Notes under the pieces: model-generated
What the model was told of the DNA's origin: nothing
Seen by the model: only the letters and a program-made list of their open reading frames with translations
The model's database searches: none
NCBI RefSeq assembly: GCF_024502345.1
Contig: NZ_JALDNN010000001.1
Direction: 5' to 3' (one strand)
DNA length: 64,000 nucleotides
DNA from: Escherichia coli
GTDB taxonomy: Bacteria; Pseudomonadota; Gammaproteobacteria; Enterobacterales; Enterobacteriaceae
Shown here: piece by piece, positions 1 through 64,000 of the stretch
Layout of the letters: every line of letters begins with the position of its first letter
Position numbering within the stretch: position 1 is the stretch's first letter
Position numbers and translations under genes: made by a program

Positions 1-644
1 TGACCGTGCATCGCAAGCTGAGCAATCAGCTTGGAGACGTGCTGAGGTGTGAAGAACTCCCCTCCAGACTTACCGGCATTTGCCGCATAGTTAGAAATCA
101 GGAACTCGTAGGCATCACCAAACAGGTCAATCTGGTGCTCGTTAAAATTCCCCAGGTTAAGCCCTTCAACGCCTTTCAGAACGGCGGCAAGACGGCTGTT
201 TTTGTCTTTAACTGTGTTACCCAGTCGATTGCTGGTCGTATCGAAATCGGCGAACAGGCCTTTGATGTCGGCCTCGGACGGATAGCCGTAGGCAGAGCTT
301 TCTATAGCGACGAAGATACTATTTAAATCAGCATTCAGCCTGTCGTTGGTGTTCGCTTTAGCGGCAACGTTGCAGAACAGCTGGCTCGGGTAGATGAAAT
401 AGCCTTTAGTCCTGATGGCATCGTCTTTGATGTCATCGGTAATGATGCTGTCATCAAGTGCTGCATAATGTATGCTCTCATCCCCTGCTTCCATGTAGCT
501 GGAAAAATTCTCACTGATGAAGCGGTAGAAAAGTGCACCGAGTACATACTGTTTAAAATCCCATCCATCTACTGAGCCCCTGACATCATTGGCAATGGCC
601 CAGATTTGACGGTGTAGCTCTGCACGCTGTTGAAGGCTTGTCAT
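1..644 (-). CDS. hsdM: Type I R-M DNA methyltransferase subunit HsdM, 5' portion only (gene runs off the window start)
   Basis: Minus-strand frame reads [15 protein letters not shown]...; near-identical at nucleotide level to 58480..59122 of the complete hsdM; start codon (cat on + strand) at 642..644. Confidence 0.85.
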
Positions 645-847
645 TTTGTATCCTGTTGTATGATTCTTAAGTACTGTTATTGGCCCGATTTTATCGCAAT
701 TTCATATGGATGACAGGCTTTGTATGTCATGCGTTGCACTGAGAGTTCGTTTGCCCGGTTGTGTAGCCAACACTCTTTCAGTCAGGCCAGTAGAAACGTT
801 GCGCTGACGATAAATACTGAAGCCCCAATACCATCGGGGCTGAACGT

Positions 848-2725
848 TCAGTCGGTGAGAATTTCTTCATCCGTATCCATTGTGGATGGTGATGAATCTA
901 TTTTTGTTGTAAGAAATACCCGATTCAGTAGTCTTTGCTTCAGGGCGTTTCTTCGCTCATTGTAGAATTCCGGGAAGTGACTGAACTCAATATTTTCATC
1001 TGAAACTAACAGCATTGATGGCGAATAGTTGTTTGATGGCTGAGATAGCCATTGTTTCAGGGAAGTATCCTGTTTACTTATATTCTGAGAGTGATTCAGT
1101 AAATGAAGATTCGGTATGGTGTCCCAGTATTCCGGATTTTCATAAAAGCTGAGCTTCTCAGGTGAATTCGCAATATAATCTAGTTTTTCAAGATATTTCT
1201 TTGAAAAATGATTTCTTGGGTGAAGGTGATCAATATGAAATACCTCGGTTGGATTCATTTCAGGGAACAGAAGATGCAATAGTGCGCGGCAACGACCTTC
1301 GCCATATCTGATATTGAGAAGGCTTTCGATGTATTCGTCGTCAAATCTGAGGTCTTTATTCGAGCCTTTATATCTGTCAATAATCTTTTCAAGAGGAAAG
1401 TGAATATCTGAAAGACTATTTTTCATTACCTCTCTGATACTCGTGAGTAGCGCATCTGCCTGGCTTCCAAAGATCCCTTTCAGAAGTACCATGTAAAACC
1501 ACTGGCTAATTACTGAGCGTTCATTGTGGTTTTTATTCAGGAGGTTAATCGTTGTATATAATGGATGTCCACTGGTTTGCTTTTTGTAAAGCCAGTAGAC
1601 CACAGGAATGACTGCATTTTTAGATATCAAAGACTGTGGATTGATGCCGAATCGCCTGATAAGAATAAAGGTCTCCTTGATACAGGATTTTATTTCAGAC
1701 CATTGTTGTTGTATCTTACCGACCTCCTCTGAAGTGAAGTTTTTTACTTTGAACCGGACGTCAGAGTCAATAAGCATCAGGCTGGTTTTTAAGAACCAGT
1801 CTCTTTCAATATAAAAACCCATTTCATTATTCTGATAAATGTTTTTTGTCAGTTCATCCAGTTCTCTTCTGAAATCCCCCTGCCAGTGCGCTACCGCTAT
1901 TGACATCAGTAAGTCTGAAAACTCAAGTTTTGTCCCCCCGCTGTTCGTGCGGATGAAAACATCCAGCACATGATCAATGTCCTGACTGCTCTCATTGAAG
2001 TAGTGGATAAGATTCTCAGTTCTTATCTTGGTATAAAGTTTAAGCAGAGTTTTTCTGGAAAATTCACTGGAAATGAGATCTCTTTTTTCAAGTTCTGGTA
2101 CGACAACGTTAAATAAAATATCATCAGGCGAATCATGTTGCTCGTATTTGAATATTTCGTGCAGGCAGAACCAGTGATGTTTGTTGTCTGTAAGTGAATC
2201 AGCGTATTGCTTGTCGGTCAGGAACCTGAAGTTATACTTCATCATGAGTTCGTCGTCTGACTTAAGTGGCGCGGTTAAATCGACGTAAAGCTTTCTGGGC
2301 GGCAGGATGCGATCATCCTGTGCCGAAGGCCACCACATCCGGGGCTGTTTATACGCATACGTTCCACACAATCCAATATATAATGATGTGAGACGCTGCT
2401 GACCATCAATCACCGCTTTGAAATCATGAAATCCAGCATTTGTTGCTACGCAGGGGTTTTCTTCATTAAATCGCTGACAGTATTCTTTCAGGAATTCATA
2501 GAATTTGTAATCATTTTTAATACTGGCACTACGGATATCCCACATCATGAAAGAGTTTATCGGGTAGTCTCGCATGATGGAATCAAACAGCAAACATATC
2601 TGACTGCTGCTCCAGACGAACTTCCTCTGAATTGCAGGCAGAAGATAGTGGCGTAAATTAATTGAATCTATCGCTTGTTTTATCGTTATTGCTTTTTCAT
2701 ACTGGCCAGCCATCATAAACCTCAT
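848..2725 (-). CDS. DUF262/DUF1524 two-domain nuclease, GmrSD-like (putative modification-dependent Type IV restriction enzyme)
   Basis: 625-aa ORF with N-terminal DGQQR motif (DUF262/ParB-like) and C-terminal HIDHLHP His-Me finger motif (DUF1524); sits between hsdM and the WYL-regulator module. Confidence 0.6.
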   Translation of the reverse strand: MRFMMAGQYEKAITIKQAIDSINLRHYLLPAIQRKFVWSSSQICLLFDSIMRDYPINSFMMWDIRSASIKNDYKFYEFLKEYCQRFNEENPCVATNAGFHDFKAVIDGQQRLTSLYIGLCGTYAYKQPRMWWPSAQDDRILPPRKLYVDLTAPLKSDDELMMKYNFRFLTDKQYADSLTDNKHHWFCLHEIFKYEQHDSPDDILFNVVVPELEKRDLISSEFSRKTLLKLYTKIRTENLIHYFNESSQDIDHVLDVFIRTNSGGTKLEFSDLLMSIAVAHWQGDFRRELDELTKNIYQNNEMGFYIERDWFLKTSLMLIDSDVRFKVKNFTSEEVGKIQQQWSEIKSCIKETFILIRRFGINPQSLISKNAVIPVVYWLYKKQTSGHPLYTTINLLNKNHNERSVISQWFYMVLLKGIFGSQADALLTSIREVMKNSLSDIHFPLEKIIDRYKGSNKDLRFDDEYIESLLNIRYGEGRCRALLHLLFPEMNPTEVFHIDHLHPRNHFSKKYLEKLDYIANSPEKLSFYENPEYWDTIPNLHLLNHSQNISKQDTSLKQWLSQPSNNYSPSMLLVSDENIEFSHFPEFYNERRNALKQRLLNRVFLTTKIDSSPSTMDTDEEILTD

Positions 2726-2786
2726 ATGTTATATTAGCTGGCCTATTTTAATTTATTGCGTGTCGGTAGTACAGTCTTTGCACAAA

Positions 2787-3116
2787 CTAATTTATGCAAT
2801 GGAAAAGCTGACGGCTCGGTTTGTGTTTTTCATTCGGGTAGACTCGCATTGCGGATGCACAAAGTGATGAAACCTGTCTTGCTATATTTTTACCGAAGTT
2901 AACAAGAAGGCCGTGCTTTATTTTTTCACCCTCTGCCCTGATGCTGATGATAAAGCTGAACTGATATACGATTACCTCAATGAGGTCATTGCCAAATGTT
3001 ATAATGGCGGCGTTGTTTATTTCATGTTCATAATCCCTCAGGTCAGTGTTAAGTCTTGCTGTTGCATCTACAAGTGCGTATTCTTTATCGATAATCATAA
3101 CTTTCTCACTTATCAT
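2787..3116 (-). CDS. hypothetical protein (109 aa), paralog of 60147..60482
   Basis: ORF co-directional with and 40 bp downstream of the WYL regulator gene; conservative substitutions versus its paralog; no strong SD, and an overlapping + strand ORF exists, so strand assignment is tentative. Confidence 0.45.
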   Translation of the reverse strand: MISEKVMIIDKEYALVDATARLNTDLRDYEHEINNAAIITFGNDLIEVIVYQFSFIISIRAEGEKIKHGLLVNFGKNIARQVSSLCASAMRVYPNEKHKPSRQLFHCIN

Positions 3117-3156
3117 GTTAATGTGATTTAATCATCACTAATAATATGTTGTGATT

Positions 3157-3870
3157 TTAATTACGATTATTCGTCTGTTTACTCCCGTAATGCATTATCT
3201 TATGAATAATGTTCATGTGGGGTAAGGCTTCCATAAAGTCAGACTGTTCAATCAGCGAAATGAGTGTGTTATCGATCTCAAACGTTGTATCCGGTAATAC
3301 CTCAACCAGCCTGATTCGGGACAGGGAAATAACGAACACGCCCGATGACGTACATCCGGCAAGAAACCACTCCGCATGGCTGCAAAGCAGACGGTAGGGA
3401 TGAACGGTATGGCTGACGTTTTCGTCGGTTCTGATACGCACCTGGGTCTGGTTAAGTATGGCGAGCGTCAGTCTGCTGAAATCACCGAAAAGGGTGGGTT
3501 TCTGGCGCGGCTCCGGTAGCATAATCCTGTATGGCGAGGGACGTTCCCCGTCAAGCATCAGGCTCAGTAGTTTGGCATCCATCGCGGGTAACAGACGGTC
3601 AAGATGCAGCAACCTCGCCAGTATCTTCATATCCCGTTCCGTGCGGCGACGAAAGTAATGTGAGGCAAGCTGATACACGCCGTTGCTCTGTTCAATATCA
3701 AGGTAGGTCAGACGGACGTTGAAATCCCGTCGCAGCGTTCGCGTCGTCACTCCAAATTCTTCTGCCAGCGTCCCGATATGCAGCTTTTCACCCTGAAACA
3801 AACGGCTCAGGATGATGGAAAGGCGGGTTGCCAGTCTGTCATGTTCGTTTTCTTGTGTTATCAGCGTCAT
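3157..3870 (-). CDS. HTH-WYL domain transcriptional regulator (YfjR/BrxR-like architecture)
   Basis: 237 aa; N-terminal HTH (LAEEFGVTTRTLRRDF) and central W-x-L-type motif (HAEWFLAG); differs from paralog 60523..61236 at about 3 residues. Confidence 0.6.
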   Translation of the reverse strand: MTLITQENEHDRLATRLSIILSRLFQGEKLHIGTLAEEFGVTTRTLRRDFNVRLTYLDIEQSNGVYQLASHYFRRRTERDMKILARLLHLDRLLPAMDAKLLSLMLDGERPSPYRIMLPEPRQKPTLFGDFSRLTLAILNQTQVRIRTDENVSHTVHPYRLLCSHAEWFLAGCTSSGVFVISLSRIRLVEVLPDTTFEIDNTLISLIEQSDFMEALPHMNIIHKIMHYGSKQTNNRN

Positions 3871-3972
3871 ACATCATTTCCGAATTTAGCCGGGAAATGA
3901 TGCCAGCAGTAGCGGACAGGATTTGTCCGCCCTCTGAAGTTTTTTAAAGTCTGAATACCTTAAATGTAAGTG

Positions 3973-4288
3973 CTAAACGTCAGTATTCTCAGGTGAATAA
4001 AGATGCTTCTGGCGCATGTAGGCAATAAAAATGCAGGATGGTAGCGTCACCCGGTATGCGGGACCGGCTAAATCAATCAGCAGCCAGAGAGAACTGAGCA
4101 CCCAGCCCACGGGACCGGCAAAAGCGCCCATGGTACGCGTCAGCATGGCATTTCCTGCAACGGTCAGCCCTCTGCCTAACAGGGCTTTCGCCACACCATT
4201 TGTGACAACAAGTGCCATCTGATAGGCCGCAAACCCGGATGTTTTAATCCCCGCCTGGATTGCCATGGTCAGCAGCTCCGGCGTGGGA
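3973..4288 (-). pseudogene. 3' fragment of the 249-aa module protein (paralog of 61339..62088), truncated at a recombination junction
   Basis: Nucleotide homology to 61339..61660 ends abruptly near 4288; only the C-terminal ~100 codons remain. Confidence 0.6.
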
Positions 4289-4289
4289 T

Positions 4290-4562
4290 TGCTGTATCGC
4301 AGACGATACCGAGCAGGAGATACCAGCCATCATCAAGTGCGGTGACGTATTCCGGGTTAGCCAGTGCCACTGCCAGCAGCGGGTCTTCGGGGAGTGTGTC
4401 ATCGTGGTTGAGATGCCAGAGCAGGGTTCCCGTTTCGTTCCAGAAGGCGGTAAACAGGTCGATATCATCGACAGGGCCAAGGATTTCATTGCTGAGGGCC
4501 ACCAGTGCGGAGGCGGGCAGGTTGAGAAGGGGAAGACTGGTGGGAGTCGTGAGTTTAAACAT
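4290..4562 (-). pseudogene. 5' fragment of an unidentified gene fused to the junction at ~4288
   Basis: Start ATG at 4562 (MFKLTTPTSLPLLNLPASALVALSNEILGPVDD...); reading frame runs into the junction and ends in non-homologous sequence. Confidence 0.3.
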
Positions 4563-5081
4563 GATTATCTCCATAAGTAATTGATTCATATTGATAATAT
4601 GTTTTCAAATGACTTTTAGTTACATTTTTTTTACGTTGTTTGCTTATTTTGGATTATGTCCTTAAATTTAGTAGTGGGCTGGCGTTAAATCCCGTTTTTT
4701 TTCCGATTTGCAGCATTTTGTAAGCAAATTAGCATGAGCTGTTTTAACTGAAAATGAGAGAAGGCTTGCGCACAATTGCTATTGATTTTCTTACTTATTT
4801 TCTCAATCACAAAACGCCTTAAATAGTTCAAAAAACAATCAACACCCCATAATCGATATTATTTATGGGGAGAAACGACGTTTAAGCCTGAAAGTGGGGG
4901 AGTGGCACTTTCAGGAGATTAAGGAGGCAAACAGGCCTCTTTAACGCGTGTTTTTCTCACCAAAATGTCAGAGTCGGTGATTTGCACTTCAGTATTTCTG
5001 CCAATACTATTCGCTCCATGTGCTGGCCAGCATCTAACTCAATACCCTTAATCTGTATTAATTGAGCGAGATGTATGCATT

Positions 5082-6404
5082 ATGAAACCCGATAGTTCTT
5101 TAAACCAAATAACGCAGACAATGAAACGGAATGATGTTGATTCTGTGGATAGTCGCTTTTTTGAGTCAGCGCAAAACATGAAAACCAGCGTTGACGTTGA
5201 AGATTGCTGCGTTGAAGTGATGGTTCGACATCACAGCCCAAAGAATCAAAGAGAGGCATTCACTAAAGCTTTTTTTGATGAGTGTAAAATCCGTGCAGTA
5301 CAAACTGGCCGGACTATCGAAGCCAGCGATACAAAATGTACCGGGCTTAAGGCTATATTCCACTCATCCGGACGCATTAAGTTTATTGTCCGCAAAAGTA
5401 TTCGCGGAAAGAATGTTTACGTTGCAGTAGGAAGTTACCCTGAATTTTCCATTAATAACGCAAGGGAACATGCCTTTAAAATAATTCAGGAGCTTAAGGC
5501 TTCCGTTGAGACTTATGGTGAGCGTTTTCTTACGCACAGCAAAATAACGTTTAATGAACTTGTGGAACAGTATGTGAAATGCGTACTTAACACGGGCGTT
5601 AAGCGTTCAGCTAACACCGACCTTTCTAAGATCCGTAAATACCTGCGCCCTCTTCTCGGTGACAAAAAGCTGGCAGGTATGACGGAGGCAGATGTTCTGA
5701 GCTATCTACACGATCTCGATCTTAAGCCTGCCACACGCAACCGCCACCTGGCGCTCATTAAAGCGGTCTTTACCTGGGCTATACGCATGGGATACACCAG
5801 CCGCTCTCCGGCGCTTTATATCAAAGCGCTGCCTGAAGTGACGTCAGATCGCCGCGCCATGGATGACTCCCAGCTTCAGCGCTGGATGGAAGTCTGTGAG
5901 TGCTGGCGTAATGGTAAACCCGATCATGAAGCCCTTGCTCTGCTCATGTTCCTTGCCCTGACGGGGCTGCGTCTGGGGGAAACCCGTCACCTTCGTCTTG
6001 AAGATGTGGACTGGAGCCGCAAGGTTATCACCCTTCGCCATACCAAAAACGGCAAACTCCGCCGTGTACCGGTATGTGATAAGGCTTTCGTTCTTCTGAC
6101 AGAACAGCGTCAGCATCTGGGTGATGAAGGCTGGGTATTTCCGGGCAAGGGGACCGACAATCCGGTTTCTGAGCCGCGTCGCCTGCAAAAACGGCTTTGT
6201 GAGGCTGCGGGTATTCCACCGTTCACCATCCATGAGATGCGCCATACCTTTGCGACAAAACTCATTGAGAGCGGGGCCGACATTCACACCGTCAAAGACT
6301 TACTGGGCCACAGCACTATCAAAGTGACGGAGCTTTACTTGCACGCTTCCCCGGCGCGTTACCACGAAGCTGTTAACCGGGCGATGAATGTTTTTCCGGC
6401 CTAA
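5082..6404 (+). CDS. tyrosine-type site-specific recombinase (phage/island integrase)
   Basis: 440 aa; catalytic-domain motifs GLRLGETRHLRLEDVD, HEMRHTFAT and LLGHSTIKVTELYLH (R-H-R-Y signature). Confidence 0.8.
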   Translation: MKPDSSLNQITQTMKRNDVDSVDSRFFESAQNMKTSVDVEDCCVEVMVRHHSPKNQREAFTKAFFDECKIRAVQTGRTIEASDTKCTGLKAIFHSSGRIKFIVRKSIRGKNVYVAVGSYPEFSINNAREHAFKIIQELKASVETYGERFLTHSKITFNELVEQYVKCVLNTGVKRSANTDLSKIRKYLRPLLGDKKLAGMTEADVLSYLHDLDLKPATRNRHLALIKAVFTWAIRMGYTSRSPALYIKALPEVTSDRRAMDDSQLQRWMEVCECWRNGKPDHEALALLMFLALTGLRLGETRHLRLEDVDWSRKVITLRHTKNGKLRRVPVCDKAFVLLTEQRQHLGDEGWVFPGKGTDNPVSEPRRLQKRLCEAAGIPPFTIHEMRHTFATKLIESGADIHTVKDLLGHSTIKVTELYLHASPARYHEAVNRAMNVFPA

Positions 6405-6476
6405 ACAGAATTCCCCCTCAGGCAAGTGAGTTCTGCGCTTTACTGCCTGTGGTTCACATTCAAAAGGAACCTGTAA

Positions 6477-7172
6477 ATGAATAATAAATCAACACCATCC
6501 CCCTTGACTACAACGACCCCCGCTCGTTTTGCCTGCAGGAAATTAAATGCATTTCTGGCTCGTCGTGCTCTTCATATGAAGGTGGTAAGAAAAAACCTGA
6601 ACAAGGCTGCTGCAATCGACATCGATCTCGATGACATTTCTAAGTGCGGATGCCGTGATGGTCTGCCTGAAGGCTTTGTCAATACTGCAAAAGGGCTTTT
6701 CTATTATGAAGGAAAAAAATGGTACCAGTTAAGCTCGACCCCCATTCTCCCTGTCTACAGGCATTATTCTGATTGTAAAACGCGCAATATGGGCGTCGAG
6801 TTGATGACTATCAACCATGCTGGAGAGTTCGCCTGTGCTGATGTCTCATTAAGTGATGCAATGGTAAAACCTGATCACGTCATGGCTTCTCTGGCGGGCA
6901 AAGGTTTTGGTATCTCCCTGACGATAAAGTCTAAAGAGCTTCTGGTGCAATTCTTACAGGTGTGTATGAAGAAATCGCTGGAATTGCCTACTTATCTTGT
7001 CGCAGATTCGATGGGTTTTGTGCCTGGCAACAAAGCATTTCTTCACGGCAGTATACCTATCGCGCAGCACCTTTTGGAATTTGACTATTTGATTCCGGCT
7101 TCCCGTGTTCCACGAGGGCTTGTCGAGTCGGGAACGCTGGATGACTGGAAAACGATGGTACCTGTGAAATGA
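6477..7172 (+). CDS. hypothetical protein, possibly 3'-truncated island gene
   Basis: 231-aa ORF directly downstream of the integrase; its 3' end overlaps an opposite-strand ORF, suggesting a deletion junction. Confidence 0.35.
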   Translation: MNNKSTPSPLTTTTPARFACRKLNAFLARRALHMKVVRKNLNKAAAIDIDLDDISKCGCRDGLPEGFVNTAKGLFYYEGKKWYQLSSTPILPVYRHYSDCKTRNMGVELMTINHAGEFACADVSLSDAMVKPDHVMASLAGKGFGISLTIKSKELLVQFLQVCMKKSLELPTYLVADSMGFVPGNKAFLHGSIPIAQHLLEFDYLIPASRVPRGLVESGTLDDWKTMVPVK

Positions 7173-7468
7173 ATCCATTCTGATTCACCGAAGTCACTGG
7201 TCTGGTGTGACAGCGAGTACAGCCAGGCGTTATCCTTTTCCGTGATATGTGCGGTACTGCAGCGTATGCCGGCAAGGGTTGCAAACGGTGGTAGTGTGCA
7301 GGTTGACTGTTGGTCGGATTCCTCCACCACGCGGAGTGAATAACCGTTTTCAGCGACCTTGTTAATCAGTTCAGTGAGATTAACACCATCGACATCAACG
7401 ACAATTCGCCCCATGTTCAGTGCCTGCACATTAATGCTGTCGGCTTCCAACGTCAGGGCCAGTTTCAT
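7085..7468 (-). CDS. hypothetical small protein downstream of the yfjR-like gene; real extent uncertain
   Basis: ORF starting MKLALTLEADSINVQALNMGRIVVDVDG...; distal part overlaps 6477..7172 on the other strand and is probably not genuine. Confidence 0.3.
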   Translation of the reverse strand: MKLALTLEADSINVQALNMGRIVVDVDGVNLTELINKVAENGYSLRVVEESDQQSTCTLPPFATLAGIRCSTAHITEKDNAWLYSLSHQTSDFGESEWIHFTGTIVFQSSSVPDSTSPRGTREAGIK

Positions 7469-7577
7469 TGTTTCGCCTCCGGATGCTTCCCCTGGGTAAT
7501 GTTATTTACCGTTCTGTAGTTATCGCGGGTCATCAGGCCGGTTGCCCTGCGAGCCCGGAGAATATCAATACTGTTTA

Positions 7578-8228
7578 TTAACTGAGAGCGGGTAAGGACT
7601 GAATAAATCCCGGGTCTTCAACAAGACGACACAGACTGTCGTTACGCCGGAAAGTCTCCTGCAGGGGCTGAACCAGATGGATTTCATCCAGGGAGAATAC
7701 GGCGATATGTCCGTCGTGCTCTGCCACCAGATACCAGGCCTGCTGGTGGATAAGTAACCGGCAGGGAGCCAGCCGCTCACAGCGCTGCCCCTCGGCAATC
7801 AGAGTCACCCGCCTGCGCCCGGTAATGGCCTGAATCAGTCGCCAGAAAGACAATGCGCCTGATGGCGAAGGAGCCGGACTGGCGGGTGCGATTACGCAGG
7901 GAGACTCATCGCACATCAGCAGTGCGTTTACCAGACGACGGTCAAAGCCAGGGAAAAGACCGGCCATCCCGCTGCGGTGGGCAAAGATAAGCACGTCGGG
8001 CACCATCTGCGTCTCACTGCCCGCAGTGCGTAAGCGGTAATATCCGGACTGATACTCCAGGTCCAGATACATCAGCCGCTCACGAAAATCACGCCGCAGC
8101 GTGCGCACCGACACACCAAACTCAGCGGCAAGCTTACGCACACTCAGCGTTTCCCCTGCCACCAGACGGCTGATTATCAGTGACAGCCTGACAGCCAGCC
8201 GGTCATGGCGGCGTTCTGCCTGTGTCAT
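7578..8228 (-). CDS. yfjR: HTH-WYL regulator, YfjR-like (CP4-57-type island)
   Basis: 216 aa; HTH ([16 protein letters not shown]) plus AWYLVA motif; lies downstream of yfjP/yfjQ-like genes in the order recalled for E. coli CP4-57. Confidence 0.7.
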
Positions 8229-8444
8229 GAGACGTTCTCCGTGAAAGTTAACTGACTGAAAATGATGTGATTACTTTAAAGAGGGGGTCGGACAGGGTAT
8301 GGACACCACAGAAACTATTTTTCATTTCTGCAAAAGCCAGAGGCAGCGGGGGTTACAGGCCTTCCCTCGGTGAGTGAGGACCGTCAGCACGGTGCGATGC
8401 GGACAGGTGGTGTCCGATATTAACAAAGCAGCAACATTAAACGG

Positions 8445-9266
8445 TCACTGCAGTTGCGTGAGCAGGGCTTCCGCCATCACCCACAGTGCCCGGTTAAGTT
8501 TCACGTCCCCGTCGATACCGCGAACGGCACGGGTATGTGACCGTCCTCCTTTGGCATTACGGCCACTGAGCCCGCCCTTAATCAGGTTCTCCTGAATACG
8601 CTGGTACGTGGTCCACAGGTCATTGCTCTCATCCTGCCAGCGGCGAGGGGAGAGGATCTGCGATTCAGTCACCGGCTGGTGGTCTTCACCAAAGCGGTAT
8701 GTGAGGGCGGCTTTTGCCAGTGCCTGCTGTGCCGGGGGTGGCAACAGCAACGACTGCATGGCATCCCGTTTCTCCTCCACCCGGTCAAAAATCCCCAGCA
8801 CCTCATACGCGCCTTCAATCACCTGACTCACCACGTCCCCCTTGTGTGGCACCCGCACCTCGCCAAACGACTCACCGCAGACGAGCCCGTTCTGACAAAC
8901 CGCACGAAATAGTCCCGGCAACATCTGATACGAACTAGTGCCATCGTGGGAGTTGAGCAGGATAATTTCTGGTACCTGTTTACCGGTAATCTGCCCCTCA
9001 CGCCGCAGACGCAGCATATGCTTTGTATGTTCACGACGACCGGGGTCACGCACGCGGGTCTGACAGGCAAAGAATGGCTGGAAGCCTTCTCGCTGTAGGC
9101 TGTCGAGCAGGGAGATGGTAGGTATATAGGTATAACGCTCACTGCGGGATTCATGTTTGTCCTCGCTGAATACACTGGGCACCACGCGAAACAGCTCCTC
9201 ACGGGTTAACGGGCGGTCGCGACGGATAAGGTTTGCTGCGCCAAAGCGCGAAGCCAGACGGGTCAT
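8445..9266 (-). CDS. yfjQ: DUF932-family protein, YfjQ-like
   Basis: Start moved to internal ATG (MTRLASRFGAANLIRRDRPL...) which has a GAGGAG SD; sequence closely matches recalled YfjQ. Confidence 0.75.
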   Translation of the reverse strand: MTRLASRFGAANLIRRDRPLTREELFRVVPSVFSEDKHESRSERYTYIPTISLLDSLQREGFQPFFACQTRVRDPGRREHTKHMLRLRREGQITGKQVPEIILLNSHDGTSSYQMLPGLFRAVCQNGLVCGESFGEVRVPHKGDVVSQVIEGAYEVLGIFDRVEEKRDAMQSLLLPPPAQQALAKAALTYRFGEDHQPVTESQILSPRRWQDESNDLWTTYQRIQENLIKGGLSGRNAKGGRSHTRAVRGIDGDVKLNRALWVMAEALLTQLQ

Positions 9267-9357
9267 AAGCAGACTCCTCATAATGGGAAAACAAATAAAA
9301 GAAATCCCCGTCGCATCGGCGACAGGGTTAGGGAAATAACAGGGATGGGTTAAATAC

Positions 9358-10221
9358 TCAGAAGAAGAAATCCCAGACGGCACGGGCCACTGACACCACG
9401 GTGGTGCGCACGGCCTGAATGACGGCCCGCACCGGGGCGGGGATCAGGGGAAAGGCACTGATGCTATCGAGTACAGCACCGACGGTTTCACCAAAATCGC
9501 TACGCGCCTGTTCCCGGACTACCGTCGTGCGAAAGGAAGGCTGGAGTTGCGACACCACCGGGCTGGTGGCCTCACGTGGCAGGCACTTAATCATTCGCTC
9601 GGCCATCACCCGCAGTCCCCACTGAAGACGGACCGACACGGCACACACTGGATGTACGGGCTGGAACAGCTCATGCAGCAGGCAGATTTTGCGGCTGATA
9701 TTCTGCTTCTGCGCCGTGGACAACTGTCCCCCACCGCTGGTAGGTTCGGCCTTATCCGACTGGCTGATAACAAACAGCACCTTATGCCGGTATACCTCTC
9801 CAATCACCTGATGATAAAAATGTTCATCCACCGTCAGCGCCCGGTCATCGGCCTTAATCAGCCACAGTACCAGGTCGAGGCGAGGAAGCTGTTCGCGGTA
9901 CAGCGCAGCATACTCGGTATCGCGAGCACCACTTTCGCCCACGCCGGGCAGATCCATCAGCGTTATATAGCGGTCGCCAACCTGCAGGCGAAAGCGCAGT
10001 GGCTCACGTGTACAGGCCGCCACATCGCTGACCGGTGATACCTCACTGGCAAACAGGGCATTGCAGAGTGAGGATTTACCGGCACCGCTCTTACCCATAA
10101 TGCCGATCACTGGCTCGTAGCGGGTTAACTGATTTATCTGCTGCAATATACGTTCAGACACCCACTGTGGCAGACCAGCGAGCGATTGCTGAAACGGCTT
10201 CAATCCTTCAGAATTGTTCAT
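9358..10221 (-). CDS. yfjP: island-associated GTPase, YfjP/YeeP/YkfA family
   Basis: Walker A GKSGAGKSSLCNALF; start placed at MNNSEGLKPFQQSL with GAGGAG SD. Confidence 0.8.
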   Translation of the reverse strand: MNNSEGLKPFQQSLAGLPQWVSERILQQINQLTRYEPVIGIMGKSGAGKSSLCNALFASEVSPVSDVAACTREPLRFRLQVGDRYITLMDLPGVGESGARDTEYAALYREQLPRLDLVLWLIKADDRALTVDEHFYHQVIGEVYRHKVLFVISQSDKAEPTSGGGQLSTAQKQNISRKICLLHELFQPVHPVCAVSVRLQWGLRVMAERMIKCLPREATSPVVSQLQPSFRTTVVREQARSDFGETVGAVLDSISAFPLIPAPVRAVIQAVRTTVVSVARAVWDFFF

Positions 10222-10327
10222 TACTACTCCTCTGAAAAATAATACAAAAACGGCAGAATCGTGAGATTCCACCGTTAATCTGGTATGTTCAAAGGGATGA
10301 TATATATCTGAAAATTATTAACTTGAT

Positions 10328-11254
10328 CTACTTTTTGTCTTTTTTACGTGATGAAACAGCCTGCAGCCAAGCATGCTTCATTTTCTGAATAAAGAAATAT
10401 TTTTCTTCAACTCCAGTGTCCCAACTATCCATGCATGCAATGATCATCTGTATTCTCATTGCAGTGTTATATGGTTTTAAATAAAAGGGGATCATATTTT
10501 TATTTCTCAGATACTCCCAGCAATAGATAGCTTGCTTTTCATCTTTTTTATCTAGCCAGTCATAATCAGTAAGAAATGTATTATATTGCTCTAGCCATTT
10601 ATCATGCAACTTACGAAAATAGGAAATTTTCTGACTTAAACTTACAGGAGCTAAATCAATAAACCTCATCAAAGTACAAATGCGTTCTTGTTCGGATGTT
10701 GTATTCGGGCTGTAGTTGTCGGGATCTGCGCCAGATGTTAAATAAAATCTACGCGAGTATTTTTCAGGTATATCTCTATTTTTTTCTTTATTGCTAGGGG
10801 AGGTTCCCACCTGCATTTCGGCTTGTACTTCATCAAGTGAGAAATTTTTAATTTCATCAATGTTTATAAATTCAAAAAAGGATGCAGGAGTTGAGTTCGG
10901 GTTGTAAATATTATCTTGTGCAAAGATATTCACGCTCGAGGAGGTTTCAGGACTGATTCTGTTGTTATATATATACATTAAGGCAAACCACGATCCTCTA
11001 TCAGAACCTTTGAAACAATCGAACTTCTCTTTGTCAATGATTTTGTAATGGAACTGTTTTTTCAAGTAAGTACGCGCACTTTGTATTGCTTCATTATTGA
11101 ATAGGAATTTAGTGTTCAATATATGATTAATGAGTTTTTGAAATTCCTCAGGCGTGTCGAAATTACTCGCCTGCTTAATGTAATCTTCGTTGTAATACAG
11201 ACTCAGAACGTAAAGGGAAAAGAACTCCTCTCTCACTTCGTCATACCTAAGCAT
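10328..11254 (-). CDS. hypothetical protein (308 aa), AT-rich orphan gene
   Basis: Long uninterrupted ORF in visibly AT-rich DNA immediately upstream of the yfjP-like GTPase; no motif recognised. Confidence 0.5.
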   Translation of the reverse strand: MLRYDEVREEFFSLYVLSLYYNEDYIKQASNFDTPEEFQKLINHILNTKFLFNNEAIQSARTYLKKQFHYKIIDKEKFDCFKGSDRGSWFALMYIYNNRISPETSSSVNIFAQDNIYNPNSTPASFFEFINIDEIKNFSLDEVQAEMQVGTSPSNKEKNRDIPEKYSRRFYLTSGADPDNYSPNTTSEQERICTLMRFIDLAPVSLSQKISYFRKLHDKWLEQYNTFLTDYDWLDKKDEKQAIYCWEYLRNKNMIPFYLKPYNTAMRIQMIIACMDSWDTGVEEKYFFIQKMKHAWLQAVSSRKKDKK

Positions 11255-11572
11255 GTACCCTCCAGTGTGATATCACATCTGTCCGATGCTTTCAAAAGTA
11301 TAAATGAACCATGATGATTTGGCATCTGCAAGGTGACTGTTGACTGGTTTTTTGCTGATTTTTTAATGATAAAGTAGTGATTACTAACTGATTAGTAAGT
11401 GATTAATGGCTGGTTGCCTCCTGTGATTTTTCTGCCTCTGGTAAATTGGGGGAGAGTACTGATCAACTCACCACTCTGAATAATTTTCATGATTGCACTC
11501 TACAAAGTTTCGACATCCGTCAAATTGTAACGGTCAGAGAACAGCGTTACACGAGGTTTTCCGTATCTATGC

Positions 11573-12629
11573 GGCTTTGTTGAATAAATCGAACTTTTGC
11601 TGAGTTGAAGGATCAGATCACGTATCTTCCCGACAACGCAGACCGTTCCGTGGCAAAGCAAAAGTTCAAAATCACCAACTGGCCCACCTACAATAAAGCC
11701 CTCATCAACCGTGGCTCCATAACTTTCTGGCTGGATGATGAAGCTATTCAGGCCTGGTATGAGTCAGCAACACCTTCTTCACGAGGCAGACCTCAGCGCT
11801 ATTCTGACCTTGCCATCACGACTGTGCTGGTCATTAAACGCGTATTCAGGCTGACCCTGCGCGCTGCGCAGGGCTTTATTGATTCCATTTTTTCTCTGAT
11901 GAACGTTCCGCTACGCTGCCCGGATTACAGCTGTGTCAGCAGGCGGGCAAAGTCGGTTAATGTCAGTTTCAAAACGCCCACCCGGGGTGAAATCGCACAC
12001 CTGGTAATTGATTCCACCGGGCTGAAGGTCTTCGGTGAAGGCGAGTGGAAAGTCAAAAAGCATGGCCAGGAACGCCGCCGTATCTGGCGTAAGCTGCATC
12101 TCGCCGTTGACAGTAAAACACATGAAATCATCTGCGCTGACCTGTCGCTGAACAACGTTACGGACTCAGAGGCCTTCCCCGGGTTAATCCGGCAAACCCA
12201 CCGGAAAATCAGGTCAGCCGCCGCCGATGGCGCTTACGATACCCGGCTATGTCACGATGAACTGCGGCGTAAGAAAATCAGCGCGCTTATCCCTCCCCGA
12301 AAAGGTGCGGGTTACTGGCCCGGTGAATATGCAGACCGTAACCGTGCAGTGGCTAATCAGCGAATGACCGGGAGTAATGCGCGGTGGAAATGGACAACAG
12401 ATTACAACCGTCGCTCGATAGCGGAAACGGCGATGTACCGGGTAAAACAGCTGTTCGGGGGTTCACTGACACTGCGTGACTACGATGGTCAGGTTGCAGA
12501 GGCTATGGCCCTGGTACGAGCGCTGAACAAAATGACGAAAGCAGGTATGCCTGAAAGCGTGCGTATTGCCTGAAAACACAACCCGCTACGGGGGAGACTT
12601 ACCCGAAATCTGATTTATTCAACAAAGCC
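11573..12629 (+). mobile_element. IS903-group insertion sequence (IS5 family), 1057 bp
   Basis: Terminal inverted repeats GGCTTTGTTGAATAAATCG at 11573 and its complement ending at 12629; internal sequence matches recalled IS903; flanking 9-mers differ (no target-site duplication). Confidence 0.9.
11605..12573 (+). CDS. IS903 transposase
   Basis: 322-codon ORF filling the element; DDE transposase of the IS903/IS102 type; ORF track start is a TTG codon. Confidence 0.9.
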   Translation: MKDQITYLPDNADRSVAKQKFKITNWPTYNKALINRGSITFWLDDEAIQAWYESATPSSRGRPQRYSDLAITTVLVIKRVFRLTLRAAQGFIDSIFSLMNVPLRCPDYSCVSRRAKSVNVSFKTPTRGEIAHLVIDSTGLKVFGEGEWKVKKHGQERRRIWRKLHLAVDSKTHEIICADLSLNNVTDSEAFPGLIRQTHRKIRSAAADGAYDTRLCHDELRRKKISALIPPRKGAGYWPGEYADRNRAVANQRMTGSNARWKWTTDYNRRSIAETAMYRVKQLFGGSLTLRDYDGQVAEAMALVRALNKMTKAGMPESVRIA

Positions 12630-13024
12630 ACTGTGTTTATCAAATTCCATGCCCTTTTTGCTGCTTAATTTTAAATGACACTCTGATCATGCACCGTGAT
12701 TGAAATAAGTTATAGCCACCCCTTAATCATTTTTTTCAGACGACATTAACTTCGGAGTAAATAATTTAACACAATGAAATATCAAACCGCATCTGGCCTG
12801 AATGTTGAGTATTAATACGTGACGGATTGTTAATATATATCAGTACATAAACCCCAATATTCCAGTAATACACACCTACACAATACACACCAAGCAATTT
12901 AGTCAGCATCACCCAACTAACATCCAACACAAACTCAATAAGCCAGATTTGATACCACCTAATTACCTCAACCATCGCGGGTAAGGTTCCGTCCTGCCCG
13001 ATATTCAGATCACAGGAATCTATT

Positions 13025-13636
13025 ATGCTTAATGATATTTATCTTGACCAACGTCATGCCCCATTCAATACAACGTATTTGCAACGGATGCTGGGTGTAA
13101 TTGATAACGCTATAGCACAACACCCAAGGACAATGGCTGTCCGTGTCGATCTACGTCTGCCTGATGACAACTGTAATAGGAATAGTGGTCTGATATCCCG
13201 TTTCATTGAATCGCTTAATGCAAAAATCGATGCTCGGTACCGAAATAAAATAAAGAATGGCATCAGGAGCTACCCATGCCAGTTGCGTTACGCCTGGGTT
13301 CGGGAAGTGGGAGAAATAAACGAGAAGTCCCATTACCACATGGTACTTTTCGTGAACAAAGACACATTCAATGGACTTGGGAGCTATGGAGAAGGGGGAA
13401 CGGGATTAGCCAGCCTGATACGTGAAGCCTGGCTGAGCGCTTTGCAACTAGGCCCTTACCCCGAATACCGAACGTTGGTCCACATCCCGGACAACCCATT
13501 GTATTACCTGGACGTCAATAATTTAGACTACAAAACGGTTTACGATAAACTCACTTTCAGGCTGAGTTATTTTGCGAAAGAGCGCACCAAGTCATACAGC
13601 CGAGATGAACGCTCGTTTGGCTGCAGTCAGTCCTGA
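13025..13636 (+). CDS. YagK/YfjJ-family (inovirus Gp2-like) island protein
   Basis: 203 aa starting MLNDIYLDQRHAPFNTTYLQRM...; family typical of CP4-type islands (recalled similarity). Confidence 0.6.
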   Translation: MLNDIYLDQRHAPFNTTYLQRMLGVIDNAIAQHPRTMAVRVDLRLPDDNCNRNSGLISRFIESLNAKIDARYRNKIKNGIRSYPCQLRYAWVREVGEINEKSHYHMVLFVNKDTFNGLGSYGEGGTGLASLIREAWLSALQLGPYPEYRTLVHIPDNPLYYLDVNNLDYKTVYDKLTFRLSYFAKERTKSYSRDERSFGCSQS

Positions 13637-13941
13637 GGCAAAACAAACTAAGTCTATAAAGATTTTTTCAGCCTGGCTCTAATCGACTGAATCTCAGCAT
13701 ACTCCGCTTTTGAAGCCTTGACACGTCAGTTGTTCTTTCACCTCTGAGTGGCTACTCGCGACTGCCTGCAGGAGACTGATTATGTTATTGACCGCAAAAT
13801 CCATTAACTGACTTTTCGACTTAATCTCCTTAAGTTATGTGAGAAATTTGCCGATATGAAAACATGATCCTCCAGTCGCTACTGACATGCCCTGTCAGTA
13901 GCGACTGGTAATCTCAAGGAAAAATTACAAGGAGAACGCGC

Positions 13942-14170
13942 ATGAGCGGGCATGAGGTAATGGTACAAAGAATAACCGCTATTATTGCAGAACTTTACCA
14001 GTACGGTTTTGTATCACGTAAGAAGATGATGGACGAATTCAACATCAGTGAGCGTACTTTGTATCGTGATCTTAATCGTCTGGGCGACAGAATCGTCCCC
14101 GATGGTGATGGTATTTACAGGCTGGCTCCCGCTTACGCTAAACCTCAGGCTCTAAAAGAACAACAAAATC
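13942..14170 (+). pseudogene. N-terminal HTH fragment of a YfjR-like regulator, truncated at the junction with appC
   Basis: Frame encodes ...MMDEFNISERTLYRDLNRL... then runs out of frame into appC sequence at ~14170. Confidence 0.4.
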
Positions 14171-15133
14171 TCGGCCATGTTTATTATGGCGATCAGCGCC
14201 TGGTATTTACTGCGCGGACGGGAGCGCGATGTCGCATTACGCTCGTTTGCCATCGGTTCCGTCTTCGGTACTCTGGCGATTATTGGCACGCTGCAACTCG
14301 GAGACAGTTCTGCGTATGAAGTCGCGCAAGTACAACCGGTAAAACTGGCGGCGATGGAAGGGGAGTGGCAAACGGAACCTGCACCTGCACCGTTCCATGT
14401 GGTTGCCTGGCCGGAACAGGATCAAGAGCGTAACGCCTTTGCCATCAAAATTCCCGCGCTGCTAGGGATCCTCGCCACTCACTCATTAGATAAACCCGTG
14501 CCGGGTCTGAAGAATTTGATGGCTGAAACCTACCCACGCTTGCAACGCGGACGTATGGCCTGGCTGTTAATGCAGGAAATATCGCAAGGCAATCGTGAGC
14601 CGCATGTGTTGCAGGCATTCCGGGAACTGGAAGGTGACCTGGGCTACGGCATGTTGCTCTCCCGCTATGCGCCGGATATGAATCATGTCACAGCCGCACA
14701 GTACCAGGCGGCGATGCGTGGTGCAATACCTCAGGTTGCGCCGGTATTCTGGAGTTTCCGCATCATGGTGGGCTGTGGTTCCCTGCTGCTACTGGTGATG
14801 CTGATTGCGCTTGTCCAGACGCTGCGTGGCAAAATCGACCAGCATCGCTGGGTGCTGAAAATGGCGCTCTGGAGTTTGCCGTTGCCGTGGATTGCGATTG
14901 AAGCCGGGTGGTTTATGACCGAGTTTGGTCGTCAGCCGTGGGCGATACAGGACATCTTACCGACATACTCCGCGCACTCCGCCTTAACCACAGGACAACT
15001 GGCTTTCTCACTGATCATGATCGTAGGGCTTTACACCCTGTTCTTAATCGCCGAAGTCTACCTGATGCAGAAATATGCCCGTCTGGGGCCGAGCGCGATG
15101 CAGAGTGAACAACCGACGCAGCAACAGGGGTAA
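14170..15133 (+). pseudogene. appC: cytochrome bd-II ubiquinol oxidase subunit I, 5'-truncated (C-terminal ~320 codons only)
   Basis: Protein from ...AMFIMAISAWYLLRGRER to ...SEQPTQQQG matches the C-terminal part of AppC; upstream sequence is island DNA. Confidence 0.85.
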
Positions 15134-15144
15134 AGGAGAAAATC

Positions 15145-16281
15145 ATGTTTGATTATGAAACATTGCGCTTCATCTGGTGGCTGCTGATTGGCGTGATCCT
15201 GGTGGTCTTTATGATCTCCGACGGATTTGACATGGGGATCGGCTGTTTGCTGCCGCTGGTGGCGCGTAATGATGATGAACGCCGGATAGTGATTAATAGC
15301 GTTGGTGCGCACTGGGAAGGCAATCAGGTCTGGTTGATCCTCGCAGGTGGGGCATTATTTGCCGCCTGGCCCAGAGTGTATGCAGCGGCGTTTTCCGGCT
15401 TTTATGTGGCGATGATCCTGGTGCTGTGCTCGCTGTTCTTCCGCCCGCTGGCCTTTGATTATCGCGGAAAAATCGCCGATGCACGCTGGCGTAAAATGTG
15501 GGATGCCGGTCTGGTCATCGGCAGTCTGGTGCCGCCGGTAGTCTTCGGTATCGCCTTCGGCAACTTGTTGCTCGGCGTGCCGTTTGCCTTCACACCGCAA
15601 TTACGCGTGGAGTATCTCGGCAGCTTCTGGCAACTGCTGACGCCATTCCCTTTATTGTGCGGATTGCTCAGCCTTGGGATGGTGATTTTGCAAGGTGGCG
15701 TCTGGTTACAACTGAAAACTGTTGGTGTGATTCATCTGCGTTCACAGCTGGCGACTAAACGCGCTGCACTGTTGGTGATGCTGTGCTTTTTGCTGGCGGG
15801 TTACTGGCTGTGGGTCGGTATTGATGGCTTTGTACTGCTCGCCCAGGATGCTAACGGTCCTTCCAATCCGTTAATGAAACTGGTGGCAGTGCTACCTGGT
15901 GCCTGGATGAATAATTTTGTCGAGTCGCCCGTTTTGTGGATCTTCCCGCTACTGGGGTTCTTCTGCCCATTGCTGACGGTGATGGCGATTTATCGTGGTC
16001 GCCCGGGTTGGGGATTTTTGATGGCATCATTGATGCAATTTGGCGTGATTTTCACGGCAGGCATCACGCTGTTCCCCTTTGTCATGCCGTCAAGCGTGAG
16101 TCCAATCTCCAGCCTGACGTTGTGGGACAGCACTTCCAGTCAGCTGACGCTGAGTATTATGTTGGTAATCGTGCTGATATTTTTGCCCATTGTGTTGCTC
16201 TACACTCTCTGGAGCTACTACAAAATGTGGGGGCGCATGACGACAGAAACTCTCCGCCGTAACGAAAACGAGCTGTACTAA
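15145..16281 (+). CDS. appB: cytochrome bd-II ubiquinol oxidase subunit II
   Basis: 378 aa, [21 protein letters not shown]...; SD AAGGAG upstream. Confidence 0.9.
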
Positions 16282-16293
16282 GGAGCAGGAACA

Positions 16294-16386
16294 ATGTGGT
16301 ATTTACTTTGGTTCGTCGGCATTTTGTTGATGTGTTCGCTCTCCACCCTTGTGTTGGTATGGCTGGACCCGCGATTGAAAAGTTAA
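16294..16386 (+). CDS. appX: cytochrome bd-II accessory small membrane protein
   Basis: 30-codon ORF MWYLLWFVGILLMCSLSTLVLVWLDPRLKS between appB and appA with SD AGGAGCAGGA. Confidence 0.7.
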   Translation: MWYLLWFVGILLMCSLSTLVLVWLDPRLKS

Positions 16387-16465
16387 CGAACGTAAGTCTG
16401 ATGCGGCGCATTAGCGTCGTATCAGGCAATCAATAATGTCGGATATGAAAAGCGGAAACATATCG

Positions 16466-17764
16466 ATGAAAGCGATCTTGATCCCATTTTTATCTCTTCT
16501 GATTCCGTTAACCCCGCAATCTGCATTCGCTCAGAGTGAGCCGGAGCTGAAGCTGGAAAGTGTGGTGATTGTCAGTCGTCATGGTGTGCGTGCCCCAACC
16601 AAGGCCACGCAACTGATGCAGGATGTCACCCCAGACGCATGGCCAACCTGGCCGGTAAAACTGGGTTGGCTGACACCGCGCGGTGGTGAGCTAATCGCTT
16701 ATCTCGGACATTACCAACGCCAGCGTCTGGTAGCCGACGGATTGCTGACGAAAAAGGGCTGCCCGCAGCCTGGTCAGGTCGCGATTATTGCTGATGTCGA
16801 CGAGCGTACCCGTAAAACAGGCGAAGCCTTCGCCGCCGGGCTGGCACCTGACTGTGCAATAACCGTACATACCCAGGCAGATACGTCCAGTCCCGATCCG
16901 TTATTTAATCCTCTAAAAACTGGCGTTTGCCAACTGGATAACGCGAACGTGACTGACGCGATCCTCAGCAGGGCTGGAGGGTCAATTGCTGACTTTACCG
17001 GGCATCGGCAAACGGCGTTTCGCGAACTGGAACGGGTGCTTAATTTTCCGCAATCAAACTTGTGCCTTAACCGTGAGAAACAGGACGAAAGCTGTTCATT
17101 AACGCAGGCATTACCATCGGAACTCAAGGTGAGCGCCGACAATGTCTCATTAACCGGTGCGGTAAGCCTCGCATCAATGCTGACGGAGATATTTCTCCTG
17201 CAACAGGCACAGGGAATGCCGGAGCCGGGGTGGGGAAGGATCACTGATTCACACCAGTGGAACACGTTGCTAAGTTTGCATAACGCGCAATTTTATTTAC
17301 TACAACGCACGCCGGAGGTTGCCCGCAGCCGCGCCACCCCGTTGTTGGATTTGATCATGACAGCGTTGACGCCCCATCCACCGCAAAAACAGGCGTATGG
17401 TGTGATATTACCCACTTCAGTGCTGTTTATCGCCGGACACGATACTAATCTGGCAAATCTCGGCGGCGCACTGGAGCTCAACTGGACGCTTCCAGGTCAG
17501 CCGGATAACACGCCGCCAGGTGGTGAACTGGTGTTTGAACGCTGGCGTCGGCTAAGCGATAACAGCCAGTGGATTCAGGTTTCGCTGGTCTTCCAGACTT
17601 TACAGCAGATGCGTGATAAAACGCCGCTGTCATTAAATACGCCGCCCGGAGAGGTGAAACTGACCCTGGCAGGATGTGAAGAGCGAAATGCGCAGGGCAT
17701 GTGTTCGTTGGCCGGTTTTACGCAAATCGTGAATGAAGCACGCATACCGGCGTGCAGTTTGTAA
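16466..17764 (+). CDS. appA: periplasmic acid phosphatase/phytase AppA
   Basis: Signal peptide MKAILIPFLSLLIPLTPQSAFA, histidine acid phosphatase motif RHGVRAP; start placed at ATG 16466 rather than ORF-track start. Confidence 0.9.
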   Translation: MKAILIPFLSLLIPLTPQSAFAQSEPELKLESVVIVSRHGVRAPTKATQLMQDVTPDAWPTWPVKLGWLTPRGGELIAYLGHYQRQRLVADGLLTKKGCPQPGQVAIIADVDERTRKTGEAFAAGLAPDCAITVHTQADTSSPDPLFNPLKTGVCQLDNANVTDAILSRAGGSIADFTGHRQTAFRELERVLNFPQSNLCLNREKQDESCSLTQALPSELKVSADNVSLTGAVSLASMLTEIFLLQQAQGMPEPGWGRITDSHQWNTLLSLHNAQFYLLQRTPEVARSRATPLLDLIMTALTPHPPQKQAYGVILPTSVLFIAGHDTNLANLGGALELNWTLPGQPDNTPPGGELVFERWRRLSDNSQWIQVSLVFQTLQQMRDKTPLSLNTPPGEVKLTLAGCEERNAQGMCSLAGFTQIVNEARIPACSL

Positions 17765-17774
17765 TGCATAAAAA

Positions 17775-17800
17775 AGAGCATTCAGCTACCTGAATGCTCT
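17775..17800. terminator. bidirectional stem-loop between convergent appA and etk
   Basis: Perfect 11-bp inverted repeat AGAGCATTCAG / CTGAATGCTCT with 4-nt loop, preceded by an A-run. Confidence 0.5.
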
Positions 17801-17883
17801 GAGGCTGATGACAAACGAAGAACTGTCTAATGCGTAGACCGGAAAAGGCGTTCACGCCGCATCCGGTCACTTTACCTTCAGTT

Positions 17884-18578
17884 TTACTCTTTCTCGGAGT
17901 AACTATAACCGTAATAGTTATAGCCGTAACTGTAAGCGGTGCTGGCGCGTTTAATCACACCATTGAGGATAGCGCCTTTAATATTGACGCCTGCCTGTTC
18001 CAGACGCTGCATTGACAAGCTCACCTCTTTGGCGGTGTTCAGGCCAAAACGCGCAACCAGCAGGCTGGTGCCGACAGAGCGCCCCACGACCGCAGCATCG
18101 CTCACCGCCAGCATCGGCGGCGTATCGACAATCACCAGATCGTAATGGTCGTTCGCCCATTCCAGTAATTGACGCATCCGATCGCGCATCAGCAGTTCAG
18201 ACGGGTTAGGTGGCATCTGACCGCGAGTAATCACATCAAAGCCTCCTTTGCCAAAATGCTGGATCACTTTGTTGAGCTCATCTTTACCTGCCAGATATTC
18301 CGACAAGCCATGTGCATTACTCACGGTAAACAGGTTATGCGAATAACCATGGCGTAAGTCGGCATCAATAAATAACACTTTTTGATCGGACTGGGCGATC
18401 ACCGCTGCCAGAGTTGAACTGACAAATGTTTTACCACTGTCTGGCGTCGCACCGGTGATCATCAGAATGTTATTCTCAGTCTCCATCATAGCGAAATGCA
18501 GACTGGTTCGTAGCGCACGTACGGCTTCCACAGCAGAATCCGCCGGGTTATCCACCGCCAGGAAGGGGATATTTTTAG
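17884..18578 (-). pseudogene. etk: tyrosine-protein kinase Etk, 3' fragment truncated by IS5
   Basis: Encodes the C-terminal BY-kinase domain with Walker A GKTFVSSTLAAV and Tyr-rich tail YSYGYNYYGYSYSEKE; coding sequence abuts the IS5 end at 18579. Confidence 0.8.
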
Positions 18579-19773
<1,195 letters not shown>

Positions 19774-20368
19774 CAAGAGAACGCAACAGCGCACTTGCTT
19801 TGCCACAGTTGAATTTTGTGCCGTAACGATGTGCAAGCATGTAAGCATAAGGAGTCAAGGTATAGCGTGTTACTTAGTTACTCGGATTAACAATCCCAAC
19901 GTACAGAGCGGCGGATTTACAGAGTCAGCGCAGTCCCTGCTCCGGCAGTCAGTGGCAGGCGGCGTACTGAAGCAAACCATTATCGATACCGGCATCGGCG
20001 ATACCATCGGCATGCTGATGTCACACGGCAATATTTCTCCCTACATCATGGCGTGGTTGATAACCGTGCTGATCCGTCTGGCAACGGGTCAGGGCGTGGT
20101 CTCAGCCATGACGGCGGCGGGGATTATTAGCGCAGCAATCCTCGACCCGGCAACCGGTCAACTGGTGGGCGTCGACCCGGCGTTGCTGGTGCTGGCAACA
20201 GCGGCTGGCTCCAACACGCTGACCCATATCAACGATGCTTCGTTCTGGCTGTTCAAAGGCTACTTTGATCTGTCGGTGAAGGATACGCTGAAAACCTGGG
20301 GTCTGCTGGAGCTGGTAAACTCCGTGGTTGGCCTGATAATCGTGTTGATCATCAGCATGATTGCATAA
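19774..20368 (+). pseudogene. GntP-family permease, 3' fragment truncated by IS5
   Basis: Frame immediately right of IS5 encodes the hydrophobic C-terminus ...[37 protein letters not shown]...; no N-terminal part present. Confidence 0.55.
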
Positions 20369-20417
20369 CGTTGATACCGCTCTGGCCCACAGCGCCAGAG
20401 CGGTTTTCCATCCTGCC

Positions 20418-21113
20418 TCAACAATCCTCAATAATCAGATATACCGCCTTCACCGGACCATGCACCCCAACCACCTTGATAAGCTCAATATCCGCCGTCG
20501 AGCTGGGTCCACTGATGATATTAATGCACGATGGCATACGCTCACCGGCCTGTGCTTTCTGATGCAGTTTTTCTGCCAGCTGCGCCACGCGCGGCAGGAT
20601 GGTGCTTTTACGCAGCACGAAAATAGAGGACTCCGGCAACAGGCTCAGGGAGCGCCCGCGCTCCGGTGCGGAAAACAGCACCACGCCGCCGGACTCGGTC
20701 AGGCCATATTCGGCATACACCACGCCGACTTTCGCCTGCTCGGCCTGGGTAATATTTTCGCTACCACGCGCCGGATCCCAGACCACGGCGTTGCATTCCT
20801 GCTGCAAGCGTTCGGTGATGCCCAGCTCCACCAGCCGGCTGTCGCCGCTCAGCACCACCGGCTGCTGACCCAATTCTTCGCACAGGCGCAGTGCCGCGTC
20901 TGCGGCCTGGTCCTCGCTGGTCAGTTCGCAGCGGGCCAGCATCACTTCGCTGGCAAACTGGATAAACGCAGAGCAGCGCTGCTCGGGGCTAAGCTCGGTC
21001 AGGCGCTCGTTGGCATAGTTGTTAACCGGTGCGGCATCCGCTTGCGGTTCGAAGCGCAGCGGGCGACCCAGCGCCTGGGCGATGGTGTTTAAAAACGCGG
21101 TACGGTTATCCAT
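20418..21113 (-). CDS. ykgG: lactate utilisation protein LutC-like (YkgG)
   Basis: Start placed at MDNRTAFLNTIAQALG; third gene of a ykgEFG-like operon. Confidence 0.8.
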   Translation of the reverse strand: MDNRTAFLNTIAQALGRPLRFEPQADAAPVNNYANERLTELSPEQRCSAFIQFASEVMLARCELTSEDQAADAALRLCEELGQQPVVLSGDSRLVELGITERLQQECNAVVWDPARGSENITQAEQAKVGVVYAEYGLTESGGVVLFSAPERGRSLSLLPESSIFVLRKSTILPRVAQLAEKLHQKAQAGERMPSCINIISGPSSTADIELIKVVGVHGPVKAVYLIIEDC

Positions 21114-22533
21114 TCTTTTTCTCCTGCGCCTGATGTTTCTTAAACCAGCTGCGGAAGCTCTCGCCGTCAGCATCAGGCAGATCGCGCGCCTCCATCCAGT
21201 CACCAATCGCGCCAACCTTGAGCGGGGTTTTGCCGCCATTGATAAACCAGCTCGCCGCATGCGCGCCCGCCATCATCCCGACTTTCCACAGCCCCGGATG
21301 GCTATTGGCATAGGCGAACATCTTGATCGCCCGTCGCTCGGCTTTCGGCGTAATGCCCTCCTCGGCCATCACCCGGCGATGACGCAGGATCAGTTTTGAC
21401 AACGGAATACGCACCGGGCAGACGCTGTCACAAGCCGTGCACAAAGAACAGGCGTACGGCAGGTCTTTAAAATCTTTATAGCCGCCGAGCAGCGGAGAAA
21501 TCACCGCGCCGATAGGGCCGGGATAGATAGAGCCATAGCCGTGCCCGCCGATGTGGCGGTACGCCGGACAGGTGTTCATACAGGCTCCGCAGCGGATGCA
21601 GCGCAGCACATCGCGAAACTCTGAGCCCAGCACCTGCGAGCGACCGTTATCGACAATCACCAGATGGAACTCTTCCGGTCCGTCAACGTTGTCCGCCTCA
21701 CGCGGGCCGGTCAGCCAGGTGTTGTAGCCCGTCAGACGTGCGCCCACGGCGCTGCGCGCCAGCATGGTAATCAGCACATCCACCTCGGCAAAGGTCGGCG
21801 CGATACGCTCCATGCCCATCACCGCAATGTGCGTTTTCGGTAGCGTGGTGCACATGCGCGCGTTGCCTTCGTTGGTCACCAGACACACCGAGCCGGTTTC
21901 CGCCACGGCAAAGTTACAGCCAGTAATACCGATTTCGGCACTGAGGAAATCCTCGCGGATCTTCTGACGAATGAACAAGGTCATAGCTTCCGGGGTTTCC
22001 GGGCCGTCGTACCCCAGACGTTCGTTCAGCACGCGGCGGATCTGGTAGCGATCTTTATGAATCGCCGGAACCACGACGTGCGAAGGCGGATCCTGATCCA
22101 ACTGCAGGATATATTCCCCGAGATCGGTTTCGATCACCTGGATTCCGGCATCCTGCAACACATGGTTGACGCTGATTTCTTCGGTCACCATCGACTTGGA
22201 CTTCACCACCTTCTGCGCATTTTTACTCTGCGCGACCTGCAAAATGTAGCGAGTGGCATCTTCTTTGGTTTTGGCGAAATAGACGTGTCCGCCGTTTTCC
22301 GTCACTTTCTCGGAGAGTTGGTACAGGTAAGCGTCGAGGTTGCTCAGAACGTGATCGCGGATCTGGCTGGCACGATCGCGCCATTCTTCCCAGTGGCCTA
22401 ACTCATCGACCATTTTTTGCCGATTCGCGCCGATACGCTCCTGCGCATTAGCCACGGCTTTGCGCATAATCGGATCTTCTATCTGCTGACGAATACGCAG
22501 TTTAAATTCTACATCGCTGGTTTTTATCGACAT
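21106..22533 (-). CDS. ykgF: iron-sulfur lactate utilisation protein LutB-like (YkgF)
   Basis: 475 aa with two 4Fe-4S ferredoxin-type Cys clusters (CIRCGACMNTCP, CSLCTACDSVCP). Confidence 0.85.
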   Translation of the reverse strand: MSIKTSDVEFKLRIRQQIEDPIMRKAVANAQERIGANRQKMVDELGHWEEWRDRASQIRDHVLSNLDAYLYQLSEKVTENGGHVYFAKTKEDATRYILQVAQSKNAQKVVKSKSMVTEEISVNHVLQDAGIQVIETDLGEYILQLDQDPPSHVVVPAIHKDRYQIRRVLNERLGYDGPETPEAMTLFIRQKIREDFLSAEIGITGCNFAVAETGSVCLVTNEGNARMCTTLPKTHIAVMGMERIAPTFAEVDVLITMLARSAVGARLTGYNTWLTGPREADNVDGPEEFHLVIVDNGRSQVLGSEFRDVLRCIRCGACMNTCPAYRHIGGHGYGSIYPGPIGAVISPLLGGYKDFKDLPYACSLCTACDSVCPVRIPLSKLILRHRRVMAEEGITPKAERRAIKMFAYANSHPGLWKVGMMAGAHAASWFINGGKTPLKVGAIGDWMEARDLPDADGESFRSWFKKHQAQEKKNG

Positions 22534-22543
22534 CTCTTTCCCC

Positions 22544-23263
22544 TCAGCGGCTCATCAGCACTTCAGCAATATGCATCACTTTGACCGGCTGGCCTTCCCG
22601 TTGCAGTCGACCGCCAATGTTCAGCAGGCAGCTAACGTCTGCGCCAATCAAAAATTCCGGCTTTGCGTCCATCAGATGTAATACTTTCTCTTTCACCATC
22701 TCACCGGATATCTCGGCCATCTTGACCGAGAACGTCCCGCCAAAGCCGCAACAGGTATCCTGATCGGCAAACGTCAACAGCTCCAGTCCGCGCACGTTTT
22801 TCAGCAGCGTAAGCGGCTCTTCCTTCACTCCCAGTTTGCGGGTCAGGCTACAGGAAGGATGATACACAGCGCGGCCCTGCAGGCTGGCACCAACGTCCAC
22901 CACACCCAGTTTGTTGACGATAAAGGAGGTGAGATCCTGCATACGCGCGGAAACTTTCTCAGCACGCAGCGCCCATTCCGGTTCATCGGCCAGATACGTC
23001 GGGTAGCTTTTAACCGCGTAGGTGCAGGAGCCCGCCGGGGAGATAATCGGATCGTCGTTGTCTTCCAGCGCGGCGATCAGGTTTTTCATCCCGGGGATCG
23101 CCTCTTTGATGTAACCGCTGTTGATGGCTGGCTGACCGCAACACCCTTGCTTCTCGGGGAAATTAACGCGACAACCCAGTTTTTCCAGCAGCAATACGGA
23201 GTCTCGTGCCATCCGTGATTTCAGTGCGTCACCAATACAGGTGACAAAGAAATTTACATTCAC
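22544..23263 (-). CDS. ykgE: Fe-S oxidoreductase LutA-like (YkgE)
   Basis: 239 aa, Cys-rich (CCG-domain type); first gene of the operon. Confidence 0.85.
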   Translation of the reverse strand: MNVNFFVTCIGDALKSRMARDSVLLLEKLGCRVNFPEKQGCCGQPAINSGYIKEAIPGMKNLIAALEDNDDPIISPAGSCTYAVKSYPTYLADEPEWALRAEKVSARMQDLTSFIVNKLGVVDVGASLQGRAVYHPSCSLTRKLGVKEEPLTLLKNVRGLELLTFADQDTCCGFGGTFSVKMAEISGEMVKEKVLHLMDAKPEFLIGADVSCLLNIGGRLQREGQPVKVMHIAEVLMSR

Positions 23264-23337
23264 AATAACTACTCCATTGCTTCATTTCTGTTTATTGCGC
23301 TTGATATCGCGATATCAAACAAATGTTCATTCGTATT

Positions 23338-25035
23338 TCATGCCCAGTTTTTATGTTTGCTGGTTTTACCAATACCTGGGTTCATAGTGTTGGTCGGATC
23401 ATTTTCCTGATAAAAACGTGCCAAATTTTCCGGCGCTTTATACAGATGGCCGACATTGTGTTCCGCCGGATATTGCGCTCCGCGTTGGCGCAGTAATTCC
23501 AGCATCTGTTCTTTTAACGCGTGGGCATCTACGCCTTTTTTAACGATATAATCCTGATGGAATACATGGCACATAAAATGGCCGTAATAGAGTTTATGCA
23601 CCAACTGACTGTCAATTTCCGCCGGTAAATGCTCATACCATTCGGTATCATTGCGGCGTAATGCAATATCCAGCGCGAGAATATCCTCAACCTCGTCAGA
23701 ATGAACGGCCTGATAACGAATGGCAGCACCCGCGGCGGCAAAACGATGCAGAAACGCCTTACTGCCCTCTTCCGCGGTACAGGTAAAGAACGCGCCCTCG
23801 GCCGATTTAAAATAGTCCGTTAACCATGCCTGGGCTTCGGCCACACCCTCACCGGACATTTTCAACATCAGATGGTGTTCATAGTTATCGCGCCAGGTCT
23901 TCATCCGCGCCGGGAGATGGCTCGGGAACAGATGGCTAAAAGCCTGCATCGCGCGGTCGGTAAAGTGCGGGCGAAAGATCTTCACCTTCTCAAGTATGGC
24001 CTCGGTACGCCCCTTCAGGTTGAAGAAGAACGGCATTTTGTCCGTGCCAAGTTTGTCGATCATCAGGAAGGTATCTTTGCTGTATTTCTCTGCAATATCA
24101 TAGATATCGCGGTGCATATACTCCCCAGCAACCGGCAGGTTTGTAAAATTCGCCAGGATGTGGCGGCGAATCTCAGTCAGGACATCAGTCTGATTGGTAC
24201 CGATATAAAAGACCTGCTGGTTCTTCTCGGCTTCAAAGGTATCCAGACGTACGGCAAACACCGCTAACTTGCCCGCACAGCCAGAGGATTCAAACAGGCG
24301 ATCCGGGTCAGCGTTGTAACGTGCTGGCGTGTCGGCATTGATGTCCCGCACGCGGCTAACATAGTCGTGATCGTGCGCGTGACGCCCGTCATGGTTGACG
24401 AGCACGGCTTCAATCGCATTGTTATCCAGCCGGGCAAGGATTTGCTCTGGCGTCTGACCTAGCTCAATGCCGAGGTGATTGACCAGCTGCAAGCGTCCCT
24501 GTTCATCAATACGGGCAAACAGCGACATCTCGGTATAAGCCGGGCCACGCTGGACCAGAGAACCGCCGGAGTTATTACAGATACCGCCGATAACCGACGC
24601 GCCGATGCACGAAGAGCCAATCACCGAATGCGGCTCACGGCCAAACGGCTTCAGCGCCTTTTCCAGCGAATACAGCGTGGTGCCCGGATAAGCCAGCACC
24701 TGCTTACCCTCATCCAGCACATGCAGACTGTCCAGCCGCAGCGTGCTGATAATGACGATCTCGCGGTCGTAATCATTACCATTGGGCGTCGAACCCTCAG
24801 TCAGGCCAGTGTTCGACGCCTGCATCAGGATTATTTTATCGGCCTCAACGCAGGCGCTAAGGACTTTCCAGAGTTCAAGCAAAGAGCCGGGGATAACCAC
24901 CGCCAGAGCATCACCCTGACCCGAGCGAAAACCCTTACGGTAACGCGCAGTTTTTGACGGTTCGGTGAGGATATGAGCAGGGCCAACCAATTGGGTAAGA
25001 GTTGTCAAAAAGGTCTTATTATCAGTATGTTTCAT
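23338..25035 (-). CDS. dld: FAD-dependent D-lactate dehydrogenase
   Basis: Start placed at MKHTDNKTFL...; long stretches match recalled E. coli Dld (ARYRKGFRSGQGDALAV, GGICNNSGGSLVQRGPAYTE). Confidence 0.85.
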   Translation of the reverse strand: MKHTDNKTFLTTLTQLVGPAHILTEPSKTARYRKGFRSGQGDALAVVIPGSLLELWKVLSACVEADKIILMQASNTGLTEGSTPNGNDYDREIVIISTLRLDSLHVLDEGKQVLAYPGTTLYSLEKALKPFGREPHSVIGSSCIGASVIGGICNNSGGSLVQRGPAYTEMSLFARIDEQGRLQLVNHLGIELGQTPEQILARLDNNAIEAVLVNHDGRHAHDHDYVSRVRDINADTPARYNADPDRLFESSGCAGKLAVFAVRLDTFEAEKNQQVFYIGTNQTDVLTEIRRHILANFTNLPVAGEYMHRDIYDIAEKYSKDTFLMIDKLGTDKMPFFFNLKGRTEAILEKVKIFRPHFTDRAMQAFSHLFPSHLPARMKTWRDNYEHHLMLKMSGEGVAEAQAWLTDYFKSAEGAFFTCTAEEGSKAFLHRFAAAGAAIRYQAVHSDEVEDILALDIALRRNDTEWYEHLPAEIDSQLVHKLYYGHFMCHVFHQDYIVKKGVDAHALKEQMLELLRQRGAQYPAEHNVGHLYKAPENLARFYQENDPTNTMNPGIGKTSKHKNWA

Positions 25036-25470
25036 GGAGGGCGGCTCTCCGCTCCTTATATCAGGGCCAGTGAAAATGGCCATAAGTTCATTTGTACGAC
25101 AAAACAGAATATTCCCTCAATCAATATCCACATGCAATACCCCATTTTATTTCTTTCGGCACCGCTCACATTTTTTAATGAAATTACCACTACCACATAA
25201 TTCATACTCCGTTCTTTTACTGGATGCCAAAACGCTTATTTCATTTATTGCAAAGACCATTTCATACCTATTAATGATTAACTCTAATGGGTATTATTAT
25301 ATTTAGTGGTTATTCATGTTTAATAAAAAAATAACATTATTTATACAATTATTAACCTTTGTAACTTTATTTCACTGAAGCGATTCAGTTTGCATTTTTT
25401 ATTTTATTATTAAGGTAGCCTCCTTCCCCCTAAATATAGTTAAGTCTAAAAAAGTAAATCGGGAATTGTA

Positions 25471-27024
25471 ATGCACGAATATTTAATGTTTGCTCTGGCA
25501 CTCTCTCCTTTGCTGCTGATGGTATTTTTAATACTGAAATTAAAAATGCCCATCCATTATTCCGTACTGATCTCTTTGGTATTCACTGCTGCACTATCGG
25601 CAATATTCTGGGAAATGCCCACACAGAATCTGAAAGCCGCGATAGGCTATGGTGCACTGAAGGGACTATGGCCGATCGTAATTGTTATCCTCGGCGCTAT
25701 CTTCAGTTATAACGTCATGCAGGCGACCAAAGCGCTGGATATTCTGCGCGATATTCTCGCCAGCATTAGCGAAGATAAGCGTATTCAGGTGCTGCTGATT
25801 TCATGGTGTTTTGGTGGATTTCTTGAAGCCGCTGCGGGCTATGGCACGGCGGTCGCTATTCCGATCGGTATTCTCATTGCGCTGGGATTCAACCCGTTGA
25901 AGGCGGCGATTGCTTCCCTCGTAGCAAATACCGTTCCGACCGCATTTGGCGCGGTTGGGATCCCGGTTTCTATTCTGGCAGAGCAGGTTAATCTGCCGGT
26001 TTATACCTTAGGCGGAACCATTATTTTGCAGCTCGCGCTGTTTAATATCCTGCTGCCGTTTGTGATTGTCTGCATTATTGGCGGTGGCCTGAAAGCCATT
26101 CGCGGCGTATTTCTGATCACGTTGATTTGCGGCATTTCCACGCTGGTTCCGCAATATTTTGTCGCCATCCATCTTGGCGCGGAATTACCCGCCTTTGCCG
26201 GTAGCCTGGTCAGCCTGTTTGCCGTGGCGATGGTCAGTCGCCTGCGCAAAGGGAAAACCGATCCCGAGTGGCGCATTGAGGTCAGCCATACCCGCGAAAC
26301 CACGCCGCGCTCGGCAAAAGTGTTGTTCCGGGTTGGCTCTATTTATCTGTTTATTTTTGTGTTTATCCTGCTGTGTTCGCCGCTGTTCCCGACAATAAAA
26401 GGCGCGGCATCCCAACTGGCTTCGGTGCTGCATTTCCCGTTGGCTGACGGCAAAACGATGGCGCTGAAAGTTGAATGGGCGACCACACCGGGGATGCTGA
26501 TCATCTTTGCGACCATTATCGGCGGTTTTATTCAGGGAGCGTCCGCACGTGGGATGCTGGAAGTATTTATCAAAACGATTTTCCAGCTTAAAAACTCTAT
26601 CGTCGCAATTATGGCGATCGTCGCGCTGGCCACGGTGATGGATCTCAGCGGGATTATCTCCACGCTGGCCCAGTCGATTGTCGATCTGACCGGCAGCTCG
26701 TACGTCTTCCTCGCCCCGGTGATTGGCGCGCTGGGCACGTTCGTGACCGGCAGCGATACCAACTCGAACATTCTGTTCGGCAAGCTGCAAACCATTGCCG
26801 CCAGCAAGTTACATATCGATCCTAACTGGCTGGCGGCGGCCAATACCTCTGGCGCTACGGGGGGGAAAATGATTTCGCCGCAAAGCATCGCCATCGCAGT
26901 TTCTGCCACCAAAATGGACGGTCAGGCCAACCAGATTATGTCTGGCACCATGAAATACTGCTGCGCCTACATTGTGATCCTCGGCCTGAAAGTCGGTCTG
27001 TTTTATTACTGGTTTATGGCGTAA
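25471..27024 (+). CDS. lactate permease (LctP family)
   Basis: 517 aa, highly hydrophobic, multi-TM; divergent from dld across an AT-rich promoter region. Confidence 0.8.
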   Translation: MHEYLMFALALSPLLLMVFLILKLKMPIHYSVLISLVFTAALSAIFWEMPTQNLKAAIGYGALKGLWPIVIVILGAIFSYNVMQATKALDILRDILASISEDKRIQVLLISWCFGGFLEAAAGYGTAVAIPIGILIALGFNPLKAAIASLVANTVPTAFGAVGIPVSILAEQVNLPVYTLGGTIILQLALFNILLPFVIVCIIGGGLKAIRGVFLITLICGISTLVPQYFVAIHLGAELPAFAGSLVSLFAVAMVSRLRKGKTDPEWRIEVSHTRETTPRSAKVLFRVGSIYLFIFVFILLCSPLFPTIKGAASQLASVLHFPLADGKTMALKVEWATTPGMLIIFATIIGGFIQGASARGMLEVFIKTIFQLKNSIVAIMAIVALATVMDLSGIISTLAQSIVDLTGSSYVFLAPVIGALGTFVTGSDTNSNILFGKLQTIAASKLHIDPNWLAAANTSGATGGKMISPQSIAIAVSATKMDGQANQIMSGTMKYCCAYIVILGLKVGLFYYWFMA

Positions 27025-27281
27025 ACCATTGTCAACCCCGTCAAATTCGCGGCAATCGAATTTGACGACATAGTGACCAAAAAGGTTTGCACCGCCCCGG
27101 GAACGGAACGAGGCAACAGACTTTACGATTTGTCGGCGCTGACTAAAATAGCGCCGATGTTTCAAATCGAGGATTGTTGTTATGTTGTTCTGGAAAAAGA
27201 TGGTGAAGAAGTTCGACGCCTTTTCCGGTGATGCTGCCAACTTACTGATTTAGTGTATGATGGTGTTTTTGAGGTGCTCCA

Positions 27282-27557
27282 GTGGCTTCTGTTTCTATCA
27301 GCTGTCCCTCCTGTTCAGCTACTGACGGGGTGGTGCGTAACGGCAAAAGCACCGCCGGACATCAGCGCTATCTCTGCTCTCACTGCCGTAAAACATGGCA
27401 ACTGCAGTTCACTTACACCGCTTCTCAACCCGGTACGCACCAGAAAATCATTGATATGGCCATGAATGGCGTTGGATGCCGGGCAACCGCCCGCATTATG
27501 GGCGTTGGCCTCAACACGATTTTCCGCCATTTAAAAAACTCAGGCCGCAGTCGGTAA
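27282..27557 (+). CDS. insA: IS1 InsA
   Basis: 91 aa, [39 protein letters not shown]... Confidence 0.9.
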
Positions 27558-27979
27558 CCTCGCGCATACAGCCGGGCAGTGACGTCATCGTCTGCGCGGA
27601 AATGGACGAACAGTGGGGATACGTCGGGGCTAAATCGCGCCAGCGCTGGCTGTTTTACGCGTATGACAGGCTCCGGAAGACGGTTGTTGCGCACGTATTC
27701 GGTGAACGCACTATGGCGACGCTGGGGCGTCTTATGAGCCTGCTGTCACCCTTTGACGTGGTGATATGGATGACGGATGGCTGGCCGCTGTATGAATCCC
27801 GCCTGAAGGGAAAGCTGCACGTAATCAGCAAGCGATATACGCAGCGAATTGAGCGGCATAACCTGAATCTGAGGCAGCACCTGGCACGGCTGGGACGGAA
27901 GTCGCTGTCGTTCTCAAAATCGGTGGAGCTGCATGACAAAGTCATCGGGCATTATCTGAACATAAAACACTATCAATAA
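27476..27979 (+). CDS. insB: IS1 InsB (expressed as InsAB' fusion by -1 frameshift)
   Basis: 167-aa ORF overlapping the insA 3' end in the -1 frame. Confidence 0.85.
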
Positions 27980-28253
27980 GTTGGAGTCATTACCGACCGG
28001 GTTAAACCGGAAATGCGACACCTCGGAAGTGTCTCCTGAAAACCTTTCATCAGTACGCTCATCATGCTGTTCATAGAGTAGTCCAAATACAGTACCGTAC
28101 AGTACGGTACGTTTTATATCTTGACTTCTGAGCGCCGTCAAATGAAAATGTACTCGTCAGTACGATTACGAACCCTACTATCTGACGTGATTCCGAAATC
28201 TGAGAACAAAAAGTGTTGGCCCCGGCCAGACACCTAAACTAACGAGGAAACAT

Positions 28254-28898
28254 ATGGATAAAAGAGCGCTTAAACGGCAACAGATCCTGGAGGTCGCATC
28301 CGGACTGTTTCGACAAAAGGGATTTGATGCCACGTCTATCTCAGAAATTAACGCGATTGTTGGTGGCTCAAAATCGACAATTTACAGTCACTTTTCTTCG
28401 AAAGAAGAGCTATTTGTAGAATGCATGTCTTCAGAAACTGAACAGTATATAAAAAGCATGACTATTGAAACTGCGGGGCAGGTGCGCCTTTTCAGAAAAT
28501 CACCACAGCTGGTCATCGAGCAATTTGCCGTTGCCTTTTTACGCTATATTTGCTCTCCGGATATTGTGGATTTGCAAAGATTAATGATTTCCGAGGCCGG
28601 AAGATCGGGTATCGGAGAATTATATTATGCGCGAATGCAAAAACTGCGTTCAAATGTTTCGGCGCTTTTTACCGATTTAATGAATCAAAATATTTTAAGA
28701 AAAGATGATCCTGTGTTGGCGGCTGAGTATTTTCGTTCTCTTCTCCAGGCCGACATACTGGAACCCTTGCTTTTAAAAGCAAGAAAGGATCAGCCTGACG
28801 AAAGTGAAATCGTCATGAAAGCGCAGGCCTCCGTTAATGCGTTTATGAAACTGTATGGTCCTGAAAAAATTGAGGATGTAGCAAAGACATCTTTCTAA
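28254..28898 (+). CDS. TetR/AcrR-family transcriptional regulator
   Basis: 214 aa; N-terminal TetR HTH (ILEVASGLFRQKGFDATSISEINAIVGGSKSTIYSHFSSKEELF). Confidence 0.75.
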   Translation: MDKRALKRQQILEVASGLFRQKGFDATSISEINAIVGGSKSTIYSHFSSKEELFVECMSSETEQYIKSMTIETAGQVRLFRKSPQLVIEQFAVAFLRYICSPDIVDLQRLMISEAGRSGIGELYYARMQKLRSNVSALFTDLMNQNILRKDDPVLAAEYFRSLLQADILEPLLLKARKDQPDESEIVMKAQASVNAFMKLYGPEKIEDVAKTSF

Positions 28899-28964
28899 AA
28901 TACAGTAAGCGTTCTTTCACCCTATTATTAGGGTGATTTTTCTTTTAGGAATATTTATTTTCAA

Positions 28965-29426
28965 TTGTCATTGGATGACTTTGCCAACGGCCTTCTTGTA
29001 AATAAAATTTCGTGGATACTTATGTGTATAAAGTTTACTCTCTTAAAAGATCGTGAAGCTGTAATTAAGTCTCTTACTCACTGGATTGACTCGAATTTAT
29101 ACCGGCCCATTACCGTTTTAGATGTGGCGCGGAAATCCGGTTATTCATTGGCTTACATTCAGCGTAACTTTCGCCAGGAGTGTGGCATAAGTATAGGTCT
29201 CTATATCCGAAGCCGGAAACTCGAAAAAGCCGCGCATATGCTCAGACATACGCAGCTCTCTGTTTCAGATATATTCACGATGTTAGGGTACGAGGAGCCG
29301 TCAACGTTCAGCAGAGCGTTCTCGAATCAATATGGGCTCTCCCCAACCAAATACCGCGAGCTGGCTAAAAAAAGTCACTACATGAATGGATTGTCGATGT
29401 TGATTACTGAGGTAACGCGCGAATAA
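28965..29426 (+). CDS. AraC-family (MarA/SoxS-like) small transcriptional regulator
   Basis: Two HTH units ending ...STFSRAFSNQYGLSPTKYRE; precise start uncertain. Confidence 0.6.
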   Translation: MSLDDFANGLLVNKISWILMCIKFTLLKDREAVIKSLTHWIDSNLYRPITVLDVARKSGYSLAYIQRNFRQECGISIGLYIRSRKLEKAAHMLRHTQLSVSDIFTMLGYEEPSTFSRAFSNQYGLSPTKYRELAKKSHYMNGLSMLITEVTRE

Positions 29427-29438
29427 AGCGATAATCCG

Positions 29439-31223
29439 CTAACCCGCCTCCAGCATCCCAAAGCTCACAATCCGCGCGCGGCCCAGCTCTTTCGCCCGGT
29501 ACAAGGCCACATCCGCGGCGCGCAGCAGGTTGTCAGTCTGGGCATGTTGCGGGTAGCTGGCAATGCCAATCGACACGTCCACCGGCCCAATCTCGGTCAG
29601 CCCGTAGCGAATCGACAGCTCATGTACGCCGGTGTAAATCGTCTGCACGCAGGCGTGCGCCTCTGGTTCATCGGCACCGGGAAGCAGCACCAGAAACTCC
29701 TCGCCCCCGTAGCGGAATGCGAGTCCGTTGTCATGGGCAGCCCGCTGGACAATTGACGCCACGCTTTTAATCACCTGATCGCCCGCTTCATGGCCGAATC
29801 GGTCGTTGATGCTCTTGAAGTGATCGATGTCGATCATCATGCAGCTTAACGGCTCGCCGGTGCGCAACGCCTGTGCCGTTTGGGTTTGCAGGGTATCTTC
29901 CAGATGATGACGATTACGCAGGCCGGTGAGCGGGTCGAACAAGGCTTTTTCCAGCAACGCGTCGCGCAGACGCTGGTTGGCCAGCGCCAGACCGAGCGCT
30001 TCGGCCATCAGTTCCAGATAGGCGCGGGATGGGGCGTTGTCCGCCGTAATATTCTGGAAGGAGAGCAGGCCAATGGCCTCGCCCTGGGCGATAAGCGGCA
30101 CGCACAGCGAACTATCCGCCTGGGGGGCCGGAAGATGATAGCAGGCGATATCCGGCTCACCGTTTACCGGCGGGTGGCTCTGCCCGCGACGCACGGCCCA
30201 GCACTCGTCAGGGTGGAAGCTCGTCTCTTCCCCAACCGGTGAAAGCCATTGCGCGACGCAGCGCATCTGCCACGGCTCCCGGTCAAGGACGTAAAGTCGG
30301 CCCGCGATCCCCGGTGCGATATTAGGCGCAAACAGCTCCGCCACGTTAATCACATCGTTAAAGTTCTCACACCCCTGCAGCCGCTGGGTCATGCGCGCCA
30401 GCAGTTCGCGGATGGCCCAGTCGGCATCGCGTTCTCTTTCCAGACGCTGTCGCGCCAGGCCGTTTTCGCGGAAGATGCGGATGGCCTGGGCCATATCGCC
30501 AATCTCATCAATCTGGTTGAAATTGGGCGTTTCAACCGCGTAATCCTGGGACGCCAGACGGTGCACCACGTCGCTCAGGCGCACCACGGGACGCAGCACG
30601 CGGCGCTTTAATATAAAGCCGAGAACAAACAGGAACAGCAGGGCGGTCAGGCCGACCATCAGCTCAGAGGCCGTACGCAGCGCTTTCGATTTTTTTGTCG
30701 CATCCTGAACGGAGGCGATGACGCGTTTGTCGAGTATCTGGCGGAAGTGATCGAGCTGGCTCTGCGCGCGCTCCAGCTCCTGCTCATAGGGCGCACCGTA
30801 GAGCAGCGCAACGGCCTGCGCGTCTTCTCCCTGCGTCGCGCTCGTTAGTGCCGTTTGCTGCTCGTCCTGTAGCTCATCGACGATCTTTATCCCTTCATGC
30901 AGCAGGGCCAGTTCTTCATCCGATGCGCCGTTATCCTGCAACTTTTCCAGCCGAAGCTCGATGCTCTTCAGGCTGTTTTCCGCCTGGTTATATTCCTTGA
31001 GAACCTGAGGATCTTTTTTAATGACGTACAGTCGTGCTAAATCAGACTGGGCCCAGATATCGGTTTCGATATCTTCCGTGAGCTGATCAAATTTCTGCCG
31101 TTGTTCAACGGCCTGACGCTCGAGGGTATCAGCACTGGACGCCATCAGCATGATGATGCCGGAGGCGATGGTCAGGCAGACCGTGGCCCCATAGGCCCAG
31201 TTTGTTATCGTTGCGATTCGCAC
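29439..31223 (-). CDS. membrane sensor diguanylate cyclase (GGDEF domain)
   Basis: 594 aa; N-terminal TM segment, HAMP and GAF-like regions, C-terminal GGDEF domain with RYGGEEF active-site motif. Confidence 0.8.
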   Translation of the reverse strand: MRIATITNWAYGATVCLTIASGIIMLMASSADTLERQAVEQRQKFDQLTEDIETDIWAQSDLARLYVIKKDPQVLKEYNQAENSLKSIELRLEKLQDNGASDEELALLHEGIKIVDELQDEQQTALTSATQGEDAQAVALLYGAPYEQELERAQSQLDHFRQILDKRVIASVQDATKKSKALRTASELMVGLTALLFLFVLGFILKRRVLRPVVRLSDVVHRLASQDYAVETPNFNQIDEIGDMAQAIRIFRENGLARQRLERERDADWAIRELLARMTQRLQGCENFNDVINVAELFAPNIAPGIAGRLYVLDREPWQMRCVAQWLSPVGEETSFHPDECWAVRRGQSHPPVNGEPDIACYHLPAPQADSSLCVPLIAQGEAIGLLSFQNITADNAPSRAYLELMAEALGLALANQRLRDALLEKALFDPLTGLRNRHHLEDTLQTQTAQALRTGEPLSCMMIDIDHFKSINDRFGHEAGDQVIKSVASIVQRAAHDNGLAFRYGGEEFLVLLPGADEPEAHACVQTIYTGVHELSIRYGLTEIGPVDVSIGIASYPQHAQTDNLLRAADVALYRAKELGRARIVSFGMLEAG

Positions 31224-31296
31224 CTGATGATCCTTTTACGACATGAGTAGGATGGCGTTCTTCAAATTATAGAAAACGTCTGATTTAAGGCGAAAA

Positions 31297-31322
31297 AAAA
31301 GGCGGCACATCGCCGCCTGGTG
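31297..31322 (-). terminator. putative rho-independent terminator downstream of the AI-2E transporter gene
   Basis: GC stem AGGCGGC...GCCGCCT followed by a T-run on the minus strand. Confidence 0.4.
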
Positions 31323-31342
31323 TGGTCTATATCGTCACATCC

Positions 31343-32452
31343 TCACAATTCTGGAGGATTTTTTCCTTCTTCGATGAAGTCGGGGTCCAGCTCTTCGGCG
31401 TTACCTTCGTGATCGCGCCCTGAGAAGAGGTTCCAGCAGGCGATAAACAGCGCGGCAATGAGCGGCCCAATCACAAAGCCGTTAATGCCGTACAGCTCCA
31501 TGCCGCCGAGGGTGGAGATCAGTATCAGGTAGTCCGGCATTTTGGTGTCTTTCCCGACCAGCAGCGGGCGCAGGATATTGTCCACCAGCCCGACGATAAT
31601 CACGAAGAAGCCGACAATAAACAGCCCTTGCCAAAGCTGATGGGTGGCGAACAGGAAGATGGCGGCGGGCACCCAGACAATCGCCGAGCCGATGGCGGGC
31701 ACCAGCGAGAGGAAGGCCATCAGCGCGCCCCAGAGCACGCTGCCGTCAATACCGGCAATCGCAAACGCAATCCCGCCGAGGATGCCCTGAACCACCGCCA
31801 CCGCCGCCGTACCTTTTACCGTGGCGCGCGACACGCCGACGAATTTGGCGAACAGGTGTTGCTTGGCGAAATCAGACAGCGGCAGGGAGTCGAGGATCTG
31901 GCGCACCAGATACGGGCCGTCTTTCAGCAGGAAGAACAGCAGATAAAGCATGATGCCGAAGCTTATCGCAAAGCCAAACGTGCCCTTGCCAATCAGAAAC
32001 GCGCTGCCGGCGAGATACTGCCCGCCCTGCAGGGCGACATCAGAGAGTTTTTTCTGGATCTGCGCGGCGTTGGTCAGGTTGTGATCCGCCAGGAAGCCGC
32101 TGGCCCAGTCAGGCAGATGGTTGAAGATGCTTGCCACCACTTCCGGGAACTGGGTGTTGTTCTCCTGAAGCTTCGTATAAACCACGTTCAGCTCAATGGC
32201 GAGCGAGGAGAGGATCACCATCAGCGGGATAAAGACGATCAGGCAGATAATACCGATGGTCAACAGCGAGGCAAGCCCGTTGCGATCCCCCAGCGCGGTG
32301 CGCAGCCTGTTTTTTACCGGGTTGAAGATGACGGTCAGAATGGCGGCCCACAGTATTGCGGAGAAGTAGGGCGACAGCACGTCGAAGAAGGCCCAGGTCA
32401 CAAGGGCAAGAATAAAGATAAAGAAACCTTTGGTCAGTCCGTTAAAGCGCAT
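31343..32452 (-). CDS. AI-2E family transporter (PerM/YdiK-like)
   Basis: 369 aa multi-TM protein with acidic C-terminal tail. Confidence 0.7.
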   Translation of the reverse strand: MRFNGLTKGFFIFILALVTWAFFDVLSPYFSAILWAAILTVIFNPVKNRLRTALGDRNGLASLLTIGIICLIVFIPLMVILSSLAIELNVVYTKLQENNTQFPEVVASIFNHLPDWASGFLADHNLTNAAQIQKKLSDVALQGGQYLAGSAFLIGKGTFGFAISFGIMLYLLFFLLKDGPYLVRQILDSLPLSDFAKQHLFAKFVGVSRATVKGTAAVAVVQGILGGIAFAIAGIDGSVLWGALMAFLSLVPAIGSAIVWVPAAIFLFATHQLWQGLFIVGFFVIIVGLVDNILRPLLVGKDTKMPDYLILISTLGGMELYGINGFVIGPLIAALFIACWNLFSGRDHEGNAEELDPDFIEEGKNPPEL

Positions 32453-32815
32453 CAGTCAGTCCTGGTTACTAAGAAACTGTGTCGACTATAGAACTGATTG
32501 TGAGAATTACCAACCTTGCGCCGGGTAGCGGCTGCGCCTTAACCGTCCTGCGGGCAGTGTTGCGGTATGAATCCGCTCTTCGCGGATACCACTTTCGACT
32601 GACCGAAGATCGCCTTTTCCCGCACCATGCTGTAAGTATCTGCTTGCGGAGGTGCTTATGGCCTGGCGTCCGATTCTCTATGTGATCCTCACGACCCACC
32701 CCAGACTCAGCGCGAGGCGTGCCCGTTTGCGTCTGGTCATCTAGCTTTTTATTAACAATCGCGGTATAACACACCTTCTTTGGATGTTTAGATGTCCATA
32801 CGTATAGAAGGTAAT

Positions 32816-34216
32816 ATGCAAACACAACAAGAAAATGGGCAGCTTAAGCGCACCATGAAAACACGCCACCTGATTATGCTCTCGCTGGGTGGCGTGATTG
32901 GGACAGGGTTATTCTTCAATACCGGATACATCATTTCAACCACCGGGGCGGCGGGCACGCTGCTGGCGTACCTGATAGGCGCGCTGGTGGTCTGGCTGGT
33001 GATGCAGTGTCTGGGCGAGCTTTCCGTGGCGATGCCGGAAACCGGCGCGTTCCACGTCTATGCCGCCCGCTATCTTGGCCCGGCGACGGGCTACACCGTG
33101 GCGTGGCTCTACTGGCTCACCTGGACGGTGGCGCTCGGCTCCAGCTTTACCGCCGCCGGGTTCTGCATGCAGTACTGGTTCCCCCAGGTGCCGGTCTGGG
33201 CCTGGTGCGTGGTCTTCTGCGTGGTGATTTTTGGCCTGAACGTCATCTCTACGCGCTTCTTTGCGGAAGGCGAATTCTGGTTCTCTCTGGTCAAAGTCAT
33301 CACCATTATCGCCTTTATTATTCTTGGCGGCGCGGCGGTCTTTGGCTTTATCCCTATGCAGGACGGTTCACCCGCGCCGGGCTTAAGCAACATCACCGCC
33401 GAGGGCTGGTTCCCGCACGGCGGCCTGCCGATCCTGATGACCATGGTGGCGGTGAACTTTGCCTTCTCCGGGACGGAGCTCATCGGCATCGCGGCGGGGG
33501 AAACGGAAAATCCGCACAAGGTGATTCCGGTTGCGATCCGCACCACCATTGCGCGCCTGATTATCTTCTTTATCGGCACCGTGTTTGTGCTGGCGGCGCT
33601 GATCCCGATGCAGCAGGCGGGCGTGGAAAAGAGCCCGTTCGTGCTGGTGTTTGAAAAGGTCGGTATTCCTTACGCGGCGGATATTTTTAACTTTGTGATC
33701 CTGACGGCGATCCTCTCGGCGGCGAACTCGGGCCTGTACGCTTCCGGGCGCATGCTGTGGTCGCTATCGAATGAGAAAACGCTGCCGCGCTGCTTTGCCC
33801 GCGTGAACAAAAACGGCGTGCCGCTGACGGCGCTCTCGGTCTCTATGCTCGGCGGCGTGCTGGCGCTGTTCTCAAGCGTCGTGGCCCCGGACACGGTGTT
33901 TGTCGCGCTCTCGGCGATTTCTGGCTTTGCGGTGGTGGCGGTGTGGATCAGCATCTGCGCGTCGCACTTCGTTTTCCGCCGCCGTCATCTGCAGTCCGGG
34001 CAGCCGCTCTCTGCGCTGCAGTACCGCGCGCCGTGGTATCCGCTGGTGCCGGTGCTTGGTTTTATCCTCTGCGTGGTGGCCTGTGTCGGCCTGTGGTTTG
34101 ACCCGAGCCAGCGCATTGCCCTTTATTGCGGGCTTCCGTTTGTCGCCCTGTGTTATGGTGCGTACTACCTGACCCGAAATATGACATCGCAGGAGCCTGA
34201 ACATGTCGCAGAATAA
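32816..34216 (+). CDS. mmuP: S-methylmethionine permease (APC family)
   Basis: Start placed at [34 protein letters not shown] with AGAAGG SD; followed by and overlapping mmuM. Confidence 0.8.
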
Positions 34217-46581: not shown

Positions 46582-47067
46582 CAGGATGAGGTGCACACTC
46601 TGGTATGGGTGTCACCTGCCAGAAAAAGCATTGACCTTCGAGCGTATTTCGCCGATAAACAGGGATCCGCCTCATGAGCGGGTCTGAATGCTAACGTTTC
46701 TCTACATCCTTCCCGGTGCCTTTGCCGGGTTTTTTACATCTGTAGTCTCGTTTTCTGGAAAATATTCGTTTCCCTGCCATAATCATAGCAGGCAGCCATT
46801 TGCCGGGCGGCATCGGGTATGCCGTCAGATACCTGAAATTCCTGATAGTGTAGTTTTACGGGCGGCTCCGCCCGTTTTTTTTGTCTTCCCGGAAGGGGGC
46901 ATTTAAAGTGGTGCTATGCATAATACGCAGGTTCGCTAACACCTGTGCAGGTGTTGTTATTAACCATAAGGCCTCTACGCGCACCGCTCAGAAGGCCTGA
47001 GAGCGTTTCAGCGGTACGCGTAGAGGCCTTATGGTAAATAGCCTATGCTAATGTCCGCTAAGAGCTG

Positions 47068-47336
47068 TGAGTTCAACTGATGGACGCAACACACTTATTG
47101 AACCGTTCTGCGGGTGATTCATAGTCTAGGCTTTTTCTCGGCCTTTCGTTGAGCTGTCTGGCAACACTGTTAAGTCTTTGCTGGCTGTGAACCGATAAGT
47201 CAGTTCCTTTTGAAAATACTGCCTGAGCAATCTGTTTGTATTTTCATTGGAGCCGCGTTGCCAGGGGGATTGAGGATGGCAGAAGTAAACCTGAATATCT
47301 GTGGCTACAGTAAACTGTTGTGGTCAACTAAAACTG
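47068..47336 (-). mobile_element. remnant of a diverged IS30-family element (terminal repeat plus transposase 3' part)
   Basis: About 70% nucleotide similarity to the 3' region and terminus of the intact IS30 at 47650..48871; interrupted at ~47337. Confidence 0.45.
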
Positions 47337-47649
47337 GCCACCTGAACAGAGGTGATATGCTCACCTCAGAACAACACAGGTGCCATAATGAAAAAAAGAA
47401 ATTTCAGCGCAGAGTTTAAACGCGAATCCGCTCAACTGGTCGTTGACCAGAATTACACCGTGGCAGATGCAGCCAGCGCTATGGATGTCGGCCTTTCCAC
47501 AATGACGCGATGGGTGAAACAATTACGTGATGAGCGGCAGGGAAAAACACCAAAAGCCTCCCCCATTACCCCGGAACAAATTGAAATCCGTGAGCTCAGG
47601 AAAAAGCTACAACGTATTGAAATGGAAAATGAAATATTAAAAAAGGCTA
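47337..47649 (+). mobile_element. IS911-like (IS3 family) 5' fragment with partial orfA
   Basis: Left-end-like sequence GGCCACCTGAACAGAGGTGATATGCTCACC and orfA N-terminus [43 protein letters not shown]; cut at 47649 by IS30. Confidence 0.65.
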
Positions 47650-49517
<1,868 letters not shown>

Positions 49518-49616
49518 TATTACTGTCGCCTGTAAATAACCGGCACAGTGCGAACACCATGCCGGGAGATTATGGCTGACAAAACGGGAACGACAGGATC
49601 CCGCTGTTGTCGGGGG

Positions 49617-50013
49617 TCAGAAGGTTTCCCAGTTCTCGCTGGCGTGTTGTTCCGTTTCACGAACGGACTTTACCGCTTTAACCTTACTCTGCGGGCTGGT
49701 GTTGCTGATTGTCGGTACTATGGTATTTTTTCGTTCAGCATCGCGTTTTTTATTATCACGGAGACGAAATACGCTCACCTTCTCCTGCAGAATCCGTGAC
49801 TGATTCTGCAACGAAGCGGCAGTGGCTGCAGACTGTTCCACCAGAGCTGCATTTTGTTGGGTGGTGCTGTCTATCTGGCCCACGGCGCTGTTAATCTGGG
49901 CAATACCATCTCCCTGCTCACGACTGGCCTTGGCTATTTCGTCAATCAGCCCTTCCATGCTCTGGACGTTACTGATGATATCCTCCATTCCCCTGTCTGC
50001 TTTTTCAACCAGG
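49617..50013 (-). pseudogene. methyl-accepting chemotaxis protein, 3' fragment truncated by IS1
   Basis: Encodes the MCP signalling-domain C-terminus ending in the CheR-docking pentapeptide NWETF; upstream part replaced by IS1. Confidence 0.7.
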
Positions 50014-50689
50014 GTACTGACGGGGTGGTGCGTAACGGCAAAAGCACTGCCGGACATCAGCGCTATCTCTGCTCTCACTGCCGTAAAACATGGCAACTGC
50101 AGTTCACTTACACCGCTTCTCAACCCGGTACGCACCAGAAAATCATTGATATGGCCATGAATGGCGTTGGATGCCGGGCAACCGCCCGCATTATGGGCGT
50201 TGGCCTCAACACGATTTTCCGCCATTTAAAAAACTCAGGCCGCAGTCGGTAACCTCGCGCATACAGCCGGGCAGTGACGTCATCGTCTGCGCGGAAATGG
50301 ACGAACAGTGGGGATACGTCGGGGCTAAATCGCGCCAGCGCTGGCTGTTTTACGCGTATGACAGGCTCCGGAAGACGGTTGTTGCGCACGTCTTCGGTGA
50401 ACGCACTCTGGCCACACTGGAGCGTCTTCTGAGCCTGCTGTCGGCCTTTGAGGTCGTGGTATGGATGACGGATGGCTGGCCGCTGTATGAATCACGCCTG
50501 AAGGGAAAGCTGCACGTTATCAGCAAGCGTTACACTCAGCGCATTGAGCGACATAATCTGAATCTGAGACAATATCTGGCAAGGCTGGGACGGAAGTCAC
50601 TGTCGTTCTCAAAATCGGTGGAGCTGCATGACAAGGTCATCGGGCATTATCTGAACATAAAACACTATCAGTAAGTTGGAGTCATTACC
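50014..50689 (+). mobile_element. IS1, 5'-truncated copy (lacks left inverted repeat and start of insA)
   Basis: Match to IS1 begins inside insA (TACTGACGGGGTGGTGCGTAACGG) and continues to the right end ...GAGTCATTACC at 50689. Confidence 0.85.
50171..50674 (+). CDS. insB: IS1 InsB
   Basis: 167 aa, a few substitutions relative to the 27476..27979 copy. Confidence 0.85.
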
Positions 50690-50781
50690 CGGAGTAACTT
50701 GTCAGAAACATCAATCTTCGTCATCATTTCAAAGAAAAATAATTAGTTAAAGCAGTCCGGGCTGATTGCCCGGACTGCTTA

Positions 50782-52044
50782 CTATTTTAATGGATTGTTA
50801 ATCTTTGCATATTCAAACGGACTGATACCCTTCTCCCGGTTCGCATCCAGAAAATCGGCCCACCATTGCAACATCAGTCGCCGTTCTTCCAGATGTTCTG
50901 CTTTATGGATATACGCAGCACGTACACCATTACGCTCCTGATGGCTCATCTGACGTTCCACAGCATCGCGGGACCACAAACCTGATTCAATCAATGCACT
51001 GCACGCCATCGCCCGGAATCCATGGCCACAGACTTCCTGGGTTGTGTCATACCCCATCACCCTCAGGGCTTTATTTACAGTATTTTCACTGATTGGTTTA
51101 CGCGGGTCATGTGCACCCGTAAATATCAGACCATTTTCACCTGCCCATGTCTGAAGTTCTGTCAGTATGGCTACAGCCTGTTTGCTGAGTGGCACAAGAT
51201 GTGGTGTTCGCATCTTGGAGCCCCGGTGTGAGAATTTTACGCCGGGCAGAGGTTCGCGTTCGGCTGGAATAGTCCACATGGCATTGTCAATATCAATTTC
51301 AGACCACCGGGCGTATCTGAGTTCACTGGAACGAATAAAAACCAGTAAATTCAGCGTAACGGCAAGCTGGGTGACAGGTTGCCCCTTGTAACTGCTAATA
51401 CGCGACAAAAGTTCAGGCAGGCGAGAAAGATCAAGAGCGGGGCGATGCTGGCGTTTTACAGTGGTCAATGCGCCAGCCATATCCAGAGCAGGATTATATC
51501 TGATGATGCCAGACTGTACGGCATAACGCATTACAGCAGATATTCTTTGCTGCAGACGACTGGCGATTTCATAAATTTGTTTAGCTTCTGCGGCACGAAC
51601 AGGGATAAGCAGGTCCGGGGTACGGAGTGTTGTGATATCCCGGTTGCCGATAAAGGGGAAAACGTGTGTCTCGAGGCTTTTGAGTACTTTATCGCTGTGT
51701 GATTGTGCCCATTGTTTATTACTGGCATGCCAGCGTCGTGCAATATGTTCAAAAGAGAGTTGTAAATCAGGGACTACTTTTTTAGCTCTTTTTTGTTCGC
51801 AAGGGTCAACCCCCTCCGAAATCAGTTTTCGGGCCTCATCCCGTTTTGTACGAGCTTCGGAGAGAGAAACTTCCGGATACACACCAAGTGCCAGGGTTTT
51901 CTCCTTACCCAGAATACGATAACGGAGACGCCAGTAACGGGAACCATTAGGATGAACCAGCAGGAACATGCCGGCCCCGTCAGTGAGTTTATAAGCCTTG
52001 TCAGTGGGCTTTGCAGCCCGGATTTTTGCGTCAGTCAGTGCCAT
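50782..52044 (-). CDS. P4-type tyrosine integrase (tRNA-associated genomic island integrase)
   Basis: 420 aa, MALTDAKIRAAKPTDKAYKLTDGAGMFLLV... N-terminal arm-binding domain and catalytic R..HGFR..Y core; adjacent to a tRNA-Phe 3' fragment. Confidence 0.85.
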   Translation of the reverse strand: MALTDAKIRAAKPTDKAYKLTDGAGMFLLVHPNGSRYWRLRYRILGKEKTLALGVYPEVSLSEARTKRDEARKLISEGVDPCEQKRAKKVVPDLQLSFEHIARRWHASNKQWAQSHSDKVLKSLETHVFPFIGNRDITTLRTPDLLIPVRAAEAKQIYEIASRLQQRISAVMRYAVQSGIIRYNPALDMAGALTTVKRQHRPALDLSRLPELLSRISSYKGQPVTQLAVTLNLLVFIRSSELRYARWSEIDIDNAMWTIPAEREPLPGVKFSHRGSKMRTPHLVPLSKQAVAILTELQTWAGENGLIFTGAHDPRKPISENTVNKALRVMGYDTTQEVCGHGFRAMACSALIESGLWSRDAVERQMSHQERNGVRAAYIHKAEHLEERRLMLQWWADFLDANREKGISPFEYAKINNPLK

Positions 52045-52241
52045 AGTTCAGCCTTCTGAATGCGTTAAAGAGGGTACAAATTCTGTCGAACTGGGGTATA
52101 CCCGCAATTATACCCACACAATGGGGTTGATGTGGGGGGAATCTGGTTGAGTTCGGTAGAATTGATTTGGAGGCAGAACGCTTAAATTGTGGCGTTCTGA
52201 AACGAAAAACGGACCTCCGTGGAGGTCCGTTGATATGAATT

Positions 52242-52290
52242 TGGTGCCCGGACTCGGAATCGAACCAAGGACACGGGGATTTTCAATCCC
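52242..52290 (-). repeat. 3'-terminal 49 nt of tRNA-Phe (island attachment-site repeat), not a complete tRNA gene
   Basis: Minus strand reads GGGATTGAAAATCCCCGTGTCCTTGGTTCGATTCCGAGTCCGGGCACCA, matching the anticodon-loop-to-CCA part of recalled E. coli tRNA-Phe; match stops abruptly at 52290. Confidence 0.75.
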
Positions 52291-52567
52291 TTTAAAAGAG
52301 CCCAAACGATCCATCAGCACTAACAGTTTTTTACTGGTTTACCTTGAGAAAAATGTTTAAGTTTGGTTCTTCATGACTTAAGTATTGCTTAAATACGGCG
52401 TTTCGAAGCTACCAGAATCCTACCATTATGAGCCTATGCCCATAGAAGAGAAATTATCTCCCGTTCTCGCGATTCAATGACTAAAAATCAGACGGTGCAG
52501 GCTTTTAGATACTGATATTATATCTTTTGGGTAAAGTATTAATCTCTGTTGAGATAGGCTCTTAGCC

Positions 52568-52906
52568 CTAAAATAGCCGAGCAGCAAACGCCAAAACAAC
52601 AATACTGACATTACCATTAACTGTCGCGATAGTTCTGAGTCGGTCGTCTTTCAGGGTTTTACCGTCAAATGTTGCGATGGTGCGGAGTCGATCGTCTTTC
52701 AGGGTCTTTCCATCAAAGGTAGCGATGGTGCGGAGTCGGTCGTCTTTCAGGGTTTTACCGTCAAAAGTTGCGATGGTTCTGAGCCGGTCGTCTTTCAGGG
52801 TTTTACCGTCAAACGTTGCGATGGTCCTGAGTCGATCATCTTTCAAGGTCTTGCCATCAAAGGTCGCGATAGTCCTGAGTCGATCGTCTTTTATAGTTAC
52901 GCTCAT
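52568..52906 (-). CDS. tandem-repeat protein: five identical 16-aa units (KDDRLRTIATFDGKTL) plus a degenerate sixth
   Basis: 48-bp DNA units differ from each other only at synonymous positions; AGGAGA SD before the second ATG; about 215 bp downstream of hsdR on the same strand. Confidence 0.6.
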   Translation of the reverse strand: MSVTIKDDRLRTIATFDGKTLKDDRLRTIATFDGKTLKDDRLRTIATFDGKTLKDDRLRTIATFDGKTLKDDRLRTIATFDGKTLKDDRLRTIATVNGNVSIVVLAFAARLF

Positions 52907-53127
52907 AAGCATTCTCCTGTGATACGTCCGTTCAGCACTTTACCATCCAAAATAAAGCACTGGTTTCTGTAAGTTCTGGGCGCTAATCATTTGAATATGC
53001 GTTTAAAATCCATCCAGTTAGCATTAACATTAACCAGCGCTTCATCGATCATAACAGGTCTGATGCAGGTTAAAAGATACAATCTTACCTATAAATTGCG
53101 GTAGCGCATTGCTCTGTTATCTGGCAT

Positions 53128-56100
53128 CTAGAGGTGCCCTCCAACCCCTTTAAATTTTTCGATAAACGCCCCAATTTTCTGGAATACGGTCTGCTTTTTC
53201 GTTTTGTACTGAGGATTCAGCGGACTGAGCTTTGGTAGCGTCTCATTTAGCTCAGTGCCATTTTCGGTAGCATACTCCCGTTTGAGTGATGTGCGGATAT
53301 AGCGCCTTGCAGCCTCTTCATTGAGGTTTTCTTCCTTAATCAACGCCTCTGCTTCCCGTTGCTGTTCACGCTGAGCATAGGTAAAGAATGCATCAATGAT
53401 ACTGGCCTTGTCCGGCATGTCATCAAGGTTAGTTTGCTGAATAAAGTCAACAATCAGACCTTCTTTGGCACGGTTGCCCAGACTTGAGCGGATTAAGCGT
53501 CTGACCTCTTCAGTCAGGGCTTCTTTACCTTTTTTCTCTCTGTTGTGGTCGAAAATCAGGCCAAGGATGTAATCCAGGTTAATTTCCTGCGACTTCAGCA
53601 GGTCAATTTCAAACACCACGTCATCCCAGTCTGTGGTTGATTTATCCCTGTCGTTTGATGCTTTTTCGCGTCGCTGCCAGTCCCGGATATCATTGTATGC
53701 TGAGCGATAGTCCTGAACTTTACGTTCTGCCGGGAGACGAATGGTTTGTAATTCAGCAAATTTTTCATCATCCACATAGTGCTCTGCTTTAAAGGTTTCT
53801 ACCGCTTCCGGGTCACTAATATCAACCTTCTGCAGGGCTTTCAGCGTGGCAAATTCATCATAGTTTTGCAGGATGTTTTCTGCCCGCAGATATTCACCAA
53901 ACAGTTTGACGAAGGCTTTTTTCTCTTTTTCACTGTCGATACTGGCAGGGTCAGGGAAGCGCTGCTCCAGCTCCGAAACAACAGCCATAAAACCTCGTTT
54001 AGCCTCACCGGTTGCCGCATCGGTAAAGCCCTGCATGTACTCTTCGTAGCTTTTTTCCAGCACCACATTCTTGGTGTTTTTGTCGCCAAAAAGTGTGATG
54101 GCATCAATGGTCGGACGCTCCAGGTCCCTGAAAGTCACGATATTGCCGAAGGTTTTGGTTGCATCATAGATACGGTTGGTGCGTGAGAATGCCTGCATCA
54201 GACCGTGATAACGCAGGTTTTTGTCAACGAACAGAGTATTGAGCGTCGGGGCATCAAAGCCGGTTAAGAACATTCCCACCACGATGAGAAGGTCGATATC
54301 CTGATTTTTCACTCGTTGAGCTAAATCGCGGTAGTAGTTCTGGAAGCCGTTACTGTCGGTACTGAAATTGGTTTTAAAGTGGTTGTTATAGTCATCAATG
54401 GCTGAATCCAGGAATTCCTTTGCGCTGCTGTTCATTGCGCTGGTATCAAAGCTTTCGTCAGTAATATCACCAATGGCGCTTTGCTCTTCATTAGCAGCAA
54501 AAGAGAAGATGGTTGCCACACGAAGACGTTTATAGCTGCCAGATTTCTTCTCAGCTTCTTCCTGTAGCATTTTAAATGTCGTGTAATAAGCTTTTGCCGC
54601 GTCCACGCTGCTCACTGCTAACATGGCATTGAAGCCTTTTGCTCCCGGGAAGGTACGATGCGTTTTCTGGCGGAAGTTATTGAGAATGTATTGCGTTATT
54701 TCCTGGATACGCAGTGGGTGCAGAAAGGCCTGCTGGTTTTCAGCCGCGCTGAGTTTTTTCTCGTCTGTTTCCGTTTCAAGGGACTTAAACTGTGGGCGGA
54801 CATCGTTATAGTCCACCTTAAACTTCAGCACTTTTTCATCACGAATCGCATCAGTAATTACGTAAGAATGTAATTCACGCCCGAAGACGCTGGCGGTGGT
54901 TTCTGCCCCCAGTGCATTTTCCGGGAAAATAGGCGTACCGGTAAAACCAAACTGATAAAAGCGTCTGAATTTCTTTTTGAGGTTTTTCTGGGCCTCACCA
55001 AACTGGCTGCGGTGACACTCATCAAAGATAAACACCACCTGCTGCTGATAGACGGGCAGGTCAGCTTCGGCTTTCATCAGGTTATTGAGTTTCTGAATGG
55101 TTGTGACGATAATTTTGTTATCGTCCTTATCCAGGTTTCTTCTGAGGCCAGCTGTATTATCCGAACCATTCACACTGTCCGGAGAGAAGCGCTGATACTC
55201 CTTCATGGTCTGGTAATCGAGGTCTTTCCTGTCGACCACGAAGAAGACTTTATCAATAAAGTCCAGCTCGGTTGCCAGTCGTGCGGCCTTAAAACTGGTC
55301 AGGGTTTTTCCTGACCCTGTGGTATGCCAGATAAACCCGCCGCTTTCGGGTTTTGACCAGTTCTTCGCTTTAAAAGAGCTGTTGATTTTCCAGAGAATGC
55401 GCTCAGTGGCCGCTATCTGATAGGGACGCATGACCAGCAGTGTCTGGCTGCTGTCAAACACGCTGTAATTAAACAGAACATTCAGCAGGGTATGCTTCTG
55501 GAAGAAAGTGGCGGTAAAGTCCTTCAGGTCCTTTATCAGGGTGTTATCCGATTTCGCCCAGTTCATGGTGAAATCAAAGCTGTTTTTATCCCGCTTAGTG
55601 GTACTGGCAAAGTACCGGGTATCAGTCCCGTTGGAAATCACGAAGAGTTGCAGGTATTTAAACAGGGAGTTATCGCTGTTAAAGCTTTCCTTGCTGTAAC
55701 GGTGTATCTGGTTAAAGGCTTCACGAATCGCCACGCCGCGCTTTTTGAGTTCGATTTGCACCAGTGGCAGGCCGTTGACCAGAATGGTGACGTCATAACG
55801 GTTAGCGTGTGAGCCGGTCTGCTCAAACTGCTGAATGACCTGCACCTTATTGCGCAGCAGGTTCTTTTTATCTATCAGATAGATGTTTTCCAGACGACCA
55901 TCATCAAACGTAAAATCACAGATATAGTCGATATGGATTTTACGGGTTTTGTCCAGGCTGCTGTCACTGGGGCTGTCCAGATACTGCTCTGCGAAGCGCC
56001 GCCATTCACTTTCGTTAAACTCCACACCATTAAGACGCTGAAGCTGGTCCCGCACATTCGCCAGCATCGCAGTCGGTGACTTAACGGAGATAAACTCATA

Positions 56101-56244
56101 CCCCTGATTAAGAAGGTCCTGAATCAGCTCCCGCTCAAGGTCCAATTCGCTCTGGTAGCTGTCACCGGTATCCATAACTTTTGTGTATTTATCAAGGACG
56201 ATAAAGTTATTGGATTCAGCAATGGTGTGTGTCTGTTGTGTCAT
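53128..56244 (-). CDS. hsdR: Type I restriction enzyme R subunit (Type IC, EcoR124-like)
   Basis: 1038 aa; Walker A GSGKT, DEAH-box [10 protein letters not shown]-terminus [20 protein letters not shown] resembles recalled EcoR124I HsdR. Confidence 0.9.
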
Positions 56245-56307
56245 GGAGCATCCTGTGCGTCATCTGGCAAAGTCCGGAAGGGTATCAGAAGCATCTTCCG
56301 GCATTCA

Positions 56308-56352
56308 TAAAACCTGATACCGGACGGGTGAGAACAAACCCTGCCGGTATCA
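56308..56352 (-). terminator. stem-loop in the hsdS-hsdR intergenic region (possible hsdMS terminator or regulatory structure)
   Basis: 8-bp inverted repeat GATACCGG...CCGGTATC followed by a T-rich run on the minus strand. Confidence 0.35.
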
Positions 56353-56360
56353 ATGGTCCG

Positions 56361-57569
56361 TCAGTTGCTAGTTGTTTCGTGCTTCGGGAAGCTGAACAAC
56401 AAGTCGCGATAGTACTCGTACTGCTTCTGGCGTAGTTCTATTTCACGGGGTAAGCCTTCGGTGATAGAGCTTGTTAATGTGTCGAATTTATCGAGTATGG
56501 TGACAATCCTAACTTGCTCTGACTTTGAAGGGATTGGTAGTAAAAGGTCCTCCATTTGTTTTTTGGATACGGCAGGAATACCTCCTTTCTGCTGAATACC
56601 CGTTAATTTGGTCTCGGATTGTTTCAGATAGTAATAGACATACATCCAATGCAACTGTTCAGTGCTTCTAACAGAGATGGAATAGCAACTATTGCCTGCC
56701 CAGTAAGGAGTGGAACTCTTATTTACAAATCCTGCATTTGCTCCACGCGCACTCACAATAATCTTATCGCCATCATTGTTGAAGTCTTCGTAGTAACCTG
56801 TAGGAGTCCGCCCTCCGTTGTAGACCGGATAATCTGCGTCAGGATTCTGCTTGTCCTTACGGACAAACGCACCAATTGTAATTATTGCTACTTCCCCCAG
56901 ACTCTTCCACTCAACACTCCCCCCCTCAAAACTCAGCAATTGGTTACGATAGTAATTGTACTGCTTTTTACGCATGGTAAGCTCAGCTGTAAGCTCAGCT
57001 GTAAGAGCAGTAAATTTATCCAGAATTCGGACGATTTCAGACTGGATGGTCAGAGACTTTTCAGGATTTTCCGGGCAAGGAATGGGGGCTTTATATGCTG
57101 AAATCATTTGAAGATTCAGCCCACCACGCCCGCTGTTCCCAGATGATATCTGACGTAGATTATCATACTGGGTTTCCAAAAAGTGGAAAATATAATCTGA
57201 ATTGATCTTCCGCTCATCAAATGTAATGGCTGCAAGTGATTGATTGGTGGTTAATTTAATGCGGGTTCTTGCTACTTTACCACGAGTTTTACCCTGACCT
57301 GCTAATGCCATAACAATGGAATTTTCAGGAACAAATTTAGCACTTGAGTTATTTAATCCATCCTCAGTAATGAATGTCTCAGTTTCTTTGATGGTTTTTA
57401 AATTTACTTCACCTGAACTCATCCAGGGGATAGTTCCATGCTCCCAATATTCTGTTTTTTTAGTATCAGGGGTGCCACCAGAATAAATTTTTTTTGCAAC
57501 CTTACCGAGAGGGAACCACTCAACCTCAATCCCCTCCAGCAGTTTTTCCAGATAATTTAGCTTACTCAT
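56361..57569 (-). CDS. hsdS: Type I R-M specificity subunit (Type IC), two TAEL repeats in the central conserved region
   Basis: 402 aa; conserved central ...[27 protein letters not shown]... and C-terminal ...[37 protein letters not shown]; 4-bp overlap with hsdM. Confidence 0.85.
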
Positions 57570-59122
57570 GCCTGCGCCTCGTAGCCTTCAATTTCTGCCA
57601 CAATCGCATCAATGTCTTTGCGTAACTGGTCGATTTTGCTGACCGTGGTTTTAAGCTCAACATTCAGTTCGGTGATATCGACGATTTCACGGGTATCTTT
57701 TGCTTCGACGTAGCTACTGACAGACAGATTGTAGTCATTACCAGCAACAGTCTCTAATGGCACCGTTTTCGCCAGATGGTCAGTATCTGCCTTACTGTTG
57801 AACACATCCATAATCTGCTTAATATGACCATCAGTCAGGATATTGTTATTGGTTTCTTTCTTAAACAACCCGCTGGCGTCAATAAACTGAACGCGGGTAT
57901 CTGTTTTGTGCTTGGACAACACTAGTATGTTAACGGCAATGGTGGTGCCGAAGAACAGATTTGGTGCCAGAGAAATCACCGTTTCAACATAGTTGTTGTC
58001 GACCAGGTACTGGCGGATTTTCTGCTCTGCTCCGCCACGGTAGAAAATACCGGGGAAGCAAACTATTGCTGCACGCCCTTTAGCTGACAGGTAGTTTAGT
58101 GCATGTAGCACAAACGCAAAGTCAGCTTTTGATTTCGGGGCCAGTACGCCAGCAGGAGCAAAGCGCTCATCGTTAATCAGGGTCGGATCATCACTACCAA
58201 TCCACTTAACCGAGTACGGTGGGTTAGAAACAATCGCATCGAACGGTTTTTCATCGCCAAAGTGAGGCTCAGTCAGGGTATTCCCCAACCTGATATCAAA
58301 CTTATCGTAGTTGATGTTGTGCAGGAACATATTCATACGCGCCAGGTTAAACGTCGTATGATTTATCTCTTGTCCGAAAAAACCTTCTTCAATGATATGA
58401 TTATCAAAGTGCTTCTTCGCCTGAAGCAGCAGTGAGCCAGAGCCTGCGGCAGGGTCATAGATTTTGTTGACGTGAGTCTGACCATGCATCGCAAGCTGAG
58501 CAATCAGCTTAGAGACGTGCTGTGGTGTGAAGAACTCCCCGCCAGACTTACCGGCATTCGCCGCATAGTTTGAAATCAGGAACTCGTAGGCATCACCGAA
58601 AAGGTCAATCTGGTGCTCATTAAAATCCCCGAGCTTTAGCCCCTCAACGCCTTTCAGAACGGCAGCGAGGCGGCTGTTTTTGTCTTTGACGGTGTTACCC
58701 AGTCGATTGCTGGTCGTATCGAAATCGGCAAACAGACCTTTGATGTCGGCCTCAGACGGATAGCCGTAGGCAGAGCTTTCAATAGCGACGAAGATACTGT
58801 TTAAATCAGCATTCAGCCTGTCGTTGGTGTTCGCTTTAGCGGCAACGTTGCAGAACAGCTGGCTCGGATAGATGAAATAGCCTTTAGTCCTGATGGCATC
58901 ATCTTTGATGTCATCGGTAATGATGCTGTCATCAAGTGCTGCATAATGTATGCTCTCATCCCCTGCTTCCATGTAGCTGGAAAAATTCTCACTGATGAAG
59001 CGGTAGAAAAGGGCACCGAGTACATACTGTTTAAAATCCCATCCATCTACTGAGCCCCTGACATCATTGGCAATGGCCCAGATTTGACGGTGTAGTTCTG
59101 CACGTTGTTGAAGACTGGTCAT
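57566..59122 (-). CDS. hsdM: Type I R-M N6-adenine DNA methyltransferase subunit
   Basis: 518 aa; catalytic NPPY motif (SNPPYS) and AdoMet-binding region [10 protein letters not shown]. Confidence 0.9.
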
Positions 59123-59710
59123 TTTTATCCTGTTATCGATTCTTGGTTTCGGCTATTGCTGCGATTTTATCGCAATTTTACTTCTTTGACAGGTTTGAGT
59201 GATGCCTGATAGCCTCCCCAATGAAGGTTAAAATGGTTAATGAAATGTACAGAGAATCAATCGGATATGCTGTTTCGATTTCTGGAGCATCATTAGCGGT
59301 GTTTAGGGGCAGTTCATTACATTTCTGACCTTGTATAGATATGCCGTGATGAAATAAACGTTCACAGCCATCATCTGATCGGTGTGCAACAAAGGCGTCA
59401 TTCATTAAATACGCAGAGAGCCTGACTTATTGCGTCAACGGGTGAGTTACAATGTTGAATCTGGTAACGCCAAAACTGTGTAATTATCTACGCTAAATCA
59501 TTTCTGGTTAGCGTGACCGACGCCGGCGGTCTTAAGATGTACAATTCTTACTGTCTCCGAATGAATTTTATTTATTCAAACAGACTTGGGTGATATTATT
59601 ATCAAGTGAAAATGCCTGTTACCTACCTTGATGATATATACAGTGTTTTTACAGATGAATTTATATGTTTGTAATCAATGCGTGAGTTTGATGTTTTTAA
59701 GGTTAGTTAA

Positions 59711-60031
59711 ATGAAACAGCTATTGGATTTTATAATTGGAAGTTGTGTGGATAACAGAACCAAATTTCAGTTGCTTGCAGTTTGTTATCCAAAATGTAAG
59801 GATGATGAAGTGATGTTGATTTTGCGCTGGAGGGTAGCTGATTTGTATGCGCATGAACTGGAAGTTCAGAATTATCTTTTTAGAGAGCTGGAAGGTATCA
59901 TAGAGAAAATCACGGGCCTGCCTGAAACCTATTTTGTATCAAGCTATAAATCACTATTGACCGATGATTTTAGAGAACTCACAGCAGCGGGGGTTGATGT
60001 TTGTAAGTTTATTATGGAAAACAAAGGTTAG
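59711..60031 (+). CDS. hypothetical small protein (106 aa) in the variable slot between hsdM and the WYL module
   Basis: AT-rich ORF with AAGG SD 8 nt upstream; divergent from hsdM; occupies the position held by the GmrSD-like gene in the left-hand locus. Confidence 0.4.
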   Translation: MKQLLDFIIGSCVDNRTKFQLLAVCYPKCKDDEVMLILRWRVADLYAHELEVQNYLFRELEGIIEKITGLPETYFVSSYKSLLTDDFRELTAAGVDVCKFIMENKG

Positions 60032-60146
60032 TTGGATAAGAACCAACACATTTTCAGGTTCTGTTCTGGCTGAGGAACCTGAATATTCAATCAATGTGTT
60101 AGTTCTATTTTTGATGGTTAGATTTAAATGTGATTCTTTTGCGGTG

Positions 60147-60482
60147 TTATACTGCTGTTATGCATCTAAAAAGCTGACGGCTTTGTTTATGTTTTATGTT
60201 CGGATAGATTCTCATCGCAGCTGCACAGAGAGGTGAAACCTGCCTTGCTATATTTTTACCAAAGTTAACAAGAAGACCATGCTTGATCTTTTCACTATTC
60301 GTTCTGACTTTGATGACAAAGCTGAACTGATATACGATTACCTCAATGAGGTCATTGCCAAATGTTATACTGGCAGCGTTGTTTATTTCATGTTCATAAT
60401 TCCTCAGGTCAGTGTTAAGTCTTGCTGTTGCATCTACAAGTGCGTATTCTTTATCGATAATCATAACTTTCTCACTTATCAT
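60147..60482 (-). CDS. hypothetical protein (111 aa), paralog of 2787..3116
   Basis: Last gene of the module operon; conservative substitutions versus its paralog. Confidence 0.45.
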   Translation of the reverse strand: MISEKVMIIDKEYALVDATARLNTDLRNYEHEINNAASITFGNDLIEVIVYQFSFVIKVRTNSEKIKHGLLVNFGKNIARQVSPLCAAAMRIYPNIKHKQSRQLFRCITAV

Positions 60483-60522
60483 GTTAATGTGATTTAATCA
60501 TCACTAATAATATGTTGTGATT

Positions 60523-61236
60523 TTAATTGCGATTATTCGGTTGTTTTGCCCCGTAATGCATTATCTGATGAATAATGTTCATGTGGGGTAAGGCTTCCAT
60601 AAAGTCAGACTGTTCAATCAGCGAAATGAGTGTGTTATCGATCTCAAACGTTGTATCCGGTAATACCTCAACCAGCCTGATTCGGGACAGGGAAATAACG
60701 AACACGCCCGATGACGTACATCCGGCAAGAAACCACTCCGCATGGCTGCAAAGCAGACGGTAGGGATGAACGGTATGGCTGACGTTTTCGTCGGTTCTGA
60801 TACGCACCTGGGTCTGGTTAAGTATGGCGAGCGTCAGTCTGCTGAAATCACCGAAAAGGGTGGGTTTCTGGCGCGGCTCCGGTAGCATAATCCTGTATGG
60901 CGAGGGACGTTCCCCGTCAAGCATCAGGCTCAGTAGTTTGGCATCCATCGCGGGTAACAGACGGTCAAGATGCAGCAACCTCGCCAGTATCTTCATATCC
61001 CGTTCCGTGCGGCGACGAAAGTAATGTGAGGCAAGCTGATACACGCCGTTGCTCTGTTCAATATCAAGGTAGGTCAGACGGACGTTGAAATCCCGTCGCA
61101 GCGTTCGCGTCGTCACTCCAAATTCTTCTGCCAGCGTCCCGATATGCAGCTTTTCACCCTGAAACAAACGGCTCAGGATGATGGAAAGGCGGGTTGCCAG
61201 TCTGTCATGTTCGTTTTCTTGTGTTATCAGCGTCAT
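60523..61236 (-). CDS. HTH-WYL domain transcriptional regulator (paralog of 3157..3870)
   Basis: 237 aa; same motifs as the left-hand copy. Confidence 0.6.
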   Translation of the reverse strand: MTLITQENEHDRLATRLSIILSRLFQGEKLHIGTLAEEFGVTTRTLRRDFNVRLTYLDIEQSNGVYQLASHYFRRRTERDMKILARLLHLDRLLPAMDAKLLSLMLDGERPSPYRIMLPEPRQKPTLFGDFSRLTLAILNQTQVRIRTDENVSHTVHPYRLLCSHAEWFLAGCTSSGVFVISLSRIRLVEVLPDTTFEIDNTLISLIEQSDFMEALPHMNIIHQIMHYGAKQPNNRN

Positions 61237-61338
61237 ACATCATTTCCGAATTTAGCCGGGAAATGATGCCAGCAGTAGCGGACAGGATTTGTCCGCCCTC
61301 TGAAGTTTTTTAAAGTCTGAATACCTTAAATGTAAGTG

Positions 61339-62088
61339 CTAAACGTCAGTATTCTCAGGTGAATAAAGATGCTTCTGGCGCATGTAGGCAATAAAAATGC
61401 AGGATGGTAGCGTCACCCGGTATGCGGGACCGGCTAAATCAATCAGCAGCCAGAGAGAACTGAGCACCCAGCCCACGGGACCGGCAAAAGCGCCCATGGT
61501 ACGCGTCAGCATGGCATTTCCTGCAACGGTCAGCCCTCTGCCTAACAGGGCTTTCGCCACACCATTTGTGACAACAAGTGCCATCTGATAGGCCGCAAAC
61601 CCGGATGTTTTAATCCCCGCCTGGATTGCCATGGTCAGCAGCTCCGGCGTGGGATTGCTGTAGCCTGTCTGCAATTCTTCCGCCACGGTCTTTAGCTGAG
61701 CGGGTGTCATCTTCTCAAGGCTTTTCTCCAGGATCTTCATCAGCAGATTCATTTCAATGGTTTCAACACTGGATTTGCTGTTGTAGTTCACCTTCATTTT
61801 ATCGCAGGCATCGGTAAGAATTTCCCGGTACAGCACCCCTTTACCCCAGCGGAGCAGCGTGGCAAAGCTGTTCGCCCCAAACGTCTGAACTTCGGCGGCA
61901 ATGGCATCCCAGTAGCGCGGGTGGTTGGGCTTGTGTTTTTTATACTGAGGATCATAGGTCAGCGTTTCCGTGATGCGTGCCAGTCCGTCTTTCGGATCGC
62001 AGATAAGCACAGAAACCAGTAAATCCAGATCGTCACGATGACAGTGGCGCAGAAACTCAAGGTCGGGGTCGTGTCGGTAGGTAGCCAT
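61339..62088 (-). CDS. hypothetical protein (249 aa) with Gly/Ala-rich hydrophobic C-terminal segment
   Basis: GAGGTGA SD; C-terminus ...GVAKALLGRGLTVAGNAMLTRTMGAFAGPVGWVLSSLWLLIDLAGPAY looks membrane-associated; first gene of the module. Confidence 0.55.
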   Translation of the reverse strand: MATYRHDPDLEFLRHCHRDDLDLLVSVLICDPKDGLARITETLTYDPQYKKHKPNHPRYWDAIAAEVQTFGANSFATLLRWGKGVLYREILTDACDKMKVNYNSKSSVETIEMNLLMKILEKSLEKMTPAQLKTVAEELQTGYSNPTPELLTMAIQAGIKTSGFAAYQMALVVTNGVAKALLGRGLTVAGNAMLTRTMGAFAGPVGWVLSSLWLLIDLAGPAYRVTLPSCIFIAYMRQKHLYSPENTDV

Positions 62089-62231
62089 ATTTCACCTCAT
62101 TGCAGATATTGGACCTGACAGTTTAAGGAAGCACCCGGACAGGGTTTGTCCGCCTGAAAAACAAAAAAGTAAAAAAAAACCTACCCGAAAGCAGGTTTCT
62201 GTTCACCGGATGGAGGTATAACGCGTCGGGA

Positions 62232-62618
62232 TTACTTTCCGCGCCATTCCTTTTCCACTTTATCCGCAAAGGCATCGCACTGCCGGGCATATTCCGGGTT
62301 ATACAGAAGCTCCGACTGCGAAAGCTGCATGGCGGTCATGCTGCCGTTACGGGCGTTCGATTCGAGCCAGGTTCTGCCATAGGTTTGGTTCATCACCTGA
62401 AGTACCCTGTTGAATACCGGTCCGTTGAAGCGGGCATTGAGATTAACGCCTTTTACCTGAAGGCCGCTGTCACTGGTCTGGGTCAGGCGGGTGGAGTACA
62501 TCGCGCAGAAGGTCGAATTGGTAATCATCTGAGCGTCAGCCTGCTCGTCGGCGAACGCGCTGTGGCTGAAGGCGGAAAGCAGAATTGCGGCGGTTAACAG
62601 TTTTAAAGTTTTCATCAT
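62232..62618 (-). CDS. secreted small protein (128 aa) with cleavable signal peptide
   Basis: MMKTLKLLTAAILLSAFSHSAFA then ADEQ...: typical Sec signal peptide with AxA cleavage site. Confidence 0.55.
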   Translation of the reverse strand: MMKTLKLLTAAILLSAFSHSAFADEQADAQMITNSTFCAMYSTRLTQTSDSGLQVKGVNLNARFNGPVFNRVLQVMNQTYGRTWLESNARNGSMTAMQLSQSELLYNPEYARQCDAFADKVEKEWRGK

Positions 62619-62692
62619 GTTCCCTTATGGATTGAAAAGCGGAGACAGCCTGCCATACGGGGTGGTCAGGAGATGTCCGGCAGAGAAAAAAG

Positions 62693-62932
62693 TCAGGGTT
62701 TCAGCGAGGGAGCCAGTCGCCAGCGGTGAGGGCCAGCGGATTCCAGCACAAAGGCCAGTTGAGCGAGGTCCCGTCTTGCTGTGCGGGGAGAGACGTCAAA
62801 CTGCCGGATGATGTAGCGAACAGATATTGTCTGACCGTAAAACAGGGCCATGGTCAGCCGGATAAGCCGTTCTCCCTGTCCGGTGACACGTTGCCTGCAA
62901 CGGCTGGCTTTCATCGTTGCCATACGCGCCAT
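62693..62932 (-). CDS. short HTH protein (79 aa) resembling the N-terminal domain of the YfjR-like regulators
   Basis: GERLIRLTMALFYGQTISVRYIIRQFDVSPRTARRDLAQL parallels the HTH of 7578..8228; no WYL-like segment follows. Confidence 0.35.
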   Translation of the reverse strand: MARMATMKASRCRQRVTGQGERLIRLTMALFYGQTISVRYIIRQFDVSPRTARRDLAQLAFVLESAGPHRWRLAPSLKP

Positions 62933-63375
62933 CGGTCCCCTTTCTGAAAAGAATCGAGGTGTCTGGCAAGCCAGATATCAGGGCACGAATCGCCGGTAAC
63001 GCAGCGGGCAGTAAACCGGTGGCAGTTAAAGTCGAGCAGGCTATAAGGATAGCGCTGACCCACTGCCGCCTTTGCCCGTTCAGCGGCCTGTGCACAACCC
63101 TGAGGCGTCAAATCCATACAGTCGGTATACACCGAGATAGCGGAGTTCCAGCCATCGAGCCGGTCAAGAAACCCTTTGGCCTTACTTTTGATAACGGTTC
63201 CATCGCCATCAAGATGAACAATATCGCCGTTACCCACATAGATACCGCTGTGTGCGGCAAGGCCAAAAAGCAGTTCGCACTGCACGATACCACCGTAAGC
63301 CGGTTCATCGACGCAGGAGAGAATGCAGTTATCGATAAATGAATCCACGAAGTTCAGCAGCAGAAGCCGGTACAT
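62911..63375 (-). CDS. LRAT-like (permuted NlpC/P60 papain-fold) protein
   Basis: Start placed at MYRLLLLNF (AAGGAA SD); His motif AHSGIYVGNGDIVHL precedes Cys motif FNCHRF, the LRAT-type order. Confidence 0.5.
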   Translation of the reverse strand: MYRLLLLNFVDSFIDNCILSCVDEPAYGGIVQCELLFGLAAHSGIYVGNGDIVHLDGDGTVIKSKAKGFLDRLDGWNSAISVYTDCMDLTPQGCAQAAERAKAAVGQRYPYSLLDFNCHRFTARCVTGDSCPDIWLARHLDSFQKGDRWRVWQR

Positions 63376-63433
63376 AACATTCAGTTCCTTACTACGGGGG
63401 AGAGGGGGGATGCGGGGGAAACGTTGTGAACAC

Positions 63434-63862
63434 TCAGCTTTGCCACAACGTACGGACCGTGAAAACCCCCATATCGTGGTAAGCCATAAAGTTACTTTCC
63501 CACAGCGACCAGAACTCACGGGCGTCGACATGAGAGATATCGCCACAACGGGAAAGCCACGTGTATTGTTGCGTCCAGCTCACATCGACATCTTTTTCAA
63601 GCTCAGGCCATGGATGCCCTGCATAGTGAAAATCGGTGACGTAATCGAGCTGCCAGTCTTCTCCGGCAGGGATGAGGCGTATTTCGACCGGATGCCAGCC
63701 GCCCTTTTCCGGTGAGTATTCAGGGTCACGAAAGTTAATGGTTAATCCGGTGATGGGGTGACGATGAGGCGGTTTTTGCGCGAGGATATCCAGAAGCAGT
63801 TGGGTGAACGACCGGGAGAGCGGCAGCACATAGCCGCCCTGCAATATTACGGGTGATGACAT
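63434..63862 (-). CDS. hypothetical protein (142 aa) immediately upstream of the LRAT-like gene
   Basis: ORF MSSPVILQGGYVLPLSRSFTQLLLDILAQKPPHRHPITGL...; Trp-rich; no motif recognised. Confidence 0.45.
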   Translation of the reverse strand: MSSPVILQGGYVLPLSRSFTQLLLDILAQKPPHRHPITGLTINFRDPEYSPEKGGWHPVEIRLIPAGEDWQLDYVTDFHYAGHPWPELEKDVDVSWTQQYTWLSRCGDISHVDAREFWSLWESNFMAYHDMGVFTVRTLWQS

Positions 63863-64000
63863 AGTGAATTTCCTGATTTTTGGTTAACAGAACACAGAAA
63901 AAGCGGGGTTAGTCCTGGCTGAGCGTAGCAAGCTGCGTCATACGATGCTGCCAGTCGGCATAGCAGCGGTGCATAAAGAGTCTGCTGCTGTCCGCTTCGA

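Follow-up and report, generated by a model that had tools for sequence, protein, structure and literature searches.

An LRAT/PLAAT-like gene in the pipolin-type core of a piPolB-less mobile island of Escherichia coli

PLAAT and LRAT enzymes are well studied in animals and picornaviruses, and we know of no role assigned to bacterial relatives within the LRAT clade. To our knowledge, neither a function of the conserved pipolin core nor a mechanism of pipolin transfer is known. As published, this core comprises IntSXT, DUF2787, WYL and orphan genes, which are regarded as non-exchanged core genes of pipolins (PMC11551731). JukA is the known sensor of the Juk anti-jumbo-phage system, which has variable effectors, includes JukA fusions to a patatin-like phospholipase and has WYL proteins as its commonest neighbours; JukA from Escherichia is sufficient alone (bioRxiv 10.1101/2022.09.17.508391). 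Furthermore, the permuted NlpC/P60 clade is lipid-specific, and its members Tox-Act1 and TseH are T6SS phospholipase toxins that damage membranes (PMC12994826).

The locus described here lies near the end of a stretch of 64,000 nucleotides of an E. coli contig (NZ_JALDNN010000001.1), hereafter the window. Positions 62232-63862 hold four genes on the minus strand, the first base being that of the stop of a signal-peptide gene and the last that of the start codon of a 142-aa gene. A sequence-only reading had proposed four co-directional genes here, and they are real: all four are preceded by plausible ribosome-binding sites, and their pairwise dN/dS values against orthologues (0.06-0.42) indicate purifying selection. 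They encode a DUF2787 protein, an LRAT-like enzyme, a short HTH protein and a secreted protein (SEC128). These genes are the portion, lying within the window, of a longer array whose operon starts beyond the window end. Read along the minus strand, the array runs h117, h143, DUF2787, LRAT and HTH, followed by SEC128, a terminator, jukA, WYL and h111, the genes from h117 to HTH being tightly spaced or overlapping. The 142-aa and signal-peptide proteins had both been named as neighbours of the LRAT-like protein; the former does adjoin it, but the signal-peptide gene is one further on and it is the HTH gene that adjoins instead.

The orphan h143 (143 aa; phrog_28971, E=3.5e-41) enters the window with its 3' end (63909..64000, minus strand), whose translation matches the C-terminus of the corresponding protein of locus L001 (14661-15092). 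Every related island and the true pipolins carry an h143 homologue at this place. The h143 gene and the preceding h117 gene extend past the window end, the integrases, h117 and most of h143 lying just outside. At the other end of the array, h111 (60147..60482, minus strand), a 111-aa orphan, is a backbone gene with homologues 45-46% identical in L004 and L002; in the Tatumella island, its homologue is directly 3' of LRAT.

The four genes belong to the conserved core of a mobile island related to pipolins. In other genomes carrying the same island, two tyrosine integrases flank a DUF927 helicase upstream of h117, in the part that falls outside the window. With Cch1 as its match (E=1.6e-22), the DUF927 protein is a replicative helicase of the SCCmec Cch-like type. 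In E. coli AW1.7, where the flanks were recovered, the island is beside tRNA-Phe, whereas pipolins are inserted at tRNA-Leu; cutA/dsbD/dicD-like genes flank the Tatumella island likewise. The E. coli pipolin L014 and the Vibrio proteolyticus pipolin L060 both encode Int, h117-like, h143-like and DUF2787 proteins, and in L014 the DUF2787 gene is followed by the HTH and secreted-protein genes. Core homologues are found in the same order in the island, at 28-53% identity to L014. The island has in common with pipolins a tyrosine integrase (IntB, 46%), two orphan genes (37% and 53%), DUF2787 (45%), the short HTH (41%), a small signal-peptide protein encoded behind GGACA-N5-TGTCC, a WYL gene with the same kind of site and variable defence cargo downstream, for instance type I R-M. 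Unlike pipolins, it lacks piPolB and has, in addition, a second integrase and a helicase of the DUF927/Cch-like type. Indeed, tblastn with piPolB queries from E. coli and Vibrio matched L014 and L060 only, with no match in the window or in any LRAT-bearing locus, and no piPolB is annotated in the 29-34-kb E. coli loci. The core gene set of pipolins is thus present, in order, and their polymerase gene is not. Our literature search for pipolins together with DUF927 returned nothing. These data indicate that a pipolin-type core also serves piPolB-less islands with a Cch-like helicase.

Within this core, the LRAT-like gene is a facultative insertion between the DUF2787 and HTH genes; it is absent from the true pipolins L014 and L060, both of which encode piPolB. 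A pipolin-type core is therefore able to take up a PLAAT-like enzyme. The explanation of the whole locus that we narrowly favour is a pipolin-type core array joined by a membrane-lipid-directed LRAT enzyme serving as an accessory conflict function.

The DUF2787-LRAT-HTH block was found in 116 of the 5426 complete E. coli genomes. The gene order of the window recurs in E. coli MRY15-117 and AW1.7, in Buttiauxella, Pseudocitrobacter, Enterobacter and Kluyvera with an LRAT-like protein 93-99% identical, and at lower LRAT identity in Citrobacter, Limnobaculum and Cedecea (53-64%), Tatumella (59%) and L007-type assemblies (~53%). Moreover, DUF2787 and LRAT co-occur in Thalassotalea (L040, 35% LRAT identity), in a Pseudoalteromonas plasmid with the order RadC-DUF2787-DUF2787-Int-LRAT, and in a cluster of the Vibrio pangenome (PMC12409351). 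The earlier suggestion to look for co-occurrence elsewhere is thereby answered, the DUF2787-LRAT pair recurring in six diverged lineages.

Such deep conservation of the array beside an integrase could equally point to a function in the life cycle of the island. The h117-h143-DUF2787-LRAT-HTH operon would then control or execute excision, Cch-like post-excision replication, or transfer and hitch-hiking, with the LRAT-like enzyme modifying either the envelope or some lipidated factor on which transfer depends. This agrees with an array that adjoins the integrase and keeps 30-55% identity between E. coli and its counterparts in Vibrio and Thalassotalea, with varying cargo downstream of it, with the near-identical islands of five enterobacterial genera, which denote recent transfer, and with the view of the same genes as a non-exchanged core (PMC11551731). 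However, the LRAT-like gene is facultative and absent from the true pipolins that share the rest of the array, and the proteins yielded no signature of a relaxase, an oriT, packaging or an excisionase. Furthermore, we know of no role of lipid enzymes in integrase-mediated mobility, which also counts against a life-cycle module, and we consider it unlikely.

The repeated association of DUF2787 with LRAT, the translational coupling of LRAT and HTH, as in many toxin/antitoxin pairs, and the membrane-damaging toxins Tox-Act1 and TseH among permuted NlpC/P60 relatives (PMC12994826) would all suit a cassette stabilising the island, in which LRAT would be a toxin and DUF2787, the HTH or the secreted protein its neutraliser. 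The sequence-only reading had likewise raised a toxin/immunity or effector set. This is not supported, since the genes are part of a longer pipolin-type core and each of the four can be lacking where others persist. LRAT occurs without DUF2787 in L002, L023 (Citrobacter) and L004; in the last, the Tatumella island, an intact LRAT with its full triad stands without DUF2787, HTH and secreted protein, and many distant loci also carry LRAT without these partners. Conversely, DUF2787, HTH and the secreted protein are present in true pipolins without LRAT. A cassette is further opposed by the absence of secretion-system linkage, by an LRAT-like protein without signal peptide and by a clean deletion of the whole block in the same genome; we hold it to be highly improbable. 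An obligate toxin/antitoxin pair was dropped, the partners being separable.

The deletion lies in a second, decayed copy of the core (2787..4589, minus strand), which consists of an h111-like gene, a WYL gene and a fusion of a 3' fragment of jukA with a 5' fragment of h117. By blastn, window positions 1-4296 align with L001 21634-17339 (96.2%) and positions 4295-4606 with L001 14582-14269 (89.5%). A 2.76-kb deletion has thus removed h143, DUF2787, LRAT, HTH, SEC128 and the 5' part of jukA. Since the decayed copy lost exactly this section, the section is dispensable for mere persistence.

The LRAT-like gene (62911..63375, minus strand) encodes a protein of 154 aa counted from its ATG, the mechanical ORF with a GTG start being longer; PGAP annotates the identical 465-nt gene in E. 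coli genomes. The call as an LRAT-like protein with permuted motif order is borne out by Pfam LRAT (PF04970, i-E=3e-9 over residues 29-130), with HSGIY (42-46, His42) before NCHRF (117-121, Cys118), both kept in homologues. HMMER pairs these motifs with HWAIYVG and NCEHF of HRASLS2, and a PDB search with a profile of the LRAT subfamily retrieved HRASLS2 (4.3e-7) and PLAAT3 (~2e-6). Among 68 homologues (32-95% identity), His42 and the stretch Asn117, Cys118, His119 never vary, and His54 has a conservation of at least 90%. The loss of the His/Cys motifs in homologues, which would have spoken against the call, was thus not seen: the triad is kept in 68 sequences down to 32% identity. The predicted fold resembles PLAAT4, YiiX, Aichivirus 2A and TseH. 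Of the two families first named, LRAT and NlpC/P60, the predicted fold therefore upholds the permuted LRAT/PLAAT clade, but the canonical NlpC/P60 fold was not matched.

PLAAT/HRASLS and LRAT enzymes are the best matches of the protein in both sequence and structure. Like them, it has a permuted papain-like fold, an H-box HxGIY, an NC motif NCxxF and a predicted His-His-Cys triad (His42, His54, Cys118) with the two His 12 residues apart. It differs in being bacterial and borne by a mobile element, with only ~24% identity, and in having additional conserved Cys33, Cys86 and Cys125. PLAAT1-5 and LRAT typically have a C-terminal anchor, in place of which this protein has a hydrophobic helix at the N-terminus and a conserved WRVW strand at the C-terminus. 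Both sequence and model argue against a C-terminal transmembrane anchor: the C-terminus SCPDIWLARHLDSFQKGDRWRVWQR is polar and is modelled as a helix and a beta strand. Many homologues bear Gly/Ala-rich hydrophobic N-terminal extensions. From these motifs, the protein is apparently an active enzyme of the lipid-acyl type of the LRAT/PLAAT clade.

Tox-Act1 and TseH are secreted toxins with a periplasmic site of action and a cognate immunity gene, whereas the LRAT-like protein has neither a secretion-system context nor a signal peptide nor an obligate partner. A reading as a T6SS effector was dropped for want of a secretion-system context. Since the protein has no signal peptide and has a hydrophobic N-terminal helix, its action is expected from the cytoplasmic face, and a cytoplasmic, membrane-lipid-directed accessory effector is the best inference. 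As a putative thiol enzyme with a Cys-His-His triad, from the lipid-directed clade of permuted NlpC/P60 proteins, it would act on inner-membrane phospholipids through a Cys118 thioester, its activity possibly being phospholipase A and/or acyl transfer, like that of PLAAT enzymes and Tox-Act1/TseH. Its role may lie less in a two-gene toxin/antitoxin pair than in the defence against phages, or their exclusion, through modified membrane lipids, a proposal that we put forward tentatively, at somewhat less than even chance. If true, such a role in conflicts would add to the lipid-targeting toxins recently discovered among permuted NlpC/P60 proteins.

The short HTH protein (62693..62932, minus strand; 79 aa, or 73 aa when counted from the ATGA overlap) is of the DeoR type (NCBIfam UlaR/DeoR HTH, E=1.5e-4; PADLOC WYL-regulator HTH, E=1.8e-6). 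It is locally similar to residues 24-50 of the WYL-domain HTH regulator of the island (237 aa; 60523..61236, minus strand; PADLOC WYL, E=4e-15; an HTH/WYL protein according to PGAP) and 33-39% identical to WYL N-termini in L002 and L061. By sequence, it is an HTH-only relative of that regulator. Its start overlaps the LRAT stop, by ATGA here, by 4 nt in L003 and by 1 nt in L007, an overlap kept in three lineages. Translational coupling would thus tie the dosage of LRAT to that of the HTH protein.

A palindrome, GACA-N5-TGTC, precedes the secreted-protein gene, jukA and WYL. The first copy (62664..62678) is an operator-like GGTCA-N5-TGTCC with one mismatch; it has an exact counterpart at the same place in the pipolin L014 and core-exact sites in L061 and L007. 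The second, GGACAGGGTTTGTCC (62137..62151), lies 48-62 nt upstream of the jukA ATG and is conserved at the same place in Citrobacter L023. The third, GGACAGGATTTGTCC (61280..61294), lies ~44 nt upstream of the WYL ATG and recurs unchanged in the second copy, at 3914, again before WYL. The window holds 6 sites versus 1.7 expected, and ten island regions hold 11 sites with the exact core versus 0.7 expected, all 11 being intergenic and upstream of WYL, jukA or the gene after HTH. The palindrome is probably an operator-like candidate for the short HTH and WYL proteins, and the short HTH probably binds it before the secreted-protein gene, jukA and WYL. A conserved operator-like site would thereby tie the two regulators, short HTH and WYL, to jukA and to the slot occupied by small secreted proteins.

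In this slot, SEC128 (62232..62618, minus strand) is a 128-aa protein of an orphan family with two conserved Cys. Its identification as a signal-peptide protein stands: the N-terminus MMKTLKLLTAAILLSAFSHSAFA/DE reads as a typical Sec signal with an AxA cleavage site. Homologues with 50-60% identity occupy the same slot in Citrobacter and in a second E. coli island type, and the dN/dS of the gene is 0.10-0.19. SEC128 has no match in Pfam, NCBIfam, PADLOC, PHROG or the PDB sequences; Pfam likewise gave none for h143 and the neighbour c36, nor the PDB sequence search for h117 and h143. More broadly, LRAT, SEC128, h117 and h143 found nothing informative in NCBIfam, PADLOC and PHROG, the PHROGs matched being only families of unknown function, and LRAT, DUF2787 and SEC128 match none of the PADLOC v2 families at E up to 0.01. 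Between SEC128 and SEC130 of the pipolin, BLASTP and hhalign (probability 11%) revealed no homology beyond the signal peptide. The two share a slot without detectable homology and are therefore positional analogues, not homologues. Having its own operator-like site, the secreted-protein gene groups with jukA and WYL and not with LRAT.

Directly downstream of the four genes, as in JukAB systems, lies a strong JukA homologue with a WYL neighbour: a JukA/YaaW (DUF3944) protein (61339..62088, minus strand; PADLOC JukA, E=1.5e-72). Two genes separate LRAT from jukA, and no JukB model matched among seven neighbour proteins (PADLOC). The LRAT-like protein could thus have been recruited as a Juk effector, replacing JukB and attacking the membrane-bounded early-infection compartment of jumbo phages, with the secreted protein and WYL as accessories; its predicted lipid-directed nature fits this, as do the variable effectors, patatin-like phospholipase fusions and WYL neighbours described for Juk (bioRxiv 10.1101/2022.09.17.508391). 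However, unlike in JukAB, the four genes form one or more separate transcription units and occur elsewhere without JukA. A terminator-like hairpin (62175..62200, minus strand; 11-bp stem, then a T-run), which ends the unit before jukA, and a separate operator intervene between the LRAT unit and jukA. LRAT is found without JukA in the Tatumella, L007, L024, L025 and L061 island types, and JukA from Escherichia does not need a partner (bioRxiv 10.1101/2022.09.17.508391). We regard recruitment by JukA as very unlikely.

The DUF2787 protein (63434..63862, minus strand; Pfam PF10980, E=1.8e-32) was rightly called Trp-rich, with 8 Trp in 142 residues by direct count. It has the fold of the solved member VC0508 (PDB 2W56/2V1L), which is 36% identical and comes from a different island, VSP-II of Vibrio cholerae, where the gene is presumably near RadC. 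In another E. coli element (L064), DUF2787 is directly 3' of RadC. A literature search combining VSP-II, acyltransferase and RadC returned nothing. DUF2787, with or without LRAT, might help the element, on entry, to get past the barriers of the host, as do genes found alongside RadC and anti-restriction genes in other mobile elements. Its position directly 3' of RadC in L064 and in the Pseudoalteromonas plasmid, followed there by LRAT, and the location of VC0508 in VSP-II (PDB title 2W56; PMC11551731) are in line with such an anti-defence or establishment role. Against it, the case is built wholly from gene context, no known anti-defence family was matched and, in this island, the genes lie outside any conjugative leading region; we find it hardly probable at all. 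In the conflict explanation that we favour, DUF2787 would be a co-evolving but dispensable partner of the LRAT-like enzyme. In any case, the locus supplies concrete targets: catalytic residues, operator sites and a gene block.

Beyond the island, the bacterial LRAT subfamily comprises ~520 clusters (50% identity) at E below 1e-10. A word-indexed search had found 25 clusters for LRAT and 21 for DUF2787, which made both seem very rare; the exhaustive HMM search corrected the LRAT figure. For the genome scan, a 12-sequence LRAT alignment was used as seed because the 68-sequence alignment was too diverse. LRAT homologues are rare on plasmids (8/72,556) and in viral contigs (6 loci), and none was found in GenBank phages (50,697 records). 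It is conceivable, if distinctly unlikely, that the subfamily represents an unrecognised class of cytoplasmic membrane-lipid effectors in mobile-element conflicts. Here, such an enzyme would be co-regulated with JukA and the secreted protein through the WYL/short-HTH operator and would cut or re-acylate phospholipids at the phage entry site, e.g. the jumbo-phage early-infection vesicle, with DUF2787 as a lipid-handling or regulatory partner. Some distant LRAT homologues have surroundings with a flavour of conflict: they lie, as examples and not as statistics, beside genes for ZorA/ZorB-like proteins, CARF proteins, WYL regulators and AAA ATPases. Others are near potABC or between guaB and guaA and, therefore, the family is not restricted to conflict systems.

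Four co-directional genes lie on the minus strand at 62232-63862, exactly as the sequence-only reading had claimed. They encode a DUF2787 protein (63434-63862; 142 aa, 8 Trp; Pfam, E=1.8e-32), an LRAT-like protein (62911-63375; 154 aa counted from the ATG; Pfam LRAT, E=3e-9), a short DeoR-type HTH protein (62693-62932; HTH profile matches) and SEC128 (62232-62618; 128 aa), which starts with a classical Sec signal peptide and for which profile and database searches gave no family match. Ribosome-binding sites were found for all of them. Since pairwise dN/dS against orthologues is 0.06-0.42 across all four, these ORFs are real genes. The DUF2787-LRAT-HTH block is found in 116 of 5426 complete E. 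coli genomes and is chromosomal in every case.

These genes had also been considered a possible toxin/immunity or effector set, but they do not form a self-standing unit: the array extends upstream into two orphan genes, h143, in which the window ends, and h117, which precedes it, and each of the four genes is separable. The order in E. coli MRY15-117 and AW1.7 is IntB (plus strand), DUF927 and IntA (minus strand), h117, h143, DUF2787, LRAT, HTH, SEC128, JukA, WYL, h111 (another orphan gene), DUF262 and a type I R-M system; a tRNA-Phe adjoins the AW1.7 island. The DUF927 protein resembles Cch1, the replicative helicase of SCCmec (E=1.6e-22), and also matches a PHROG primase/helicase family. 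Genome scan and tblastn revealed the array in Buttiauxella, Pseudocitrobacter, Enterobacter and Kluyvera (93-99% LRAT identity), Citrobacter (64%), Limnobaculum and Cedecea (53-54%); exact-sequence look-ups added Tatumella (59%) and assemblies carrying another island type, L007 (~53%). DUF2787 is missing from the Citrobacter and Tatumella islands. The latter also lacks HTH, SEC128, JukA and WYL and retains h117, h148 (the h143 homologue), LRAT and an h111-like gene. Furthermore, the SEC128/JukA place is occupied by a GRAM-domain protein and a 261-aa protein in L007-type islands and by different small ORFs in L061-type E. coli islands. A role as an effector recruited by JukA appears improbable.

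Among the compared loci, LRAT has no obligate partner, and a toxin/antitoxin cassette is a very improbable reading. Co-occurrence elsewhere was confirmed for DUF2787 and LRAT. This linkage is recurrent, the two genes being adjacent or close in six diverged lineages, of which four are enterobacterial island types; the others are Thalassotalea (35% LRAT identity) and a Pseudoalteromonas plasmid (RadC-DUF2787-DUF2787-Int-LRAT). A Vibrio pangenome study (PMC12409351) likewise placed LRAT in one cluster together with two DUF2787 genes, an integrase and RNase HI. Another E. coli element carries RadC followed by DUF2787.

IntSXT, DUF2787, WYL and orphan genes constitute the core of pipolins, integrative elements encoding the piPolB polymerase (PMC11551731), and the four genes belong to a core of this type. 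Two true pipolins, L014 (E. coli, tRNA-Leu) and L060 (Vibrio proteolyticus), share Int, h117-like, h143-like and DUF2787 genes with this array. They differ from it in carrying piPolB and in lacking LRAT. L014 additionally carries a 130-aa secreted protein (SEC130) that occupies the same slot as SEC128 without detectable homology to it. Between its DUF2787 and SEC130 genes, in an 'empty' stretch of 700 bp, L014 has an 88-aa HTH gene (15572-15838 of L014) that is not annotated and is a homologue of the short HTH gene studied here. Since neither the window nor any LRAT island encodes piPolB, the element is a pipolin-like island without this polymerase; its LRAT gene is facultative and stands as an insertion between the DUF2787 and HTH genes. 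A function in the island life cycle is unlikely. The gene families (three of the four genes carry family names in the PGAP annotation) and the DUF2787/WYL/orphan core published for pipolins are already known. The novelty lies in the island variant that has DUF927 but no piPolB, in the insertion of LRAT, whose wider subfamily is uncharacterised, in a translationally coupled protein that is related to the WYL regulator but consists of the HTH only, and in a putative operator motif.

The permuted motif order claimed for the LRAT-like protein (HSGIY before NCHRF) was borne out: His42, Asn117-Cys118-His119 and several Gly are invariant in 7 close and 68 diverse homologues, and His54 is at least 90% conserved in the latter. 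The catalytic triad is conserved, and the predicted fold matches that of the permuted clade. HMMER pairs these motifs with HWAIYVG and NCEHF of HRASLS2/PLAAT3 (E=4e-7), and the 12-residue His42-His54 spacing is that of PLAAT3. The protein differs in having no C-terminal anchor; it has no signal peptide either, and its N-terminal helix is hydrophobic. The permuted NlpC/P60 clade is seen as lipid-directed, Tox-Act1 and TseH being demonstrated phospholipases (PMC12994826). The LRAT-like protein would be an active thiol acyl-enzyme reaching inner-membrane phospholipids from the cytoplasmic side. An exhaustive HMM search recovered 1071 clusters (50% identity) at E<1e-3 and 519 at E<1e-10, many with N-terminal Gly/Ala-rich hydrophobic extensions or C-terminal coiled coils.

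Distant homologues have neighbourhoods whose conflict-system flavour is suggestive only, these being examples and not counts. In Cloacimonadota and Ignavibacteriales (L037 2570-9479; L042 4456-11290; L044 513-7546; L011), LRAT-family genes accompany a WYL regulator, an AAA ATPase, a 413-443-aa protein, ZorA/ZorB-like proteins and a BnzA-like 196-235-aa protein, which may form an undescribed multi-gene system. Others lie amid CARF-family genes (Alishewanella, Arsukibacterium) or adjoin a dynamin-like GTPase or a large SNF2-like helicase. Housekeeping settings also occur: examples are homologues near potABC in gut Alphaproteobacteria and one in Ursidibacter that is flanked by guaB and guaA. Homologues are present on eight plasmids and on six IMG/VR contigs, and in no GenBank phage. 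An accessory conflict function was rated the likeliest role, and is proposed tentatively. An anti-defence role is the least probable of the readings.

Concerning operon anatomy, h117 overlaps h143 and LRAT overlaps HTH, the overlap of the LRAT stop with the HTH start being kept in three lineages, and a strong terminator-like hairpin follows SEC128 (62175-62200). Moreover, a GGACA-N5-TGTCC palindrome lies ~45-65 nt upstream of the WYL (61280-61294), jukA (62137-62151) and SEC128 (62664-62678, one mismatch) genes. It recurs before the WYL gene of a second island copy (3914-3928) and near a YfjR-like WYL gene (8401-8415). The window contains 6 palindromes versus 1.7 +/- 1.2 expected, a number reached in 0 of 100 shuffles. 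These palindromes are conserved: the exact core GACA-N5-TGTC is found at matching positions between genes in Citrobacter, L061, L007 and pipolin L014 (11 sites versus 0.7 expected in ten island regions, mononucleotide shuffles). The short HTH protein resembles the N-terminal HTH of WYL regulators, and the palindrome is probably their operator. Both proteins would bind it, and their regulon would span the slot for secreted proteins, jukA and the WYL gene. One more exact site (13128-13142) is distant from both island copies.

The second, decayed copy occupies the left window end (1-7200). It comprises an hsdM fragment, DUF262 (848-2725), an h111-like gene (2787-3116), WYL (3157-3870), a 3' jukA fragment (3973-4266) fused to a 5' h117 fragment (4269-4589), IntA (5082-6404) and a truncated DUF927 gene (6477-7172). 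Compared with MRY15-117, a 2.76-kb deletion removed h143, DUF2787, LRAT, HTH, SEC128 and 5' jukA. The truncated DUF927 gene adjoins a piece matching the DUF5983 region of the E. coli island L001. The adjoining CP4-57/CP4-6-like remnant (7085-10272) encodes the YfjR-like WYL regulator (7578-8228), a DUF932 protein (8445-9383) and a YeeP-like GTPase (9358-10272).

The intact island has downstream cargo (50782-59122) that includes the type I R-M genes hsdM (57566-59122), hsdS (56361-57569) and hsdR (53128-56244) and a P4-type integrase (50782-52044). A 114-aa ORF without NCBIfam match (52568-52912) lies where L001 has an annotated 5-fold beta-flower gene. The DUF262 gene found between h111 and hsdM in MRY15-117 and AW1.7 is absent here; AT-rich sequence (GC 0.35-0.37) replaces it and contains a 106-aa ORF on the plus strand (59711-60031). 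The window contains no tRNA gene; therefore, the attachment site of this island copy is not visible. The IS-rich junction to its left (39289-50225) contains hemB, IS5, IS30, a bifunctional ornithine-lipid synthase resembling OlsF (39289-41013; its NCBIfam match, E=1e-242, exceeds the curated cut-off), an AIDA-type autotransporter (43486-46536) and a fragment of a methyl-accepting chemotaxis protein (49617-50225).
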